Of a DNA stretch of 64,000 nt, positions 1 through 64,000 are shown in pieces. This DNA comes from a virus, in IMG/VR virus record IMGVR_UViG_3300028920_000038, positions 32,001 through 96,000 of that record; one strand, 5' to 3'. Below the pieces are notes generated by a model. That model did no database searches. It had not been told where the DNA came from and saw only the letters and a program-made list of their open reading frames with translations. How positions within the stretch are numbered: position 1 is the stretch's first letter; each line of letters opens with the position of its first letter. Both the position numbers and the translations under genes were made by a program.

Positions 1-1
1 A

Positions 2-244
2 GATACAAAACATTATCAACCTATACCAAGAGGGCAAACTATTGTTGATATATTCCTAAAGGAAGATGTCAAATCTGCTGTTGAGTTCTATAAGAAATAT
101 AGAAACAATCCAGATGAATTATTTGAAGATTTCAACTTGATAGATAAAATGAAAGATTATGGAATACCAGAAGTATTAAGTCCAGAAGATATGGAAGATT
201 ACAATGATTGGCTCTTTGATTATTGCTTTGGAGATGTGATATAA
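2..244 (+). CDS. Hypothetical protein, 5'-truncated by the window edge
   Basis: Open frame 2 from the window start (DTKHYQPIP...WLFDYCFGDVI*); its TAA overlaps the next ATG (TAATG at 242-246). Confidence 0.6.
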   Translation, partial: DTKHYQPIPRGQTIVDIFLKEDVKSAVEFYKKYRNNPDELFEDFNLIDKMKDYGIPEVLSPEDMEDYNDWLFDYCFGDVI

Positions 245-459
245 TGGCACATTGTTATAGATGTGGAAGTTGGGTATTAGATGAAGGAGAGTTATGTAGT
301 TCTTGTAAGAAAGATGAGAATAAGAAGTCTTACAAATGTCCAGAGTGTGGATATAAATTAGACTATGAAGGACAAAGCTGTCCAAAGTGTGAAGAAAGAT
401 GGAATGAAAAAAGATATGGATACAGATGTGAAGCTGATGAAATGTATGATGAAACTTAA
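244..459 (+). CDS. Multi zinc-ribbon small protein
   Basis: Several CxxC pairs (CYRC, CSSC, CPEC, CPKC); start moved from 223 to the ATG at 244, which is coupled to the upstream stop. Confidence 0.65.
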   Translation: MAHCYRCGSWVLDEGELCSSCKKDENKKSYKCPECGYKLDYEGQSCPKCEERWNEKRYGYRCEADEMYDET

Positions 460-471
460 GGGAATTATGTA

Positions 472-873
472 ATGCAAACCTTTTTACCATATGCTGACTT
501 TATAAAATCAGCAAAGTGTTTAGACTATAGAAGACTAGGTAAGCAGAGAGTTGAGGCTAAACAAATTATAGAATGTTTAGAAGGCAAAAGTAATTTAGGT
601 TGGAGACATCATCCTGCTGTTAAAATGTGGAAAGGATATTTACCTGCTCTTAAATTTTATTACAATGTAATATTATCAGAATGGACATCTAGAGGTTATG
701 TAAATAATATGCCTCCAATGATTATGGATGATGAGGATATAAAGTTTCCACCTTGGTTTGGAAGAAAAGATTTTCACGATGCACATAAATCTAAACTTCT
801 ACAAAAAGATTATGAGTATTATAAAAAATTTAATTGGGTTGTACCTTTAGATTTAAAATACAAATGGAGTTAA
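472..873 (+). CDS. Pyrimidine-dimer DNA glycosylase / T4 endonuclease V-like (MSMEG_6728 family)
   Basis: N-terminal MQTFLPY, LDYRRLGKQRVEA, HPAVKMW and H..H.S.LLQKD motifs. Confidence 0.85.
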   Translation: MQTFLPYADFIKSAKCLDYRRLGKQRVEAKQIIECLEGKSNLGWRHHPAVKMWKGYLPALKFYYNVILSEWTSRGYVNNMPPMIMDDEDIKFPPWFGRKDFHDAHKSKLLQKDYEYYKKFNWVVPLDLKYKWS

Positions 874-874
874 T

Positions 875-1495
875 ATGAAAATATATTTCAGTGCTGACTA
901 TCATTTAGACCACGCTAATATTATTAGATATGCAAATAGACCATTTGTAAAATATGACGATTTGGATGCAGAGTTGGAATGGAAGTCAGATGATATAAAA
1001 TACCAAAGATGTAGAGAGATGAATCAAACTATTATAAAGAATCATAACTCGATTGTGAAGGAAGGGGATGTTCTATATCATATAGGAGATTTCAGTTTCA
1101 ACTATACAGGTAAGGCTCCTTATTGGGAACAGTTTCTTAATGGGCGAATAGTTCACATATTAGGAAACCACGATAAGAATAATGGAGTCAAGTCTTATAT
1201 TACACACGCCATTATGAAGTTTGGTGGATTGACATTCTATGTATCACATAAACCACCAGAACAAAGACAAGTCGACACACTAGAAAGTCATATAGTAGCA
1301 TCATGTGATTATATCTTATGTGGGCATATTCATGATTTGTGGAAAACCAAATGGATTGAAGTATGGAATATGGGAATTAAAGAAACAAGACTAGCTATAA
1401 ATGTTGGTCTAGATGTTTGGGATTACAAACCAATTTCAATACATTCAATACTTAAGTTAATAGGTAAAGAGAAATGGAGAAAACAAAATGAGTGA
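875..1495 (+). CDS. Calcineurin-like metallophosphoesterase
   Basis: ADYHLDH, GDF, GNHD, SH and GHIH metal-binding motifs. Confidence 0.85.
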   Translation: MKIYFSADYHLDHANIIRYANRPFVKYDDLDAELEWKSDDIKYQRCREMNQTIIKNHNSIVKEGDVLYHIGDFSFNYTGKAPYWEQFLNGRIVHILGNHDKNNGVKSYITHAIMKFGGLTFYVSHKPPEQRQVDTLESHIVASCDYILCGHIHDLWKTKWIEVWNMGIKETRLAINVGLDVWDYKPISIHSILKLIGKEKWRKQNE

Positions 1496-1694
1496 AAATA
1501 AATGTAAAATGTGTTTCGGATATGGATACTGGGCTTGGGGTAGAGTAGCTCCAATGGGGAGTATAGATGCAAAGGATGGATTTCCTACACTACCTTGTCC
1601 AGAATGTGGAGCTAATCCAAATCCTATACGTGGAGATCATGGAGAGATAATAAAGAATAGAGCAGAATTAGCTCTGAAATATAAAGACGATTAG
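1488..1694 (+). CDS. Small zinc-binding protein
   Basis: CKMC and CPEC pairs. Confidence 0.5.
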   Translation: MSENKCKMCFGYGYWAWGRVAPMGSIDAKDGFPTLPCPECGANPNPIRGDHGEIIKNRAELALKYKDD

Positions 1695-1807
1695 GACAAG
1701 AGATAAAAAATGATTTATAAATGTGAATGTGGATTTAAAACAGATTCTTTAATGTTGATGATAATACATCAAATTATAGGATATGATGAAACTTAATTTA
1801 AATAGAG

Positions 1808-2065
1808 GTGAATAATATGATATTAGGATATATACAAGTAGTTAAATGTAAAAATTGTGGAAGTGCTTATCCAAAGAAAGCAGATAAATATCACTATGAA
1901 ATATACATAAAGAAGAGAGGTAATGAGCATCGGTGTGAAACTTGTGGAGCTATAACACATCCTGATGAAAAGGAATTTAATTACTGGTTTTGTAGTCGAG
2001 AATGTCTAATGGAATTTCTAGAGAAACATAAAGATGAAAAATTTAAATATGACTGGGAGAAATAG
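1808..2065 (+). CDS. TRASH/MYM-like zinc-binding protein
   Basis: CKNC, CETC and YWFCSRECL; RBS GAGGTGA. Confidence 0.5.
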   Translation: MNNMILGYIQVVKCKNCGSAYPKKADKYHYEIYIKKRGNEHRCETCGAITHPDEKEFNYWFCSRECLMEFLEKHKDEKFKYDWEK

Positions 2066-2171
2066 AAATGAATTATAAAGAGCTGATATTAAGAGCAATA
2101 GCTATAATAGGATTAGCACTCTTATTTTATACTATATTCTATTATACAACAGTGTCAATATAGGTAATAAT

Positions 2172-2459
2172 ATGGATAGACATATTGTAAATAATATATG
2201 CAGGATCTTAAGAAAACAATTCGATTCTTTAAATATTCTTAATAAAGGATACTACATAAAAGGATTCAATAAATACGGTTTGTCATTTGTAATTCATGGT
2301 TATGGATTAAAGTCAGAACCATTTGAAGTGAAGATAATTAAATATGCTCATCATAATTCTGATTACTTTGAATATAATAAACAGTTCTATGATTACAAAG
2401 AGTTTGAGGATTATATTAAAAATCAACTTAAAACAGATTTAATAATGTTAGACCTATAG
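2172..2459 (+). CDS. Hypothetical protein with shared C-terminal tag (TDLIMLDL)
   Basis: ORF track; C-terminus resembles that of neighbouring ORFs. Confidence 0.6.
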   Translation: MDRHIVNNICRILRKQFDSLNILNKGYYIKGFNKYGLSFVIHGYGLKSEPFEVKIIKYAHHNSDYFEYNKQFYDYKEFEDYIKNQLKTDLIMLDL

Positions 2460-2467
2460 GAAATGTT

Positions 2468-2734
2468 ATGAAAAAATATCTAGAGAAATATAAGAAATTT
2501 ATAGGAAAAACTTGTATATATTATCCAAAGTATTTTGATGGTCCATTTATAATTAAATTTACAAGATTAGATAAAGTTGAGGATGAGTGTTATATTCACT
2601 TTATAATTATGAAAGGAGATTATATGTATGTTAATAAAAATGATAAATATAATTGGAGAGTAGATAGATTAGAAGATGGCTCCAAGAAATTTAGAGTTTT
2701 AAAGAAAGATGAAATTATGATGGAAATGTTATGA
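2468..2734 (+). CDS. Small beta-barrel-like protein with C-terminal tag (KKDEIMMEML)
   Basis: ORF track; ATGA-coupled to the next gene. Confidence 0.6.
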   Translation: MKKYLEKYKKFIGKTCIYYPKYFDGPFIIKFTRLDKVEDECYIHFIIMKGDYMYVNKNDKYNWRVDRLEDGSKKFRVLKKDEIMMEML

Positions 2735-2997
2735 GTAAAAAAGAAGTTAATTTAAAAAAGAGACAATATAAATATAAGATTGGCTCTATTATAAGATTTG
2801 GACCCGATTTAAGTTGGTATGATAGAATTAGAAATAAGATAGAAATAGGAGATTTAGGTATTGTCATAAGTGTAGATAATTATGGTCCTGTAAAAAATTG
2901 TAAAGTTAAGCATTTAAAATCAGGAAGTTTAGGATGGTTTAATAAAAACAATATGAGATTAGTATCAAAAGAAGAGGCTATTATGGAGTCATTATAA
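2731..2997 (+). CDS. KOW/SH3-like small protein with C-terminal tag (SKEEAIMESL)
   Basis: YKIGSIIRF...GDLGIVISV pattern. Confidence 0.6.
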   Translation: MSKKEVNLKKRQYKYKIGSIIRFGPDLSWYDRIRNKIEIGDLGIVISVDNYGPVKNCKVKHLKSGSLGWFNKNNMRLVSKEEAIMESL

Positions 2998-3191
2998 TGA
3001 GTGTGTTAGCAAAGTTAATTAGTATAGGATGTTTCTTGTCACCCTTTCTTATTGGATATGGAATTTATTTAATGTTAAATCCAGTGGGTTTTTGGCAAAT
3101 GACTTTATGGTTTATAATATGTTTAGTAGTATGTGTACCAGAAGGATTAATTTCTTGGACTATAGCAGTAGCATTATGGGATGAGATATAA
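2997..3191 (+). CDS. Small two-TM membrane protein
   Basis: Two hydrophobic stretches; TAATG coupling at both ends. Confidence 0.55.
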   Translation: MSVLAKLISIGCFLSPFLIGYGIYLMLNPVGFWQMTLWFIICLVVCVPEGLISWTIAVALWDEI

Positions 3192-4327
3192 TGGAATGTC
3201 CATTTGATTTAGAAAATAAAAACCAAGTAATTGAATTTGAAGAAGTTGATCCATATAATCCAGAGAATATACTAAAAGGATATGTCAATAGAAGACAAGG
3301 TCAATTGTATGGATCATTATGGATTACTCATGTTAATGGAATAGAATGTCCTCAATTAATTTACTCTGCTCCAAAACAACATTATCCATTTGATAAATCT
3401 TTTAAAGATGAAAAAGTTTACAAGTTTCCTGAATATGATTGGATAGAAATATATGAGAAGTTGGATGGAACTTGTATCATATCTTATGTATATAAAGATT
3501 CTAATGGAACTCCATTTCTTACTTTCAAAACAAGATTAAGACCATTCCTTGGTACAAGCCAATATGGTAACTTCTTTCAATTGTGGAATGAAATGATAGA
3601 TAAGTATGATACTATTATGAGTACTTGTTTCAATGAGATGTATAATTTTGTATTTGAATTGTATGGAAAGAGAAATAAAATCCTGATTGATTATGATATT
3701 CCACTTGATACTAAACTAATATTTATGATTGATACTAAACACGGTACTATAATACCGTCAAGTTGGTTTGGTGATGATGAAGGATTTCCAGTATTAATTG
3801 GATGGGAAGAGGATTTAACTAATGAAGAAAAGGATTATTTAGAATGGCAAAGTCGATTAGAAAATTCACTAGAGATAGATGAAGAAAATAAAATAATGAA
3901 AGGCAAAGAAGGATTAGTATGGTATTTTATTAAGAATGGAGGAGCAGTTCAAATAAAATGTAAACCTCCTTCTGTGCTAAAGTATCACTGGTCAGGTGAT
4001 GCTATTCCTTATGAATCTATTTATACTACAGTATACAACGCATTCGAGAATTTTGATAAGCCAACTTATGAGGATATAGTTGAGTTATTAAAAGAAGAAT
4101 TTGAAGAAGGAAAGATAGATAAATCAAGAGTAAGAATAGAAAAAACTTTAGGAAGATTATTGTTTGATAAAAAGTATCAACATAGATTAGCTAAAGATTA
4201 TAAAGAACAGGGGTTTGATATTAATAAAGATAAAGCAGAATGTATGAGATGGTTTGGAAAGAACTATCCTAAATCAGAAGCTAAAAGAATATATCGACTT
4301 CTTAAACAATACGAGGAAGCAGGATGA
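3191..4327 (+). CDS. ATP-dependent RNA ligase-like nucleotidyltransferase
   Basis: Motif I YEKLDGT, motif III FELYG, motif IV EGLVW, motif V IKCK. Confidence 0.7.
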   Translation: MECPFDLENKNQVIEFEEVDPYNPENILKGYVNRRQGQLYGSLWITHVNGIECPQLIYSAPKQHYPFDKSFKDEKVYKFPEYDWIEIYEKLDGTCIISYVYKDSNGTPFLTFKTRLRPFLGTSQYGNFFQLWNEMIDKYDTIMSTCFNEMYNFVFELYGKRNKILIDYDIPLDTKLIFMIDTKHGTIIPSSWFGDDEGFPVLIGWEEDLTNEEKDYLEWQSRLENSLEIDEENKIMKGKEGLVWYFIKNGGAVQIKCKPPSVLKYHWSGDAIPYESIYTTVYNAFENFDKPTYEDIVELLKEEFEEGKIDKSRVRIEKTLGRLLFDKKYQHRLAKDYKEQGFDINKDKAECMRWFGKNYPKSEAKRIYRLLKQYEEAG

Positions 4328-4617
4328 AGAAAATAAGAACTGTAGTTCAAAAGAAAGTAGAATTAAATATATTAACATGTAGATCAGATTTCAAGAAAGG
4401 TATGTATGTTAAGTTTGTAAATGATGAGTACCCTGAATATGGCCAAGTAATTCTAATTGGGGATTCGGAATTTGTTGTAAAATGGGTTTTGAGACCAGGA
4501 GATTCATATAATTATTATAGAGAATTTACCGCGTATGAATTCAAAGAATTAGGAGAAGATGGTGGATATATAGTAATTAAAGCCAATAGAGATGATATTA
4601 TAATGGAGAAACTATGA
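4324..4617 (+). CDS. SH3-like small protein with C-terminal tag (NRDDIIMEKL)
   Basis: FKKGMYVKF...YGQVI pattern. Confidence 0.6.
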   Translation: MKKIRTVVQKKVELNILTCRSDFKKGMYVKFVNDEYPEYGQVILIGDSEFVVKWVLRPGDSYNYYREFTAYEFKELGEDGGYIVIKANRDDIIMEKL

Positions 4618-4901
4618 ACGAAGAAGAGAAGACGATTGTAGATCTCATTAAAAAGAAAGGAATAAAATACATTAAATTTTTAAGAGATTGTGCTTCAATG
4701 GCAGCAGAATTTAATAAAGGTGAAGTGGTTGAAATTGTAGAGATATTTAGTCATGAACCTTTACATGGAGATGATCCTTCAGAAGTTAGATTAAAAATTA
4801 AATCTATAGACGGAACTAGGGATGGAAATTTAAAAATAACTAGATTCAAAGATTATTATGATTTTCCGACTAAAGACGAAATAAGGTTAGAGATTTTATG
4901 A
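4614..4901 (+). CDS. SH3-like small protein with C-terminal tag (TKDEIRLEIL)
   Basis: FNKGEVVEIV pattern. Confidence 0.6.
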   Translation: MNEEEKTIVDLIKKKGIKYIKFLRDCASMAAEFNKGEVVEIVEIFSHEPLHGDDPSEVRLKIKSIDGTRDGNLKITRFKDYYDFPTKDEIRLEIL

Positions 4902-5110
4902 AATTTAAAATTGGAGATTACGTTAGAATATCAAATGAATTAGGAGGAGTTATAACTTCAACTCATAGAGATAGAGTGGGTAAGATTATATTCTTATCCG
5001 AATCTCCAGTTCCATATTATAAGGTAAGATTTTATGATGAAGATTGGGTATTTTTTGAAGGGGAACTTTTAAAGTCAAATAAAGATGAATATTTAATGGA
5101 GGTGTTATAA
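4898..5110 (+). CDS. KOW/SH3-like small protein with C-terminal tag (NKDEYLMEVL)
   Basis: MKFKIGDYVRI...GKII...YKVRF pattern. Confidence 0.6.
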   Translation: MKFKIGDYVRISNELGGVITSTHRDRVGKIIFLSESPVPYYKVRFYDEDWVFFEGELLKSNKDEYLMEVL

Positions 5111-5721
5111 TGGAAATATATATCAGTCCAGGCAATAGACGAATGGACATACCGACATTCAGCTTACCAGCAGTTAAGACATGTCCAGGATCCACAGAAT
5201 TATGTAAGAAGAATTGCTATGCACTTAAAGCTGAAAAGGTTTGGAAAGGTCCTAAACAATCAAGGAATAGAAACTACGATATAAGTATGACAAAAGAATT
5301 TGTGGATAAGATGATTCATAAAATATCAAAAAGTAACAAAGAATATTTTAGAGTACACGAATCAGGAGATTTTTATTCACAGGAGTATTTAGATAAATGG
5401 ATAAAGATATTTGAAGAATTTAATATAGAGGATAAGAAAAAGAAGTTCTTAATATATACACAGAAATATGATTTAGATTATTCTAAACTTCCAAGTAATG
5501 TAATTCTCTATTGGACAATATGGCCTGATACAGATATAGATAAAGTACCAGAAGGTTTGAGAGCTTATGTTATTGATGACGGAACTGGTAAGATTCCAGA
5601 GAATACTTATATAATTAATGAGCCAAAGATCTGTAAGAAGGGTAAAGGTTCTAAATTAAAATGTGATGACTGTATGTATTGTTATGAAGGCAGAGGTGAT
5701 GTAGTATTTATCCTTCATTAA
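5110..5721 (+). CDS. Phage gp88-like (radical-SAM-related) protein
   Basis: FSLPAVKTCPGSTELCKKNCYA (Cx6Cx3C), FRVHESGDFYS and a C-terminal C...CxxCxxC cluster. Confidence 0.7.
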   Translation: MEIYISPGNRRMDIPTFSLPAVKTCPGSTELCKKNCYALKAEKVWKGPKQSRNRNYDISMTKEFVDKMIHKISKSNKEYFRVHESGDFYSQEYLDKWIKIFEEFNIEDKKKKFLIYTQKYDLDYSKLPSNVILYWTIWPDTDIDKVPEGLRAYVIDDGTGKIPENTYIINEPKICKKGKGSKLKCDDCMYCYEGRGDVVFILH

Positions 5722-5954
5722 GATTTAGAATATTTAAATTAAAAGATGTCAGAATTAAAAAGATAACAAAATCTGGAGATGTATTTTATAGATTATATCT
5801 CAAAAGAAGATTTATACCTATCTGGTTATATGATAGTTCAGAAGTTAGATTAGAACATATTATTTCTAGTTACAAACGAAAGATGAAAGAGATACAGCAT
5901 CCTACGAAATCGGAATGGATTCCAAGAGAAGAGCTTTTGATTGATGAACTATAG
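5706..5954 (+). CDS. Hypothetical protein missed by the ORF track (probable ATT start), C-terminal tag PREELLIDEL
   Basis: Stop-free 83-codon frame; RBS GAGGTGA at 5693-5699 lies 6 nt before ATT; C-terminus matches the tag family. Confidence 0.55.
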   Translation: MYPSLRFRIFKLKDVRIKKITKSGDVFYRLYLKRRFIPIWLYDSSEVRLEHIISSYKRKMKEIQHPTKSEWIPREELLIDEL

Positions 5955-5992
5955 AAAGATTTATATACTACATATACCACAAACTATATAAA
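5954..5992 (+). promoter_or_regulatory. Archaeal-type BRE-TATA promoter
   Basis: GAAAGA-TTTATATA at 5954-5967, a second TATA-like CTATATAAA at 5984-5992, and RBS AGGAGA before ATG 6032. Confidence 0.6.
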
Positions 5993-6031
5993 TGTTTCGT
6001 ACCTAATAGAGTATAATGACAGGAGAGAAAC

Positions 6032-6541
6032 ATGAAAACTAAGTATTATCATTCTAAAACAATTAGAACCGATGGATATAAATCTCAACCAGAGTATGAT
6101 GAATTGATATCTGATTTAGATATATCAAGTCTACGGTTCTTGAAGCAGAAAAAACAGAAAGACATTAATGAATTTAGAAGTACACATGATTTGAATAATC
6201 CAGAATATGCTGAAAAATATAAAGTAATGCAACAGCAATTTGTAATGATAACTCAAGAAATAAAACACCGTCAAGTGTTTAATGAATCATCTAAAGAAGA
6301 AGAATGGTACGATCCAGAGACAGGCTTTATCATAGATGAACATGGGAATTATAAAGGAGCTGTATATTATGATGAGAATGAAGAATCTATGGTATATAGT
6401 AATTCAGAAGATAATGTAGAATCAGTTAGTTTTGAAGAAGAAGATGAAGATGAGTTTGATTATCAATATGCAGATAAGGATTTAAAAGATTCTAAAATGT
6501 CCTGGGAAGATTGGTGTAAAGAAAAAGGATTACAAAAATAA
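6032..6541 (+). CDS. Acidic hypothetical protein
   Basis: ORF with RBS; very acidic C-terminal half. Confidence 0.6.
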   Translation: MKTKYYHSKTIRTDGYKSQPEYDELISDLDISSLRFLKQKKQKDINEFRSTHDLNNPEYAEKYKVMQQQFVMITQEIKHRQVFNESSKEEEWYDPETGFIIDEHGNYKGAVYYDENEESMVYSNSEDNVESVSFEEEDEDEFDYQYADKDLKDSKMSWEDWCKEKGLQK

Positions 6542-7116
6542 TGAGAAAAACTACAGATGATGGAAGAATAATAATAACTAAAAGAGGAAAAGAAATATCC
6601 AAATCTTCTTATAGTAATTGGGATTTGTGGAAACTTTCTAAAGATTTAAATAAAGATGAATTGAGTATGTTAATTACTTTAAGAAAAAATTACCTAAAAC
6701 ATACAGAAGATCCAGAAATGATAAGAGGTTATAGAAGGGATATTCTTATATTAGAAGATGCATATAAAATAAAGAGCAGGGAAGAAATAGGAATATACAG
6801 TAAATCAGATTATTCAGAATCCTATTGGCATGAAGATTTAGATGAGTTATCTTCTCTAGCTGTTTGTATGATTAATAAATTAGGTTACACACAAAATACT
6901 TTATATAAAGAGAATGCTTTAAATATTAGCAGGCGAATAGAATTAGAGGGAGATAAAGAATTAATAGCAGCCTGTATAGTAAAGAATATATTAGATTATT
7001 ACGAATCAAAATTTGATATAAATTACATATTAAAATTGTATAGTATCAACGAACCAGATTTTTATAAGACCTATATTGAGTGTAATCGTTGGTGTTCAAA
7101 GCACTACTGGAGTTAG
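6541..7116 (+). CDS. Hypothetical protein; C-terminal half resembles one TFB/TFIIB cyclin repeat
   Basis: MINKLGY..ALNISRR..LIAACIV..FDINYILKLYSINEPDFYKTY pattern, aligned by eye only. Confidence 0.4.
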   Translation: MRKTTDDGRIIITKRGKEISKSSYSNWDLWKLSKDLNKDELSMLITLRKNYLKHTEDPEMIRGYRRDILILEDAYKIKSREEIGIYSKSDYSESYWHEDLDELSSLAVCMINKLGYTQNTLYKENALNISRRIELEGDKELIAACIVKNILDYYESKFDINYILKLYSINEPDFYKTYIECNRWCSKHYWS

Positions 7117-7225
7117 ATTTTTTTAGTACATAAAAAATTATTGTAGAGTGTGCTATGCAAATTGATTAGATTTAATACGTAAAATATGTAAAAAAAAAAA
7201 GAAAACAAAAAAAGGAGAAAAAATA

Positions 7226-7915
7226 ATGGCTGAAATAATAAGCGAAGATATGTTTGGTGACATCCTAAAGAGTGGACCATCGCAATTCATTTACCCTCCT
7301 AAAGAGGGAGAGCCAGAGATTGTAGTAGTATTTCAATCGAGTATATCAATTACGAATCCTGGCGATGAAGATGTGTTGGGTAAGATTTGGGATCCACCAA
7401 CAGAAGATGCAAACGGAAATCCAATTATAGATAAGTTCGGACCGAATAAAGGGAACCCTATGCAACCTTGGGCTAAAGTAGAAGCACAGGTTACTAAAGG
7501 AGGCTCTCCTAGTGTACTTACTTTTGGAAGAAAGAACGGAGCATTCCTTAGAGAATTTGGTATAAAGATGAATGAAGAAGATATTACCAACCAAGATCTT
7601 AAAGGAACCAAATGGTCTATACAAAGGACTGGAAGGTATAATTGGTCAATCGAATATCTAGGAAGGGAGGAGTCTGACTCCTCTACTCCTAAAGAAGAGA
7701 AGAAAGAAAATAAGGATTTAGAAAGTATAAAATCAAGTTTAGTTAGTTTAAAATCTGGAAATCCAGATGTAGCTAAAGGTGTAGATAAAAACCAACTTAT
7801 GCAAAATTTGGTATTCATAACTGGATTAAAACCTGATGCAATTAAAAGTAATTGGGATAAACTAATTAAAGAGAAAATTATAGAAGAAAAAGACAACACA
7901 GTTAAGGTGCTATAA
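7226..7915 (+). CDS. Putative ssDNA-binding protein (OB-like core, linker, C-terminal winged helix)
   Basis: Context (precedes exonuclease and RadA), strong RBS AAGGAG, and a wH-like C-terminus GVDKNQL...WDKLIKEKIIEEKDNTVKVL. Confidence 0.4.
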   Translation: MAEIISEDMFGDILKSGPSQFIYPPKEGEPEIVVVFQSSISITNPGDEDVLGKIWDPPTEDANGNPIIDKFGPNKGNPMQPWAKVEAQVTKGGSPSVLTFGRKNGAFLREFGIKMNEEDITNQDLKGTKWSIQRTGRYNWSIEYLGREESDSSTPKEEKKENKDLESIKSSLVSLKSGNPDVAKGVDKNQLMQNLVFITGLKPDAIKSNWDKLIKEKIIEEKDNTVKVL

Positions 7916-8145
7916 TGGCAAATGTAAAATCACCTTGGGATACTAAATTCCTAAGAGAGACTCCTTTCATAGCATTCGGATCTATGATGAATGCATATGG
8001 TAGAATGAATGAAGGTAAAGAAATCACTCCAGAGGAATTTGAGAAGATAGCCAATAAATTATTCCAAATCGCTAAAGGATATGCAATAGCTGCATTCGGT
8101 GCTGCATCTACAGATGATGAAGTAGACCTACCTGTGAAACAATGA
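7915..8145 (+). CDS. Hypothetical protein
   Basis: ORF track; translationally coupled at both ends. Confidence 0.55.
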   Translation: MANVKSPWDTKFLRETPFIAFGSMMNAYGRMNEGKEITPEEFEKIANKLFQIAKGYAIAAFGAASTDDEVDLPVKQ

Positions 8146-8696
8146 AATTAGAGAAAATATTATCTGAACATATAAATAAAAGTAAACCAAAATATACAAG
8201 AGAATTAGGAAGATATTGGGCTACTGATATCAATTCAATAAAGAAAGGATACCTTACTCCAGATAACTTCTTTGTTAGTAAAGATATTAATATAGACGGA
8301 GTTAGGATGATACTAACTGGTATGGCCTATGAAGATATGCTCACCAAGATATTTAAAGAAGGTGGAGTTGATTGTAGTCCTCAAGAGAAAAAGGTCATGA
8401 AAATTACAGAGGAAATAGATCTGGTTGTTAAACCTGATTATGTGTTTCCAGACTTTGTTGTTGAAACTAAATATCCATTCTCTGTGATGAAACCTAATAG
8501 TATACCAGATAGATATAAATATCAATTAGAGTGTGAGTATAGGGCATTTGAAAGACCAGTTTATTTGGGAACATTCTCTGCTCCTTTTAATGTTACATTT
8601 ACTTTGTATCATCCTTCAAAGAATATCTGGAAGAATATACAAAAGACCTTGGTAGATTTTCATGAACAGCTTAAGAAGAAGCAAAATGAAATATGA
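8142..8696 (+). CDS. PD-(D/E)xK nuclease (Cas4/lambda-exonuclease-like)
   Basis: G..YE, KPDYV, VVETKYP and YQLxxxY motifs. Confidence 0.75.
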   Translation: MKLEKILSEHINKSKPKYTRELGRYWATDINSIKKGYLTPDNFFVSKDINIDGVRMILTGMAYEDMLTKIFKEGGVDCSPQEKKVMKITEEIDLVVKPDYVFPDFVVETKYPFSVMKPNSIPDRYKYQLECEYRAFERPVYLGTFSAPFNVTFTLYHPSKNIWKNIQKTLVDFHEQLKKKQNEI

Positions 8697-9733
8697 TATT
8701 AAAGAGTTTATATTATGATCCAAACGGAATTGCAAGAGGAATTGTTGAGAACAATAGTAGGCAATATAACGTCTCCATCTGTCGTGAATTTAACCGTAGT
8801 TGGTGTTCATGCGCCTACAATCTTTTCAATAAGAGTCCTTGCAAACACATAATGTTTTTACTTGGTGAAGTGGATTTGAATAAAATGGTAAAGAAGAAAA
8901 TTTTAGATAGATTAGAAACAGGTTGTAAAACAATAGATGATCTTCTAGCTGGAGGTGTTCCATACTCTATTGTATCTGGAGTATATGGTAAACCAATGGC
9001 TGGTAAGTCGATGTTTTGTTATCAGATAGCTCTTGCTAACATTAAAGATAATGATAGAAAAGTTCTGTATATAGATACAGAAGGAATTAGAGTTACTGAT
9101 ATTAGAAGATTAATGTATAAATTTGGTGAGAGATTTGATTTAAAACCAGAAGAGATTAATAATAAAATAGAAATTATTAGTACTCTTGGTGATGTTCAAT
9201 TAAAATCTCTACAGAAATTGTTTAGAATGTTCGGTGAAATGGTTACACTCGATCAGTCAAAAGGAGGTAAATACACTCCTCACTTTGAAGTTTGTCATCC
9301 TACATATGATGATAAGAAGCTTGGAGAATATTCTATGATTATCATTGATTCATTATCAAAACCAATCAAAGATGCCATAGGTTCTAATACACCTAATCTA
9401 CCTGCTAGATCTCAGATACAGGAGAGACTATTCGGTATGCTAACACACAAAGCTATGATGCATAATCTAGCAATTATAATTAATCATCATACTACAAGAA
9501 ATCCTGCTATGCCTTTCGGTGAAGACTTCGGAACTCCTTCTGGTGGAGATGCTATTATGTATAATACCAAATATGTCCTGGAATTCTGGACAGCTACTAA
9601 TAAGATTAAGAATGATTCCAATTGGGGTATTGAAGCAAGACGAGTTAGATTATTCCGACATCCAACAGAACAAGTTACTGGAGAATGGCAAGTAGTAAGG
9701 CTCAAGAAAGATTACGGATATACGGATGAATAA
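8693..9733 (+). CDS. radA: RadA/Rad51-family recombinase with N-terminal SWIM zinc finger
   Basis: ETGCKTIDDLLAGG, Walker A GKPMAGKS, YIDTEG, Walker B IIIDS; N-terminal WCSC-x9-CKH. Confidence 0.85.
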   Translation: MILKSLYYDPNGIARGIVENNSRQYNVSICREFNRSWCSCAYNLFNKSPCKHIMFLLGEVDLNKMVKKKILDRLETGCKTIDDLLAGGVPYSIVSGVYGKPMAGKSMFCYQIALANIKDNDRKVLYIDTEGIRVTDIRRLMYKFGERFDLKPEEINNKIEIISTLGDVQLKSLQKLFRMFGEMVTLDQSKGGKYTPHFEVCHPTYDDKKLGEYSMIIIDSLSKPIKDAIGSNTPNLPARSQIQERLFGMLTHKAMMHNLAIIINHHTTRNPAMPFGEDFGTPSGGDAIMYNTKYVLEFWTATNKIKNDSNWGIEARRVRLFRHPTEQVTGEWQVVRLKKDYGYTDE

Positions 9734-9947
9734 AGATATGTATAGTGTGTTTAGAGATAAAGTAAAAATACTCGAAAGAGAATTTAAAAAAAGATTCGGT
9801 GATAAAGACTACACTGTTAATATAACTATGTGGAATGACGAAGATTTTCAGATAATCTTGTGGTATTCTACAGGAAATAGACTGATTCATAGATTATCTT
9901 TATCCTCAGATAATTCAGATATATTGTATTCAAAGGAAAAGATATGA
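9726..9947 (+). CDS. Hypothetical protein
   Basis: ORF track. Confidence 0.5.
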   Translation: MNKDMYSVFRDKVKILEREFKKRFGDKDYTVNITMWNDEDFQIILWYSTGNRLIHRLSLSSDNSDILYSKEKI

Positions 9948-10475
9948 TTGATATTAATAGAATTAAAGAGATAGCAAAGAAGATAGCAAGAAATGACAAA
10001 AAATGGGTGATAAATAAAAAATGAAATGTCCTGAATGTGGAAAAGAACTTGGCGAAGGAAGTTATGTGGATATGATTCGCATAGGTTGGTGTTGTTCTGA
10101 TTGTAATGTAAAAATTTATAAAGAGATTTATGAGTAATAATTATGGTTATAGTATGTCCTAATTGTGGCTATCATATAAAATTAAGCAGCAGTCTAATTC
10201 ATTATATAAATGAATGTCCGAAGTGTGGAACATTCTTATCAAATGACGGAGTTGGTTGTTATAAGTAGAGTAAGACAAACATGTATTAAAAGAGCAGCAC
10301 TAGAGATTATGGAACGATTTCCAGATAAACTTGGAGGATCTTTTGAAATGAATAGAGAATTCATACGTTCCGTAATGAATGGTAACAAGAGATTAATAAA
10401 TAGAATATCGGGATATACAGTGAGATTATATAATAAGAAAAAGAAGAATGCAGAATCCATTACAAAGGGATATGT

Positions 10476-10931
10476 ATGAGAACACGTGTAACAAGAAAAC
10501 ATATCGAAAGTGCTAAAAAGAAATTAGAAGGTAAACATAGGTGCCTTTATTGTAATTATGCACATGATGATATAGAAGTATTAAAAAGACATGAAGCTAA
10601 AATGCACGGATGTTTTAGAGATAAGAATCCAAGACATCCATCAGTTAAATCAGAACAATTAAAAACCAGACCTAAAGGACCACCTTCTGAAGATAGAATA
10701 CTTAAACGAGCAGATGTATTCAAAGTTGGTGATATTGGTATTTGTGTAACTTACGAATGGGATGATAAGATAGAAAAATACCGAATGTATACAGATGATT
10801 TAAAATACAGAGATCATTTAGAAATTGTAGAAAAAGAAGGTCTAAAAGAATTTGGTATTAAAGATATAGAAAATCTAAGAGAAGAGTATAAGAACAGGCA
10901 CACTAATAAGGACGTGATTAAATTAGAGTAA
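10476..10931 (+). CDS. C2H2 zinc-finger protein
   Basis: CLYC-x12-H-x4-H. Confidence 0.6.
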   Translation: MRTRVTRKHIESAKKKLEGKHRCLYCNYAHDDIEVLKRHEAKMHGCFRDKNPRHPSVKSEQLKTRPKGPPSEDRILKRADVFKVGDIGICVTYEWDDKIEKYRMYTDDLKYRDHLEIVEKEGLKEFGIKDIENLREEYKNRHTNKDVIKLE

Positions 10932-11146
10932 TTGATTATCTTAAGTGTGAATGTGGAGGATTATTCTATCAAAGAAATATTTCTGAAAGCAGATCAGAAC
11001 CATTTAAGATTGTAAGGTCTAGAAAATGTAATAAGTGTGGTAAAGTAGTACGTACTATTGAAATTACATTAGAATCTTACGATCAATCTGTGTCATTATT
11101 GAATAAAATTATTGAACTTATTAAGACCACCCAGTTAAAAAAATAG
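10931..11146 (+). CDS. NrdR-like zinc-ribbon protein (probable ATT start, missed by the ORF track)
   Basis: CEC...RSRKCNKCGKVVRTIE; the start position overlaps the upstream TAA (TAATT in place of TAATG). Confidence 0.6.
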   Translation: MDYLKCECGGLFYQRNISESRSEPFKIVRSRKCNKCGKVVRTIEITLESYDQSVSLLNKIIELIKTTQLKK

Positions 11147-11225
11147 TCAAAAATTTAGTTACTGTGCTTAAATTTTAGTCGAAAATTAGTTACAGTAACA
11201 TGTAAAAATAAAACGAATGGTATAG
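11144..11225 (+). repeat. Iterated element, copy 1 (AAAATTAGTTAC-n7-n9-AAAACGAATGGTATAG plus a tandem upstream unit)
   Basis: 44-nt core at 11182-11225 recurs inverted at 52205-52248; contains the GTTAC-A-GTAAC palindrome. Confidence 0.8.
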
Positions 11226-11226
11226 T

Positions 11227-11517
11227 ATGGACCTGAATGAATTACGTGATATTTGTCATAAAATTGCAGTAGAGAAAGGTTTTTGGGAATCAAGCAAATC
11301 TACACCGATTAAGCTAATGTTAATAGTATCTGAATTAGGTGAAGCTTGTGAAGCTGATCGTAATGACGATTACGATAATTTCCGAGAAGAAATTGCAGAT
11401 ACATTCATAAGACTATTAGATCTTTGTGGACATTTGAATATAGATATTGAATACGAAATAGATAAGAAAATGGACACAAATAGAAAGAGAGCTAGACTAC
11501 ATGGAAAAAGATATTAA
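11227..11517 (+). CDS. MazG-like nucleotide pyrophosphohydrolase
   Basis: SELGEACEA...EEIADTFIRLLDL (ExxE...EExxD). Confidence 0.85.
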   Translation: MDLNELRDICHKIAVEKGFWESSKSTPIKLMLIVSELGEACEADRNDDYDNFREEIADTFIRLLDLCGHLNIDIEYEIDKKMDTNRKRARLHGKRY

Positions 11518-11735
11518 TGAAAAAAGGGGAAGTATATAAAATAGAATCGATGCCTTGTGGTCACAAGTGTTATTCAAGATTCTGTTCAATGGGAATTATT
11601 AAAGGACAGGAATTCACAGTTAAAGAATGTGAACCATATGGTCCTATAGTTATAGATGTTAAAGGAATAACATATTCTATAGGACGTGGAATGTTAGGTC
11701 ATTTGGGATTAGTAAAGATAGGTGATGCTAAATAA
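11517..11735 (+). CDS. feoA: FeoA-domain (SH3-like) protein
   Basis: RFCSMGIIKGQEFTV...PYGPIVIDVKG..YSIGRG. Confidence 0.8.
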   Translation: MKKGEVYKIESMPCGHKCYSRFCSMGIIKGQEFTVKECEPYGPIVIDVKGITYSIGRGMLGHLGLVKIGDAK

Positions 11736-12361
11736 TACTCTGCGATTCAAGAGAACCTGATGAATTAATTAAAAAATTAAAATGTAAATGTAATGCTAAA
11801 GAAGAATTTTTAGGAGTTGGAGATTATATATTCTCAGACGGCTACGCTATTGAAAGAAAGAAAGGACGAGATCTAATGGCATCAGTGATGTCTAATAGAT
11901 TATTTGAACAGCTAAATAACCTATATGAATATGATAATCCTATACTAGCAATTATATCAGAGAACATCTGGAGAGATTTTTATTACACAAAAAGTAAATA
12001 TATTCATAAGCAATACATAGGAGTGCTCTCAACTCTTACATGTAAGTATCCTAAACTTAAGATTGTTTACTTTGATACTGATGATTCTTTTATAGATTAT
12101 ATGGTTTCTTTGGATAAGAAACTAAATGAAGATGGTAAAAAAGAAAGACCTGCACCTGTAATGAGAAAAGCAAAGAGTATACAAATGAGAAAAGAGAATG
12201 CATTAACTGCAGCAGAAGGTGTAGGAATTCCTATGGCTAAAAAATTATTAAAGAAGTATGGATCTATAATTCAAATAGCTAGTGCTGAAGATGATGATAT
12301 GTTAAAAATTGATAAGTTAGGAAAGAAAACTGTTAAAAATATTAAGGAGTTGTTAAATTAG
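11732..12361 (+). CDS. XPF/ERCC4 structure-specific endonuclease with C-terminal HhH2
   Basis: Extending upstream of the track start (11876) recovers CDSRE, GDY and IERK; C-terminal GVGIPMAKKLL and KLGKKT hairpins; probable ATA start with RBS GGTGA. Confidence 0.85.
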   Translation: MILCDSREPDELIKKLKCKCNAKEEFLGVGDYIFSDGYAIERKKGRDLMASVMSNRLFEQLNNLYEYDNPILAIISENIWRDFYYTKSKYIHKQYIGVLSTLTCKYPKLKIVYFDTDDSFIDYMVSLDKKLNEDGKKERPAPVMRKAKSIQMRKENALTAAEGVGIPMAKKLLKKYGSIIQIASAEDDDMLKIDKLGKKTVKNIKELLN

Positions 12362-12645
12362 TGACCAAGAAATCAGAGACATTAAAAGAAGAAATAGAGA
12401 AACTGATTCAAGAGAGAGATTCATTAGCACTTAAAATTAATAATCTAAATGGTAAGATAGATTTAAAGACTGATGAATATTTCGAGAGTAGTGATAACTA
12501 CGTAAAAATTAAATGTCCAAACTGTGGAGGACGAGGATATGTCCAAAACCAAGAAACAGGAAAAAAGATTGTTTGCAAAGGATGCAATACCAAAGGGTAC
12601 ATCTGGTTGGAGAAATTTGAAGAATCAAAAGCGTCAGATAATTAA
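12361..12645 (+). CDS. Coiled-coil plus DnaJ-type zinc-finger protein
   Basis: CPNCGGRG and CKGCNTKG repeats; GTG start. Confidence 0.55.
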   Translation: MTKKSETLKEEIEKLIQERDSLALKINNLNGKIDLKTDEYFESSDNYVKIKCPNCGGRGYVQNQETGKKIVCKGCNTKGYIWLEKFEESKASDN

Positions 12646-12856
12646 ATCTGCCATTGAATGTTTTGTATCATTAATACTTATATTAGCTTGTACAGCTATT
12701 ATATACTTTCCATTGGTGTACCTAATTAATAATGGATATGTTATACATCCAGATAATTTATGGCTATTCTATGCAGGTTGTTTATTACTAGGATATCTGT
12801 TAGCAAATATATTATATAAACTATATGAATATTTAAAATATCGATAGAGGCATAAA

Positions 12857-13234
12857 ATGTTTAGTAAGGATATAGAATTGTCTTTTAAAAGAAAAACAGG
12901 CAGATGTTCTGTTACTATAACTAGTAATGGAGTCAAAGATTTCTATGTAGTATCTAAAAAAGATATTGACAGAATGGATTTAAATAAATCAGATCTATTC
13001 TTTAAATTCATAGACACAGAATTAAATGGAGAAAGAACAATTATATGGAATAAAGAAGCTATTGATAGCATTCTTATAGAAGAAGAATATACTATAGACA
13101 GTATGAAATGTAGAGATCAGGAAGAAGCCGAGAGTGTTATCAGTGAAATGGAAAAGAATAATTGGAATATAGAATTAATTATTTGTGAAGATGATAAAAT
13201 ATTAAAAGACTTAAAAAGAAAATATATCAAATAA
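12857..13234 (+). CDS. Hypothetical protein
   Basis: ORF track; RBS GAGG. Confidence 0.55.
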   Translation: MFSKDIELSFKRKTGRCSVTITSNGVKDFYVVSKKDIDRMDLNKSDLFFKFIDTELNGERTIIWNKEAIDSILIEEEYTIDSMKCRDQEEAESVISEMEKNNWNIELIICEDDKILKDLKRKYIK

Positions 13235-13259
13235 ACTAAAAAAAGGATGTAGACACAAA

Positions 13260-14054
13260 ATGGAAATAATAGAAGTAGAAGTTCCAAAAAATATGGACCT
13301 GTATTTTATAGGTGATACTCACATACCTAGAGGTAAGCTGAGTAAATTTAAGGCTGTTATACAAGAGATACGAAAATGTAAGGATGCCAAGGTAATTGGT
13401 TTAGGAGATTGGATTGAAGCAATTAAGTTTGGAGATCCTAGATACGATCCTGAAGAAGCAGCAGATCAAATAAAAGAGAATGACGGATATATCAATATGA
13501 TAAATGAACAGTGGGAAAAGTTTGAAGATATCATAAGACCAATAGCAGAGCAGGATAAGATTCTAGGATTACACCAAGGAAATCACGAATATCAGTACAC
13601 GAAGAGACATAGTCACAATGGCCTAAAGGAAATGTGTAAGAGATTAAGCATTAGATATTTGGATTATCTTCCTACAGTTTGGAGATTCAAATATGGAAAA
13701 ACTGAAACTAAAGCTATGACATTACATGGTATAGGATCTGGTGTAGCAGAAGGATACGAAGTGAGACAATTGGATAAACATTCAAGGATATTTGATGAAG
13801 TCGATTTAATAGCAGAAGGTCATACACATAAGTTAACTGTTAGTGTTACTTCTGATAGATTAAGAATTACTAAAGACAACGATCTGAAACAGAACATACA
13901 ATGGCGTTGTGCTTGTGGATCCTTCCTTGGAAACTACGATGTAGGAAAATCATCTTATTCAGAGAGAGCATTATATAAACCATTACCTATAGGATATGTT
14001 AAAGCTAGATTTGAATCAGCTAAATTAATAAATGCAATAGCAGTTCCGGTATAA
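13260..14054 (+). CDS. Calcineurin-like metallophosphoesterase/nuclease (Mre11/DP1-like)
   Basis: GDTH, GDWIE, GNHE, HG and GHTH motifs. Confidence 0.8.
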   Translation: MEIIEVEVPKNMDLYFIGDTHIPRGKLSKFKAVIQEIRKCKDAKVIGLGDWIEAIKFGDPRYDPEEAADQIKENDGYINMINEQWEKFEDIIRPIAEQDKILGLHQGNHEYQYTKRHSHNGLKEMCKRLSIRYLDYLPTVWRFKYGKTETKAMTLHGIGSGVAEGYEVRQLDKHSRIFDEVDLIAEGHTHKLTVSVTSDRLRITKDNDLKQNIQWRCACGSFLGNYDVGKSSYSERALYKPLPIGYVKARFESAKLINAIAVPV

Positions 14055-14257
14055 TGAAAGAATATGAAAGAGAGCACTATACATTAAGAGCATATAAAGA
14101 TGAGAGTTATGCTCTCGAAGTGTACGATCCTGTTCTTAGAACTTCAAAGTCTTACTACGATTCTTCTTGGGAGAAGCTATATCATAAAGCAAAAGAAGAA
14201 GCTTCTAATGGAAAAAGCTGTAAGATCTTTGAATTAAAGTATGAGTTTGAATATTAA
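14054..14257 (+). CDS. Hypothetical protein
   Basis: ORF track; TAATG coupling. Confidence 0.5.
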   Translation: MKEYEREHYTLRAYKDESYALEVYDPVLRTSKSYYDSSWEKLYHKAKEEASNGKSCKIFELKYEFEY

Positions 14258-14508
14258 TGAGACCATACGACAGATTTGAAATTGGAGATATAATAGAATT
14301 TAAATATAGAAATTATCCGGAAAGAGGATATATTATATTTAAAGTTATGGATAAAAAGACTAATCCATATGTAATGTATAAATTAAAACAATTAGCTAAC
14401 AAATCAAATATACATATAAACTTTGAAAATGGATGGCAATCATTTAATTTCAAGTATCATATATGTGAAAAAAAGAAAAGAGATGAAATAACGGTTGATT
14501 TATTATGA
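14257..14508 (+). CDS. SH3-like small protein with C-terminal tag (KRDEITVDLL)
   Basis: FEIGDIIEF pattern; shared C-terminus. Confidence 0.6.
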   Translation: MRPYDRFEIGDIIEFKYRNYPERGYIIFKVMDKKTNPYVMYKLKQLANKSNIHINFENGWQSFNFKYHICEKKKRDEITVDLL

Positions 14509-14816
14509 GCCACTTTAAATGTGATTGTAAAGAATTTTGTAGACACAAACCCTATGCAGAAATTTATTATCCTTCAACAGAAGAAGAGGAAGGCAAATGG
14601 TTTTACGCTTGCTTTTATCATCTGTTAGTTTTAAAGATAAAGAGATTCTTTGGTAAAACTAAACCCTTTGGCTGGTGTAAAGTAGATACAGATAGAGAAA
14701 CTTTAGAGAGAATACTCGATGAAATATACTCAATACAAAGTGATCTGTGGGATATTAAAGAGGAAATGGGTTTAAATGAAGAAGTATCTTTTGATGATTT
14801 TGGAGTATATCAATAG
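14505..14816 (+). CDS. Cys-containing hypothetical protein
   Basis: ORF track. Confidence 0.5.
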   Translation: MSHFKCDCKEFCRHKPYAEIYYPSTEEEEGKWFYACFYHLLVLKIKRFFGKTKPFGWCKVDTDRETLERILDEIYSIQSDLWDIKEEMGLNEEVSFDDFGVYQ

Positions 14817-15707
14817 ATGAATATGACAGACTTATTTAGTATCCCTTTCGGTCATAGAAAGATTGGTTATTGGAATGGAGGATTCGGAGGTCAATCTAAA
14901 GTATATACTAAAAAAGATATAATAGATTTTGTGGATGAACATCTAGGTATAGATAATATAGGATTATCTGTATGTACATATAAAGAAGATATTCCATATT
15001 TATTATTTCTACCATTTGACTTTGATTCTAAAGATCTTAAAAAATCATGGAAAGATGCTATTAAATTATTTAATCACTTTACTATTATAGGATTAGACTG
15101 TCACTTAACATTCTCAGGTAGAAAAGGATTTCATGTATTCCTTTCAGTAGTACCTAAGAATTATAATAAATATCTAATTAAAAAGATTCAAGTGTTCTTT
15201 AAAAAAGAATTAGGTCTCAAAACTATGGATCCAGCAATCTTCGGTCAGGATAATAGACTGATGAGAATACCTTACACCTTTAATATAGGTGGAGATATGT
15301 GTAAAGAAATACGTTGGAACAAAGGTAATCTATTAGATTTAGATATGATATTAGCAGGTCCAACTTATAAATCTTCTAGTTTAGATTATGACAAAGGAGG
15401 ATATCACAAGTATCCTTGTATAGAAAAACTTATAAGAGAAGATCCAGAACCTAGAGAGTTAATAAGACTATCTTATGTGGCTTTAAGATTAGATAAAGGA
15501 TGGACTGAAGAGGAAATTCTGGAAGAAATAAAGTCATTCGATTGGATAGACTTTGATGAAGAGAAAACAAGAAATAAGATTAGATATATAAGTGATGGTA
15601 ATTATAGACCATTAAGCTGCAAATCCATGGAAGAACGTGGATATTGTAAAGAACCTTGTAAATATAGAAATGGAGATAACGTTTTAGAGGAGGTTGGTAT
15701 ATTATGA
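14817..15707 (+). CDS. Archaeo-eukaryotic primase, PriS catalytic domain fused to a PriL-CTD/PriX-like domain
   Basis: DFD, SGRKGFH and RIPYTFN motifs; C-terminal YPCI...R...W.DFD..KT...Y.PLSC...GYC...C. Confidence 0.8.
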   Translation: MNMTDLFSIPFGHRKIGYWNGGFGGQSKVYTKKDIIDFVDEHLGIDNIGLSVCTYKEDIPYLLFLPFDFDSKDLKKSWKDAIKLFNHFTIIGLDCHLTFSGRKGFHVFLSVVPKNYNKYLIKKIQVFFKKELGLKTMDPAIFGQDNRLMRIPYTFNIGGDMCKEIRWNKGNLLDLDMILAGPTYKSSSLDYDKGGYHKYPCIEKLIREDPEPRELIRLSYVALRLDKGWTEEEILEEIKSFDWIDFDEEKTRNKIRYISDGNYRPLSCKSMEERGYCKEPCKYRNGDNVLEEVGIL

Positions 15708-15827
15708 GTGAAGAAGAAAGAACTTGTAGAGAATGCGGAGAACCGTTAGAAGATTACGAAGAAGATCTATGCGAAGACTGTAGAAATAATTTAGCATCAG
15801 CTATATTTAATACGGATGAAATAGACA

Positions 15828-16070
15828 ATGAATTATTTTAATATACTGGTTTGTATCGGAGGAGTTACTCTTATAGCTTATTTATTAGCTAATAAGATGA
15901 GACATATGATGAGTCAAGTAAGATTATTTAAAACTGTTACTAAAGGCGGAGATCCAGAAGATCTTCCAGATAAAGAAGAATTACAAAATTTAATTATGAC
16001 TGTAGCTAAACAGCTACACAAAAAGAAAGAAGAAGAAAAGAAAGACGGAAATAGAGGAATGTACGGTTAA
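15828..16070 (+). CDS. Small protein with N-terminal TM helix
   Basis: Hydrophobic N-terminus. Confidence 0.45.
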   Translation: MNYFNILVCIGGVTLIAYLLANKMRHMMSQVRLFKTVTKGGDPEDLPDKEELQNLIMTVAKQLHKKKEEEKKDGNRGMYG

Positions 16071-16101
16071 TGTTATTTAGCTATAAAGAGGTATAACTGA
16101 T

Positions 16102-18429
16102 ATGAAGTTGGAGCCTATTAGCGAGTTATTAGATTATAATTTTGATAAAGACTCTCTTATATACATAAGTGATGATCATTTTGTATATGGAGAGGAATTA
16201 GACGAAAGTATAATTAAAGATATAAAAGACCATACCATTCAGATATATACTGGATATTATATCCATGAAAAAGGATGGAAGAGTCCTAAGATATATCTGT
16301 TGGGGAGAGGTAAGAATTCAGGTAAAGTTAAATTGAAGATACAGAATTTCAAACCTTATTGTTATATTAAAGCGGATGATGGAGATTATAAGGATTACCT
16401 TGGTAATAAATGTAAACAAATGATCTTCGAAACTCATCCATCAAGAATAAAATTCTATAGAGAAAGGCGTAGGAAATCTCATTATCCATTACCATATGAA
16501 GCAGACATTCTCTTCGTGAGGAGATTCCTCTGTGATGTGTATGATTATTTCAAACCTAAAGAAAAGATACAACCTAGAATAGCTATCATAGATATTGAAA
16601 CAGACTATCCAGTTAGTGAAGATATTATAGCATGGTCTATTAATGACATGGAAGGAGATATTGTTTATAGATCAAAGTTTGATGGTTTGTCATCAAAAGA
16701 ATTATCCCTGGAATTATATAACAGATTATTAGAATACGACGTAGTAACTGGATGGAACATCAATTTCGATATGGAAGAATTACAAAAACAACTAGATAGA
16801 TTTGGAACAGATAAATATATAATAGCCAATGAAATAGCAAAGATAGATTTATTAATTATATCGAAAAAGATGTATGCAAAGGAAATAAAAGGAAACTGGT
16901 CATTGGATAATGTTGGTAAGAATATTTGTGGATTAGATAAAATCCATATTGGATCCAAACAGATAAGAGATTTAGATGAGCAAGAGTTATTAGAGTATAA
17001 CGTGAGAGATAGTATCATACCTGAGATCATAGATAATGTACTTGGAGGTTTAGAAGGACATTTGATTCTATCATGGAGTCTTCAATGTATATTAGATGAT
17101 ACTACTATAACAGCAGTTGTAAATGATATAGCTCTATTAAGAGCATATCACAGAGCTGGTATAGTATTACCTTCAAGAGATTATAGTAAAGATAAATCAA
17201 AGGAAGCTAAATATAAAGCAGCAGAACCTGATGCTAGACCTGGTGTCTATAGGGAAGTAATAGCCACTGATCTTGAACATGCATACCCATCTGCTGTAAT
17301 TGCTAAGAATATATCACCAGAAACTAAGGATCCAAATGGAGTTCATGAGACTCCTAATGGAATTAGATTTAATGATAAGCATAGTGTATTTATAGATACC
17401 CTTAAAGAGATCATGATAGATAGAGGAAAAATTAAGAGTGAAATGAATAAGTTGGATCCTAAAACTGAAGAATGGAAGAAACTTAAATCTATTGATTTTG
17501 CTTTGAAGACACAAGCAGCAGCATTTAGTCATGGTATATTTGGATGGTCTAATAGCAGAATGAAAGATTATGAAGTGGCAGATTCTATTACAGCAGTTGT
17601 AAGAGATTTGATAGATACAATCAAAGAAGCTTGCGATGTAATTGGAAGACCTTGGATATATGCTCATACAGATTCAGCTTATATAAATGCACCTAAATCT
17701 GAGAAAGAAAAGATAATGAATTATCTAAATAATATCATAGAAGAGCATTGTAAAGGATATCTAATTACTCCAAAATTAGACTATAAAAAATATTATAAAG
17801 TGACTTATATACATTCACCTGCCAGAAATGTCATGGTCCCAGAAGATGTGGGTATTGATGATGATGAAGAATGGGATGTAACTGGCATGAATTTTATGAG
17901 GTCAGAAACAGCAGAACCTCTTGGTAGAATAGAAATAGATTTAATAAAGATGCTATTCAAGAAAAGATCTAAAGATAGTATTTTAAGTGAATTAAAGAAT
18001 AGAATTAAAGATTTGATAAATGAAAATTCAACAGAACTCGGAGTAATAAAACCCTTAAACAAATCAATTAGTGAATATGGAAAATTAAAAAAGGATGGAG
18101 ATATGGGAGGAATTCCATACCATATTAAAGCTTTAAAGAGAGCTAATCGTGAATATGGATATTCTGTCAATGTTGGTGAGAAGTTTATGATAATTCCTAT
18201 ATATACTGATGAAACAGAAGGAGTTAGAGTTATTAGAAGAAAGAAGATATTTATGGCATATGATATAGAAAAAGGTTTACCAGATAAATATGTAATAGAT
18301 TATGAAACATATTTAAGATCAAACTTATGGGGTAAAATAAATAATATATTTGATGTATCTCCTAAGGAATTGGAGAAATGTGTTATGACAGATGATGTAA
18401 AATCTGCATTATTTGCAGGTATAATATAG
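16102..18429 (+). CDS. polB: Family B DNA polymerase with divergent polymerase motifs
   Basis: ExoI DIETD, ExoII GWNINFD, ExoIII YNVRD; PolA DLEHAYPS, PolB KTQAAAFSHG, PolC YAHTDS. Confidence 0.9.
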   Translation: MKLEPISELLDYNFDKDSLIYISDDHFVYGEELDESIIKDIKDHTIQIYTGYYIHEKGWKSPKIYLLGRGKNSGKVKLKIQNFKPYCYIKADDGDYKDYLGNKCKQMIFETHPSRIKFYRERRRKSHYPLPYEADILFVRRFLCDVYDYFKPKEKIQPRIAIIDIETDYPVSEDIIAWSINDMEGDIVYRSKFDGLSSKELSLELYNRLLEYDVVTGWNINFDMEELQKQLDRFGTDKYIIANEIAKIDLLIISKKMYAKEIKGNWSLDNVGKNICGLDKIHIGSKQIRDLDEQELLEYNVRDSIIPEIIDNVLGGLEGHLILSWSLQCILDDTTITAVVNDIALLRAYHRAGIVLPSRDYSKDKSKEAKYKAAEPDARPGVYREVIATDLEHAYPSAVIAKNISPETKDPNGVHETPNGIRFNDKHSVFIDTLKEIMIDRGKIKSEMNKLDPKTEEWKKLKSIDFALKTQAAAFSHGIFGWSNSRMKDYEVADSITAVVRDLIDTIKEACDVIGRPWIYAHTDSAYINAPKSEKEKIMNYLNNIIEEHCKGYLITPKLDYKKYYKVTYIHSPARNVMVPEDVGIDDDEEWDVTGMNFMRSETAEPLGRIEIDLIKMLFKKRSKDSILSELKNRIKDLINENSTELGVIKPLNKSISEYGKLKKDGDMGGIPYHIKALKRANREYGYSVNVGEKFMIIPIYTDETEGVRVIRRKKIFMAYDIEKGLPDKYVIDYETYLRSNLWGKINNIFDVSPKELEKCVMTDDVKSALFAGII

Positions 18430-18439
18430 GTGATATGAA

Positions 18440-18970
18440 ATGGTAGATACCAAAATGGAAAGCGAATATATTGGATCGTCAAAGATTATGACGATTGATG
18501 AAGCCAAACAAAGAAAGGGAGTTATAGGAAAAGCTGCTACAGAATTTGAAGGAGAAATAGTAAATAAACAGGATAATCTGTTCAGTGATATAATGAGTGT
18601 AACATTTGGATGGAAAATCCAAGATGATGGATCAAGAAAACTAGTGTCTAAATTACCAAATGGAAAGATTATATTTCCAGATAGATCAGAACAGATCGAA
18701 GAATTAGAACCAGGTGTTCCTTATATTTGCTTGGTTTATGAAAGAGAACGAGAAGCATTCGCTAAAGTTTGTAGTGAAGAATATCAACCAAAAATATTTA
18801 TTCCTTCATCAAGAATGCCAACTATGGTCTGGAGAGATGATTCTCATAAAGTACGAAGGAAAATTCCAGTGGCAGATTCCTATGAAGGTAGAATAGTTCT
18901 TGCTATAAAAGAAATGGAAAAATTAGGATTTCCATCAATTAAAGTTATATTTAGAAACAATCAGAAATAA
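18440..18970 (+). CDS. Hypothetical protein
   Basis: ORF with RBS GGTGA. Confidence 0.6.
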   Translation: MVDTKMESEYIGSSKIMTIDEAKQRKGVIGKAATEFEGEIVNKQDNLFSDIMSVTFGWKIQDDGSRKLVSKLPNGKIIFPDRSEQIEELEPGVPYICLVYEREREAFAKVCSEEYQPKIFIPSSRMPTMVWRDDSHKVRRKIPVADSYEGRIVLAIKEMEKLGFPSIKVIFRNNQK

Positions 18971-19169
18971 GGATAGATTATAATGGCTAAGCGTTGTTAC
19001 ATTTGCGGAAACAATACAATATTCTATATATGGAGTTCTTCAAGAAATTTCCCTAGAGGAAGTTTAATTAAGGCTAAAAACATAACAAGTAAAAGAGAAA
19101 AGAAAAATATAAAATTAGCGGGTTATCCAGTATGTATTAATTGTTATAATAAATTATTAGAGTAGATAT

Positions 19170-20132
19170 ATGAAAATAGCTGTACAATGCGGATCAGTAG
19201 GAGAAAGATGCGGTATATGGACTTATTCATCTAGATTCATAGACGCAATGAATAAAATTAAAGGAGTAGAGGCATTTCCTTTTGTCTCTAAAATTAAACG
19301 AGGTAAGAAGTTCGATATTATAAATATACAATACGAACCAGGTATGTGTCCTCCAAATCTATTAAATGGTATATTACAGAAATATACCGAACCTATAGTA
19401 GTAACAGTTCATCATACTGGATATTTACCACAATTTTATCCAATGATGGATGGACTTGTTTTTCATTCCAAGAATCAAATAGTAGGAGAGCCTTGGGATT
19501 ATACAATCATAAAACATCCAGCGTTAGTATTCCCAGAAAAAGGTAAAGATAAAATGAGAAAAAAATATGGAATACCCAAAGATAAAAAAGTAATAGGAAC
19601 TGCTGGGTTTATTTGTGGTACTGGTAAGAAATTACCTAGAATTGCAGAAGAATTATTTAAGGATTTAAAAGACGATGAATTTGTTTATTTCATTACATCC
19701 TTTTGGAAAGGAGGAGATTTTTCAAATAAAGAAACTATACAAAAAATTGTAAAGAAATATAATATAAAAGAAGATCAGTTTAAATTAGATACTGAATTTG
19801 TTCCAGAAGAGATTCTAAATGAAAAGATGCAATGTTGTGATCTTTTATTCTCTTGGAATAATAGTACATCAGCTGGAGGAACTTCTGGTATAGCAATGGA
19901 TATGTTAGGAGCTAGAAGGAAAGTTATAGTGAAAGATGCTCCTCATTATTATGAAGTTTCTACTATAAAAGGTGTAGAAATTGGTAGACCAGGAGAAAAA
20001 GAATTTGTAGAAGATGTCTTTAAATTACTTAGAAAAGGAAATTTAACTGAAGTTCCAGATCCAGAACCATATTCATGGGACACACTAGCTTCTAAGTATC
20101 TAGAATATTTCGAAGAAATAGTAGGTGAATAA
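19170..20132 (+). CDS. GT-B glycosyltransferase (GT4-like)
   Basis: VIGTAGF, CDLLFSW...SAGGTSG..MDMLG and VIVKD nucleotide-sugar-binding region. Confidence 0.75.
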   Translation: MKIAVQCGSVGERCGIWTYSSRFIDAMNKIKGVEAFPFVSKIKRGKKFDIINIQYEPGMCPPNLLNGILQKYTEPIVVTVHHTGYLPQFYPMMDGLVFHSKNQIVGEPWDYTIIKHPALVFPEKGKDKMRKKYGIPKDKKVIGTAGFICGTGKKLPRIAEELFKDLKDDEFVYFITSFWKGGDFSNKETIQKIVKKYNIKEDQFKLDTEFVPEEILNEKMQCCDLLFSWNNSTSAGGTSGIAMDMLGARRKVIVKDAPHYYEVSTIKGVEIGRPGEKEFVEDVFKLLRKGNLTEVPDPEPYSWDTLASKYLEYFEEIVGE

Positions 20133-21406
20133 TGACACAAGAAAGAGTATTATTAGTGGGAGATTCTTTAGAAGGTCCAACAGGATTTGCTACAGATTTA
20201 GCAGGAGTATCTTGGTGCTTAGCTAAAAAATACGATGTTCATGTTCTTGGTTTACAATCCAGAGGTAAAAGTAAAGTTAAAATAGGAATTGAAGATGAAC
20301 AAAGACAGGTTATACAGCATCCAAATTATCCCAGATCAAAAGAAAGATGGGATTTTGGTACAAGATCTTTACCTAGATTGTTAGATGAATTAGAACCAGA
20401 TGCTTTAGTTACAGTGAATGATATTCAAATGGTATCTCATGTACCACAAACTATGTGTCCAAACAGTATTAATATGCCAGTTATTGATTTACCTTCTAAA
20501 AAATTTGTATCTGAAACTGCATTGATGGAAAAACTTAAAGGAGAAATTATAAAGTTCCAAGAGAGATTTCCTAGAGAAGTTAAATGGGTTCAATATGCTC
20601 CTCAAGATGGAGATCCTCCTATGCAGAATTGGGAGTATATATATAAAATGGCAGATCAAGTTGTGGCTATGTCTGATTATGGTAAAGATATATTTAAGAA
20701 TTTTTTCAAAATGGATGTACCTAGAATCTGGCATGGGGTAAATACAACTACTTTTACAAATGAAGAGAAGCCTGAACCTTTAAAAGATAAATTTATAGTA
20801 GGTAATTTTAATAGAAATCAACCTAGAAAACAACCAGTGAGAACAATGATAGCTTTCTCTAAATTTGCTCAAGATAAGAATGATGTACTCCTACATATGC
20901 AAATGGATTGGAAAGATCAATTTGGATGGCCTATAAGTTATTTTGCTAATCTTTATGGAATATCCAATAAAATGATACAACCAAAACCAGTTGGTATCCC
21001 AACAGAAGAAGTTGCTAAAACCTATAATATGTGGGATATTAATTGTAATGCAACAGCTGGTGAAGGATTCGGATTAACACATATTGAAGGATTTGCTTGC
21101 GGATTACCTAGTATAGGAACAGATTACACTACAAGTAGAGAACTTATTATCAAAGGTAAACCTTCTCCAAGAGGAGAATTGGTACGTCCTATAGATTTAC
21201 ATTGGCAAAAAATGGACGTAGCAGCAGTACGAAGAGCTTTAGTAGATATTAATCACTTAGCAGAAATATTTAATAAATACTATTATAATAGAGATCTTGT
21301 GAAAGAGCATGGAAAGAATGCAGAAAAATGGGTAAAGAAGAATTGTAGTTGGAATGTTATTGAACCTCAATGGCTGAAAGTTGTTGATGATGTTTTATCA
21401 AAATAG
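20132..21406 (+). CDS. GT4 glycosyltransferase
   Basis: GNFNRNQPRKQ and EGFGLTHIEGFACGLPSI (Ex7E). Confidence 0.9.
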   Translation: MTQERVLLVGDSLEGPTGFATDLAGVSWCLAKKYDVHVLGLQSRGKSKVKIGIEDEQRQVIQHPNYPRSKERWDFGTRSLPRLLDELEPDALVTVNDIQMVSHVPQTMCPNSINMPVIDLPSKKFVSETALMEKLKGEIIKFQERFPREVKWVQYAPQDGDPPMQNWEYIYKMADQVVAMSDYGKDIFKNFFKMDVPRIWHGVNTTTFTNEEKPEPLKDKFIVGNFNRNQPRKQPVRTMIAFSKFAQDKNDVLLHMQMDWKDQFGWPISYFANLYGISNKMIQPKPVGIPTEEVAKTYNMWDINCNATAGEGFGLTHIEGFACGLPSIGTDYTTSRELIIKGKPSPRGELVRPIDLHWQKMDVAAVRRALVDINHLAEIFNKYYYNRDLVKEHGKNAEKWVKKNCSWNVIEPQWLKVVDDVLSK

Positions 21407-21415
21407 AGGAATATA

Positions 21416-21637
21416 ATGACGAGTTTAAAAGAATTAGAATTCGCGATAGATTCTTTAGTTGAAGAATTGATAGCAGTAAAAGTTTATTTCCAAAGAGTTA
21501 GACAAACAAAAGATAAAGAATTAAAAGCAATACTCTCTCATAATCTAGATGAAGAGAAAGAACATGCTGCTATGTTAATAAATTGGTTGCGTAGTATAGA
21601 TAAAGAATTCGATAAGAAATTTACAGAGCATGATTAA
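21416..21637 (+). CDS. Encapsulin-associated ferritin-like protein (EncFtn-like)
   Basis: SLVEELIAVKVYFQRV...KELKAILSHNLDEEKEHAAMLINWLR..D matches the EncFtn signature. Confidence 0.85.
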   Translation: MTSLKELEFAIDSLVEELIAVKVYFQRVRQTKDKELKAILSHNLDEEKEHAAMLINWLRSIDKEFDKKFTEHD

Positions 21638-21866
21638 ATTAAGAAAAATAAGAATAGATAGATTGTTTATACAAGGATTATTATATAGAGTTCATATAAT
21701 ATTAATACAATCTATATTTTGGTATATACTTTTAGGAATAACAACTGGTATGTGGAAATGGGAATGGGCAATAAGTTCATCTCTATTGTGGAATGTTATA
21801 AATACATTTCTTTATTATAATTTCCATTATTGGATATCAAGATTATGGAAATTAGGGAAGGAATAA
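21630..21866 (+). CDS. DUF2061-like membrane protein
   Basis: Two TM helices with an LYY.FH..I..LWKLG ending. Confidence 0.5.
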   Translation: MIKLRKIRIDRLFIQGLLYRVHIILIQSIFWYILLGITTGMWKWEWAISSSLLWNVINTFLYYNFHYWISRLWKLGKE

Positions 21867-21868
21867 TA

Positions 21869-22072
21869 ATGAGAGGATTTGGAAGAGGAAGAAGTATGAG
21901 AAATTATCAAAGACCAGGAAGAAATAGATTCCCAACTGGAGATAAACCTGGCTCTGGTCCTGGAGGATATTGTATATGTCCTTCTTGTGGATATAAAACA
22001 CCTCATAGTAGGTTAAGGCCTTGCAATCAAAGGACCTGTCCAAAATGTGGCGATACATTAACAAAGGAATAG
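21869..22072 (+). CDS. Gly/Arg-rich protein with GPGGYCxCPxCG...PC...CPKCG metal-binding domain
   Basis: Motif visible; start moved to ATG 21869. Confidence 0.65.
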   Translation: MRGFGRGRSMRNYQRPGRNRFPTGDKPGSGPGGYCICPSCGYKTPHSRLRPCNQRTCPKCGDTLTKE

Positions 22073-22375
22073 ATGACATCTAAAAAGAGACTATTGGAAT
22101 TATACGAAAAATGCTTAGATGAAATGTATAAAGAATCCGTACCTTCGATAACTTGGGAACAGTACAAAGAGAAGTACGGAGGAACTGATATACAGGGATT
22201 TAAATATCATTATCTTTCAAATGAGAGATTCAAAGAAATCGGAGATAAATATTTAAAGAAAATTAATAAAAAAGATAGACCTAGTTTTATGATGTCTTTA
22301 GTAGATTTATCTCCTACATGTAGTGAAAAACAATGGAAGATAGATACCAAAGAAAAATTAAAGGAGAAAAAATGA
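22073..22375 (+). CDS. Hypothetical protein
   Basis: ORF track. Confidence 0.55.
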   Translation: MTSKKRLLELYEKCLDEMYKESVPSITWEQYKEKYGGTDIQGFKYHYLSNERFKEIGDKYLKKINKKDRPSFMMSLVDLSPTCSEKQWKIDTKEKLKEKK

Positions 22376-22533
22376 AATTCATAGAGTGCACTTGTTCAAA
22401 TTGTAATTTGTCATATAAGATTACATTTGATGAAGATATATCAGAATTTAGTTTATATTGTCCTGTATGTGGGTGCAATGATATTCAATATCATAAAATT
22501 GATCCAAATGGTTTTTAAATATAGAGGGTTAAT

Positions 22534-22920
22534 ATGTTTTGGTATTTATGTCTTGTAGTTTTTTTTATAAGTGTAGTATATTTATATTGGAGGTATAAAA
22601 TGGCAGATGTCATTACAGATACATATCCTTTACATATTGGTTTAGTTCAACATGGACATGCAAAGATTTATAATGTTGTGGCTCCAGAAGAAGTAGAACA
22701 AGGAGATCCTTATAACATAGAATATGATTGTAAGAATGAAGGAGCGGTAACTGATCTTATCTTTGGTCACGTGAAGAATGATTCTGATGAAATTATATTT
22801 GAAGGAACAGATTGGGAAGAAAATATACCATCAGGTCAGCAAGTTCATAGGATAGCTCAAATGCCACCTATTAATGAGCCAATGGACGTAACCATAGTTG
22901 TTGGATATAGGAAACCTTAA
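22534..22920 (+). CDS. Ig-like/CARDB-like domain protein with optional N-terminal TM anchor
   Basis: Beta-rich YDCKNEG...; two in-frame ATGs (22534 and 22600), each with an RBS. Confidence 0.55.
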   Translation: MFWYLCLVVFFISVVYLYWRYKMADVITDTYPLHIGLVQHGHAKIYNVVAPEEVEQGDPYNIEYDCKNEGAVTDLIFGHVKNDSDEIIFEGTDWEENIPSGQQVHRIAQMPPINEPMDVTIVVGYRKP

Positions 22921-22926
22921 AAACAT

Positions 22927-23257
22927 GTACGAAGTATTTTTTGAATTAGGAGAAGAGAATTATCCAGTTGTTAGGATTGGAGAGGATTTTCTCTCTCCTA
23001 AAGATTTAATTGAAAACAATATTCCTATAGAAGTAATAAATACTATAGATCCAGATTGGGATCTATTAACTGAACGAATTAAATTAAAAATATCAGATGG
23101 AAGAATTATTGAAAGGTATACAACAAATGGGAAAATAACTCCAGAAGATATTCTAAGCAACGTTATAGATAGAACTGATGATGGCTATAGATATATGATA
23201 CAGGAACATAATACAATAAGATATATGGTTGAAGAGCATGGCAGCGAATCAATCTAG
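22927..23257 (+). CDS. Hypothetical protein
   Basis: ORF track (22898); the ATG at 22927 is the more plausible start. Confidence 0.45.
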
Positions 23258-23891
23258 AATGGCTATAATAAGTCCTTGCCACGATACTGCTAATCTATAT
23301 GTCCATAATTGGATGGAACCTTATCTTGTCCCTATGTTAGACCCATGGGAATTACATAAGTTTTATTGTGAAGAAGCAAGAGGGTTATATCATGTGTTTC
23401 CAGATTTTGAAGTGTATCATCCTAAAGGATTATTTGAACATGGACATGGTAGCACAAATTCTATAACTGGCCACAATTCATATGCAATTTGGGCTTTATG
23501 GGGTGGAGGACCACAATATATGCCTCTACTAGAAGATAAAATTGTATACTTTATTTCTTGTCATACTGGACAAGGTCTTGGACCAGCTATGGTTAGTGAA
23601 TATGGTGCAAGAGCATATATGGGATATGATGATCTTTGTTATGTAGGATATGGCGGAAGATGGAAAGAATGTCTATTAGAACCATGGATTGCTTTAGTAG
23701 AAGGATGTACAGTAGGTCAAGCATATCAGAGAGGAATTGATATGTATAATTGGTGGATAGACCAAACTGGATATGATCATCTTATTCATAATAGAGACCA
23801 CTTTGTTATGTTCGGTGATCCTGATGCTAAATTATTAGAAGAAGATTTAATTATTACCGATACACATCAGCTTCATATAGGAATGCTATGA
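23238..23891 (+). CDS. Clan CD cysteine peptidase (gingipain/C25-like)
   Basis: His motif HGHGS, Cys motif FISCHTG, AYMGY and C-terminal MFGDP. Confidence 0.65.
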   Translation: MAANQSRMAIISPCHDTANLYVHNWMEPYLVPMLDPWELHKFYCEEARGLYHVFPDFEVYHPKGLFEHGHGSTNSITGHNSYAIWALWGGGPQYMPLLEDKIVYFISCHTGQGLGPAMVSEYGARAYMGYDDLCYVGYGGRWKECLLEPWIALVEGCTVGQAYQRGIDMYNWWIDQTGYDHLIHNRDHFVMFGDPDAKLLEEDLIITDTHQLHIGML

Positions 23892-24050
23892 TTTGTCCTA
23901 ATTGTAAGAATAAATGTAATATTAATGAACAAGTTAAATATTGTAATAAATGCGGTTATATTTTTATAGATTTACTCAATATCCATGTCTCTCTAAATAA
24001 TATAGGAAATAGAAGATCATTAGAAAATGTAGATATGGATTGATGTTAAA

Positions 24051-24560
24051 ATGTTTAAAGAAGGAGGAAATATGAAACACCAATGGATATTAGCAATGCT
24101 AATAGTTCTTTTAGTAGGAATGGTAGCATTGACAGGTTGTATAGAATTTAACTCACAAAATGAAGAAGAGCAAGATACAAATAGATTACCAGTTATAAAT
24201 CTTATATATCCAATAAAACAGTATGATACATTGACTACTGACAATATAGAATCTACACCACCACCGTGGTATTATTTTCACTATCGGTATAATAGAGTAG
24301 CAGCATATATACAAGATCCAGATGGAGATGAAATGAATATTCAATTCTGGAAAAAGGATGCCAACTCAGATGAGTGGGTAGGTATAGGAAATTTCTTAGG
24401 ATATAATGGAACATATCAAGCAAATTTGTATCCAACAAATGCTGCTGTTAGATGGTTACAAGTAAGAATAGATGCTTCAGATGGACATGGAACTACCACT
24501 AAGAGAGTTATGTTACATTATTATTTACCAATAATTTGTGGAAATTCCGTAGGAGTATAA
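24051..24560 (+). CDS. Lipoprotein with Ig/PKD-like domain
   Basis: Signal peptide with lipobox LTGC; NRLPVI, DPDGD and IDASDG motifs. Confidence 0.65.
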   Translation: MFKEGGNMKHQWILAMLIVLLVGMVALTGCIEFNSQNEEEQDTNRLPVINLIYPIKQYDTLTTDNIESTPPPWYYFHYRYNRVAAYIQDPDGDEMNIQFWKKDANSDEWVGIGNFLGYNGTYQANLYPTNAAVRWLQVRIDASDGHGTTTKRVMLHYYLPIICGNSVGV

Positions 24561-24605
24561 GGTTTAAATAATGTATGTAAGAAATGTTATAAATTTATAT
24601 GAAAA

Positions 24606-25037
24606 ATGATAGATATAATTGATATAGCAAGATTAACATTAATATTTATATTCTCATTCTTTAGTAGCTTCTTGTGGCATGAATTGTGTCATGGACTCGA
24701 AGCGATCAGACAAGGATCTTCAAAAGCTAATATTATAGTTAAACCATGGACTATGATGACTGGTGGAGATCACATAACTAATAGTAAATTATTCTTTTTA
24801 GCCGGTGGTTTGTATTCAGGAATTATATTTATATTAGCAGGATTACTAACAATAGATCCGTACTTTAGATTCTCATTTCTAACAGTTGGATTGATGAATG
24901 TATTCTACAGTTATTATGAAATGGAGTATATAACAAAGCATAGTCCATCTATTTACCGAGCAATTCGATATAGTATTTATTTTTTAACTATATTAGGGAT
25001 GACATGTTTATTTTATTTTTTAGGATATATACCATAA
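24606..25037 (+). CDS. Membrane zinc metalloprotease (M50-like)
   Basis: TM-embedded HELCH (HExxH), LAGG and four hydrophobic helices. Confidence 0.65.
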   Translation: MIDIIDIARLTLIFIFSFFSSFLWHELCHGLEAIRQGSSKANIIVKPWTMMTGGDHITNSKLFFLAGGLYSGIIFILAGLLTIDPYFRFSFLTVGLMNVFYSYYEMEYITKHSPSIYRAIRYSIYFLTILGMTCLFYFLGYIP

Positions 25038-25438
25038 ATGAGACAACCAATACCAAAGAATAATATAATACAGAACATTAAAGAAGAACACCATAATAGA
25101 ACTCAATGGATGGACGAAAATCTAACCTGGAGAGAACGAGCTAGAATAGAAAGAGAAGTTGCTATTAAATTAGTAATGGCTTTTTTATTCTATTTAACTA
25201 TTATGGGATTAATGTGGTTTTTATTATGAGAATGAAAAAAATGAATAAGAAACAAATTCATGAAAAGATGTCTTATGAAATACAAAACTTCCTACATAAG
25301 AATCTAAATATGGGATGGCAAAAGAATAGTGACATTTACTTTGGTGTGCAATCAATTATTAATAAATATTTAGATGATGTAGAAATAGAATCTAGAGTTA
25401 AACCAGACCCTAGACTTACAGATTATGAGGTATGAAGA

Positions 25439-25888
25439 ATGGGGACAAAACTAATCGAATCCGATGAATACACTTTACATAGATTTTATGGTGGAGACAA
25501 ACGAGGTGTGATGTATCAGATAACTCAAAAGCATACAGAACCATTTAGCGATTCAGAATATCATTACATACATTTGTCTGCTGAACAGATACATCATATC
25601 TATGAGACTATAATTAATAGAGAGTATGATTTAATTGATGAGGAAATGAAAGTGAAAACATTAAAAGATTTAATAAAAGAAAATGACGATGATCTTACCT
25701 TTGGTGGATATACAGAAGATGTTCTACAAGAAGCTGCAAGAGAATGGATAGAAAAAATAGACGATGTCCTTTATGATGATAAGAAAGAAGAAAATTTAGC
25801 ACCATATAAACCTGATAACTATTACCATATGGATGAAGTTATGAGATGGATAAAACATTTCTTTAATCTAGAGGAGGACCAGGAATGA
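25439..25888 (+). CDS. Hypothetical protein
   Basis: ORF track. Confidence 0.55.
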   Translation: MGTKLIESDEYTLHRFYGGDKRGVMYQITQKHTEPFSDSEYHYIHLSAEQIHHIYETIINREYDLIDEEMKVKTLKDLIKENDDDLTFGGYTEDVLQEAAREWIEKIDDVLYDDKKEENLAPYKPDNYYHMDEVMRWIKHFFNLEEDQE

Positions 25889-26096
25889 GTAATGATTGGA
25901 GTTTGAAAGGGAAGTGTATCAGACCGTTTCCTAGTGTTGGTAAATCAGGATTTTATTCCAAAGATGACATCGAAATCCTCCGAGAGAAATTTATTGAAGA
26001 TATGAAAGAATATATGGACAGTCTTGGGTATATAAGATATTATGATGAAATTGAAATGATAAAAGTTATCAACAAACTATTCGGAGTTGAAACTGA

Positions 26097-26522
26097 TTGA
26101 ATATTATAGGAGCATTCGATAGAAATAGAGTATCAGAACTAGAACCACGAGCTAATAGCGTACTTATATCTATAACTTCTCAAGAATCCAGACACCCAGA
26201 TGTAGATAATAAATGGAAAGATATTCTACGTCTAAAGTTTGATGATGTAGAAGGTAGGATGCTAGATATAGAAGGAGCATCTAATGTTCTAACTGATGAG
26301 CAGGCTGAAGAGATTCTTGACTTTGTTATAGAGAATATAGAAAGTGACTTCTTTGTTAACTGCGATGCAGGTATCAGTAGAAGTACTGGAGTAGTTGTGG
26401 CCTTGGAGTTAATATTTAATTCTAGAGATGTATCTGATAGATACCCCTATCATAATAGATATGTAAAGAATAAGATACGAGATACTTGGTTTAAGAGAAT
26501 ATGGAAAGGTAAAGAAGAATGA
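26097..26522 (+). CDS. Protein-tyrosine-phosphatase-like (Cx5R) enzyme
   Basis: VNCDAGISRS P-loop; LISIT and LxFDD motifs. Confidence 0.8.
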   Translation: MNIIGAFDRNRVSELEPRANSVLISITSQESRHPDVDNKWKDILRLKFDDVEGRMLDIEGASNVLTDEQAEEILDFVIENIESDFFVNCDAGISRSTGVVVALELIFNSRDVSDRYPYHNRYVKNKIRDTWFKRIWKGKEE

Positions 26523-27466
26523 TAATAATAGCATGGGATTCACTTCGATTAGATGCAGTAGAACCTTTAAAAGGAATATTAGGAAAAGAATCTTGGACCT
26601 CAATGCCATCTATTGATGGTTTCACAGGTCCTATACTTCCTTCAATTATATGTGGTAAGTCTCCTGAGGATTTAGGAATCCCTAGAGACGACTCAGCTTT
26701 CTATTCTGGAATTGATCCAGAGAAGATAGATGATACTTTATTTGATTACTTCGATTCATATATCACTGTGTCTAGATTAATTGGACCTGATACACATCCT
26801 TGTGTACCATTACCTCCATCAAGAAAAGGTATGACAAAATTTATGCCTCCTATACAATGGAATGCAGTAAGCAATTGGGATGTTGATATCTGGAGATATC
26901 TAGGCATGAAATGGTCTATGAGTAATCCATATTGGAAAGATATGATATTCTTCTGGACATTTATTACTCATGGTAACTTCACTATCTACGATAGCCTTGG
27001 TGCAGTAGAATCACCCGAGATTAAAGATGGTAGTAGATTGATGAGAAGATTGGCTTATAATGATCCTAAAGCTTTACGTGAGTTATATATGAAGGGAGTG
27101 TACTATGCAGCTGAGACACTTAAAGGACTTAATGAAGTCTGTGGTGGTAAAGAACTAATAGTATGCTTCTCTGATCATAATGAAGCTCTTGGTGAAGAAT
27201 ATATGGGACAGAAGGTAACAGGACATTTCCATGGAATGCAGACAATTCCTGGATTAGAGAATATACCTCTATGGGTTAACAGACCAGATGTAGAGTTTCC
27301 AGAAGATATGAGTCAATTAAAGATTAAGGATCTTTGTGTTGAGTTGTATAATAAATATGAAAAGAATGACCCAGAGATACAGAAATATAAACGCAAAAAG
27401 CTTGGTATGTTAGGCAAACAAGTTCTAAAAGAGTGGGGAGATTCCACTGTTGAAATGCCTGACTAA
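26519..27466 (+). CDS. Alkaline-phosphatase/sulfatase superfamily protein
   Basis: IAWDSLR, FTGP (Thr nucleophile position), HG, SDHNE and GHFHG. Confidence 0.75.
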   Translation: MIIIAWDSLRLDAVEPLKGILGKESWTSMPSIDGFTGPILPSIICGKSPEDLGIPRDDSAFYSGIDPEKIDDTLFDYFDSYITVSRLIGPDTHPCVPLPPSRKGMTKFMPPIQWNAVSNWDVDIWRYLGMKWSMSNPYWKDMIFFWTFITHGNFTIYDSLGAVESPEIKDGSRLMRRLAYNDPKALRELYMKGVYYAAETLKGLNEVCGGKELIVCFSDHNEALGEEYMGQKVTGHFHGMQTIPGLENIPLWVNRPDVEFPEDMSQLKIKDLCVELYNKYEKNDPEIQKYKRKKLGMLGKQVLKEWGDSTVEMPD

Positions 27467-27770
27467 ATTATTTAAAAGAAACAAAAAAGAAATTATTGAT
27501 AAAGAAGAATCAAAATATCCGATTAAACTTATTAATGAATATGTTAATAAATATATATATGTAGATTATATAGATTTAGATATACCCAAAAACTTTGAAG
27601 GCACTTTATTATTCGAATCAACAGACCAAGGATTTTATATGGGTAATCCAGAGAATTACTATTTAATATGTTGGGATTGGAAAAGTCCAGTATCTGGAAA
27701 AGAGCAAAGATCTTATATAGTATCTATAAAAGATTCTGAAGGAAATCTTATTTGGAGAAGAGATGATTAA
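27450..27770 (+). CDS. Hypothetical protein
   Basis: ORF track; start uncertain. Confidence 0.45.
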   Translation: MKCLTKLFKRNKKEIIDKEESKYPIKLINEYVNKYIYVDYIDLDIPKNFEGTLLFESTDQGFYMGNPENYYLICWDWKSPVSGKEQRSYIVSIKDSEGNLIWRRDD

Positions 27771-27946
27771 ATGGCTTCGATGAAATATGCGGGATTACGC
27801 CATTGTCTATCATGCCTATATAGATATCAATGTGAAAGAACTATTAAATCTATAATGAGGGAAGGATGTAATTTATATCTCGGTGATGATAAAATTGTTG
27901 CAGATGGAGATGATTGAATTCCATTTTGATATGAATAGGAGAAAAT

Positions 27947-28306
27947 ATGGAGGAGATATATAAGATAGAATCGACTAATTATACATTAACTTTAAGAGCA
28001 ACTCATATTAAAGATAGATTTCCTATAGCTTATGCTTCTATAGAAATAGAAGATAAGGATGGATTAAAAATAGGAAAATTAGTAGGAATGATTAGAAGAC
28101 AGGAATTTAAAGGGATGGGAATATGCAAAGATCTTTTGATTGAAAGATTAAAATTATGTAGAATTCTAGGATGTGATAAGGCATATAGTGCAGTTTATTA
28201 TAAAAGAACTGGACTCATTAAATTATATAAAGAATTAGGATTTGAAGAGATAGAACCTTTATCTTCTGAATATGTTAGATTTGAAAAATTATTGAAAGAG
28301 GAATAA
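27947..28306 (+). CDS. GNAT-family N-acetyltransferase
   Basis: RQEFKGMGI acetyl-CoA loop and LYKELGF. Confidence 0.75.
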   Translation: MEEIYKIESTNYTLTLRATHIKDRFPIAYASIEIEDKDGLKIGKLVGMIRRQEFKGMGICKDLLIERLKLCRILGCDKAYSAVYYKRTGLIKLYKELGFEEIEPLSSEYVRFEKLLKEE

Positions 28307-28307
28307 T

Positions 28308-28529
28308 ATGGTAGGATATAAGAATATATCAATCCCTGTACCGTTGTATGACCGATTAGAAAGTATGGCTAAGGAGAATAATTTTAAGAATATAAGGGCA
28401 TTCATAATACATTTAATAAGAGAAACTGTTTCTAGATATAATGCAGAAAAGGATGGAATATTCTTCCTAACTGATAATGATGAAGAGAAGATCAAGAAGA
28501 GATTAAAAGAATTAGGATACATGGATTAA
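28308..28529 (+). CDS. Ribbon-helix-helix (CopG-like) regulator
   Basis: NISIPVPLYDRLESMAK...FIIHLIRE; C-terminal LKELGY. Confidence 0.7.
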   Translation: MVGYKNISIPVPLYDRLESMAKENNFKNIRAFIIHLIRETVSRYNAEKDGIFFLTDNDEEKIKKRLKELGYMD

Positions 28530-28986
28530 AAATGGCAGACGCTTGGTATCCAAAAGATGATGAAGATCAATGGGAATCTTGGTATCCCAAATGTCCTGCA
28601 TGTAAATCAAAGAATATTAAAGTGCTGGATGTATATAGAATTTCTTATGAATTAAATAGAGAAATTAGAAAAATGAGATGTGGAGATTGTAAAAATGAGT
28701 TCTGGGAATCGGAAGCCAGTTATTGAGAAATTAAAAAGAACTTGTTATGCATGTCCCAGTCAATGGGAAGGAAGAGATACAGAAGGTTATCCATATTATA
28801 TAAGATATAGATGGGATCACCTAACTGTGAGTAAGGGTAAAAGATATGGCCATATAGATACTGCAATAATGGCTGAGCCATATTTTTCAAAGACAGTTAA
28901 AGGAGATGGAATATCTGGAATCTTAGATTTTAATGAATTAAAGGAACAATTGAAATATACATTAGTAATTAAAGAGGAAATCGAAG

Positions 28987-29592
28987 ATGAAGATTACTTT
29001 GCTTGATTATACTGAAAATGGAATGAATAAAATAGCCAGAATGGCAAGAGCAACAAGATTGAATAGTTATGAGAATGGATTTGAATTAGATGAAACTAAA
29101 GATGATAAATTTGTTAAGAGATTAATAAGAGTGGGACATCTAGGAATTCTAGAACACATCTCCTTTACTTTTCATATATCAGAAGTGAGTAGGTGTTTAA
29201 CACATCAATTGGTAAGACATAGGATAGCATCCTATTTACAGATGAGTAATAGACATGCTAAGCCAGAGTTTCGTGGATATGTAACTCCAATTTCAATTAA
29301 TACTATAGAATATAAAGAATTCATGGATAATGCATATCTACTATACCGAGATATGATAGCAGATGGTTTACCTATAGAAGATGCAAGATATGTTTTACCA
29401 CCTGCATTCTTTACTCATATATCAGTAACTATGAATTGTAGAGAATTACTCCATTTCTTTGAATTGAGATGTGATAAAGCAGCTCAATGGGAAATAAGAG
29501 GAATGGCTTTAGAAATGTTAAAAATATGTTATGAAAAATATCCAGTGATATTTAAGGATATTTATGATAAGTACAAGAAGGATATAAAATGA
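28987..29592 (+). CDS. thyX: Flavin-dependent thymidylate synthase
   Basis: GHLGILEH, QLVRHRIASYLQMSNR, EDARYVLP and AQWEIR. Confidence 0.95.
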   Translation: MKITLLDYTENGMNKIARMARATRLNSYENGFELDETKDDKFVKRLIRVGHLGILEHISFTFHISEVSRCLTHQLVRHRIASYLQMSNRHAKPEFRGYVTPISINTIEYKEFMDNAYLLYRDMIADGLPIEDARYVLPPAFFTHISVTMNCRELLHFFELRCDKAAQWEIRGMALEMLKICYEKYPVIFKDIYDKYKKDIK

Positions 29593-29909
29593 ATTATACA
29601 TGGTCAACTACAACATCTAGTCATTGTGGAGATGGATCTAGTTATCACTTTTATTATGATAAACCATATAAGAATAAGCCAGCTACATGGGAAGATGTAT
29701 TTAAAATCAATTGGGATAAAATAAATCAAGTTCCTAAACCAGAAAAACCTACAGATATATTCAGTAGAGAAGAGACTATAATAACTAAAGATGGAGAATC
29801 AATATCATTAACTCTTGGAGAGTTATATGAATTGGAGAAACTTGGATTAGATCCAACAAAAATGACAAAGGAAGAATTAGAACAGCAATTATTAGCTATA
29901 AGGTTATAA
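29589..29909 (+). CDS. Hypothetical protein
   Basis: ORF track. Confidence 0.5.
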   Translation: MNYTWSTTTSSHCGDGSSYHFYYDKPYKNKPATWEDVFKINWDKINQVPKPEKPTDIFSREETIITKDGESISLTLGELYELEKLGLDPTKMTKEELEQQLLAIRL

Positions 29910-29922
29910 ATGTTTATATAAA
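29908..29922 (+). promoter_or_regulatory. Possible TATA box upstream of nrdJ
   Basis: TTTATATA at 29913-29920; RBS GAGGA precedes the second ATG (29936). Confidence 0.4.
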
Positions 29923-29923
29923 A

Positions 29924-31435
29924 ATGAGGAATAAAATGAATTTAAGTGACGCTGCGATTGAATTAATGAAGACTAAATATTGTAGTCACGGAGAAAAACC
30001 AAAAGATATATTTCCTAGAGTTGGAAAGGCATTAGCTCAACAGATGAACGGAGATGAGGATGCAGAGCAATTCACTAAAATAATGGAAGACCTGGACTTT
30101 TTACCTAATAGTCCATGTTTAAGAAATGCAGGCTATTCAAATATGGTAAAAGCGTGTTTTGTATTACCTGTTGATGATTCTATGGAGAGTATATTTAGAA
30201 CTCTTAAAGACTCTGCTATGGTTTTTAAATCTGGTGGAGGAGTTGGATATAACTTCAGTGACTTACGGGAAAGAGGAGCTACATTATCACATGGAGGAAC
30301 ATCCTCTGGTGTCATGTCCTTTATGAAGATCTATAATTCTATAACAGAAGCGGTCAAACAGGGAGGTTTTAGACGTGGAGCTTCTATGGGAGTTTTGGAT
30401 GTAGATCATCCTGAGATATTAGATTTTATAAAAGAGAAATTATCTAAAGGATCAATGAATAATTTTAATCTATCTGTAATGGCTACAGATGATTTTATGA
30501 AAGGTGTTGAAGAAGATAATAAGGTATTCCTTAGAAGTCGATTAGATAAAAGAGTTATTAAAGGCAAATTTAATTGTAGAGATTTGTTTAATATTATATG
30601 CTATTCAGCTTGGTTAACAGGAGATCCGGGATTATTATTCTATGATAGAATTAATAAAGACAATCCACATTATCCTAAATATGATATAAGAAGTACGAAT
30701 CCTTGTGGTGAAGTTCCTTTACTTCCATATGAATCTTGTTGTTTGGGAAGTATAAATTTAGCCAATTTTGTGACAAAGGACGGAGAATTTGATGTAGATA
30801 GATTCTCTAATATGGTTAGGATAGGAACTAAATTCTTAATGGCTATGACTAAGATCTGTGAATTTCCTATAGATGAGTGTTATACAGCTCAATCAAGATA
30901 TATGAGATTAGGTCTTGGAGTTATGGGATTTGCAGATATGCTTATGAAGATGGGTATACTATACGATTCAGATGATACTCTTAAGATGATAGATACTATA
31001 GGACCTATTATGCAAGAATCCAAACAATATGCTCCTATGTCAGTGGCTACATTATCCATAGCACCAACAGGAAGTTTATCTATTATTGCTAACTGTTCAT
31101 CTGGTATAGAACCTTGGTTCAGTAAATCGTACACCAGACATCTTACACATGGTAAAGTTAAAGAATCGAGAGATTCTAAATATCTAAGAACTGCTCATGA
31201 TATATCACCTGAATGGCATTTGAAAGTTCAATCTAGATGGCAATCTTATATAGATAATGGAGTAAGTAAAACAATTAATTTACCTCATAATGCTACTATT
31301 CAAGATGTTCAGAATATCTATATGAATGCTTGGAAGATGGGCTGTAAAGGAATTACCATCTTTAGGGATGGATGCCTTGGAGATACCGGACAAGTTCTTA
31401 GAAATACTTGCGATGAAGGTGATTGTTATCTATGA
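29924..31435 (+). CDS. nrdJ: Class II (adenosylcobalamin-dependent) ribonucleotide reductase, compact, no ATP cone
   Basis: PNSPCL, ACFV, GGGVG, TNPCGEVPL, CCLGSINL, IAPTG and SKTINLP; C-terminal CDEGDC. Confidence 0.9.
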   Translation: MRNKMNLSDAAIELMKTKYCSHGEKPKDIFPRVGKALAQQMNGDEDAEQFTKIMEDLDFLPNSPCLRNAGYSNMVKACFVLPVDDSMESIFRTLKDSAMVFKSGGGVGYNFSDLRERGATLSHGGTSSGVMSFMKIYNSITEAVKQGGFRRGASMGVLDVDHPEILDFIKEKLSKGSMNNFNLSVMATDDFMKGVEEDNKVFLRSRLDKRVIKGKFNCRDLFNIICYSAWLTGDPGLLFYDRINKDNPHYPKYDIRSTNPCGEVPLLPYESCCLGSINLANFVTKDGEFDVDRFSNMVRIGTKFLMAMTKICEFPIDECYTAQSRYMRLGLGVMGFADMLMKMGILYDSDDTLKMIDTIGPIMQESKQYAPMSVATLSIAPTGSLSIIANCSSGIEPWFSKSYTRHLTHGKVKESRDSKYLRTAHDISPEWHLKVQSRWQSYIDNGVSKTINLPHNATIQDVQNIYMNAWKMGCKGITIFRDGCLGDTGQVLRNTCDEGDCYL

Positions 31436-31686
31436 TAGAAGAAATAACTATATATACAACACCAAATTGTAAATATTGTCAAGAAGCTAAGAATATTATA
31501 TCAAAATATTTTATTGAATACAATGAAATTAATTTAAAGAAAAAGGAAAATAGAAAAGCTAGAGAATTTTATAGAAGTTTAGGAATTAAAACAGCTCCAG
31601 TGATTGTCATTAAATCAAATGGAGAAGAGATTATATTATCTGAATATGATAGTGAAATGTTAGAGGAGATGATTGAGAGCGCATGA
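31423..31686 (+). CDS. Glutaredoxin/NrdH-like redoxin
   Basis: YTTPNCKYC and TAPVI. Confidence 0.85.
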   Translation: MLSMIEEITIYTTPNCKYCQEAKNIISKYFIEYNEINLKKKENRKAREFYRSLGIKTAPVIVIKSNGEEIILSEYDSEMLEEMIESA

Positions 31687-31901
31687 AAAAAGAATTAGCA
31701 GATGAACCTGATAAAGAAGAAGACGAAGAAGATGACGATGAAGATGGAAAAGATAAAATAATAAATATGGAGAAAAATAGAAAAATTTGTTTAAATACTT
31801 TAAATGTTAATGTAGAAGTATCTTCTGATTATGAAGAAGATGATTTAGATAAACTTACTAATATAGCTACAGAACTTGTAAATAAATATAAAGTGGGGTG
31901 A
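31683..31901 (+). CDS. Acidic hypothetical protein
   Basis: ORF track. Confidence 0.5.
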   Translation: MKKELADEPDKEEDEEDDDEDGKDKIINMEKNRKICLNTLNVNVEVSSDYEEDDLDKLTNIATELVNKYKVG

Positions 31902-31905
31902 TTCA

Positions 31906-32100
31906 ATATATTGCCCAAAGTGTCATTCAAAATCTTCAGTAATTAATACAATTATGAAAAGAAATTTTGTGACAAGATATAGGAGATGTAATAATAAAAA
32001 ATGTAAATATGAATTTAAAACAAAAGAATTTTTATCAGATGGTTGGGATTATAGAACTGCTGTCTTAAAAATTAAGAAAATAGTAAACGATATAAATTAG
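31906..32100 (+). CDS. NrdR-like zinc-ribbon protein (probable ATA start, missed by the ORF track)
   Basis: YCPKCHSKSSVINT...RYRRCNNKKCKYEFKTKE; RBS GGGGTGA 4 nt upstream. Confidence 0.65.
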   Translation: MYCPKCHSKSSVINTIMKRNFVTRYRRCNNKKCKYEFKTKEFLSDGWDYRTAVLKIKKIVNDIN

Positions 32101-32110
32101 GAGGATATAA

Positions 32111-32368
32111 ATGGTTAAGATATCAGATGATAATACAGACAAAGGAAAAATTGAAGATAAAGTTTTAAAAACTATAAAGGATGAGAAAGATAATAGGAAA
32201 ACTTTAGTTGATAAGATGAATGATATTATAGATCAAAATAAGGAAGATATCAAAAGACATCTATTAAAAGCCCAGAATTTAATTAAAGAGAATTGGGATC
32301 AAAAGACATATAGTAAAAAAACCTTAGCTGCAATTGAAACTGCTTTAAATATATTAGAGGAATTATAA
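32111..32368 (+). CDS. Coiled-coil hypothetical protein
   Basis: ORF with RBS GGAGG. Confidence 0.55.
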   Translation: MVKISDDNTDKGKIEDKVLKTIKDEKDNRKTLVDKMNDIIDQNKEDIKRHLLKAQNLIKENWDQKTYSKKTLAAIETALNILEEL

Positions 32369-32370
32369 AT

Positions 32371-32724
32371 ATGTTCGATATTGATGATTTTGACGATATA
32401 TTTAGAAATGTGGAAAGAATCATCGAAGATAGTTATACTGGAGGGTATTCTAGACAATCCAGACAAATAAATAGAATGATAGATGTTCTTGAGGATGATG
32501 ATCATATATATATAACTGCAGAGATTAGAATTCCTGAAGAAGATATATCAGTAGAAGTAGAAGAGATGCATATAATATTTAATGTGATGGACGATGGAGC
32601 TTGGCAAAGAAAGATACAACATCTTCCATGTAAGGTAAATAAGGATACTGCAAAGATAACTTATAATAATTGTATAATAGATATAATATTAGAAAAGAAG
32701 GTTAATGATGGAGAGACATATTAA
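32371..32724 (+). CDS. Small heat-shock protein (Hsp20/alpha-crystallin)
   Basis: DVLEDDDHIYITAEI and AKITYNNCIIDIILEK. Confidence 0.8.
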   Translation: MFDIDDFDDIFRNVERIIEDSYTGGYSRQSRQINRMIDVLEDDDHIYITAEIRIPEEDISVEVEEMHIIFNVMDDGAWQRKIQHLPCKVNKDTAKITYNNCIIDIILEKKVNDGETY

Positions 32725-33061
32725 AAAACCATGGGGATCTGAAGAGATCTTAGAAGCAAACCCTAGTTATGTAGTAAAATTGATAAAGATAAAAAAAGGT
32801 AAAAAATTAAGTGAACAGTATCATATATATAAACATGAAACTATATATGTTCTAAAAGGGGATTTGGAATTATTTATTAAAGAACCAAGTTCCTTAGATC
32901 CTATAGGGATAACCCATGAATTAAAGGTTGGAGATAGTTTTGTTATTCCTAATAGAACTATTCACAGATTTATAGCAACCAAAGATTGTATTTTGTTAGA
33001 GTGTTCTACACCCGAATTATGGGATGTAGTAAGATTGGAAGATGATTATGGCAGGTCTTAA
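32705..33061 (+). CDS. Cupin (mannose-6-phosphate-isomerase C-terminal-like)
   Basis: KPWG, SEQYH..KHET and IHR. Confidence 0.8.
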   Translation: MMERHIKKPWGSEEILEANPSYVVKLIKIKKGKKLSEQYHIYKHETIYVLKGDLELFIKEPSSLDPIGITHELKVGDSFVIPNRTIHRFIATKDCILLECSTPELWDVVRLEDDYGRS

Positions 33062-33953
33062 AAAAATTGTAATAACTGGAGTATCAGGATTTATAGGATT
33101 TAATCTTGCTAGATACCTAGGTACTGATTATGAAATAATAGGGATAGATAAAGAACCTTGGAAAGATTCAGCTTGTTATAAATTCTATCAACAAGATATA
33201 AATGATCCATTACCGAATATAAAAGATGTATATGCAGTAATTCATTTAGCAGCTAAAGCTGGTGTTAGAGAATCGCAAGATAACTTTGAACAATACGTAA
33301 AGGATAATATTCTAGGTACAAAAAATCTATTAGACAAATGCAAAGACTGGAAACCTAAGTTGATTCTATTAGCATCATCTTCATCAGTTTATGGAGATAG
33401 TAAAGAACCTTCTCATGAGATAGATAAACTACATCCAAAGTCTTTATATGCAGCTTCTAAAGTGGCTATGGAAGAAATTGGAAGTTCGTATTCAGAATCT
33501 ATTTTGGATTGTCCTATAACTTCTCTGAGATTCTTTACAGTATATGGACCTAATCAACGTAAGGGATTGGCCATAAGAAATTTTATAGACAATATATTAA
33601 GAGAAGTTCCTATTACTATTTATGGAGATGGATTCCAAAGAAGAGATTTTACATATATAGACGATTTGTGTTATATGATTGAATGCTTACTTGTTAATCC
33701 AGAGAAATTAAATAATATAAAAACTTTAAATCTCGGATATGGAATTACTCATTCCTTATATGATATCATTTACACAACCAGTAAATTAACTGGGAAGGTA
33801 GTTAGAATGAAATATGAACCTAAAGATCCTCATGATGTATACAAAACAGAGACAGATCCTTCTTTGTTAAGTTTTCTAATTGAATTGAATGAACCAGTAA
33901 GTTTAGAAGAAGGTCTTAAGAAACAAATAGAGTGGAGTAAGAAATGGAATTAA
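33042..33953 (+). CDS. NAD-dependent sugar epimerase/dehydratase
   Basis: GVSGFIG, HLAAKAGVR, SSSSVYG, YAASK and RDFTYIDD. Confidence 0.9.
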   Translation: MIMAGLKKIVITGVSGFIGFNLARYLGTDYEIIGIDKEPWKDSACYKFYQQDINDPLPNIKDVYAVIHLAAKAGVRESQDNFEQYVKDNILGTKNLLDKCKDWKPKLILLASSSSVYGDSKEPSHEIDKLHPKSLYAASKVAMEEIGSSYSESILDCPITSLRFFTVYGPNQRKGLAIRNFIDNILREVPITIYGDGFQRRDFTYIDDLCYMIECLLVNPEKLNNIKTLNLGYGITHSLYDIIYTTSKLTGKVVRMKYEPKDPHDVYKTETDPSLLSFLIELNEPVSLEEGLKKQIEWSKKWN

Positions 33954-34591
33954 ATATATTATATGATGATATTATAAAATATTTTAGATTTGGTAGTTTA
34001 GAAAAAAGATTAAAATATTTTGATACATTAAATATATCAGAAGGAGATACAGTTATGGATTGTGGTTCATACTTTGGATCTAATACAGTTTACCTCTCTA
34101 GAAAAGTTGGTAATAAAGGAAAAGTTATATCTATAGAAGCGGATCCAAACAATTTTAATATACTTATAAAAAATATTGAATATTTTAAATCAAAAAATGT
34201 AATACCTTTAAATATAGCAATTAGTAATAAAAGAGGATTTGAATATATATACCAATCCCTAGATGGATCATCTGCTAATTCTATAGTAAAAGAGTCTTCA
34301 AAGGTAGTTAACATTCCTTACGAAAAAACTAGATGTGATACATTCCTAAATATTATAAAGAGATGTCGTGTTAAGGACATACATTTTATATATTTAAATA
34401 TAGAGGGATCAGAGTATTATATATTAAAAGATATAGAAGAGATTATAAATAGATATAGACCGATATGGGTTATGCATGACCATGAAAAATATTTAAAAAA
34501 TCATAATTCATCAGAAATAGATAGTATATTTAATAACCATTCTTATAAAATTATAGAAGAACCATTTAAAACATTTATTCCATATGAATAA
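33944..34591 (+). CDS. FkbM-family methyltransferase
   Basis: MDCGSYFG, IEADP and NIEGSE. Confidence 0.85.
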   Translation: MELNILYDDIIKYFRFGSLEKRLKYFDTLNISEGDTVMDCGSYFGSNTVYLSRKVGNKGKVISIEADPNNFNILIKNIEYFKSKNVIPLNIAISNKRGFEYIYQSLDGSSANSIVKESSKVVNIPYEKTRCDTFLNIIKRCRVKDIHFIYLNIEGSEYYILKDIEEIINRYRPIWVMHDHEKYLKNHNSSEIDSIFNNHSYKIIEEPFKTFIPYE

Positions 34592-35516
34592 AATATTTGG
34601 AGTTGAAATAAAAATGAGTAAGTTTGATTTAACAATTGCATTTGATAAAGCTAATTATCTTAATCCACAACTTTATATGTTCTTTGACACACTTAAAGAC
34701 AATATTCCAGAAGATACAAAAGTTCATATAGTAACTAATAGAGGTAAAGAAGACCATATTAGAAAGTATATCAAAGAGAATATAAACTCAAAGATTTACT
34801 TTAATACTGGGTATAAAACACAACATCTAAATTCCAGATGTAGATACATGTTTAATTGCTTTGATATTAAATCTGATGCCGATTGGATTATTAAGATGGA
34901 AGCCGATATGCTAATACTTAAACATTTATCTGCATTGGAAAATATTCTAGAAGATAATTTAGATTGTGTTCTAGAAACAGAGAATAGAGTAATATTTGAT
35001 GAATCCACATCAAATAGACTTTGGAGAATGATGTATAGGGCTATGGATATTAAACCACCTGCATTCAAAATAGAATTTAGAGAGAATAAAGAAATGGGAT
35101 TACCATTATTTGGAACTGGTATGATATGTGTGAGAAATCGAACATTAAATAAAATTAATGAAAGATGGATAGATTTAACAAAGAAAGTAGAACCTTGGCT
35201 AAATTTGAATGTTCATCCTAACGAACAGGCATTTACTGGATTAGTTCTTGACGAAAATTGGAAGTGGAAGATATATCCAGCAAATTATAAATTCAATCCA
35301 ATTGGACATTTTAGAAAAGGATCATTTCCATCAATTGATTTGATAGAAAATTGTAAATTACCAGGCGATACAATAATACTTGATTATCATAGACCTCAAT
35401 GGCTATTTCATGTTGCTAAGTATAATCCACAAATTAAGACAATTATTCAAAAAAATAAACAACATATCCCAAAAGAATGGTGGAAATTAACTAATTTAGA
35501 CTTCAGAGAAAAATAA
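34584..35516 (+). CDS. GT-A glycosyltransferase (GT8-like)
   Basis: EAD motif, GTGMI and NEQA; real start may be 34614. Confidence 0.55.
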   Translation: MNKIFGVEIKMSKFDLTIAFDKANYLNPQLYMFFDTLKDNIPEDTKVHIVTNRGKEDHIRKYIKENINSKIYFNTGYKTQHLNSRCRYMFNCFDIKSDADWIIKMEADMLILKHLSALENILEDNLDCVLETENRVIFDESTSNRLWRMMYRAMDIKPPAFKIEFRENKEMGLPLFGTGMICVRNRTLNKINERWIDLTKKVEPWLNLNVHPNEQAFTGLVLDENWKWKIYPANYKFNPIGHFRKGSFPSIDLIENCKLPGDTIILDYHRPQWLFHVAKYNPQIKTIIQKNKQHIPKEWWKLTNLDFREK

Positions 35517-35518
35517 AT

Positions 35519-35734
35519 ATGAAATGTCCTAATTGTAATTCTAAAGATGTTATTACTAATACAACCCGGAAATCTAAAAAAGATTATCTTGTAATAAGAT
35601 ATAAGGAATGTAAAAGCTGTAGTTATAAATTCAAAACTTGGGAATCTCTAAATAATTTAAATTGGAAAATGAAATATAAAAAACTGTTAAATAATATAAA
35701 AGATCTATATGAAAGAGAAGATGACATGTCCTAA
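35519..35734 (+). CDS. NrdR-like zinc-ribbon protein
   Basis: MKCPNCNSKDVITNT...RYKECKSCSYKFKTWE. Confidence 0.7.
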   Translation: MKCPNCNSKDVITNTTRKSKKDYLVIRYKECKSCSYKFKTWESLNNLNWKMKYKKLLNNIKDLYEREDDMS

Positions 35735-36158
35735 TTGCGAAAATGAAATGACTTGTACAGATTCATTAATATATCCTAATGGAGATACAAAGAAATATTA
35801 TAAATGCAAAAAATGTAATACCGCATTATTTTCTATATTGAGACCAGAGGAGATTATTAAAATATTTATACCATATGAAAAACCAGAAATTATAAATAAA
35901 GAAATTATAGAAGCAACTAGACAGTATGCTATAAGTGTATATGGAGATAGTTGCATACTATGTGGAGAAAATAGACTTGTAGATGTGCATCATCTAATTC
36001 CAAGAAGTAAAGGTGGAGAGGATAAAATAGAAAATTTAGTTGTTTTATGTCCAACTTGTCATTATTCAATACATAGAAATAAAATTTCTGAATCAGAATA
36101 TTTAAAATTATTAAAAAATCAGAGAAAAATATTGTACAAAATCTTGGAAAATAGATAA
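35721..36158 (+). CDS. HNH endonuclease with N-terminal zinc ribbon
   Basis: CILCG, DVHHLIP..GG....NLVVLCPTCH. Confidence 0.85.
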   Translation: MTCPNCENEMTCTDSLIYPNGDTKKYYKCKKCNTALFSILRPEEIIKIFIPYEKPEIINKEIIEATRQYAISVYGDSCILCGENRLVDVHHLIPRSKGGEDKIENLVVLCPTCHYSIHRNKISESEYLKLLKNQRKILYKILENR

Positions 36159-36213
36159 TGTACTACATATAGTACAAATTGAAATATATAACATTAGATA
36201 AACTATAGTACAC

Positions 36214-36243
36214 TTTTGCTTATAATAATTTTTATAAGCAAAA
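36214..36243. other. Perfect 12-6-12 inverted repeat, dif/tyrosine-recombinase-site-like
   Basis: TTTTGCTTATAA-TAATTT-TTATAAGCAAAA. Confidence 0.55.
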
Positions 36244-36301
36244 TCTATATACTTAACGTGTAAAAAGTACCTTTCTAAACAACTTTATAGGGAGAGAGAA
36301 T

Positions 36302-36505
36302 ATGACATGGAAAATTGGTGACAAATTTAAATTCAAAAGACCTAAAAATTTATTAGAATTCACGGCAGAGATTATTGGTATATATAACGGTGAATTTGTG
36401 CAATTTAAAATAATAGAATGCAACCAAAAACATTTAATTGGAAAAGAAAAATTCTTTAAAATAGGACAAGAGGCAGAAAGATCTATAAAGAGGATTTGTG
36501 ATTAA
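36302..36505 (+). CDS. Small SH3-like protein
   Basis: WKIGDKFKF pattern; RBS GGGAGA. Confidence 0.5.
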   Translation: MTWKIGDKFKFKRPKNLLEFTAEIIGIYNGEFVQFKIIECNQKHLIGKEKFFKIGQEAERSIKRICD

Positions 36506-37422
36506 TGAATATAGGCCAGTTTAATGCAAGAGGACCTCATAATGGAGTGGAACATTGGTTTGATTTAATTCATGACGAATTAATAAATCAAGGCCATGAA
36601 GTTAGACAATTCTGGTTACGAGGAGATCAACCAACTAAAGAAGATAAAGAATGGATGGATTTCGCTTTATTTCATTTTTCACAAGTTGCTCTTCATTATA
36701 TGAGATTAGGAGTTCCTTATTGTATATTACCATCAGCTAACGATTGCTTTCCTGATAATGGAGCTAAGCTTAAAAAAGCAGCTTCACATAAGAATTGCAA
36801 GTTTGTGACTTATCAAAGTCAATATCACTTAGAAAAGTATAAGGAATGGAATATTCCCAAACCTAAGGTATATGTGCCTATGCCTGCTAGAATAGATTTA
36901 TTTAAAAGAACAAAACCAGTTGGCACTAAAATTATAGCAGGTGGTAGGTTGATACCAAAGAAAGGGTTAGATAAATTACCTAATAGATCAGATTTATATA
37001 TATTTGGTGATGGTCCTCTACGGACACGACTGGTGTGTCGCCTCCCGAAGGTAAACTTCGTGGGATGGTTAGAAGGTGAAGAGCTAAGAGATCTTATGGA
37101 AGACTCATGGCTCTTCCTTAATCCTTCTATTGAAACAGAAGATGGAGATAAAGAAGGTATACCAAATACATTGAAGGAAGCACTATTAATGGAATTGCAT
37201 GTGATATCTAGTCCAATAGCTGGAATCCCAGAACTTAAACATGTGAATCTTGTAAAAGATTGGTCAGATATATATATAAATGGATATATAAAAGATTTAG
37301 AAAAAATAAATCAAGGATATACATTTTATAAATTCAGAGGAAATTTAGAAGGTAAAGAAGAAATTAGGAATATATACTCTCCTGAAAATTGTGTAAATAA
37401 ATTATTGGAGATGATAAAATAG
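36505..37422 (+). CDS. GT4 glycosyltransferase
   Basis: GRLIPKKG and EGIPNTLKEALL (Ex7E). Confidence 0.85.
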   Translation: MNIGQFNARGPHNGVEHWFDLIHDELINQGHEVRQFWLRGDQPTKEDKEWMDFALFHFSQVALHYMRLGVPYCILPSANDCFPDNGAKLKKAASHKNCKFVTYQSQYHLEKYKEWNIPKPKVYVPMPARIDLFKRTKPVGTKIIAGGRLIPKKGLDKLPNRSDLYIFGDGPLRTRLVCRLPKVNFVGWLEGEELRDLMEDSWLFLNPSIETEDGDKEGIPNTLKEALLMELHVISSPIAGIPELKHVNLVKDWSDIYINGYIKDLEKINQGYTFYKFRGNLEGKEEIRNIYSPENCVNKLLEMIK

Positions 37423-38432
37423 AAAATGATGCATTTAATAATAATAAAATTTTATTGCACGGAGACAAGTTAAAAGAATATATGGATAATAAAAAAACAT
37501 CCTCTCCTATAACTTTAACCATAGACCTTACTAATAAATGTAATAATAAATGTCCGAAATGCGTTACAAGATTTAAAAATAGTGAAACACTTAGTTATAA
37601 ATTTATAGTTAATTTACTATATGATCTAAAGAAATTAGGAGTTAGAGGAATTCAAATAACTGGAGGTGGGGAACCTTTATTACATCCAAGAATAGTGGAT
37701 ATCATAGAGTTAGGAAATAATCTAGGATTTAGTATAGGTTTAGTGACTAGTGGACAGTATGTAGATGGATTAGATAAAAAAAGACTATTAGAAAATCTTA
37801 AATGGATAAGAATTTCATTAGATGCTGGAACACCAGAACATTACAAAGAAACTCATGGATTAGAATCAGATAAATTCGATAGAGTAATAAAATTTATTTA
37901 TGATCTTTGTGACTTTAAAATAGAGAATAATATCCCTGTGACAATAGGAGCAAGTTATCTAGTTTCTCTATGGGATAAAGATAGGGAAGAAGAAGATATT
38001 CATAAAGCAGTTGAGATATTACAAATACCAGGTTTTGATTATTTACAGGTAAAACAATATCACGGAAATAAAATAGAAATAGATTATTTAGATAAAACTA
38101 AAATGATATCTAATATAAACTTATATAATACATTTAAGACTAGGAGATATAATAGAAATTATAAATATTGTCATGGAGCTCACTTTACTACATCAATATC
38201 TGCTGATGGAAAATTATATGTATGCTGTCATTTGAAGAATGAAGAATTATATCCAATAGCAGATTTAAACAAAGAAAGTATATTAGATGTTTGGAATAGT
38301 AAAAAAATGTTAGATATTATTAAAGATTTAGATATATCTAAATGTATATCTAATTGTAAATATAATACATTAAATTGTGTATTAGAAGATGCAATTAGAA
38401 AAAATAAATCATTCCATAAGGATTTTTTATGA
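37419..38432 (+). CDS. Radical SAM enzyme with SPASM/twitch domain
   Basis: CNNKCPKC, TGGGEP, RISLDA, YCHG...DGKLYVCC; start probably ATA 37419 (track start TTG 37455). Confidence 0.9.
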   Translation: MENDAFNNNKILLHGDKLKEYMDNKKTSSPITLTIDLTNKCNNKCPKCVTRFKNSETLSYKFIVNLLYDLKKLGVRGIQITGGGEPLLHPRIVDIIELGNNLGFSIGLVTSGQYVDGLDKKRLLENLKWIRISLDAGTPEHYKETHGLESDKFDRVIKFIYDLCDFKIENNIPVTIGASYLVSLWDKDREEEDIHKAVEILQIPGFDYLQVKQYHGNKIEIDYLDKTKMISNINLYNTFKTRRYNRNYKYCHGAHFTTSISADGKLYVCCHLKNEELYPIADLNKESILDVWNSKKMLDIIKDLDISKCISNCKYNTLNCVLEDAIRKNKSFHKDFL

Positions 38433-39235
38433 AAGATAAAATAACTATTGTTACATTTACACACTATTGGACAAATGCTCCAAGTACAGAATTGATAGAT
38501 AAAACATTTGATAGTCTATATAGTAGATTACCATTAACTGATTGTAGACATATTATAAATTATGATATGCCTGAAAATAATAAAAAGTATAGAGAATATT
38601 ATAATAATCTATTAAAATTAAAGGATAAATATAATAAGAATATAGAGATTACAACATTCTCTATAAAAAATAAAAAGCGTTCTTATATATATTCAGATAT
38701 AGTTGATACTATAACAACTCCTTATGTAATTCTTTGGGAGCATGATTTTGTTCTTTTACGGGATATAGATTTAGAATCTATTATAAATGCTATGGATTAT
38801 CATGAAGAGATAAATTATATAAAATTTAATAAGAGAATAAATAAACCTACTATAAATAGGAGAGATAGCACTAAAAAAACTATTGATGGATGGTTAGAAA
38901 AAGAAGATAGATACGAAATTCCTCTATTAAAAACTTGTGGCTATTCAGGATCTCCTCATATAGAAAGAGTTTCATGGTTTAAATGTGTATGTAAGAAATT
39001 AATTTATACCATACCTGTAAATAAACAAACATCTATAGAGAGAGCTATAAATAAATGGTTATTTCATAAAAGAAATAGATTTGGTGAAAAAAAATTTCAT
39101 AATAAAGTTGGATTATATATATATGGAAATATTAATGATAAACCTTATGTAAAAGAAATATATGACTATAAAAGTAAAGAAGCTTGGGGGAATAAACTAC
39201 CGAGTAAAACCTGGAGAAAAATTAATGAAAAATAA
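38429..39235 (+). CDS. GT-A glycosyltransferase-like
   Basis: WEHD (DxD-like) motif; island context. Confidence 0.55.
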   Translation: MKDKITIVTFTHYWTNAPSTELIDKTFDSLYSRLPLTDCRHIINYDMPENNKKYREYYNNLLKLKDKYNKNIEITTFSIKNKKRSYIYSDIVDTITTPYVILWEHDFVLLRDIDLESIINAMDYHEEINYIKFNKRINKPTINRRDSTKKTIDGWLEKEDRYEIPLLKTCGYSGSPHIERVSWFKCVCKKLIYTIPVNKQTSIERAINKWLFHKRNRFGEKKFHNKVGLYIYGNINDKPYVKEIYDYKSKEAWGNKLPSKTWRKINEK

Positions 39236-39836
39236 TGAACTAATAAAAAATGATATAGATAAATATATTTATGACAATTTATTTTTAATGAAAGATTTAT
39301 GGACTAAAGGAAAGGAATTAGGTGGAAAACCTGTAATACAAATTTTTCCTCACGATATTTTGGTAATAGTTCAATGGTTAAAATTAATAAAACCAAAAAC
39401 ATTGTTAGAGATAGGTACAGCTTTTGGAGGAAGTGGTTGTATATTAAAAATGGCTTTTCCAGATCTAAAATATATAACATTAGATTTACCTCCTCCTAGC
39501 GATTGGGTGAGAACTCATAATCAAGCAGGAAGATTTTTACCTTCAGATGTTATAAAGGAATATGGAGACTCAAAAGATGTTCTGTCTGATCTTATTGATA
39601 AATATAAACCAGATGTAATATTCCATGATGGAGATCATTCAGAAGATCCAGTTAAAAGAGATATTAAAGTCTGTTACGATAAAAAAATAAAATGGGTAAT
39701 ATTACATGATTCTCATAAAACATATTTGAGACAATTCTTACTTCATAATAATTATTATGAAGAAGTTTATTTCATTCACCTTAAAGGATTTGTAACTCCA
39801 TCTCCAGGTATATCTATACTTAAATTGAAAGAATGA
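39225..39836 (+). CDS. Class I SAM methyltransferase (Methyltransf_24/CmcI-like)
   Basis: LEIGTAFGGS, FHDGDH and LHD. Confidence 0.8.
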   Translation: MKNNELIKNDIDKYIYDNLFLMKDLWTKGKELGGKPVIQIFPHDILVIVQWLKLIKPKTLLEIGTAFGGSGCILKMAFPDLKYITLDLPPPSDWVRTHNQAGRFLPSDVIKEYGDSKDVLSDLIDKYKPDVIFHDGDHSEDPVKRDIKVCYDKKIKWVILHDSHKTYLRQFLLHNNYYEEVYFIHLKGFVTPSPGISILKLKE

Positions 39837-40459
39837 AAGAAACTATTTTATTTATAGGACCTCATCCAGATGATATAGAGATAAGTTGTGGAGGATCATT
39901 ATCTTATTTCAGCAAAGAATATTATACTGTATGTATATACCTAACTAAAGGAGAGATGGGTGGAGATCCTATAATAAGAGAAGAAGAGAGTAAATTATCT
40001 TGTGATATTTTAGGAGCAGATAAGATAATATTTGGAAATTTCAGAGATACATGTATTCCATATAATATTGAAACTATAAGTTTCTTAGAACAACAATACA
40101 ATAGGTATAAACCAAGTATTATATTTATTCCGAGTTCAAAAGATAGTCATCAAGATCATAGAAAAACAAATCTCTCTTGTAAAGCTGCATTTAGAAAAGC
40201 TAATAGAATATTAGAATATGAAACCTCTTCAGTAGATAATAATTATAATCCAGTATTTTTTATAGATATTAGTGAATTTATAGAAATAAAAGAAAAGGCC
40301 TTAAAAATGCATAAAACACAAATGCATAAAAATGCAATGGATTACAAAGCAATTATAAATTTGTCAAGTTTTAGAGGAAGACAAGTAAATGTAAACAATG
40401 CAGAAGCATTTGAAATAGTGAAATATTTATATGACAACTATAGCAATACATCAACCTAA
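39833..40459 (+). CDS. PIG-L/LmbE-family deacetylase
   Basis: GPHPDDIE, REEES and HQDH. Confidence 0.9.
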   Translation: MKETILFIGPHPDDIEISCGGSLSYFSKEYYTVCIYLTKGEMGGDPIIREEESKLSCDILGADKIIFGNFRDTCIPYNIETISFLEQQYNRYKPSIIFIPSSKDSHQDHRKTNLSCKAAFRKANRILEYETSSVDNNYNPVFFIDISEFIEIKEKALKMHKTQMHKNAMDYKAIINLSSFRGRQVNVNNAEAFEIVKYLYDNYSNTST

Positions 40460-41117
40460 TTATCTACCTTATATTGGGTTTTTTCATAAAATCCTTATTA
40501 GTGATATTTTTATTATATATGATGATGCCCAATATTCTAGAAAAGATTTTCATAGAAGAAATAGAATAAAAATTAATTCAAAACAAAAGTGGTTATCAGT
40601 ACCATTGATAGGAAGTAGTTTTAATAAAATTAATGAAATGAGAATCAATAATAATATAGAATGGCAAAAAGAACATTGGAAATTTATAAACATATCATAT
40701 GAAAAATCTTCATATTTTCCAGAGATCATAGATGCATTTTATGATATTTATCATAAAGAATATAAATATCTCATAGATATAAATATGGATTTAATATTTA
40801 AATTAATGGATATTCTTGACTTAGATAATAATAAAATAGTATTTAGCTCAAAAATGAATTTAAAAAAGACCAAAGTGGATAGATTAATAGAGATGATAAA
40901 AAAGAAAGAAGGAACAACCTATTTTAGTGGAATAGGGGGTAAAAATTATATAGATGAAACATTATTTTTGGAAAATAATATAAATTTAATATACCAGAAA
41001 TTTGATCATCCAATCTATAAACAAATAAAAGGAGATTTTATACCAAATTTATCTATAATAGATATGCTATTTAACTGTGGTGAAGAATATACAAAAAATA
41101 AATTAAGAGAATTATAA
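40431..41117 (+). CDS. WbqC-like protein
   Basis: AIHQPNYLPYIGFFHK, NRIK, YFSGIGG and LSIIDMLFN. Confidence 0.9.
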   Translation: MTTIAIHQPNYLPYIGFFHKILISDIFIIYDDAQYSRKDFHRRNRIKINSKQKWLSVPLIGSSFNKINEMRINNNIEWQKEHWKFINISYEKSSYFPEIIDAFYDIYHKEYKYLIDINMDLIFKLMDILDLDNNKIVFSSKMNLKKTKVDRLIEMIKKKEGTTYFSGIGGKNYIDETLFLENNINLIYQKFDHPIYKQIKGDFIPNLSIIDMLFNCGEEYTKNKLREL

Positions 41118-41947
41118 TGGATGATTACAAAATATTTTATTCTTGCAATGCAAGTGAAGGAAAAATGTTAAAGTATTTATTTTATTCTATATTATCTGCT
41201 AGAAAATATATTAATAAAGAAGATGTATTAGTATATCTACACCCACCATATAATAATGAGAATACTGAATTAATAGATAAGATAAAGAAAATATCTAAAG
41301 TTACCAATTTGGATGATTACATTGGAATTCCATATTCTGTCCATCCAAAGTCAGATCCTAATAATAAAAGATATTTTGGAGAAAAATTAAATGTTATAAA
41401 TGTTGATTCTGATATAGTAATAGCATTAGATTGTGATACTTTTATATACAAAGATCCTATTATATTATTAGAAGGAGATTATGACTTTGGTGCAAATGCT
41501 ACAGATTTAACAAAAACTTCTTGGCAATCCAAGAATAATCTTATAGAAATTATGAGAAGAGTATATAAATTTAAACTAAGTGATGAAATACATTTATGGA
41601 ATGGAGGAACTTATATATTTAAAAATAGATCTCATAAGAAGATAGGAAAATATTGGTTAGATATTTTTAATAATGATAGAAATACTCTAGATTATTGTAT
41701 GAAACCAAATAGAAAAGTGTATGATCAAACTGCATTATCAGTAGCCACTGCTAAATACAGATTAAAATTAAAAACATTTTCTGATAAAGTCATATCAGAA
41801 GTAAGAGGAAAAGAAGGAAAATGGTCAAAAGACGATATCCCAGAAGAAAGTGTTATAGTACATGGGAATGGATTAGCAGATGGAATTGGAATGAAAGAAG
41901 AGTTAGATTTATTTTATTGTAAATTGATAGGTGATAGTCATGACTAA
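41117..41947 (+). CDS. GT-A glycosyltransferase (GT8-like)
   Basis: LDCD (DxD), NGG and DQ motifs. Confidence 0.65.
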   Translation: MDDYKIFYSCNASEGKMLKYLFYSILSARKYINKEDVLVYLHPPYNNENTELIDKIKKISKVTNLDDYIGIPYSVHPKSDPNNKRYFGEKLNVINVDSDIVIALDCDTFIYKDPIILLEGDYDFGANATDLTKTSWQSKNNLIEIMRRVYKFKLSDEIHLWNGGTYIFKNRSHKKIGKYWLDIFNNDRNTLDYCMKPNRKVYDQTALSVATAKYRLKLKTFSDKVISEVRGKEGKWSKDDIPEESVIVHGNGLADGIGMKEELDLFYCKLIGDSHD

Positions 41948-42947
41948 GATATCAGTATTATTAGCAACAAATAGAGTAAATAGGAATGTATTCCCATATA
42001 TACAAAAGTGTGTAGATGGATTAGATTATTTACAAGAAGATACATTTACAGATGAATTCTATGAATTGTGTAATAATACATTATTGAATATACAATACCA
42101 TTTCTTAGAGACTTCTCTTATATCTCTTTCAAATCAAAAATTCAAAGATTTTGAAGTTATTATATCTCATAGATATCCAAAAGATGCAGAGATGATAGTT
42201 AAGGAATATGTAGATAATTATAATGTCCCAATTAGATTAGTGAAAGAGAAGCATTCGGTATGGCATGATTTAGGAGAACAATACCATACAGTAGCTAATA
42301 ATAAGAATACCGCATTCATAAATTCATCTGGTGAATTGATATATCATATAGATGATCTTACATTTTTTAATGAAAATCTTTTACAAGAAGCTTGGGATGA
42401 ATATCAAAATGGTAATTATATGACTGGAAGAACGGTAAGGTGTATAACATATGATAAAAATTTAGAAAACTCGATAGATAAAGTGGGACCTAATAAGATA
42501 CAAATAACTAAGAATGGTTGGACTGGACAAAAGAAACCTTTAACTAACGATAAATACATTCCTATGAATATGTTTTGGACTTGCAGTGCATCTGTATCGG
42601 CAGAGGAATTATTAGAGATAAATGGATATGATGAGTTATATGATGGATCATTAGCTGGAATAGATATGGATGCTGGAAATAGGTTATCACGTATTAGTAA
42701 TTATAATAGAATAGCTAGCGAAAATTACCTATATGAAATAGATGATCCTACACCGAAGAATATGGTTAGAGATGATGTTCTTATGAGAAAGATATTTAGA
42801 GTAAGTCATATAAGAGCTAATTCTTGGAAACCTAAAAAATTTCAGATTAGGAGATATGAGAATTGGCATAAACATACATTAGGAGAATTAGATCCTAATT
42901 GGGATAAATTTATGGACATTCCATTTTATAATATAGAGAGAATATGA
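41931..42947 (+). CDS. GT2-like glycosyltransferase
   Basis: ISVLLAT, KNTA, IDD, INGYDE and D.D.G.RL. Confidence 0.75.
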   Translation: MIVMTKISVLLATNRVNRNVFPYIQKCVDGLDYLQEDTFTDEFYELCNNTLLNIQYHFLETSLISLSNQKFKDFEVIISHRYPKDAEMIVKEYVDNYNVPIRLVKEKHSVWHDLGEQYHTVANNKNTAFINSSGELIYHIDDLTFFNENLLQEAWDEYQNGNYMTGRTVRCITYDKNLENSIDKVGPNKIQITKNGWTGQKKPLTNDKYIPMNMFWTCSASVSAEELLEINGYDELYDGSLAGIDMDAGNRLSRISNYNRIASENYLYEIDDPTPKNMVRDDVLMRKIFRVSHIRANSWKPKKFQIRRYENWHKHTLGELDPNWDKFMDIPFYNIERI

Positions 42948-43624
42948 AAATAGAAAATATTAAATATCATCTAGTTGCTAATCATAAAATAGCATACAAA
43001 TTAAATTCTGAAGAAATACTAAATGAAAATTCTGTAATTTTTGACTGTGGTGCATATGTTGGGAAATTTACAGAAGAAATATTTAGATTAATTAATCCTA
43101 ATATAAATATGTTTTTATACGAACCTAATATAATTTTATATAAAAAACTAGTAGATAAATTTGAAAATAAGGAGAATGTAAATATTTTTAATAAAGCAAT
43201 TTCAAATAAAGTTGGTTTTAATAATTTGTATTTAGGTAAAAATTTGAATGAGAGTAGTTTAAAAAAATCAAAGAAAGGATTGACTAATGATTATTTAAAT
43301 GTAGAAACAACAACTATACCGAATGAAATAATAAAATTAAATTTAAAGTATATAGATGTTATAAAATTAAATGTAGAAGGAGAAGAATTAGATATTATAA
43401 ATAATTTAGATAAAGGTGTTCTAGAGAAAATAGGACAATTTGCTGTTGCATTTCATTTAAATAATGGAATAAAAGATTATACACAAGAAATTCATGATAA
43501 TACTATAAAATATATGATAAATAATGGATTTACTTCTAGTAATTACTATAAAAATAAACATAAATTATTTTTTAATGAAAAGTGGTATAATACTGACAAA
43601 TATAAGGAGTTAAGATATGGATAG
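42944..43624 (+). CDS. FkbM-family methyltransferase
   Basis: FDCGAYVG, YEP and KLNVEGEE. Confidence 0.85.
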   Translation: MKIENIKYHLVANHKIAYKLNSEEILNENSVIFDCGAYVGKFTEEIFRLINPNINMFLYEPNIILYKKLVDKFENKENVNIFNKAISNKVGFNNLYLGKNLNESSLKKSKKGLTNDYLNVETTTIPNEIIKLNLKYIDVIKLNVEGEELDIINNLDKGVLEKIGQFAVAFHLNNGIKDYTQEIHDNTIKYMINNGFTSSNYYKNKHKLFFNEKWYNTDKYKELRYG

Positions 43625-44624
43625 AGAAATATTAATAACTGGAGGATGTGGTTTTATAGGACATCATCTAGCAGAGCATTTATTGAAAAACACTAATTGG
43701 AATATAAAAATACTGGATAGTTTGACATATGCAGGCATACAAAAAAGAATAACAGATATGGGAGCTTATAAAGATAATAAAGATAGAATAAAATTTATAT
43801 TTCATGATTTAAGAGCAGAATTAAATAAAACAACTATAAAAGATTTAGGACAATTAGATTATATTGTTCATATGGCTGCAGAGACACATGTAGATAATAG
43901 TTTAATAGATGCTAGACCATTTATAGAAACAAATGTTATTGGTACTATGAATTTATTAAATTATATAAAAGATAATGATATCGGATTAAAACGGTTTATT
44001 AACTTCAGTACTGATGAAGTTTATGGATCTGCTCCGGATGATTATGATTATAAAGAAGATGATAGATGGAGACCTTCTAATCCGTATTCTGCTAGTAAAT
44101 GTGGACAATCTGCATTAGGAATTGCTTATGCAACATCATTTGGTTTACCTATTATACATACTTATACAATGAATGTTTTTGGGGAGAGACAACATCCAGA
44201 GAAATTAATACCTAAAACTATAAGAACATTTAAAGAAGGGAAACCAATGACAATTCATTGTAAAAAAGAAGGAGATAAAGTTACAGAAATAGGAAAAAGA
44301 TATTGGCTCCATGCAAGAAATGCATCCGATGCAGTTCTATTTCTGTTAGATAAGGGTAAAAATAATGATCACTATAATATAGTAGGAGATATAGAATTAA
44401 CCAATTTGGAGATGACAGATAAAATAGCTAAATATATGGGATTAGATAATCCAAAGTATGATTTTGTAGATTTTCATAAAACTAGACCAGGCCATGATAG
44501 AAGATATTCTCTAGATGGAAATAAACTACGGAAAATGGGATGGAAAGCAAAAGTAGATTTTGAAGAATCTTTAGACAGAACCGTAAAATGGTCTATTAAT
44601 AATATGGATTGGCTATATTTATGA
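43617..44624 (+). CDS. rmlB: dTDP-glucose 4,6-dehydratase
   Basis: GGCGFIG, HMAAETHVD, STDEVYG, YSASK and RPGHDRRY. Confidence 0.9.
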   Translation: MDREILITGGCGFIGHHLAEHLLKNTNWNIKILDSLTYAGIQKRITDMGAYKDNKDRIKFIFHDLRAELNKTTIKDLGQLDYIVHMAAETHVDNSLIDARPFIETNVIGTMNLLNYIKDNDIGLKRFINFSTDEVYGSAPDDYDYKEDDRWRPSNPYSASKCGQSALGIAYATSFGLPIIHTYTMNVFGERQHPEKLIPKTIRTFKEGKPMTIHCKKEGDKVTEIGKRYWLHARNASDAVLFLLDKGKNNDHYNIVGDIELTNLEMTDKIAKYMGLDNPKYDFVDFHKTRPGHDRRYSLDGNKLRKMGWKAKVDFEESLDRTVKWSINNMDWLYL

Positions 44625-45838
44625 AACATAAAATAAGGAATGAATGTCTAATATGTAAAAATAAGAATCTTCACAAATTTTTAGAATTAGGGAACATGCC
44701 TCTCCCTAATAAATTTATAGATAAAGAGGAATTTAATAATGAGGAGTTCTATCCATTAAATGTATACGTTTGTGATAAGTGTTTTCTTGTACAATTAAAG
44801 GATATTATAGATCCAAAACTTCTATTTGATGATTATTTGTATATGACAGGAACTTCAAAGCCATTGGTGGATCATTTAAAAACTTTAGCAAAAGATTCTC
44901 TGAAATATCATAAAGATGGTTTAGTTATAGATATAGGATGTAATGATGGAACTCTATTAAAACATTATAAAAAATTAAATTTTAATACTATTGGAATAGA
45001 CCCTGCAAAGAAAATAACAGATATTGGAAAAAAAGAAGGATTAAATATTATAAATGATTATTTTAGTAGTAAGTGTGTAAAAAAAATATTAGAAATGTAT
45101 GGGAAAGCTAATATAATAACAGCAACAAACGTATTTGCACATACAGAAGATATAAAAACTATAATAGAGGGAGTTCGTGATTTATTGACAGAGGATGGAG
45201 TATTTATTATAGAAGTTCATCATTTGATGAATCTTATATTAAATAATGAATTTGATACTATATATCACGAGCATATATCATATTTTAGTTTATCATCTCT
45301 AATTCATCTTTTTAATTTATATGATATGACAATAATAGATGTTAGAGAAATATCTAATCATGGAGGATCATTAAGAGTTTTTATTAAAAAAACTGGAACT
45401 CCTTCAGATAATGTTTTTAAAATAATTGATAAAGAAAAAGAATTAGGTTTGTATTCTTTAGATACATATAATAATTTCTCAGAAAAAGTTAATGATATAA
45501 AAGATGAATTGATTGATACATTAAAAAATTTAAAAGAAAATGGAAATAGAATTACTGGATATGGAGCTACAGCTAAAGGAAATATACTATTAAACTATTG
45601 TAATATTGGTCCTGATATTCTAGATTATATTAGTGATAGAACTCCATTTAAATGTGGGAAATATAGTCCAGGGATGCATATCCCTATAATATCTGAAGAT
45701 AAATTTCATGATGACAATCCAGATTATGTTTTATTATTGGCTTGGAATTATAAGGATAATATATTAATTAAGGAAGATAAATTCAGAAAAAATGGTGGAA
45801 AATTTATAATTCCTATACCTAAACCAGAAATATTATGA
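44609..45838 (+). CDS. NDP-sugar C-methyltransferase (zinc-binding N-terminus)
   Basis: CLIC...LELG..PL...VCDKCFLVQ, DIGCNDG, HEHISYFS, HGGSLR and GYGA.AKG. Confidence 0.9.
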   Translation: MAIFMKHKIRNECLICKNKNLHKFLELGNMPLPNKFIDKEEFNNEEFYPLNVYVCDKCFLVQLKDIIDPKLLFDDYLYMTGTSKPLVDHLKTLAKDSLKYHKDGLVIDIGCNDGTLLKHYKKLNFNTIGIDPAKKITDIGKKEGLNIINDYFSSKCVKKILEMYGKANIITATNVFAHTEDIKTIIEGVRDLLTEDGVFIIEVHHLMNLILNNEFDTIYHEHISYFSLSSLIHLFNLYDMTIIDVREISNHGGSLRVFIKKTGTPSDNVFKIIDKEKELGLYSLDTYNNFSEKVNDIKDELIDTLKNLKENGNRITGYGATAKGNILLNYCNIGPDILDYISDRTPFKCGKYSPGMHIPIISEDKFHDDNPDYVLLLAWNYKDNILIKEDKFRKNGGKFIIPIPKPEIL

Positions 45839-46482
45839 TAGTTTATACTTCAATTTTTAATAATAATGATAGATTACCAGAACCATTAATTAAGAATAAA
45901 AATATAGAATATATTTGTTTTACAGATGGGCTCAAAAGAAGCAAAAAATCTATATGGAAAATAAAAACTGTGGATGGAATATACGATGGAACTAGGAATA
46001 ATAGATATTATAAAATAAATTCTCATTTATTTTTTCCATCAGAAGAGATTGTATTATATTTAGATCCAACATTTCTAATAATAAAGGATTTTTATAATAA
46101 AATTGAGGAATGGCTTGGAGATAAAGACATAGCTATTAGACCTCATCCTAAGAGAAAATCTATATATGAAGAAGCTGAATATTTAATAAATAATAAACCA
46201 CATAAGATAGATAGTAAAGAATTAATTATAAAACAAATGAATATGCTTAAAAATGAAGATTATCCTGAATCTGAACCTTTATGTGAAGGAGGATTTATTA
46301 TTAGAAGAAACACTGAACAAGTTAAGAAATTTAATGAGATGTGGTGGAATATAGTAAAGAATTATAGTAAGAGAGATCAATTGAGTTTTAATTATGTATC
46401 ATGGAAATTAGGAATAGGTTATAATTTAATAGAGAGAAAGGAAGTTGAAGAATATACCAGGAGAATAGCATGGCATCCTTAA
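45835..46482 (+). CDS. DUF616/TOD1-MUCI70-like glycosyltransferase
   Basis: VYTSI...D, YICFTD, RYYK..H, HP.R...YEE and RDQLSF. Confidence 0.8.
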   Translation: MIVYTSIFNNNDRLPEPLIKNKNIEYICFTDGLKRSKKSIWKIKTVDGIYDGTRNNRYYKINSHLFFPSEEIVLYLDPTFLIIKDFYNKIEEWLGDKDIAIRPHPKRKSIYEEAEYLINNKPHKIDSKELIIKQMNMLKNEDYPESEPLCEGGFIIRRNTEQVKKFNEMWWNIVKNYSKRDQLSFNYVSWKLGIGYNLIERKEVEEYTRRIAWHP

Positions 46483-47210
46483 GAAAGTTAGTAGTATTAA
46501 CTACAGTTGGATTAACAGATTATGTTATAGGAGCATTAGAATCTCTTAAAGAAGAAGAAGCTGATATACTCCTTATAGATGATGGAAGTTCAGTAGATTA
46601 TTCTTATATAATTAATAATTATGAAATAGATTTAATACAAAAGAAAAAAGGTAAAGGAGTTACAGATTCATGGAATATAGCATATAAATTATTTAAAGAT
46701 AATTATGATTATTGTTTATTTTCTAATGATGATGTAATATTCCCAGGAAGAGTACCTCCTGATATGTGGAATGGTTTGGAGAAATATATATTTTTAGGTC
46801 CTTTATCTGATCCTATAGGAAGTGGTAGATTCATGGGTAATTTTCAGAATATTACTACGTATCTTAGAGGAGTAAAAGATTTTAAAGATGTCAAATTAAT
46901 TCAGAATAGATTACAAAAGATACATCCTAATAAAAAGTATCTAGAAATAGGTAAAGATATAGTATTTCAAAGAAAAGAACCTCCATATATTAATGGCTTT
47001 TGTTTTTCTTTTAATAAGGATATAATTGAATATGAATTTCAAAAGGATATTTTATTTAATCCAAAGTATACAAATTCTGGAAATGATAAAGAATTGCAGA
47101 GAGATCGATTAAATAAAGGAAAGGCAATATCTATTAAATCTTATATATTTCACTATAAAGGAGGAACAATAGACCCTTATAGTAATACAAGACAGGAGAT
47201 TATTAATTAA
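46470..47210 (+). CDS. GT2 glycosyltransferase
   Basis: IDDGS, WN and SNDD. Confidence 0.75.
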   Translation: MASLRKLVVLTTVGLTDYVIGALESLKEEEADILLIDDGSSVDYSYIINNYEIDLIQKKKGKGVTDSWNIAYKLFKDNYDYCLFSNDDVIFPGRVPPDMWNGLEKYIFLGPLSDPIGSGRFMGNFQNITTYLRGVKDFKDVKLIQNRLQKIHPNKKYLEIGKDIVFQRKEPPYINGFCFSFNKDIIEYEFQKDILFNPKYTNSGNDKELQRDRLNKGKAISIKSYIFHYKGGTIDPYSNTRQEIIN

Positions 47211-48025
47211 TGATAATAATTACGATAGATGGTTTAAATTGGGATACAGCTAATAAATACTGTAAAGATATATTTGAAAATCAAAATATGAAAAAAATAA
47301 AAAATAATGTTAGATTATTTACAAATACACCAGATTCGGGCCAACCTACTCTTGTCGGTCTTACGTGTCTTTGGAGTGGAGAAAAAATTAGAAACTTTGA
47401 TAAAAATTTATTTGCTAGGGTAAATCCAAAATACAATGAGAATTATAAACTCTCATTTAAAGATAAGAGTGGAAATGATTTTGATTTAATATTTAACTAT
47501 TTTAATAAACCAAAAATTCAACTATCTCATCATGGAGGAAATCCTTATTCAAATAATGAAAAATATTTTAAATACTGGACAACACTAGAACCAAAAGTAA
47601 GAATATGCCCATCTGAAGAATGGTGTATAATACCTGAATTATTAAAGAAAGATTATGATTTTTTTCATATTCATACAGAAATTGGTAAGATAGGAGTATT
47701 ACAACATGGTCCTTACGAACAAGGGAGAATGCCTGCTTGTATTCCTTATGATCAAATAAGACAAGATAAAGAATTAAAAAAAGAAGTATATTTATTTGGT
47801 CTTAAAAGATGGATATTTATTATTAAAGAATATTTATCAAAGATGATTGATGATACAATAATAATAACAGCAGATCATGGAACATCATTAGAAAAAATAT
47901 TCAAACCAGAATACATTGATGACATTCCATTAATAATTAATAGAGATGTAGATTTATCAAATGTGACATATCAATGGGAATTAAAAAATTTTATAGTCGA
48001 TTTAAATGAAAGATATAAAGAATAA
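47210..48025 (+). CDS. Alkaline-phosphatase superfamily protein (candidate phosphonate transferase)
   Basis: ITIDG, PTLVGLTCLWSG (Thr), H, and TADHG. Confidence 0.7.
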   Translation: MIIITIDGLNWDTANKYCKDIFENQNMKKIKNNVRLFTNTPDSGQPTLVGLTCLWSGEKIRNFDKNLFARVNPKYNENYKLSFKDKSGNDFDLIFNYFNKPKIQLSHHGGNPYSNNEKYFKYWTTLEPKVRICPSEEWCIIPELLKKDYDFFHIHTEIGKIGVLQHGPYEQGRMPACIPYDQIRQDKELKKEVYLFGLKRWIFIIKEYLSKMIDDTIIITADHGTSLEKIFKPEYIDDIPLIINRDVDLSNVTYQWELKNFIVDLNERYKE

Positions 48026-48350
48026 ATTTGGAGTTCCTTGCAGTCAATTGAAAGAGTATTTAGATGGAACTGAAATACCTTGTACTTCTGAAGTTGAAGC
48101 GATGGCAATGGCTGCAGGAGCTTGGTTTGCAGGTAAAAAACCAGAAGTTTATATGCAAAATAGTGGACTAGGACATATAGTGGATATTGTGTCTAGTTTA
48201 TATAAACCTTATAAAATTCCATTACCAAGAATGTATTTGAGTATTAGATTCAAACCAAAACATCATTATGATATGTTTTTATATACTCCTTCTATTCTAT
48301 TATTAATGGAATATGATGATGTTTTTGAGATCATGCAAGATGACAACTAG
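48006..48350 (+). CDS. Phosphonopyruvate decarboxylase, alpha (PYR) subunit
   Basis: GVPCS, E.EA..MAAGAW.AGK.P and MQNSGLG. Confidence 0.85.
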   Translation: MKDIKNKFGVPCSQLKEYLDGTEIPCTSEVEAMAMAAGAWFAGKKPEVYMQNSGLGHIVDIVSSLYKPYKIPLPRMYLSIRFKPKHHYDMFLYTPSILLLMEYDDVFEIMQDDN

Positions 48351-48816
48351 AAAAAAATCTATAGAAAAAATTTTGGAATTAAATCAAAATTCATTAATTA
48401 TATCATCTGCAGGTTATACATCTAGATCCTTATATGAAGTTAAAGATGCTCCAAATCATTTTTATATGATGGGATCAATGGGATGTGCATTACCATTTGC
48501 TATTGGATTAGCTTTAAATACTGATAAGGAAGTGGTAGCTATAATCGGAGATGGAGAATTATTAATGAATTTTAGTTCTCTTATACAAACTGAGAATTTA
48601 AAATTAGATAATTTAACTATTTATATATTAGATAATAATATGTATCAATCAACTGGAGGACAAAAGACTATTAGTGAATATATTCCAAAGTGTGGATTTA
48701 ATGTATGGACTATTAGTATAGAAGATGATCATATACCTCCAAGGATTCCTATAAGTCATAAAGAAATATCGGAGAGATTCTATGAGCACATTAATGGTGT
48801 GCAGCAAATCAACTAA
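48340..48816 (+). CDS. Phosphonopyruvate decarboxylase, beta (PP) subunit
   Basis: GYTSR, FYMMGSMG and TPP motif GDGELLMN...DN...STGGQ. Confidence 0.85.
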   Translation: MTTRKKSIEKILELNQNSLIISSAGYTSRSLYEVKDAPNHFYMMGSMGCALPFAIGLALNTDKEVVAIIGDGELLMNFSSLIQTENLKLDNLTIYILDNNMYQSTGGQKTISEYIPKCGFNVWTISIEDDHIPPRIPISHKEISERFYEHINGVQQIN

Positions 48817-49405
48817 AAAATATACTAAACTGTATAATTATGATGAATTATTAATAGTGAAAGAACCTCCAAATAAAGAAACTTTAAAAAAGAAAGATCT
48901 TTATCATAATGTTGTAGCAATAGGAGGAGGAAGTGTCATAGATACAGCTAAGATTTTAAGTATGAATTCAGTGATAGCTATTCCTACTACATATTCTGGA
49001 GCATCTGAGACTTCTCATGCAGTCTATTGGGATAATGGAATGAAATATGATATAGAATGTATTAAACCTATATCTGTTTTGAGAAAAGAATTTATAAATT
49101 TACCTAAACATATTGAAGTAGCTACTAAAATAGATTGCATTTCTCATATTATAGAAAGTTTAATTTCAAAGAATTCTACCATAGATTCTGATAAATACGC
49201 TCTTATAGCTATTAATTTTATAAAAGAAGATAAATGGTTAGAAGCAAGTATATATGCTGGTAAGGCTATTGATATAACTGGTACCAATATTATACATGCT
49301 ATGTCCTATTCATTAACTGGGGTATATGAATTACCTCATGGAGTATCTTTGTTAAAAATATTTGAATTAGCTAAACATTATAAGAAATTAGAGGAATTAT
49401 TATGA
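48782..49405 (+). CDS. Iron-containing alcohol dehydrogenase (phosphonoacetaldehyde reductase, FomC/PhpC-like), short form
   Basis: [10 protein letters not shown] and AIPTT; metal ligands DxxxH, H and HG. Confidence 0.8.
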
Positions 49406-50673
49406 AAACCGTTTATGTAGGAATGTCAGCCGATTTTATTCATGATGGTCATATAAATATAATAAATATTGCTAGAAATTATGGTAATATAATAATAGGA
49501 CTATTAACTGATGAAGCTATAGCATCATATAAAAGAGTACCTTTATTGTCTTACGAAAAAAGGAAAAAGATATTAGAGAATATAAAATATGTATATAAAG
49601 TAGTGCCACAGAAAACATTAGATTATACCGATAATCTTAAGAAATATAAACCAAATTACGTTGTACATGGAGATGATTGGAAAAAAGGAATACAAAAAGA
49701 AATAAGAAATAAAGTTATAGAAACTTTAAAAGAATGGAATGGAGAATTAATTGAACCTGAATATACAAAAGGTATATCATCTACATTACTTATAAACGAT
49801 AAATTAAATCAAGGAGTTACACCTAATTATAGAAGAGGTAAATTGAAAAAGCTTCTAGAATTAAAGTCATACATAAGAATATTAGAAGCTCATAGTGGTA
49901 TATCTGGTATAGTTGTAGAAAGATCTAATTATAATGGAAAAGAATTTGACGGGATATGGATATCAAGTTTGACAGATTCTACTTCTAAAGGAAAACCAGA
50001 CATAGAAATAGTAGATTTTACATCAAGAATACAAACCATTAATGAGATATTAGAAGTAACCACTAAACCTATTATAGTAGATATTGATACAGGAGGTCAA
50101 ATAGATCATTTTGTATATATGATAAAAACCTTAGAAAGACTAGGAGTATCTGCAATTATAGTAGAAGATAAAACATTTCCTAAAAGGAATTCACTGTCAG
50201 AAGGAGAAATTCACATACAAGAAGATAAAGAGACATTTTGTAGAAAGATAAGAGCTGGAATACAATCTAGAATAACAGATGATTTTATGATAATAGCTAG
50301 AATAGAATCATTTATAACCGGAGAAGAAGTTGATCTTGCATTAAATAGAGCTAAAGACTACATAGAAGCTGGTGCAGATGGTATTATGATACATAGTAAA
50401 AAGAGTAATCCCAAAGATTTAATATTATTTTGTGATGAATATAAGAAATTTAAAAATAGAGTTCCATTAATTTTAGTTCCTACTACATATAATTGGATGA
50501 AAGAAGAAGAGTTAAATTCTTTAGGTGCTAATATTATTATATATGCTAATCATCTATTAAGATCATCATATAAATCTATGAAAGAAGTAGCTAAAGAAAT
50601 ATTAAAAAATGAAAGAAGTTTAGAAGTAAATGATATGTGTACAAGTGTTAAGGAGATATTAGAATTAATATGA
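49402..50673 (+). CDS. pepM: Cytidylyltransferase-phosphoenolpyruvate mutase fusion (Fom1-like)
   Basis: N-terminal HDGH CyTase; C-terminal EAHSG, DIDTG and the PepM signature [10 protein letters not shown]. Confidence 0.95.
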
Positions 50674-51503
50674 TAATTGGTATAATAGGATTCGGAATGG
50701 TTGGTAGAGCAATACATCATGGTTTTGCTCAAATATGTGATTTTAAAATTTATGATAAAGATAAGAAATTATCAGAAAATACATTAAAAGAAACTTTAGT
50801 AAATAGTGATTTTATATTTATATGTGTGCCTACTCCAATGAAAAAAGAAAATGGAGAAATAGATTTAAAATCTTTAGATAGTACATTGTCTTACGCTAAT
50901 AAATATATACCAAGAGAAGATAAAATATTGATTATTAAATCAACAATAGTTCCAGGTACTACAGATAGTTATATAAAAAAATATCCAAATCTAAATATTA
51001 TATTTAATCCAGAATTTCTAACAGCTCGTACATCTAAATTGGATTTTATTAATTCGTCTAGAGTCATATTGGGAGGGGATCCTAAATTAACCAGTAGAGT
51101 AGCAGATTTATATGGAAAAAGATTTACACATACTCCTATTTATCTAACAGACGCAAGAACAGCTGAATTAGTTAAATATACAGCTAATTGTTTCTTTGCG
51201 ACTAAGGTTTCGTTTTTTAACGAAATTTTTGATATATGCCGAAAGTTAGATATAAGATATGAAGATGTAAGAGATATGACATTAGCGGATGGGAGAATAG
51301 GCAATTCTCATACAGATGTTCCAGGTCATGACGGTTTAAGGGGATTTGGTGGATTATGCTTTCCAAAGGACCTTAATTCTATGATATACAAAGCTGAAGA
51401 ATTAGGTGTAGATCCTAAAGTTATGAAAGCTGTATGGGAAAAAAACATTGAAGTAAGAGAAAAGAAAGATTGGGAGAAAATCGAAGGTGCGGTCTCAGAT
51501 TAA
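50670..51503 (+). CDS. UDP-glucose/GDP-mannose dehydrogenase family, short form
   Basis: [29 protein letters not shown] and [10 protein letters not shown]. Confidence 0.9.
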
Positions 51504-52194
51504 AAAAGCTGTAATTCCTGCAGCTGGTTTAGGTACTAGATTCTATCCTATAACCAAATGTATACCAAAAGAAATGTTACCTATAAAAAATAAGCCTATA
51601 ATTCATTATGTCATTGATGAAGCAATTCAATCTGGAATTACTGATATAGCAATTATAACAAGAAAAGGCAAAACAGTAATAGAAGATTATATAGATGAAA
51701 TGAATTTTGAGGCTAATTTCTATTACTTAAGACAGAAATACCCAATGGGATTAGGTCATGCAGTACTAACAGCAGAAGGATTTATAGGAGAAGAAGACTT
51801 TGCTGTACTTTTAGGAGATGATCTATTAGATAATAATAGGGATCTACAAAATATGATGAAATTAAATCACTGCATAGCAGTGGAATCTGTAGTAGATCCG
51901 AGTAAATATGGAGTAGTATCTATTAAAGATAATAAAATAATAGATATAATTGAAAAACCAAAAAAGAATGCTCCGAGTAATTACGGAGTAGTGGGTAGAT
52001 ACATTCTACCTTATAAAATATTTAAATATATTAAAAAACAAAAGACAGATGAAAATGATGAGATTCAACTAACATACGCAATTCGGGATATGATAAGAGA
52101 AGGATATTCTTTTAGTCCTTATTATCTAACCGGAAAGCGTTATGACTGTGGAACTCCAGATTCGTATAAGGGCTGTTTTTTGGACTATTTTTAA
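51487..52194 (+). CDS. galU: UTP-glucose-1-phosphate uridylyltransferase
   Basis: AAGLGTRF, PKEMLP, GLGHA and EIQLT. Confidence 0.9.
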   Translation: MRSQIKKAVIPAAGLGTRFYPITKCIPKEMLPIKNKPIIHYVIDEAIQSGITDIAIITRKGKTVIEDYIDEMNFEANFYYLRQKYPMGLGHAVLTAEGFIGEEDFAVLLGDDLLDNNRDLQNMMKLNHCIAVESVVDPSKYGVVSIKDNKIIDIIEKPKKNAPSNYGVVGRYILPYKIFKYIKKQKTDENDEIQLTYAIRDMIREGYSFSPYYLTGKRYDCGTPDSYKGCFLDYF

Positions 52195-52204
52195 GTACCC
52201 TTAC

Positions 52205-52290
52205 CTATACCATTCGTTTTAAAAAAAGGTGTTATAGTAACTAATTTTGAGTCAATTTTTAGGAACTATTCCTAATTTTTGAGCTTTTTT
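52205..52290 (-). repeat. Iterated element, copy 2 (inverted relative to 11144-11225)
   Basis: Reverse complement of 52205-52248 reads AAAATTAGTTAC-TATAACA-n9-AAAACGAATGGTATAG. Confidence 0.8.
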
Positions 52291-52292
52291 TT
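52255..52292 (+). terminator. Probable terminator between convergent operons
   Basis: TAGGAA-CTA-TTCCTA hairpin followed by T5 and T8 tracts. Confidence 0.5.
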
Positions 52293-52309
52293 AAATAGGG
52301 TCACCTTAA

Positions 52310-52795
52310 TTATAACCCTGAAGATCCACTAACAAACCCTTCTATTTTTGTGTGGATCCAATCTATAGTATCTAAAGTAGTTGTAGTTATATTTTTTACA
52401 TATAGGAGAGTGTTTTTTCTCATATTTTTTAGATTAGACCCATTCATAGCAGATGAGCTTGGTGTAGGATATAATCTTAAAGTATTCTCTCCAGTCCATG
52501 TCTGATCATAATAAGTAGGTCTACCAAGAATCTTATATAACTCTCCAGTTGCTCCAGGGGTTACATTAGACATTAGGGTATTTAATTGTGTTTCATCTAA
52601 CCAAGTTGAGACTGTTACAGAGTAATTCTCAACATCCCAGCGAGAACACTTACAATCTATAAAATCGTCTCCATCTAAGGAATTATAAAAAATAGCTAAA
52701 TCATTTTCAAATTTAAATAACGTAGGGATATCTCTAAAAGTGATACCTTCATCATCATCGAAATGATAAGTAAAAGAATAGTGACTTGTTGGCAT
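52310..52795 (-). CDS. Tail protein consisting mainly of a shared ~120-aa module
   Basis: Paralogous to the C-termini of 58574..59458 and 59458..60684. Confidence 0.65.
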   Translation of the reverse strand: MPTSHYSFTYHFDDDEGITFRDIPTLFKFENDLAIFYNSLDGDDFIDCKCSRWDVENYSVTVSTWLDETQLNTLMSNVTPGATGELYKILGRPTYYDQTWTGENTLRLYPTPSSSAMNGSNLKNMRKNTLLYVKNITTTTLDTIDWIHTKIEGFVSGSSGL

Positions 52796-52842
52796 ATTAA
52801 TCTAAATGTGGATATATTATGATATTACGATAATACCATAAT

Positions 52843-53061
52843 CTAAGTTATTACATCCTCATCTATTTCAGGACTTAATGATTCTTGTGCTATTCTTATT
52901 TTACCACTTTTATATATTCTCTTAATTGTAAAAACTATTTTATCTTTAATCCACTGATTATCAGTTCCTTCCCAATCGTCTGGTATTGGATATATTTTAA
53001 GGAATCCAGCTTTGAATTCTTCCAATTTTTCATCAGGAACTGTTAATGTTAATTCTACCAT
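52843..53061 (-). CDS. Small hypothetical protein in the tail cluster
   Basis: ORF with RBS GAGG. Confidence 0.55.
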   Translation of the reverse strand: MVELTLTVPDEKLEEFKAGFLKIYPIPDDWEGTDNQWIKDKIVFTIKRIYKSGKIRIAQESLSPEIDEDVIT

Positions 53062-53099
53062 TTTAACCTCTTCTTTCTTTAATTTATAAACATATTAAA

Positions 53100-53777
53100 T
53101 TAAATATTATATGAACCTGAAACCCAAGCCCATGAAGTAGGGTTTCCACTTGGATAAAAATAATTCGAAGATGAACTAATAACTCCCCATTTCCAATTAG
53201 TCGGTTCATCTGAAGTTGCTCTAATTCCACTATCAACATTGAATTGACCTGAATTCCACACCCAAGATGTAGGAGAGCCAACAAGAGTTATGAATTTACT
53301 ATAATAACTGCCTTCCTCTTCACAAGTATAATATACGTACATTTTAACATAATCTACATACATACCTCCTTCATTGATATCTGTATTAGCAACAGCTTTT
53401 AATGCTATTCCAGATGGAAAATCAGATAGATCCTCACCCCAATCATCATCTTGTGCTCCAGCTGTCTCTATACTATGATCTGGATATTCAGTAAATTCTC
53501 CTGTTTCTTTACCGTCTGAAAAAGTCTGACCACTATCTATTGATATATACATTATTAAAGATGGAGAACTTCCTTCTACAGTTCCTTTAGCTTTAGCTTC
53601 TGCTACTATGCCATCTACTTGATAAATTTCACAATCAAGATTAAAATCATGTCCTCCTACTGTAACGTATTCTCCATCGGAAAGAATTGTTGAACAACCT
53701 CCATCCTCCAAAACGCAACCAGAATAATTTACATCAGAATCTATTACATTACTAAAAAAAGTGCTATCAGATGACAT
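53100..53777 (-). CDS. Virion accessory/fibre-associated beta-sandwich protein
   Basis: S/D/G/W-rich composition; WGxxW-like motif; tail context. Confidence 0.5.
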   Translation of the reverse strand: MSSDSTFFSNVIDSDVNYSGCVLEDGGCSTILSDGEYVTVGGHDFNLDCEIYQVDGIVAEAKAKGTVEGSSPSLIMYISIDSGQTFSDGKETGEFTEYPDHSIETAGAQDDDWGEDLSDFPSGIALKAVANTDINEGGMYVDYVKMYVYYTCEEEGSYYSKFITLVGSPTSWVWNSGQFNVDSGIRATSDEPTNWKWGVISSSSNYFYPSGNPTSWAWVSGSYNI

Positions 53778-53781
53778 AGTA

Positions 53782-54315
53782 TCAAATTAGATTAATTAAA
53801 TCGTTACTTAAATTTTGTCCATAGTAAATTTCATTGTTTACTACAGAACTCGATGCATTTGCATAATTGTAAAGCCAATGGAATTCATAAGTTTCTAGCA
53901 TATTATAAGATAGATATCCTTGTATTCTATCTACTTCTTCATTATATTTTAATGTACTAAAGCTATACTCTAACAGAGAATGAGCTTCGCTGATACCGCT
54001 AGAATTACCAAAATCATATAATATTAATTCACAAATAGCCAAATCATCTTTAATATCCCACTGAAAATAAGATGTCATATTAGAACCACTAAATGCACCA
54101 TAACCAACTTTATTAGCTGATGGATGGTTACATAAACTAACGTTAGATATATCACTAGAATAAATACGTTTTCCCTTCCACAAATCTACTAATTCATTAT
54201 CATCAAGATGTCTATTAGTATGGTTGGAATTACTACTTTGCCATGATCTATAATATTCATACAAATAATACACATCAACGATATCATCTTCAATTATTTC
54301 TCTATATGTAATCAT
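53782..54315 (-). CDS. Possible GNAT-fold protein in the tail cluster
   Basis: MITYREIIEDDIVDVYYL start typical of GNATs; no clear acetyl-CoA loop. Confidence 0.3.
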   Translation of the reverse strand: MITYREIIEDDIVDVYYLYEYYRSWQSSNSNHTNRHLDDNELVDLWKGKRIYSSDISNVSLCNHPSANKVGYGAFSGSNMTSYFQWDIKDDLAICELILYDFGNSSGISEAHSLLEYSFSTLKYNEEVDRIQGYLSYNMLETYEFHWLYNYANASSSVVNNEIYYGQNLSNDLINLI

Positions 54316-54327
54316 AATTAATCGTTA

Positions 54328-57300
54328 TTAAGTAGACAGACCTAGCTGTATCCATTCCCAGCTATTCGCATCATTCTTAACTGACATAAATATCCATGTC
54401 TTCTCATCAGTGCCACCAGATACTCTAATTATCTCACCCTTATGATTTGTAGCAGTAGGTTTAGATGAATATAGATTAGTTAATACCTGCATACCTGATA
54501 TTTGACTACTAGTTGCCATAGAATTAATAATAGATCCACTTATCTTCGTATTACCGGATAAATAGATATTTCCGTATCCACCAGTATTTATAGAAACTGA
54601 CCCACTACCAATAATATTAATATATGGATATGAATCTAATGTATCTCCATATAACCATAATTCACTTCCAGTAGATGAATCGCCCATAATAACAGATTGA
54701 TTTGCACCAGCATTATATTGAAATTTAAAAGATTGAGTATCTTCTTCATAAAATTTTATATCATTTTTTGTCCGTAATTCTATTTCCTCGTCTCCTTTTA
54801 GACGTATGTGTGGGAAATCAGTAGCAGTATTCGCATATATTCTCAAATCGTTTCCTGCTTCATCAGGTCCATATAATTTAGCAATTGTAGAAGTACCTGA
54901 GAATGTAAATTGAGTATCAGTCTTATTTCTTATTCTAAAGAATCCACCATCATTTGGCCCATAAGATGCAACAATAGAACCAGAACCATTCAAAGTTATA
55001 TATGGATAATCATCATCTGAGTTTGCTTTTATTTCTAAATCATCACTAGTATCAGCCCCTCCTTGGATAAAACTATCTGCGCCATTAAGATAAAATTTAG
55101 CAATCTGTGCTGCTTCATTAAAAATCTTAAAACTTGTAGCGTCTTGAATTTTTAAATAAGATGCATCTCCAATATTCATTTCGATACGTGGATAATTTGC
55201 ACCATCTCTTGCATAAATCCACAAATCAGCACTAGCATTTGTATTACCATAGAACTTTGAAATAGGATCATCTATAGTAAACTTGAACATTTGAGTAGAA
55301 CCGCTCTTGAAATAAATGTTTTCAGTTGTACCTATAACTGTATCTCCATCTGCTTGTATAGCAATTCCACTAACTCCACCAGCTACTAGATTTGCTTGGT
55401 CTGATTTTAATGCTAGGTAGGTATCTGAATCCCCTACGTGTTCTACTTTCTCAGTAGTTTTTAGATAACTACCTCGAATATTAACTCCGGATATATATGA
55501 GGCATTATGAATTCCTTTGCTATTCCAATCCTTATGGTCATCTATACTTAAAGCAGATAATGTAGATACACCACCACCTGAACCACCAGATGGCATAGCT
55601 ACCCAAGCTGAGCCATTCCACATAATACCGGAATTAGTAAATTCATCAGAATCCCATCCATCGATTTCAGTATCTTCACGGATATGATCTAAACTTCCAC
55701 CACCACCTGAACCAGCTCCACTTGCAGTTAAGGATATCCAATCACCAGAATTAGCACTACAGAGATATATATCGCAATTTGTAGTGGAACCTGACATCCA
55801 TAGATTACCTGCAATTTTTGAAGGTTCAGATCCACCAGGTTTAATATATACCATATTACTGGACATTCTAAATAATGTATCGTGATTATCATATATTCTA
55901 AATTGTTGACTACTTGGTATTGTAAGAACTGCATTACCAGAACCTAATAATTCCAATTGACATTTTCCTTTAGGTCCGTTATCCACACCATAATTAGGTT
56001 TTATTCTCATTCCACTGGCTGATTTATTGGTACCATATATATATGAATATGTTCCTACACGGTCAAATAGAAACATTACATTAGATCCATCACTCATGTA
56101 GATATCAGGATTACCAGCTACACCTTGAAGATTAATATAACTATTGCCTACCATATGTATTCTAGGCCAAGTATCAGTAGAATTTGCATTAATACGTAAT
56201 TTCTCACCAGTACCAGCACCACCTTCTAATATAGAACCAATACTAGAACCTGAGTAAAATTTGAATGCTTGGACTCCATTTTCATCTATACGGAAATCAT
56301 TGCCAGTACCATAGTTAATCTCTACAGAACCACCACCAAACATTCTTAACCAAGGTATCATATCTGTACTATTTGCATGAATATAAAGGTCTCCAGTAGA
56401 ATTACTTCTACCCTCTATTACAGAATTATCACTACCAGAAAGATAAAACTTAGCTATTTGAGTATCTTTACTCTTAATATAAACATTTCCAGATGCATTA
56501 ATATCGATATGAGAACTATCGTAAAGAGTTATTAGAGGCCAAAGTTTATCATCAGTTCCTTGTATGTTGAGATTACCAGCAGAGCCACCTTCTATGTAAT
56601 TATTACCACCTTGTTTATTAAATTTGAACATCTGCGTTGTATTATTAAGAAACTGTATGACACTTCCATCAGCACAACCCATCTCTACATTTCCACTACC
56701 GTATAAAAATAAACCTGCTCTTTTATCAGTATCATTTGCATAGATGTACAAGTCTCCTCCAGTAGGGTCTGGTCCTCGAATATATGAGTTACCAGCAGTA
56801 TAATTAAATCGAAACATCTGCGTGCCTTGTTCCTTGAAGTAAATATCAGCGTAGGAATCTATATTTATATTACTACTTCCAACCATATCAATATATGGAT
56901 ATGAATAATCTTCATGTGCTTTCCAATTAAATCGAGCTCCATTTGTTGCAGCTCCATCTAGATGAACATCACTATAATTATTATCTGTATAAACTCTAGC
57001 AGAATTATGACCTTGATTTCCAAATACTACTTTAGAATTACCAGATGCGGAAATATAAATATTTCCAGGTACTGTTGCATCACCATCTCCTATCATCCAA
57101 ATCATTGGATAGGAATCAACTGAATTTGCCTGTATGATTAAATCATTCTCGTTTGTAGAACCTCCATAAAGATAAGATTGATTAGTACCATAAACAAACT
57201 TAAATGACTGTGTGCCTTTGTCAGTGAAATAGATGTCATTATTAGAACCTAATATCAAATCACTATCAGAAGATATATAAGGGATATTAGTGATACCATG

Positions 57301-58554
57301 TCCATCCCAATCTTTATCTATATCTATAGATAAATCGCTTAAATTGGAAGCTCCACCTTCTGCTGCTTCTGTTAGAGATTTCCATTCACCTCCTGTACCT
57401 GATTTGTAGTATAAATCAGATGAGGATAAGCTTCCAGAGAACCAGATAACACCACCAACATTCGGTGGTTGATTACTAGATGGCATTATTCTAAAATATG
57501 AATAGTAAGGGCTAAAATCAAGTTTAGTAGATCCTTCTAACCATACTCTAAAATTGGAGTCCGTATTAGCTGGAATATCAAATCCTGCAATTCCATAACT
57601 AGTACCAGAACCATAAAGTCTTATCATTGGATATGTATTATTTTCACTTGCTATTATTTGTAAATTTCCAGATACATTAGATCCATATATTTTAGAAAGA
57701 GAAAGAGATTTAGCAAATTTAAACATCTGCGTGCCCTGTTCTCTAAAAAAGATGTCCGCTTCAGAATCTAAAATAAGATTAGTATTAGCAGTATCGGTAT
57801 TAATTATAGACTCTCCACCAACTAGCTTAAACTCAAACATTGGACTTGCTTGCTCATAAAAATTAATATTCTGATATGCAGCTAAAGTAATATCCCCCTG
57901 GCCATAAACACCAAGATATCCATTTGCGGCAGCATTAGTATTTGCTTGTATGACAACATCATGATTTGCATCAGTGCCTCCTTTAATATAGCTCTTATCA
58001 CTTCCATCCCATTCAAACTTAAACATCTGCGTATTCTGTTCTTTGAAGAGTATATCCGCATAGCTAGTTACAGTAATATTTTCTTGTCCTTCAATAAAGA
58101 TATTTCCATTTAATTGAGAATTACTATTAGCAGCTAACATTAAATTCATTGTTGCACTAGTACCACCATACATAATTTTATTACTTCCAGCAGATGTGAA
58201 TGTGAATATACGATTATCCTTTAATCTGAAATAAATATCTCCATAGGTATCTAGGTATATATTTCCACTACCTTCCAATATCATTCTACTATAAGGAGAT
58301 AATGAGTTCGCCATAATATGTATATCTTCTCTATAACTATCTGCTCCGTAAAGAATTGATTTAGTTCCTGCATCATATTCAAATTTAAAAAATTGGTTGC
58401 CATCATCTTCAAAGTAAATATCATCAGAAGTATTAAAATGTTTCCAGCGAGCAGACTCACTCGGATTATGACAAATTGCACCTGACATAGTATTCCAATT
58501 GGTATAGGTGATAGTATCACCACTAGCCATCGTATCGAACCAATTTGTAGCCAT
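54328..58554 (-). CDS. Long repetitive tail fibre (1408 aa)
   Basis: About 16 degenerate ~60-aa repeats starting DIYF.E..TQMFKF. Confidence 0.75.
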   Translation of the reverse strand: MATNWFDTMASGDTITYTNWNTMSGAICHNPSESARWKHFNTSDDIYFEDDGNQFFKFEYDAGTKSILYGADSYREDIHIMANSLSPYSRMILEGSGNIYLDTYGDIYFRLKDNRIFTFTSAGSNKIMYGGTSATMNLMLAANSNSQLNGNIFIEGQENITVTSYADILFKEQNTQMFKFEWDGSDKSYIKGGTDANHDVVIQANTNAAANGYLGVYGQGDITLAAYQNINFYEQASPMFEFKLVGGESIINTDTANTNLILDSEADIFFREQGTQMFKFAKSLSLSKIYGSNVSGNLQIIASENNTYPMIRLYGSGTSYGIAGFDIPANTDSNFRVWLEGSTKLDFSPYYSYFRIMPSSNQPPNVGGVIWFSGSLSSSDLYYKSGTGGEWKSLTEAAEGGASNLSDLSIDIDKDWDGHGITNIPYISSDSDLILGSNNDIYFTDKGTQSFKFVYGTNQSYLYGGSTNENDLIIQANSVDSYPMIWMIGDGDATVPGNIYISASGNSKVVFGNQGHNSARVYTDNNYSDVHLDGAATNGARFNWKAHEDYSYPYIDMVGSSNINIDSYADIYFKEQGTQMFRFNYTAGNSYIRGPDPTGGDLYIYANDTDKRAGLFLYGSGNVEMGCADGSVIQFLNNTTQMFKFNKQGGNNYIEGGSAGNLNIQGTDDKLWPLITLYDSSHIDINASGNVYIKSKDTQIAKFYLSGSDNSVIEGRSNSTGDLYIHANSTDMIPWLRMFGGGSVEINYGTGNDFRIDENGVQAFKFYSGSSIGSILEGGAGTGEKLRINANSTDTWPRIHMVGNSYINLQGVAGNPDIYMSDGSNVMFLFDRVGTYSYIYGTNKSASGMRIKPNYGVDNGPKGKCQLELLGSGNAVLTIPSSQQFRIYDNHDTLFRMSSNMVYIKPGGSEPSKIAGNLWMSGSTTNCDIYLCSANSGDWISLTASGAGSGGGGSLDHIREDTEIDGWDSDEFTNSGIMWNGSAWVAMPSGGSGGGVSTLSALSIDDHKDWNSKGIHNASYISGVNIRGSYLKTTEKVEHVGDSDTYLALKSDQANLVAGGVSGIAIQADGDTVIGTTENIYFKSGSTQMFKFTIDDPISKFYGNTNASADLWIYARDGANYPRIEMNIGDASYLKIQDATSFKIFNEAAQIAKFYLNGADSFIQGGADTSDDLEIKANSDDDYPYITLNGSGSIVASYGPNDGGFFRIRNKTDTQFTFSGTSTIAKLYGPDEAGNDLRIYANTATDFPHIRLKGDEEIELRTKNDIKFYEEDTQSFKFQYNAGANQSVIMGDSSTGSELWLYGDTLDSYPYINIIGSGSVSINTGGYGNIYLSGNTKISGSIINSMATSSQISGMQVLTNLYSSKPTATNHKGEIIRVSGGTDEKTWIFMSVKNDANSWEWIQLGLST

Positions 58555-58573
58555 ATTTATCTATTTCCTATAA

Positions 58574-59458
58574 TTATAAATTAGAAGATCCCGAGACGAA
58601 TCCCTCTATTTTTACATTCAAAAAACCTGAAGGACCCTCGAAAGGAGAGTCGGTAATACTTTTAACATATATTAAACATTCTTTACGCATATTTTTAAGA
58701 TTTGAACCGTGTTCTGAATTTGGAACTATTCTTAGAGTGTTTTCTCCACTCCAAGTTTGATCGTAATAGGTAGGTCTTCCTAATATTTTAAAGAGTTCAC
58801 CAGCAGCTCCTGGTGTTATATTATTTTTTAAAGTTTGTAAATCGGATTTATTCATGAAGGTTTCTAATACAATAGAATAATTTTCTTGAGTCCATCGAGT
58901 GCAGAAACAGTCAATAAAATTACCCAAGGATAAACTAGAATAATATATTGCAATATCTTTTGAATGAAGAAAGTAGTTATATTGAGCATAGAAGAAATGT
59001 CCATAGTTATAAATATCATAATTAGTTTGACTATCCAAAGTTGGGTATTTGGAAGCAAAATCTCCACTATCGTTATCAGAGTAATCTTTACTATTATCGT
59101 ACCAGACCTTACCACCACCAGTAGTCCAGTAAATAAATTTACCGTTTTCATCACTCCAAATGGCTATAATATATGTTGTACCAGCAGTAATAGATGATGG
59201 CCCAAAGTTGGCAGTATTCCATGTATCATCAGTACCAGCTCCATCAATTTCACTTGTCTGAGCTACAATTTCTCTTGTACTAGACACATATACTGCTCCC
59301 CTAACTTTTTCTCCTGGATCCCAATCTGAATCTCCTCTAACGTACATTTTATCTAATGTACCTGTATATTTAGCAGTATCATAATGATATATTATAGTAT
59401 CTGTATAATTAAAAGAATCACCAGAACTACCAGATCGTCCAATTAAGTCAGTTGACAT
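58574..59458 (-). CDS. Tail protein: variable N-terminal domain plus shared module
   Basis: C-terminal IDC.CTRW...TPGA.GEL.KILGRPTYYDQTW...KIEGFVSG. Confidence 0.7.
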   Translation of the reverse strand: MSTDLIGRSGSSGDSFNYTDTIIYHYDTAKYTGTLDKMYVRGDSDWDPGEKVRGAVYVSSTREIVAQTSEIDGAGTDDTWNTANFGPSSITAGTTYIIAIWSDENGKFIYWTTGGGKVWYDNSKDYSDNDSGDFASKYPTLDSQTNYDIYNYGHFFYAQYNYFLHSKDIAIYYSSLSLGNFIDCFCTRWTQENYSIVLETFMNKSDLQTLKNNITPGAAGELFKILGRPTYYDQTWSGENTLRIVPNSEHGSNLKNMRKECLIYVKSITDSPFEGPSGFLNVKIEGFVSGSSNL

Positions 59459-60684
59459 TATGTATCCAACCTAGTTCCTTCAATCTTTATATGGAACTTT
59501 TCCCAATTAATAAAATCGTCGCTTATATTTTTTACAGCTATTATACGTTTTTCTCTGAGAGATGATAATCCATAACCTGAAATTGGTTCTAAAATTAATG
59601 TATTTCCAGAAGAATATGTCGAATCTATAAAGGTGGGTTTGCCTAATATTTTATATAATTCACGGACTGCTCCAGGAGTTACATTTTTAAATAATGTATT
59701 TCTAGCTCCTGAAGATAGAAAAGTTTCTACTATAACATTATAATTATCCTCATCCCATCTTGTAGCCCAGCAATCTATATAATTAGCGGGATATTGATTG
59801 CAGGAGTAATGGATTCTAAGAGAGTTTCCTTCTTTGTATGTATATCCAGCGGAAGTACCGAAGGTAATAGTAGAATCAAACCAATCTTCACCTCCACCTA
59901 AGTTATTAGAAGATATATACACCCTATAACAATATGAGGTATTTGGATTTAAATCAGTTAATTGTTGAGTAAGATATTCTCCACTAGTTACAATTTCTTC
60001 ATATTGACTACTATAACGCCATTCACTTGGGTCAGTGCCTCCTCCAGTGCTTCCTGTTTCATAATAGAATTTTACATTACCTGGACCTCCTGTACATTTT
60101 GCTGATAAAGTGACAATTGATACTCCAGATGCAACACACCCACTAACATTTGTTATTGTAGCTGTAGGGTTTTCTAAATATGAAGCATACATTTGTATTA
60201 ATTTTTCTGAACCAATCTGAGTAAAGTCTGGATCTAAGGTAGGTAAATATAGAGAAAAATCTCCACTACTACTAGCATAAAAATTCCTACCTGAATCCCA
60301 CCAATAATATTTTCCAGCTACAGTCTCTATACCAAGGGTTTTAATACTATCATCACCCCAAATTGCAACAATATATGTCTCATTAGCAGATATAGAAGAT
60401 GGACCGAATTGACCAGAAACCCATTCAATATTTCCTCCAGATGGTCCACTAAATGGATCTGTTTGAGCAATTAACTCTCTATTAGATGATAAATATACTG
60501 CAGCTCTAGCAAATTCAGTATGGTCCCATCTTTGTGTTTCAGTTGCCCCACTATAAACTCTAAGGAAAAATTGGTCTAATATTCCCGCTGAATTACTAGA
60601 ACCATATATATACTTTATTTGATTACTAAGTGCAGTAAAGGTACTGCCTGCATTAGAACTAAATCCTATTTCATTATATGTCAT
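59458..60684 (-). CDS. Tail protein: N-terminal domain, FN3-like domain and shared module
   Basis: LTDLNPNTSYCYR FN3-like motif; C-terminal shared module. Confidence 0.7.
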   Translation of the reverse strand: MTYNEIGFSSNAGSTFTALSNQIKYIYGSSNSAGILDQFFLRVYSGATETQRWDHTEFARAAVYLSSNRELIAQTDPFSGPSGGNIEWVSGQFGPSSISANETYIVAIWGDDSIKTLGIETVAGKYYWWDSGRNFYASSSGDFSLYLPTLDPDFTQIGSEKLIQMYASYLENPTATITNVSGCVASGVSIVTLSAKCTGGPGNVKFYYETGSTGGGTDPSEWRYSSQYEEIVTSGEYLTQQLTDLNPNTSYCYRVYISSNNLGGGEDWFDSTITFGTSAGYTYKEGNSLRIHYSCNQYPANYIDCWATRWDEDNYNVIVETFLSSGARNTLFKNVTPGAVRELYKILGKPTFIDSTYSSGNTLILEPISGYGLSSLREKRIIAVKNISDDFINWEKFHIKIEGTRLDT

Positions 60685-63600
60685 TATCCTATCTCCTGTT
60701 TATGTTCTAATTCTGCAACTTTTCTAGCAATATCATAAGGTTGTTTACCATAATTAATTGTAGTTGTAAATCCATTTTGGTCTATTCTTTGAGTATATGA
60801 TACTACATCCCATATCTCATTGATTCCAAAATTAGTTAAATTAGAAGAAAATCTATAATATGTATCGATGTCTGTAATTCCTTCAATAGTAACTGAACCT
60901 TTTTTAGGAATTGTTTCCATTCCAGATACTTCCAATTCAGCTCTTGCTTGAGCCTGTTCAAATGTTGTATAGCTAGAATCGGATATTTTCTTAAAATGTT
61001 TTCCATATTTATTTATACTCGTTTGATTAGAGGCTCTATAAGATATTTCTCCTTGTCTCCATCCAAGTTGAAATGACATATTTCCATCAGGGATTGTATC
61101 TGGATTTGTAGCATTCGTGCTCCAATTTATTCCATTATCCCAGGAGTAAGCTATTTTTCCATTATAAGGTGAAGAAACATCATAATGGTAAGCCCAATAA
61201 TCATCAGTTGTATAAACTCCTATTTTCCTAATAAAAACTTGTTCATCCTCATAATCAGTTGGTTCAAATCTTAACCAAAAATCTGACGTATAATAAGAAG
61301 ATGGTATTTTATAAGAAAATTGTTGTTCAGGTGCTGAAGGATTGGCTGTAGCTAACTCTACCCAAGAACTACTTGATGTCTTTCTTATTTTGCAAGTAAT
61401 TGGATTTCCAGTAACATCTCCATCAGTACCACAAACTTCGAATTCTACATATGATACATTAACTGAGTCAAGATCTATATTTTTCCATATATGACTATTA
61501 GGCCATATACTAATTGGTTTAGGAGATCCTCCATAAGCAGTATAAGTAGTTACAGTACCTGCTTGTTCCCAATCATCCTTATCAGTAGTTGGTCCATATT
61601 CATAGGAAAAACCTGAATCATATTCAGGTGAAGTAAATATCATCCACCATGTATTATTCTCTAATTCATCTGGAGCTAATTTTGGTTCAGAATATGTCTT
61701 CCATGAAGAATAGCTCGGAGGATAAGGAACATCTCCAGGAGACCAAGAAATATCATCAGACCATTCTACTCTAGTTCCAGATTTCGGTACTCCTCCTCCA
61801 ATAACCTTTTGAGCGTATAGTTGAGTTCTTCCTATAGAAGGTGAATTGGTTATAGGATAAGGAGCCCATTTAACTTTATTACAAACTCCACTAGTTTGGA
61901 AGCAATACATAAGAACTGCATTTTTACCGTCATCAACATCGGTAACAGAATTAGCACTCATATGAGTCCATGAAGATCCACTATTTAAAGAACCAGAATA
62001 TGATATATATTGATTATAAGTTACATTTGTCGGTTTAACTTCTAAAAAACTCATGTCCATATTATTAGCAACAGTATAATTATTTGTCTTAAAACATTTT
62101 CTTAATCCACTATAATGAGAACCACTTCCTATTACTCTGGCAAGTATTCCATAACTCCAAAGGTTAGCACCTTCGTATCCACTAAATTGTCTCATTTGTA
62201 CTTTTATTTTTCTTATTCCACTATATATCCAATCATCATCAAATAAAATTTCAGCCCATTCATCTGGTTCAGTTTCTAAATCTATTGCTCCATCAAATAC
62301 ATGAATCCAATCACTCCATGTTGTAGATATATATATGTCTCTCATCTCAACATCAGAATGAGATTGTGCGTTAGCCTTTGCGTATATACCATCACACAAC
62401 ATTGGAGCATCAAATTCATATATATCTGTTATTGTTCTATTATTTCCACCACCATAATCCTGAGCATAAGTAAGTAAACTTCCATCTATCAAAGCACCTT
62501 CAATACTACCTGGATCTCCATTCCAATGTTTGTATCCATCATATATAGTATACTCACATCCAATTGGATTCTTTGTCCCGCTATAATATTCGTGCCTACT
62601 AGTAGATATGTATATAGCTCCATTATATATCTTAGCTCCAGTGGCTTGTGAGGATAAAAATGAATTGTCGTTGAAATTATCATCAAAAATCTCGTCTTCA
62701 AATCCTCCAGAATCGTCAGAAATCATTAAACTTGCACTACCGATCCTTGGTGTAAAGTGTCCATTAGAGGATAATTTATAGTATACAATACATCCATCAG
62801 ATGATTCACTACCAAAGTCAACCCATTCTCCATCTTTTAATGTAAGTCGAGAACTACCACCATCATTAGTACCAGAGATAAATATATGATTTGATGAAAC
62901 GACTCCAGTTAGGTCCAATTTCATATATCTACAATCATTAGGATATGAAATACTAGAAATATACCCAATAGTTTCATAGTTGCTCCAAGAATAATACAGA
63001 TGTCCATCTATATTATATTCCCAACCATGATAACTAAAATGAAAACCACTACCCCAAGATGATCCCTTTCCATGATACAATTTTCCTGGTATAATGTCTT
63101 GCGTATATGTAGTTTTCAAATAAACTCTAGCTTCTTCTGCACCATAAGGTCCATCGTTACCTTTAATTAAAAATGCATATGTCTCACCACTAATCATTCT
63201 AATATAACTATCACTAACATCCACTAATACAAGTCCATCCTGCGATGGTATAGTAGTAGACCATAGTATATTCTCATCTTCTAATGCTCCTTTTCTTAAT
63301 TCCAATAGATATTCCCAACACCACATATGATCCCATAAACCAAAACCTAATAAACTAAAAAATCCATTATTTGAAGGTATAAAAGTTTGTGCGAAATATT
63401 CATTGTGAGTTTGAACTTCTGCATTATATGGAGTATGTTCTGCAACATAATAATAATTGCTATCATCAGATGTGGCTAAATTTAAATCACTATTTCTAAC
63501 ACATATATTAGAAGAATAACTAAATAAATCTAAATTGTTAAAATCGTCCTCAAACAATTTCAATTCTGTATTTTCCCATATTTCAAATTCAAGAGTTCCA

Positions 63601-64000
63601 GGAGCATCTGGATCTGTACTTCTATCTAAATATAACTTAATAGCAGATAGTCTTGGATCTTCTCCATCAAATCTTTGAGCTACAAGAACTCCATTTGGAA
63701 AAGGTTTTGATTGTGGATGATTTGGAGATACTATAGTCTTTGCAGAATAATCTGTACCTCCTATAACTAAACAATCATTAATTAAGTCTTCATCTGCTTC
63801 TTCTATAGGTTCCATATTTATAATATCATCTTCTGTTATAGAAAATTTATATGTACCGGAATGATAATAATATCTTAAATTATCTTCATTATCTACATAA
63901 AAACTAAAACCATCTATATCAGATAATCTACTTATAGCATCTCCTACTTGGATATTTGTTAAATTAATTTCACTAGTTAATGATATTCCTTTAGAAGTAT
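60684..64000 (-). CDS. Tail hub/tip protein with large insertion, 5'-truncated by the window edge
   Basis: The frame stays open upstream of ATG 63815 to the window end (DAISRLSDIDGFSFYVDNEDNLRYY); C-terminal SINKYG...AQARA...VVSYTQRIDQNGFTTTI is hub-like. Confidence 0.7.
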   Translation of the reverse strand, partial: TSKGISLTSEINLTNIQVGDAISRLSDIDGFSFYVDNEDNLRYYYHSGTYKFSITEDDIINMEPIEEADEDLINDCLVIGGTDYSAKTIVSPNHPQSKPFPNGVLVAQRFDGEDPRLSAIKLYLDRSTDPDAPGTLEFEIWENTELKLFEDDFNNLDLFSYSSNICVRNSDLNLATSDDSNYYYVAEHTPYNAEVQTHNEYFAQTFIPSNNGFFSLLGFGLWDHMWCWEYLLELRKGALEDENILWSTTIPSQDGLVLVDVSDSYIRMISGETYAFLIKGNDGPYGAEEARVYLKTTYTQDIIPGKLYHGKGSSWGSGFHFSYHGWEYNIDGHLYYSWSNYETIGYISSISYPNDCRYMKLDLTGVVSSNHIFISGTNDGGSSRLTLKDGEWVDFGSESSDGCIVYYKLSSNGHFTPRIGSASLMISDDSGGFEDEIFDDNFNDNSFLSSQATGAKIYNGAIYISTSRHEYYSGTKNPIGCEYTIYDGYKHWNGDPGSIEGALIDGSLLTYAQDYGGGNNRTITDIYEFDAPMLCDGIYAKANAQSHSDVEMRDIYISTTWSDWIHVFDGAIDLETEPDEWAEILFDDDWIYSGIRKIKVQMRQFSGYEGANLWSYGILARVIGSGSHYSGLRKCFKTNNYTVANNMDMSFLEVKPTNVTYNQYISYSGSLNSGSSWTHMSANSVTDVDDGKNAVLMYCFQTSGVCNKVKWAPYPITNSPSIGRTQLYAQKVIGGGVPKSGTRVEWSDDISWSPGDVPYPPSYSSWKTYSEPKLAPDELENNTWWMIFTSPEYDSGFSYEYGPTTDKDDWEQAGTVTTYTAYGGSPKPISIWPNSHIWKNIDLDSVNVSYVEFEVCGTDGDVTGNPITCKIRKTSSSSWVELATANPSAPEQQFSYKIPSSYYTSDFWLRFEPTDYEDEQVFIRKIGVYTTDDYWAYHYDVSSPYNGKIAYSWDNGINWSTNATNPDTIPDGNMSFQLGWRQGEISYRASNQTSINKYGKHFKKISDSSYTTFEQAQARAELEVSGMETIPKKGSVTIEGITDIDTYYRFSSNLTNFGINEIWDVVSYTQRIDQNGFTTTINYGKQPYDIARKVAELEHKQEIG

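Follow-up and report, generated by a model that had tools for sequence, protein, structure and literature searches.

A ten-residue C-terminal helix is common to about a dozen small, presumed early proteins of an uncultured 138-kb virus. The ending follows the consensus N-cap S/T/N/D at position -10, then [KR]-[DE]-E-h-M-V-E-x-L-COOH, and is a real motif, C-terminal and selected at the protein level. About half of the tag carriers are, as judged from profile searches, one fast-evolving, uncatalogued, virus-restricted family of SH3/KOW-like barrels. The shared ending appears to be mainly a hallmark of this family and may double as a common docking handle. Literature searches returned no account of such a tag or family. 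All eight C-termini quoted in the initial annotation of the window (the whole stretch of 64,000 nucleotides analysed here) are present in the sequence as given; they belong to the first eight of the following genes, while the ninth encodes a barrel without the tag.

2172-2459, + strand: 95-aa protein ending …LKTDLIMLDL, a separate alpha/beta family with 7 orthologues (alignment A5)
2468-2734, + strand: 88-aa tagged protein ending …KKDEIMMEML, ATGA overlap with the next gene
2731-2997, + strand: 88-aa tagged family member, YKIGSIIRF…SKEEAIMESL, TAATG overlap with the next gene
4324-4617, + strand: 97-aa tagged family member, FKKGMYVKF…NRDDIIMEKL, ATGA overlap
4614-4901, + strand: 95-aa tagged protein ending …TKDEIRLEIL, marginal family member
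4898-5110, + strand: 70-aa archetypal family member, MKFKIGDYVRI…NKDEYLMEVL
5706-5954, + strand: 82-codon ORF with the strict-pattern end PREELLIDEL, followed by 77 nt in which no next gene is present
14257-14508, + strand: 83-aa tagged family member, FEIGDIIEF…KRDEITVDLL, ATGA overlap
36302-36505, + strand: 67-aa family-like barrel MTWKIGDKFKF… ending …SIKRICD, tag absent

A regular expression for the strict motif, [KR][DE][DE]hxh[DE]xL, matched eight times among the approximately 232 predicted proteins of the whole 137,847-bp record, compared with about 0.005 matches expected by chance at the C-termini of the record. Seven matches lie exactly at the C-terminus and one (upstream of the window) ends one residue short of it; internal matches are absent. 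Six window genes combine the strict pattern with a canonical start (2468-2734, 2731-2997, 4324-4617, 4614-4901, 4898-5110 and 14257-14508). ORF 5706-5954 contains no ATG, GTG or TTG before 5883 and needs an ATT start, located 5 nt after GAGGTGA. The match of 2172-2459 is loose (PSSM 3.1 bits vs. 18-25 for the other seven). In 107 related loci, 18 more strict matches were found, all of them C-terminal and none internal among 285,000 residues, and 63 C-termini reached at least 8 bits with the PSSM (0.8 expected), so that the claim of a shared ending holds far above expectation in the full genome and in its relatives. A DNA-pattern scan that covered one whole record gave two matches. The information content of the motif is limited to positions -10 to -1, and the tag is confined to one sub-clade; a search for another lineage-specific tag in the tag-free relatives gave a positional information of about 0. 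Among 113 family representatives, 97 end in L and 14 in I; S/T/D/N at -10 (102 of 113) together with E as the commonest residue at -7 forms a capping-box pattern. Mean identity across these representatives is 47% in the last 10 residues and 23% in the middle.

The bodies carrying this ending had initially been described as unrelated, which is wrong for at least half of them. An HMM built from out-of-genome family members with the last 20 residues cut recovered four of the eight (E values 4e-10 to 2e-3), namely 4898-5110 (3.9e-10), 14257-14508 (2.3e-7), 4324-4617 (2e-4) and 2731-2997 (1.7e-3, among 220 proteins), as well as the tag-less 36302-36505 (4.1e-5). Gene 4614-4901, which displays the SH3-like signature FNKGEVVEI after an N-terminal extension, was marginal with this HMM (0.18) and matched the tagged protein g26482 by BLAST (E 8e-4). 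The remaining three (2468-2734, 5706-5954 and 2172-2459) were not recovered by their bodies; 2468-2734 was matched by the full-length HMM via its tag (E 2.5e-4), and for 5706-5954 ESM recognition was low and no usable ESM Atlas match was obtained. In cross-validation, HMMs with trimmed tags told tagged from untagged small proteins with an AUC of 0.63-0.96. The relationship is visible only with profiles: pairwise BLAST and phmmer comparisons of the bodies left mostly singletons, which by themselves would misleadingly imply unrelated proteins.

With a profile of the tagged proteins, an exhaustive search of 1.84 billion proteins gave 205 matches at E ≤ 1e-3; among the best 150 of these, 113 are full-length proteins of 66-96 aa with both end motifs (MKxK-h-G-D-Y-h-K...[ST]K[DE]E-h-M-V-E-x-L-COOH). 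The N-terminal strand motif MKxK-h-G-D-Y-h-K-h (3.8 bits at G and 2.6 at D in the 113 representatives) is followed by a hypervariable middle with one conserved Tyr; in alignment A3, G6 and Y41 are shared and nearly invariant. Clustering at 50% identity leaves more than 100 sequence clusters, made up entirely of uncharacterised metagenomic sequences, which combine the K-h-G-D-Y-h-K motif with this ending. No family in Pfam or PHROGs corresponds to the eight window proteins or to 106 family members, and a family new to both is hereby defined. In a species-representative genome collection, the tag pattern was confirmed on one contig only, which is virus-like and binned in a bacterial MAG. No matching loci were found in a phage collection, nor among viral contigs when the ligase-like and RecA-like neighbours were used as single-protein locus queries; 4324-4617 retrieved only itself in a word-indexed homologue search, and tblastn of 5706, 2468, 4614, 4324, 2731, g25666 and g28928 against 113 related loci detected no orthologues. 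Gene 14257-14508 has an orthologue (L078:3678-3923) ending DKDEVMLELL. Tandem amplification has given rise to arrays of family genes, mostly with overlapping stops and starts, in this virus and the relatives nearest to it. The arrays run to eight or more overlapping genes in a row, whose ends are near-constant and whose middles are hypervariable. They lie within the initial ~20 kb of the plus-strand replication-gene block, which is presumably early.

The assignment of many bodies to SH3/KOW-like barrels, already proposed in the initial annotation, is supported by both the AlphaFold model and structure matches. The model of 4898-5110 (pLDDT 89) is a five-stranded SH3/KOW-like barrel with a confident terminal helix (residues 62-69), and its neighbours are KOW, Tudor, PsaE and YorP structures (Z 7.7-8.6). 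The model of 2172-2459 (pLDDT 93) consists of a helix, five strands and two helices and gave no SH3 match, the best structure match being Pur-alpha (TM 0.42). In both models the terminal helix is predicted with high confidence, as expected if it packs against the protein's own fold and is not a free tag.

The tag is also found on other bodies. The body HMM scored below 10 bits in 30 of 61 tagged small proteins, including CxxC zinc ribbons, helical proteins, proteins of 45-53 aa and two proteins with N-terminal transmembrane segments. The helix therefore behaves as a semi-portable module, which probably spread to other bodies by 3'-end exchange inside the arrays. The "non-family" bodies may include very divergent barrels that escaped detection. 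Tags on foreign bodies could in principle be no more than the upstream portion of the region where a family gene initiates, but this finds no support: the gene that follows them is usually not family-like.

The explanation regarded as best, with an even chance of being right, is that the N-capped amphipathic helix is a hallmark of the SH3/KOW-like mini-barrel family, semi-portable, and a common interaction module. The helix would then form a common protein-protein contact through which different mini-proteins reach a single host or viral partner; this is suggested by the conservation of nearly every helix residue, acidic and hydrophobic alike, while the barrels diverge. A more far-reaching version, in which the ending is a portable address label and each virus uses it to dock a dozen or more different early mini-proteins, among them barrels, zinc ribbons and membrane-anchored proteins, on one host or viral hub, is considered possible but rather doubtful. 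A similarly tentative standing is given to the view that the helix only caps the barrel structurally and has no common partner, the odd carriers being undetected homologues or recombined 3' ends kept without function. Such a purely structural role is consistent with half of the carriers being demonstrably one family, with the high pLDDT of the terminal helix, with the C-terminal helix borne by many SH3-like domains (chromo-barrel, PWWP), and with the orthologue groups of non-family carriers, in which conservation of the ending does not exceed that of the body (30% vs. 37% in the w2172 family). However, the charged and presumably exposed residues D -8, E -7 and E -3 (2.4-2.6 bits each in the 113 representatives) and the M/V positions exceed every barrel position except Gly6 in conservation, strong tags are found on zinc-ribbon, membrane-anchored and 45-53-aa proteins unable to hold a barrel, and 36302-36505 is a family-like barrel that does without the tag.

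It is improbable that the ending serves as a C-terminal degron (timed proteolysis by host PAN/proteasome, Lon or a viral peptidase) or as a virion-packaging address for capsid cargo. A hydrophobic C-terminal tail common to many different proteins would suit either role, and the class III PDZ-ligand pattern, [DE]-x-hydrophobic-COOH, describes the ending as well. Against this, AAA, PDZ_2 (PF13180), MIT and TPR_12 domains were sought in the virus and none was found, the tag contains no ssrA LAA, HbYX or encapsulin GSL motif, and the position of the genes in the plus-strand replication-gene block, outside the structural module, argues against capsid cargo.

Very improbable is a nascent-peptide signal, for which arrest peptides such as TnaC and SecM are the comparison: with the ribosome at the stop codon, the last ten residues would act from inside its exit tunnel, modulating termination or re-initiation at the overlapping start. 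Such a signal would account for the fixed register with the stop (the motif is never internal) and the independence from the protein body, and it is compatible with conservation at the amino acid level and enrichment in overlapping arrays. However, given the capping box and the confidently predicted helix, the ending looks like a folded element of the mature protein, tags are present at array ends lacking a downstream gene (5706-5954, L035:9891-10148), and tag-less coupled junctions work in the same genomes.

Translational coupling does leave a trace in the tag codons. As pointed out initially, the ME codons double as the Shine-Dalgarno sequence (SD) of the next gene: in coupled genes only, GTG is enriched at V(-4) (44% vs. 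10% background) and GAG at E(-3) (63% vs. 23%), and ATGGAGGTG within the tag of 4898-5110 is the SD for gene 5110. Of 71 tagged genes, 55 are followed by a start within 15 nt and 56 have TTA or CTA as their last codon, and coupling to the downstream gene is commoner for tagged than for untagged genes (odds ratio 3.1, p 0.001), so that some link between tag and translation is conceivable. The reading that the motif is merely a by-product, i.e. the SD of the next gene and the ATGA/TAATG overlap read in the upstream frame, is nevertheless largely refuted and hardly credible, as the motif was found in none of 843 translationally coupled genes of 95 tag-free related loci, although their coupled C-termini also encode SDs (as KE, EE, GD and similar), any SD 4-mer is present in just 25 of the 55 coupled tags, codon usage is at background for K, D and E at -9 to -7 and for S/T at -10, 16 of the 71 tagged genes have no gene within 15 nt downstream, and coupling without a tag is found in this genome too (e.g. 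the ligase end …EEAG). The initial notion that overlap with a ribosome-binding site does not explain the tag is thus upheld: selection acts on the peptide, and the SD of the next gene is overlaid on the M-V-E codons as a GTG/GAG bias. This provides a clean worked case in which ribosome-binding site and protein motif occupy the same codons and the two layers can be told apart by codon usage.

The layout of the arrays, with near-constant ends and hypervariable middles, is what conflict-driven binder families typically show. If the ending were an address label, the arrays would make up a modular system of rapidly diversifying effectors that share one handle for delivery or recruitment. If the helix is a docking handle, the peptide used as bait would reveal the cellular or viral hub first targeted by this virus lineage, and the identity of the hub would be a direct clue to the host of the virus.

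Among known folds, the nearest solved structure and best Foldseek match is YorP of the Bacillus subtilis prophage SPbeta (PF09629; PDB 2HEQ; TM 0.70, 28% identity over 63 columns, Z 7.7, ESM Atlas TM 0.72), likewise a small (~70 aa), phage-borne SH3-like barrel of unassigned function; the likeness is structural only, since PF09629 matched none of 106 family members at E ≤ 0.01, and the analysis gave no sign of the conserved capped ending or of tandem multi-copy arrays in YorP. The KOW/SH3-like barrels of uL24, NusG and Spt5 (PF00467) share the N-terminal h-x-x-G-D-x-V-x-h strand motif with its near-invariant Gly (weak L24 profile matches, E 0.004-0.07; Spt5 KOW6-7, Z 8.6; NusG, Z 7.9). In contrast to these, the family proteins are viral, stand-alone and multi-copy, the matches span the barrel alone and leave the terminal helix outside, and PF00467 matched one of 106 members (E 0.0058), none above the Pfam gathering score. 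DUF1918 (PF08940; Rv2302, PDB 2A7Y) gave the best profile-to-PDB sequence match (A4 profile, E 0.0014, aligning KVGDY…) and is also present in long repeat proteins caught by the family profile, but the window proteins fall short of significance (4898-5110, E 0.19) and the C-terminal helix is not covered. Chromo-barrel, PWWP and Tudor domains likewise place a C-terminal helix after an SH3-like barrel, and the MSL3, MRG15 and PWWP matches reach model residues 68-70; these eukaryotic chromatin readers reach a Z of only 6.7-7.5 and share no sequence similarity.

Among known terminal peptides, the PIP box of PCNA-interacting proteins (Q-x-x-[ILM]-x-x-[FY]-[FY]) differs by its Gln and aromatic pair, both absent from the tag consensus, and HbYX tails and ssrA-type LAA degrons differ from the [ED]-x-L end of the tag. 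An encapsulin-type G-S-L peptide follows a flexible linker, whereas the tag is a predicted helix right after the last strand. In encapsulin cargo-loading peptides, the T4 capsid-targeting sequence, T4 clamp-binding tails and the ssrA tag, one short terminal peptide docks several proteins on one partner. The viral tag, which has no GSL, LAA or aromatic clamp motif, resembles them as a terminal peptide carried by several different proteins, and differs in being a predicted capped helix that is also part of a domain family.

The virus is represented by a single record of 137,847 bp (31% G+C), of which the window covers bases 32001 to 96000. Between approximately 17 kb and 84 kb of the record, the genes are encoded on the plus strand; the structural genes are on the minus strand. 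All eight C-terminal endings listed in the initial annotation were found in the sequence as quoted. The claim of a common tag on all of them holds for seven, including ORF 5706-5954, which match the strict pattern [KR][DE][DE]hxh[DE]xL-COOH; the ending of 2172-2459 is merely a loose match. Six of the eight genes combine the strict pattern with an ordinary start. Among approximately 232 predicted proteins of the record (simple longest-ORF calls, reliable at the C-termini and less so at the starts), the pattern occurs eight times compared to about 0.005 expected, seven times at the exact C-terminus and once with a single extra residue. Internal matches were not found in any of these proteins. 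Since further tagged or tag-like genes are located just upstream of the window, the array starts approximately 7 kb before it.

Tagged and tag-like genes upstream of the window (G000, the whole virus record, 25666-31911)
g25666, ending RDDVIIEHL plus one residue
g26059
g26482
g28928, double zinc ribbon, ending KERIRIEIL
g31465

ORF 5706-5954 (plus strand, 82 codons, strict tag) contains no ATG, GTG or TTG before position 5883. An ATT at 5706 is located 5 nt past a strong Shine-Dalgarno (SD) sequence, GAGGTGA, and overlaps the end of a GP88-like gene (5110-5721). This ORF could be a gene that starts at the ATT or an array member in decay.

Because the strict pattern was chosen post hoc, it was re-examined on independent DNA of relatives, comprising 27 viral and 80 metagenomic loci retrieved with an alignment of 125 metagenome homologues of the ligase-like protein 3191-4327 (plus strand). 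This protein contains an EKLDGT nucleotidyl-lysine motif, and a Pfam annotation (PF09414) is found on only one of the 125 homologues. In 285,000 residues of the related loci, 18 strict matches were detected, every one of them C-terminal, and a position matrix at a threshold of at least 8 bits identified 63 C-termini (0.8 expected), with conservation restricted to the final ten residues. The tag is confined to one clade, consisting of this record and eleven loci with a ligase 64-77% identical; relatives outside this sub-clade showed no positional C-terminal signal. In a sister lineage (L034:2746-3712 and L076:2746-3712, also L002; ligase 70% identical), a different ending, Y-x-I-V-A-M-x-L, is found on two proteins, one of which is the orthologue of 2172-2459.

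A clear relative of this virus, the 20-kb contig CAZNER010000036.1 (L114:5843-7587), encodes a GP88-like protein, a phosphoesterase and eight consecutive tagged proteins. It was assigned to a 'Candidatus Saccharibacteria' MAG bin, which is either a misbinning or a hint of a non-archaeal host. One homologue of a gene neighbouring the tagged genes carries a Thermoplasmata label.

The tagged proteins had been described as unrelated. Pairwise searches with the tags removed agree with this for the most part (approximately 55 singletons among 70 proteins), but profiles recover a shared family, to which four of the eight proteins are assigned by their bodies alone. When an HMM of tag-trimmed bodies is cross-validated with test sequences lacking a detectable homologue in the training set, tagged bodies outscore the untagged small proteins encoded in the same loci, with an AUC of 0.63-0.96. 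The family alignment exhibits two common strands, K-h-G-D-Y-h-K-h at the N-terminus and h-G-K-V-h, as well as a Tyr that hardly varies. A search of 1.84 billion representatives yielded 205 proteins at E<=0.001, obtained with the tag-containing profile of this alignment, so that the number of family barrels without tag is not deducible from it. Among the best 150 of these matches, 113 are 66-96 aa long and align end-to-end, from an MKxK-h-GDY start to an [ST]K[DE]E-h-M-V-E-x-L end; the rest are long SH3-repeat proteins. Neither Pfam nor PHROG contains a family covering these proteins, ten clusters that were sampled turned out to be metagenomic singletons without a name, and the sole confirmed locus in a collection of 185,579 species genomes is a virus-like contig with eight consecutive tagged genes.

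Matches of the eight genes (start positions) to a body-only HMM built from members outside this genome, last 20 residues cut, in the 220-protein genome set
4898, E 3.9e-10
14257, E 2.3e-7
4324, E 2e-4
2731, E 1.7e-3
4614, E 0.18 (marginal)
2468, 5706 and 2172, no match

The same HMM identified a family-like SH3/KOW barrel without tag, distant from the array (36302-36505, plus strand, 67 aa, MTWKIGDKFKF…).

This new SH3/KOW-like family carries the tag as a C-terminal helix. The model of 4898-5110, calculated with the family alignment A3, consists of five strands and a helix at residues 62-69 (pLDDT 89). Of the 113 family representatives, 102 have S, T, D or N at -10, and position -7 is most often E, which identifies a helix capping box. 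Mean identity among these representatives is 47% in the last ten residues compared to 23% in the middle. The gene product of 2172-2459 belongs to a separate family with seven orthologues, of which the ending is conserved no better than the body; its model (helix, five strands, two helices; pLDDT 93) gave no SH3 match in structure comparison.

The tag also occurs on some other bodies. Counted over the small proteins encoded on the plus strand in this clade, a family-like body comes with the tag in 31 of 36 cases; of the 61 tagged proteins, 30 score below 10 bits with the body model. Represented among these 30 are CxxC zinc ribbons of several types, helical proteins, products of 45-53 aa and two proteins with a membrane segment at the N-terminus. 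Barrels that escaped detection may account for some of them; for several, a barrel can be excluded. The idea of the tag as a mere upstream flank of family genes is not supported, since the gene following a tagged one is mostly no family member.

The conservation of charged and hydrophobic positions above almost all of the barrel suggests that these proteins share the helix as an interaction element. A shared interaction module, whichever its hub, is the favoured reading, at about even odds; AAA, PDZ_2, MIT and TPR_12 domains were not found in the virus, and the helix is predicted confidently in both models, as for a packed element, both of which count against it. That the ending is a purely structural hallmark is the lesser, though appreciable, likelihood. 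It is improbable that the helix acts specifically as a degron or packaging signal, and highly improbable that it reflects a nascent-peptide effect. Least credible is a by-product of gene coupling: tagging does correlate with coupling (odds ratio 3.1, p 0.001), which fits the location of tagged genes in tight arrays, but 16 of the 71 tags lack a gene in the 15 nt that follow and, as anticipated in the initial annotation, ribosome-binding site overlap does not account for the tag, none of 843 coupled genes in tag-free relatives being tagged. SD sequences within the last codons of upstream genes are also present in these tag-free viruses, where they are read as KE, EE, GD etc., and an SD 4-mer of any kind is present in no more than 25 of the 55 coupled tags. 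From -9 to -7, the codons for K, D and E follow the background, GTG is used for Val -4 in 44% (background 10%) and GAG for Glu -3 in 63% (background 23%; coupled genes only). Together with the untagged coupled genes, this codon usage indicates that the SD is an overlay on synonymous sites and that the peptide is selected as a peptide.

Structural neighbours of the 4898-5110 model are generic SH3-like barrels, namely YorP of SPbeta (TM 0.70, Z 7.7) and the KOW domains of Spt5 (Z 8.6) and NusG (Z 7.9), besides Tudor, PsaE, PWWP and chromo-barrel folds.

Follow-up and report, generated by a model that had tools for sequence, protein, structure and literature searches.

A miniaturised gene cassette for a predicted phosphonate pathway in a large tailed virus of marine sediment

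The DNA stretch analysed here (the window) comprises 64,000 nucleotides, corresponding to positions 32,001 to 96,000 of the 137.8-kb IMG/VR record IMGVR_UViG_3300028920_000038 of a large uncultured tailed virus of marine sediment. On its plus strand, the window carries a cassette with the gene order ppdA-ppdB-adh-pepM (48006-50673). The ppdA gene (48006-48350; 114 aa) specifies a miniature alpha subunit, or pyrimidine-binding half, of a predicted phosphonopyruvate decarboxylase (Ppd), and is followed by ppdB (48313-48816; 167 aa as listed) for the equally miniature beta subunit, or diphosphate-binding half, by adh (48782-49405; 207 aa) for a miniature iron-type alcohol dehydrogenase (ADH) and predicted phosphonoacetaldehyde reductase, and by pepM (49402-50673; 423 aa) for a Fom1-type fusion of a cytidylyltransferase (CyTase) and a PEP mutase. 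The preceding gene (47210-48025, plus strand) encodes AP271, a soluble protein of 271 aa with a predicted alkaline-phosphatase-superfamily (AP-superfamily) fold. Successive genes along AP271-ppdA-ppdB-adh-pepM overlap by 20, 38, 35 and 4 nt, and Shine-Dalgarno-like GGAGAG and GAGG sequences lie 5-8 nt upstream of the adh and pepM starts. The four coupled ORFs described by a first-pass annotation were indeed found exactly at these coordinates, overlapping on the plus strand. The same overlapping string includes the next plus-strand gene (50670-51503; 277 aa), which overlaps the pepM stop by 4 nt and encodes a shortened UDP-glucose/GDP-mannose dehydrogenase-like protein without C-terminal domain (Pfam UDPG_MGDP_dh, 2.5e-23; UDPG_MGDP_dh_N, 1e-21, the latter spanning only profile positions 66-181). 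The plus-strand island ends with a sugar-phosphate nucleotidyltransferase gene (51487-52194; 235 aa; Pfam NTP_transferase, 5.5e-35), and a convergent minus-strand virion module opens with the gene at 52310-52795, which marks a conserved right boundary of the island.

The record is that of a tailed virus (Caudoviricetes), in line with the first-pass annotation, and encodes a large terminase (TerL; Terminase_6C/6N), an HK97 major head protein (PHROG, 8.6e-12) and a head maturation protease (3.4e-14) at record positions 12389-13798, 122495-123544 and 123972-125531. A related 144.5-kb virus with a 74% identical capsid protein shares both the cassette and its genomic position, and its first minus-strand gene beyond the island is 61% identical to the gene at 52310-52795, making the island boundary syntenic. 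Its orthologs of ppdA (121 aa), ppdB (169 aa), adh (207 aa) and pepM (427 aa) are 63%, 51%, 56% and 67% identical at the protein level, and its AP271 ortholog (46%; 268 aa) adjoins PepM directly. No PepM was found in a 155-kb relative, rated 87% complete and with a 73% identical capsid, and the cassette therefore appears dispensable.

The 423-aa fusion matched PF13714 (PEP_mutase) over profile positions 1-240 of 240 (4.5e-53; 180.7 bits against a gathering cut-off of 31.5), and its N-terminal domain matched PF01467 (CTP_transf_like, 2.2e-16). Among solved structures, the PepM domain aligned with the PEP mutase 1M1B (1.3e-48), and residues 3-130 aligned with the CyTase domain of Fom1 (5X3D_A; E 1.8e-48). 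The EDKxxxxxNS signature, which sets Ppm apart from its isocitrate-lyase relatives and had been noticed together with the fusion in the first-pass annotation, occupies residues 255-264 as [10 protein letters not shown] and is invariant in 22 homologs. Invariant residues in these homologs include D200, D227, D229, E255-D256-K257, N263-S264, R300 and H331. In the alignment with the Mytilus PepM structure 1M1B, D200, D227/D229, E255, R300 and H331 coincide with the Mg-site and catalytic residues of its DxD, EDK, R and H positions. The motif string of the fusion reads [11 protein letters not shown]14-x-G16-H17, with HxGH present as H14-D-G-H17, and its C-terminal GISST-type motif is KGISST. By these sequence criteria the protein would be a PEP mutase, predicted to interconvert PEP and phosphonopyruvate.

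The CyTase domain of Fom1 converts CTP and 2-hydroxyethylphosphonate (HEP) to CMP-HEP (Cho et al. 2017, as cited in PMC6697681); other PF01467 enzymes activate phosphonoformate, and PntC, of the PF12804 family, activates aminoethylphosphonate (AEP) (PMC6697681; PMC8942020). Sequence does not fix the substrate of the viral domain, and we infer a specificity for HEP and CTP from the adjoining reductase gene and from the lack of an adjacent aminotransferase gene.

The decarboxylase is both split and short. The 114-aa alpha subunit gave no significant Pfam match, having diverged too far for TPP_enzyme_N, and its best solved relative is the putative Ppd alpha subunit 9IZ3_A (E 2.2e-06), in an alignment of only 55 residues with one Glu aligned. 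Within a cellular Ppd of 372 aa, the subunit covers residues 21-96, and its 131-aa ortholog on another contig (L003) does match TPP_enzyme_N (1.3e-06). The beta subunit matched TPP_enzyme_C (1.4e-17), residues 183-301 of a cellular Ppd and the Ppd beta subunit 9IZ3_B (4.4e-19), with the GDG...NN thiamine-diphosphate motif aligned (GDGELLMN...LDNN). The true start of ppdB probably lies at 48340, where an ATG overlaps the upstream stop codon, giving a protein of ~158 aa and an overlap with ppdA of 11 instead of 38 nt; the alignment with the ortholog from the related virus begins at residue 10 of the 167-aa listing. At 114 + ~158 aa, the pair stays below the canonical ~170-190 aa per subunit (or ~370 aa when fused), compared with 181 + 186 aa in 9IZ3 and 345-389 aa for unsplit Ppd in cells.

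The 207-aa dehydrogenase matched the Pfam families ADH_Fe_C (1e-10) and Fe-ADH (1.1e-07); its own family comprises ~300 metagenomic proteins with lengths of 203-290 aa. Its GGG motif (GGGS at residues 48-51) and residues D118, H122, H172 and H186 do not vary among the 24 family members aligned, and the GGGS and the Asp/His/His/His metal site align with those of the 371-aa Thermotoga maritima Fe-ADH (1VHD/1O2D), of which the family profile covers residues 86-299 with internal deletions. Compared with cellular enzymes of 338-391 aa, and with the ~360-400 aa of the full two-domain Fe-ADH fold, the viral protein is without ~45% of the canonical fold, as its nucleotide-binding domain is short of ~40-50 residues at the N-terminus, and an internal loop and ~70-110 C-terminal residues are missing as well. 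We regard it as a distinct miniature subfamily, with at best an Fe-ADH-like function. In a metagenomic relative (P0140), the mini-ADH is fused directly to a cytidylyltransferase, which ties the predicted HEP formation to cytidylylation. The three products of ppdA, ppdB and adh are thus half to three-quarters of normal size with catalytic motifs intact, and are 32-38% identical to cellular counterparts; the window PepM is ~63% identical to its own. The shortening of decarboxylase and dehydrogenase went unmentioned in the first-pass annotation.

The remaining part of the glycan-building island (32705-47210, plus strand) encodes, according to Pfam, a cupin, epimerases/dehydratases, FkbM-, C- and other methyltransferases, GT1, GT2 and TOD1/MUCI70-like glycosyltransferases, a PIG-L deacetylase, WbqC, a radical SAM/SPASM enzyme and an HNH endonuclease, which confirms the glycosyltransferase setting noted earlier, with sugar-modifying enzymes alongside. 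A hydrophobic 19-mer reaching a Kyte-Doolittle value of 1.6 occurs in 0 of 27 island ORFs, and all island proteins are predicted to be soluble. A search of the record for LicD, CDP-alcohol phosphatidyltransferase, Wzx flippase and STT3 found none of them.

AP271 matched no Pfam family at E <= 0.01, which places it outside PF00884 and PF01663, and only 12 matches (five of them full length) were found among 1.84 billion representative proteins. An AF2 model from a seven-sequence alignment (pLDDT 76, pTM 0.80) yielded 169 PDB matches at E <= 0.001 with Foldseek, and all those listed are AP-superfamily proteins. EptC, MCR-1, ICR-Mc and EptA, all phosphoethanolamine transferases, rank first and GacH lower (E ~1e-6, TM ~0.55), and a structure search of the ESM Atlas returned Phosphodiest/Sulfatase clusters (TM 0.63-0.71). 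The predicted fold corresponds to the catalytic domains of EptC, MCR-1, EptA and GacH (Foldseek probability 1.00), and metal-site-like D-G and D-H-G motifs are conserved, with D7-G8, H155 and D222-H223-G224 invariant; T47, a possible Thr/Ser nucleophile, lies at a helix N-terminus in the model and beside an alignment gap in the related virus. However, AP271 is without membrane domain and shares only 10-14% sequence identity with these enzymes, which use a lipid donor, whereas its donor would be the nucleotide CMP-HEP. The modelled fold and position suggest AP271 as a candidate transferase or phosphodiesterase acting on CMP-HEP.

We consider it probable (about 0.7) that the virus itself encodes, in this cassette, an early phosphonate pathway that is functional and strongly miniaturised, for which a route from PEP to CMP-HEP is, by homology, the best reading. 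The PEP-mutase domain would convert PEP to phosphonopyruvate, and the two-piece thiamine-diphosphate decarboxylase (114 + ~158 aa) would yield phosphonoacetaldehyde, thereby drawing the unfavourable first step forward. The 207-aa iron-type dehydrogenase would then reduce phosphonoacetaldehyde to HEP, and the Fom1-type N-terminal domain would combine HEP with CTP to give CMP-HEP. The latter could serve as hydroxyethylphosphonyl donor to a glycan or glycoprotein made by the surrounding island, with AP271 as the most likely enzyme for this transfer, and the purpose would probably be to tag a sugar coat with an activated C-P compound. The enzyme assignments and Fom1/Fom2/FomC-like route of the first-pass annotation are borne out by the Fom1 match and the kept catalytic residues, but its description of the pathway as complete goes too far, given that no known CMP-phosphonate transferase was found in the record. 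The decoration of virions or host surface that it proposed is a possible role, and nothing spoke for the phosphorus sequestration that it had offered as one purpose. The cassette would constitute accessory cargo of a probably archaeal ~140-155-kb tailed-virus lineage from marine sediment, and would descend from a cellular PepM-Ppd-ADH-nucleotidyltransferase cluster type.

The small size of the proteins might alternatively indicate decaying remnants, with a PepM that may work next to an inactive mini-Ppd and mini-ADH and no accumulation of phosphonate. An ADH broken in two on one viral contig (L104) and the close relative without the cassette would fit such decay. However, lengths and frames are kept between two viruses at 51-63% identity, the compact form is also kept in ~24 further viral contigs, the metal ligands and GGG motif are invariant in the mini-ADH family, and there are no internal stops. 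The same compact architecture in many lineages is not expected from decay, and intact reading frames at 46-67% ortholog identity argue for purifying selection, making loss of function improbable. It is somewhat easier to imagine, though still unlikely, that a phosphonate is made for which CMP-HEP is not the end donor, either because the CyTase activates another phosphonate or because island enzymes, the radical SAM/SPASM protein for instance, modify HEP or CMP-HEP in turn, as by Fom3-like methylation or by oxidation. In either case, something other than a hydroxyethylphosphonyl ester would be expected as final decoration or free product. Cytidylylation is transient in fosfomycin synthesis (PMC6697681), a B12-binding radical SAM enzyme (the class of Fom3) and LicD lie beside the cassette in related viral contigs and in the cellular cluster L125, and the window itself encodes five methyltransferases and a radical SAM/SPASM enzyme (37455-38432). 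The latter, however, is without B12-binding domain and lies 10 kb upstream; no aminotransferase adjoins the cassette, and Pfam revealed no larger HepD/MpnS-like cupin, the sole cupin being 118 aa long and of the mannose-6-phosphate isomerase type.

A host island, or a chimera of cellular glycan genes with a virus, could account for the cellular homologs of the island genes and for the island GC of 0.24-0.29, which is below the 0.30-0.34 found elsewhere, and read-derived contigs leave 49.5-50.3 kb, inside PepM, unbridged. However, island and virion genes share an even read depth (84-98x) and are joined by a read-derived contig that runs from 50283 to 54427 without mismatch, although the read run used may be the sample from which the window was assembled. 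Moreover, viral genes flank the island on both sides, with PolB, RNR and ThyX upstream, giant structural ORFs downstream, and terminase and capsid at greater distance, and mini-enzymes are a typical feature of viral contigs and not of cells. As the second virus carries the cassette at the same site and shares the island boundary, a chimera is unlikely, and a non-viral stretch altogether is very improbable; the viral, non-chimeric origin assumed by the first-pass annotation is supported. Its archaeal hallmarks proved to be real hints that suggest an archaeal host, but homologous capsids occur in bacterial-labelled MAGs. Haloarchaeal tailed viruses gave the best capsid matches in GenBank (E 4e-25) and Halorubrum tailed virus 25 the best PolB match, the record encodes a fused archaeo-eukaryotic primase with PriL domain and an XPF-type ERCC4-HhH nuclease, and a relative encodes RFC and Cas4. 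Quite conceivably, however, the host is a bacterium, such as a sediment planctomycete or a member of another phylum, in which the pathway would remodel the bacterial envelope or the phage particle. Capsid homologs of 58-60% identity stem from MAGs labelled Actinobacteria and Planctomycetota, and a split mini-Ppd cassette occurs on two MAG contigs, one labelled Planctomycetia, with flanks that look cellular, and one labelled Omnitrophota, though such labels may reflect mis-binning. PCNA and MCM were searched for and neither was found, and bacteriophages, too, can encode PolB, Rad51-like ATPases and ATP-dependent ligases.

The miniaturised pathway favoured here recurs in other viruses. The CyTase-PepM fusion was found on 29 IMG/VR contigs, ~24 of which carry the split mini-Ppd and an ADH of 207-289 aa, and one carrier, a 189-kb record, has terminal repeats and a completeness rating of 100%. 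The first-pass annotation had mentioned neither this recurrence in ~25 other viral contigs nor the close relative without the cassette. These other mini cassettes (~22 loci) share the split Ppd (121-145 + 151-169 aa) and the CyTase-PepM fusion with the window, but are led by pepM, encode an ADH of 252-289 aa (~50 aa longer) and lie in viruses with unrelated capsids. A quick PepM tree placed the window PepM outside the main viral clade, paired with its close relative and with no other sequence.

Of the cellular loci examined, nearly all encode full-size enzymes, as illustrated by the cluster L125 (labelled Woesearchaeota), in which PepM (432 aa), Ppd (372 aa), ADH (379 aa) and NTP_transferase, in this order, are flanked by sulfatase-family genes. 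The same enzyme set with a PF01467-PepM fusion is found in L125, in Pelagibacteraceae loci and in a Nitrosopumilus methylphosphonate neighbourhood (PMC9381506), and phosphonoglycan-type clusters of cells resemble the window in having sulfatase/alkaline-phosphatase-family genes and glycosyltransferases as neighbours. However, the cellular clusters have an unsplit Ppd, an ADH of 338-391 aa and sulfatases of 376-455 aa, whereas the virus has a split Ppd, a 207-aa ADH, a different gene order and a 271-aa AP-superfamily protein instead. The fosfomycin pathway of Streptomyces wedmorensis comprises the same four activities with the same fused CyTase-PepM (Fom1, CyTase-PEP mutase; Fom2, Ppd; FomC, Fe-ADH), but belongs to an actinomycete instead of a virus with split short Ppd and 207-aa ADH, and its Fom3, Fom4 and FomD are absent from the window. 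The location of the viral cassette inside a glycan island makes surface decoration likelier than an antibiotic.

No Ppm was reported in RefSeq viruses or 364 huge phages (Li & Horsman 2022, PMC8942020), and our literature search found no description of such a pathway in any virus of bacteria or archaea. The only virus-encoded phosphonate pathway retrieved was the giant-virus aminoethylphosphonate cluster GCF 881, in which an NCLDV MAG carries a PepM/Ppd core beside sugar genes, read as a viral phosphonoglycan (Li & Horsman 2022, PMC8942020). That eukaryotic giant virus uses a Ppm-Ppd fusion and an aminotransferase leading to AEP, whereas the window belongs to a prokaryotic tailed virus in which the enzymes are miniaturised, a CyTase is part of a fusion and a reductase is predicted to lead to HEP. 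The cassette is real, and represents a known kind of pathway in a miniature tailed-virus form that is new to the searched literature.

The phosphonate cassette described in the first-pass annotation was recovered as four overlapping plus-strand ORFs (ppdA-ppdB-adh-pepM) at window positions 48006-50673, encoding proteins of 114, 167, 207 and 423 aa, with ORF overlaps of 20, 38, 35 and 4 nt. A start of ppdB at 48340, overlapping the upstream stop by 11 nt, appears more likely, because the alignment with the ortholog of a related virus (an IMG/VR record of 144.5 kb with a 74% identical capsid) begins there. Potential ribosome-binding sequences were GGAGAG upstream of the ADH start and GAGG upstream of the PEP mutase (PepM) start. 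While the 114-aa protein had no significant Pfam match, comparison with solved structures assigned it to the alpha subunit of a split phosphonopyruvate decarboxylase (Ppd; 9IZ3_A, 2.2e-06) and the 167-aa protein to the beta subunit of the same enzyme (9IZ3_B, 4.4e-19), the latter also carrying a thiamine-diphosphate-binding C-terminal domain (Pfam, 1.4e-17). The 207-aa protein matched ADH_Fe_C (1e-10) and Fe-ADH (1.1e-07) in Pfam.

The fourth protein was confirmed as a fusion, in which a cytidylyltransferase-like (CyTase) domain (Pfam, 2.2e-16) precedes a complete PEP-mutase domain (4.5e-53) with the ten-residue PEP mutase-specific motif (EDKxxxxxNS) that had been claimed for it. Its N-terminal domain matched the crystal structure of the Fom1 CyTase (5X3D) at 1.8e-48 over 128 residues, and its C-terminal domain matched solved PEP mutases at about 1e-48. 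The Fom1 CyTase domain converts CTP and 2-hydroxyethylphosphonate (HEP) to CMP-HEP (Cho et al. 2017, as cited in PMC6697681). An alignment of 22 homologs of the PepM fusion (59-70% identity) showed no variation in HxGH, in the DxD pair, in the EDK...NS signature or in the Arg and His residues aligned to the active site of the mutase. Likewise, the GGG motif and the metal site (D118, H122, H172 and H186) were invariant in 24 members of the short-ADH family (38-64% identity), and GDG...NN was kept in the Ppd beta subunit. Continuation of the pathway towards methylphosphonate (MpnS) or via HepD was rejected, since Pfam revealed no large cupin of the MpnS or HepD type; the sole cupin, of 118 aa, belonged to the mannose-6-phosphate isomerase type.

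Three of the four cassette proteins were far below canonical size, a feature that the first-pass annotation had not mentioned. The profile of the short-ADH family, which comprises about 300 metagenomic sequences, covers the Thermotoga enzyme (371 aa) only from residue 86 to residue 299 and has internal deletions. Missing from the viral protein, relative to a cellular ADH of 379 aa, are some 40 residues at the N-terminus, a loop of 22 residues, an insert of 14 residues and some 110 residues at the C-terminus. Of a cellular Ppd of 372 aa, the alpha piece corresponds to residues 21-96 and the beta piece to residues 183-301. Size comparison took in 24 loci of species-representative cellular genomes, a metagenomic contig with a PepM-Ppd-ADH-NTP_transferase cluster (L125, its PepM labelled Woesearchaeota by NCBI), about 24 IMG/VR viral loci and two MAG contigs. 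The cellular loci and L125 encoded either an unsplit Ppd of 345-389 aa with an ADH of 338-391 aa, or both fused at 720-750 aa; the viral loci encoded a split Ppd (111-145 plus 151-169 aa) and an ADH of 207-289 aa. The MAG contigs L011 (Omnitrophota) and L012 (Planctomycetia) were exceptions: their mini-Ppd was split and their ADH measured about 294-305 aa. The flanks of L012 looked cellular (asparagine synthase, CDP-alcohol phosphatidyltransferase).

The mini proteins were 32-38% identical to their cellular counterparts versus about 63% for PepM, indicating that the shrunken partners diverged much faster. Moreover, a 349-aa metagenomic protein (P0140) combined a mini-ADH and a cytidylyltransferase domain in one chain, thereby linking HEP formation to HEP activation. 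Conserved across many viral lineages, the 207-aa Fe-ADH and the two-piece decarboxylase of about 270 aa would represent minimal catalytic cores. Among individual loci, one viral ADH was split into 137 and 112 aa (L104), probably a broken gene, and the PepM ORF at L105:4867-7272 (IMGVR_UViG_3300030106_006270) was 801 aa long with some 370 extra N-terminal residues. The UDP-glucose/GDP-mannose dehydrogenase-like gene that follows pepM (window 50670-51503) was also short, its 277-aa product lacking the C-terminal domain and matching the N-terminal domain profile in Pfam only at positions 66-181; full-size proteins of this type on a related contig measured 412-418 aa. The whole island of plus-strand glycan-building genes (about window 32705-52194) in which the cassette lies may be prone to miniaturisation. 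This island also harbours an HNH endonuclease gene (window 35709-36158), which may be a mobile element adding to island variability. Outside the window, record G000 carries at 7515-9671 on the minus strand (L004:7515-9671) a 718-aa ORF with a PAPS-reductase-like domain (PHROG 424, 3.6e-37) and an ATP-dependent DNA ligase.

The window comprises bases 32001-96000 of an IMG/VR virus record of 137,847 bp, which was rated 87% complete by CheckV and codes for a large terminase, a prohead protease and a capsid protein of the HK97 type; genes for PolB, ribonucleotide reductase, ThyX and a Rad51-like ATPase, and further replication genes, lie in the window. The related virus carried the same ppdA-ppdB-adh-pepM string (121, 169, 207 and 427 aa; 63, 51, 56 and 67% identity). 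At 51-67% protein identity the synonymous sites of the two viruses are saturated, and a dN/dS comparison was dropped for this reason. The plus-strand island of either virus stops at a shared convergent gene on the minus strand (61% identity). Among sequencing runs containing the stretch, one DNA run (a marine sediment metagenome) and no RNA run were listed. Independently assembled contigs from a marine-sediment run, which may be the source sample, covered the window stretch at an even 84-98x, one of them spanning 42873-49536 and another 50283-54427. The 49.5-50.3 kb interval between them had no high-depth read-derived contig coverage, which we interpret as a break of the assembly graph within a conserved gene and not as a sign of a join. 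The contig at 50283-54427 connected the island to the virion module with zero mismatches, and together with the virion genes of the record and the syntenic boundary in the related virus it makes a chimera or a host island very improbable.

A profile scan of IMG/VR yielded 29 contigs with the CyTase-PepM fusion, including a 139.8-kb record and a 189.2-kb record (the latter with direct terminal repeats and rated complete) whose capsids are unrelated to that of the window. The gene order of the window recurred in the related virus, but most of the 29 contigs were ordered pepM-ppdA-ppdB-adh, and their ADH was about 260 aa long. Within the capsid lineage of the window the cassette is accessory: PEP mutase was absent from a 155-kb relative (rated 87% complete, capsid 73% identical) and from five shorter fragments of this lineage. 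In a quick PepM tree with unresolved deep branches, the window paired with the related virus and fell outside a well-supported clade of 13 viral sequences, and L011 and L012 sat on a very long branch. The capsid protein of the window was not found in the two MAGs with mini cassettes, which is uninformative. Nor is it informative that, of five further viral records with a cassette, only one contained Terminase_6N, since terminase families differ. GenBank phage records contained the fusion only on two short, unannotated fecal contigs. A gene of the cultured Vibrio phage Va2 (MW073017.1, 109749-110366) is annotated 'phosphoenolpyruvate mutase' but matched only 47% of the query, at 30% identity. 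A JGI contig of 123 kb (L009/L010), which shares its sample of origin with the related virus, carried ppdA-ppdB, a 133-aa unknown ORF replacing the ADH, and PepM, surrounded by two LicD genes, a B12-binding radical SAM protein (Fom3 class), a SPASM radical SAM protein, APS kinase and a pyruvate-kinase-like/CyTase fusion; it may specify a different viral phosphonate.

Regarding the host, archaeal-type features of the record included an ERCC4-HhH nuclease, a Rad51-like recombinase and a fused archaeo-eukaryotic primase-like protein (296 aa, window 14817-15707) with a weakly PriS-like N-terminus (E 0.0025) and a PriL-like C-terminus (3.6e-07), the nearest Atlas clusters of which were mostly viral. 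RFC and Cas4, along with PolB, adjoined the cassette on L009/L010, and the best GenBank matches of the capsid and PolB were haloarchaeal tailed viruses. Against an archaeal host count capsid homologs at 58-60% identity in MAGs labelled Actinobacteria and Planctomycetota, and the lack of significant PCNA and MCM profile matches in the record, where DnaB likewise gave nothing significant. No tRNA genes, and hence no host hint from them, were found anywhere in the record. We consider an archaeal host somewhat more likely than not. As to base composition, GC was 0.24-0.29 in the island (window 33000-52000) and 0.30-0.34 in the replication and virion modules, the island being the more AT-rich part.

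The first-pass annotation's observation of the cassette held, and its interpretation as a whole was supported in part; decoration of virions or the host surface with the virus's own phosphonoglycan, which it had further proposed, would be a putative role. LicD, CDP-alcohol phosphatidyltransferase, Wzx-type flippase and STT3/AglB were not detectable in the record with Pfam profiles. As none of the 27 island ORFs had a hydrophobic segment of membrane-helix strength, the island looks like a soluble, cytoplasmic glycosylation system. Given this soluble machinery and the missing export genes, we lean slightly towards the virion or other cytoplasmic targets as acceptor rather than a host surface glycan.

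A candidate for the transfer itself lies directly upstream of ppdA (window 47210-48025, plus strand). This 271-aa protein, AP271, had no Pfam match, and a search of 1.84 billion representative proteins gave just five relatives of full length; its ortholog in the related virus (46% identity) adjoins PepM as well. A single-sequence AlphaFold model (pLDDT 35) was discarded, and a model based on a seven-sequence alignment (pLDDT 76, pTM 0.80) matched phosphoethanolamine transferases in their catalytic domains (EptC, MCR-1, ICR-Mc and EptA; E about 1e-6, TM about 0.55), with the phosphoglycerol transferase GacH lower among the matches. Independently, the ESM Atlas placed AP271 among Phosphodiest/Sulfatase clusters, and sulfatase-family genes are also neighbours in the cellular phosphonate cluster L125 and in those of PMC9381506. 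Because of these fold matches, the position beside cassette genes in both viruses and the sulfatase-family neighbours in cells, we propose that AP271 handles the phosphonyl group of CMP-HEP, as transferase or phosphodiesterase. It offers a concrete candidate enzyme for phosphonyl transfer, a step that has yet to be characterised. In its fullest form, to which we assign a probability of roughly 15%, our reading is that a lineage of archaeal tailed viruses tags its own virion-protein glycans with phosphonate in the cytoplasm via self-sufficient, shrunken enzymes, and that the AP271 family (soluble, 270-aa, alkaline-phosphatase-fold, previously unrecognised) would be the long-sought transferase of phosphonyl groups from CMP-phosphonate to an acceptor.

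Phosphonates form a large pool of organic phosphorus in the sea, the sources of which are poorly accounted for. To our knowledge, their producers are cells, apart from one giant-virus AEP cluster in the literature searched. If a HEP/CMP-HEP cassette recurs in tailed viruses of prokaryotes, viruses, or the cells that they reprogramme, would join the producers of phosphonates in sediments and water, and C-P-tagged glycans would emerge as a tool in virus-host surface conflicts. PEP mutase was reported absent from RefSeq viruses and 364 huge phages, with one AEP neighbourhood in a giant-virus MAG (Li & Horsman 2022, PMC8942020), and our full-text literature searches found no other virus-encoded phosphonate synthesis beyond this cluster. 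In contrast to the latter, the cassette of the window resides in a tailed virus of a prokaryote and is predicted to yield HEP and CMP-HEP. The pathway chemistry and each enzyme family were already known; what is new is that tailed viruses of prokaryotes carry the cassette, that its enzymes are systematically miniaturised and that a candidate enzyme for the transfer step accompanies it.
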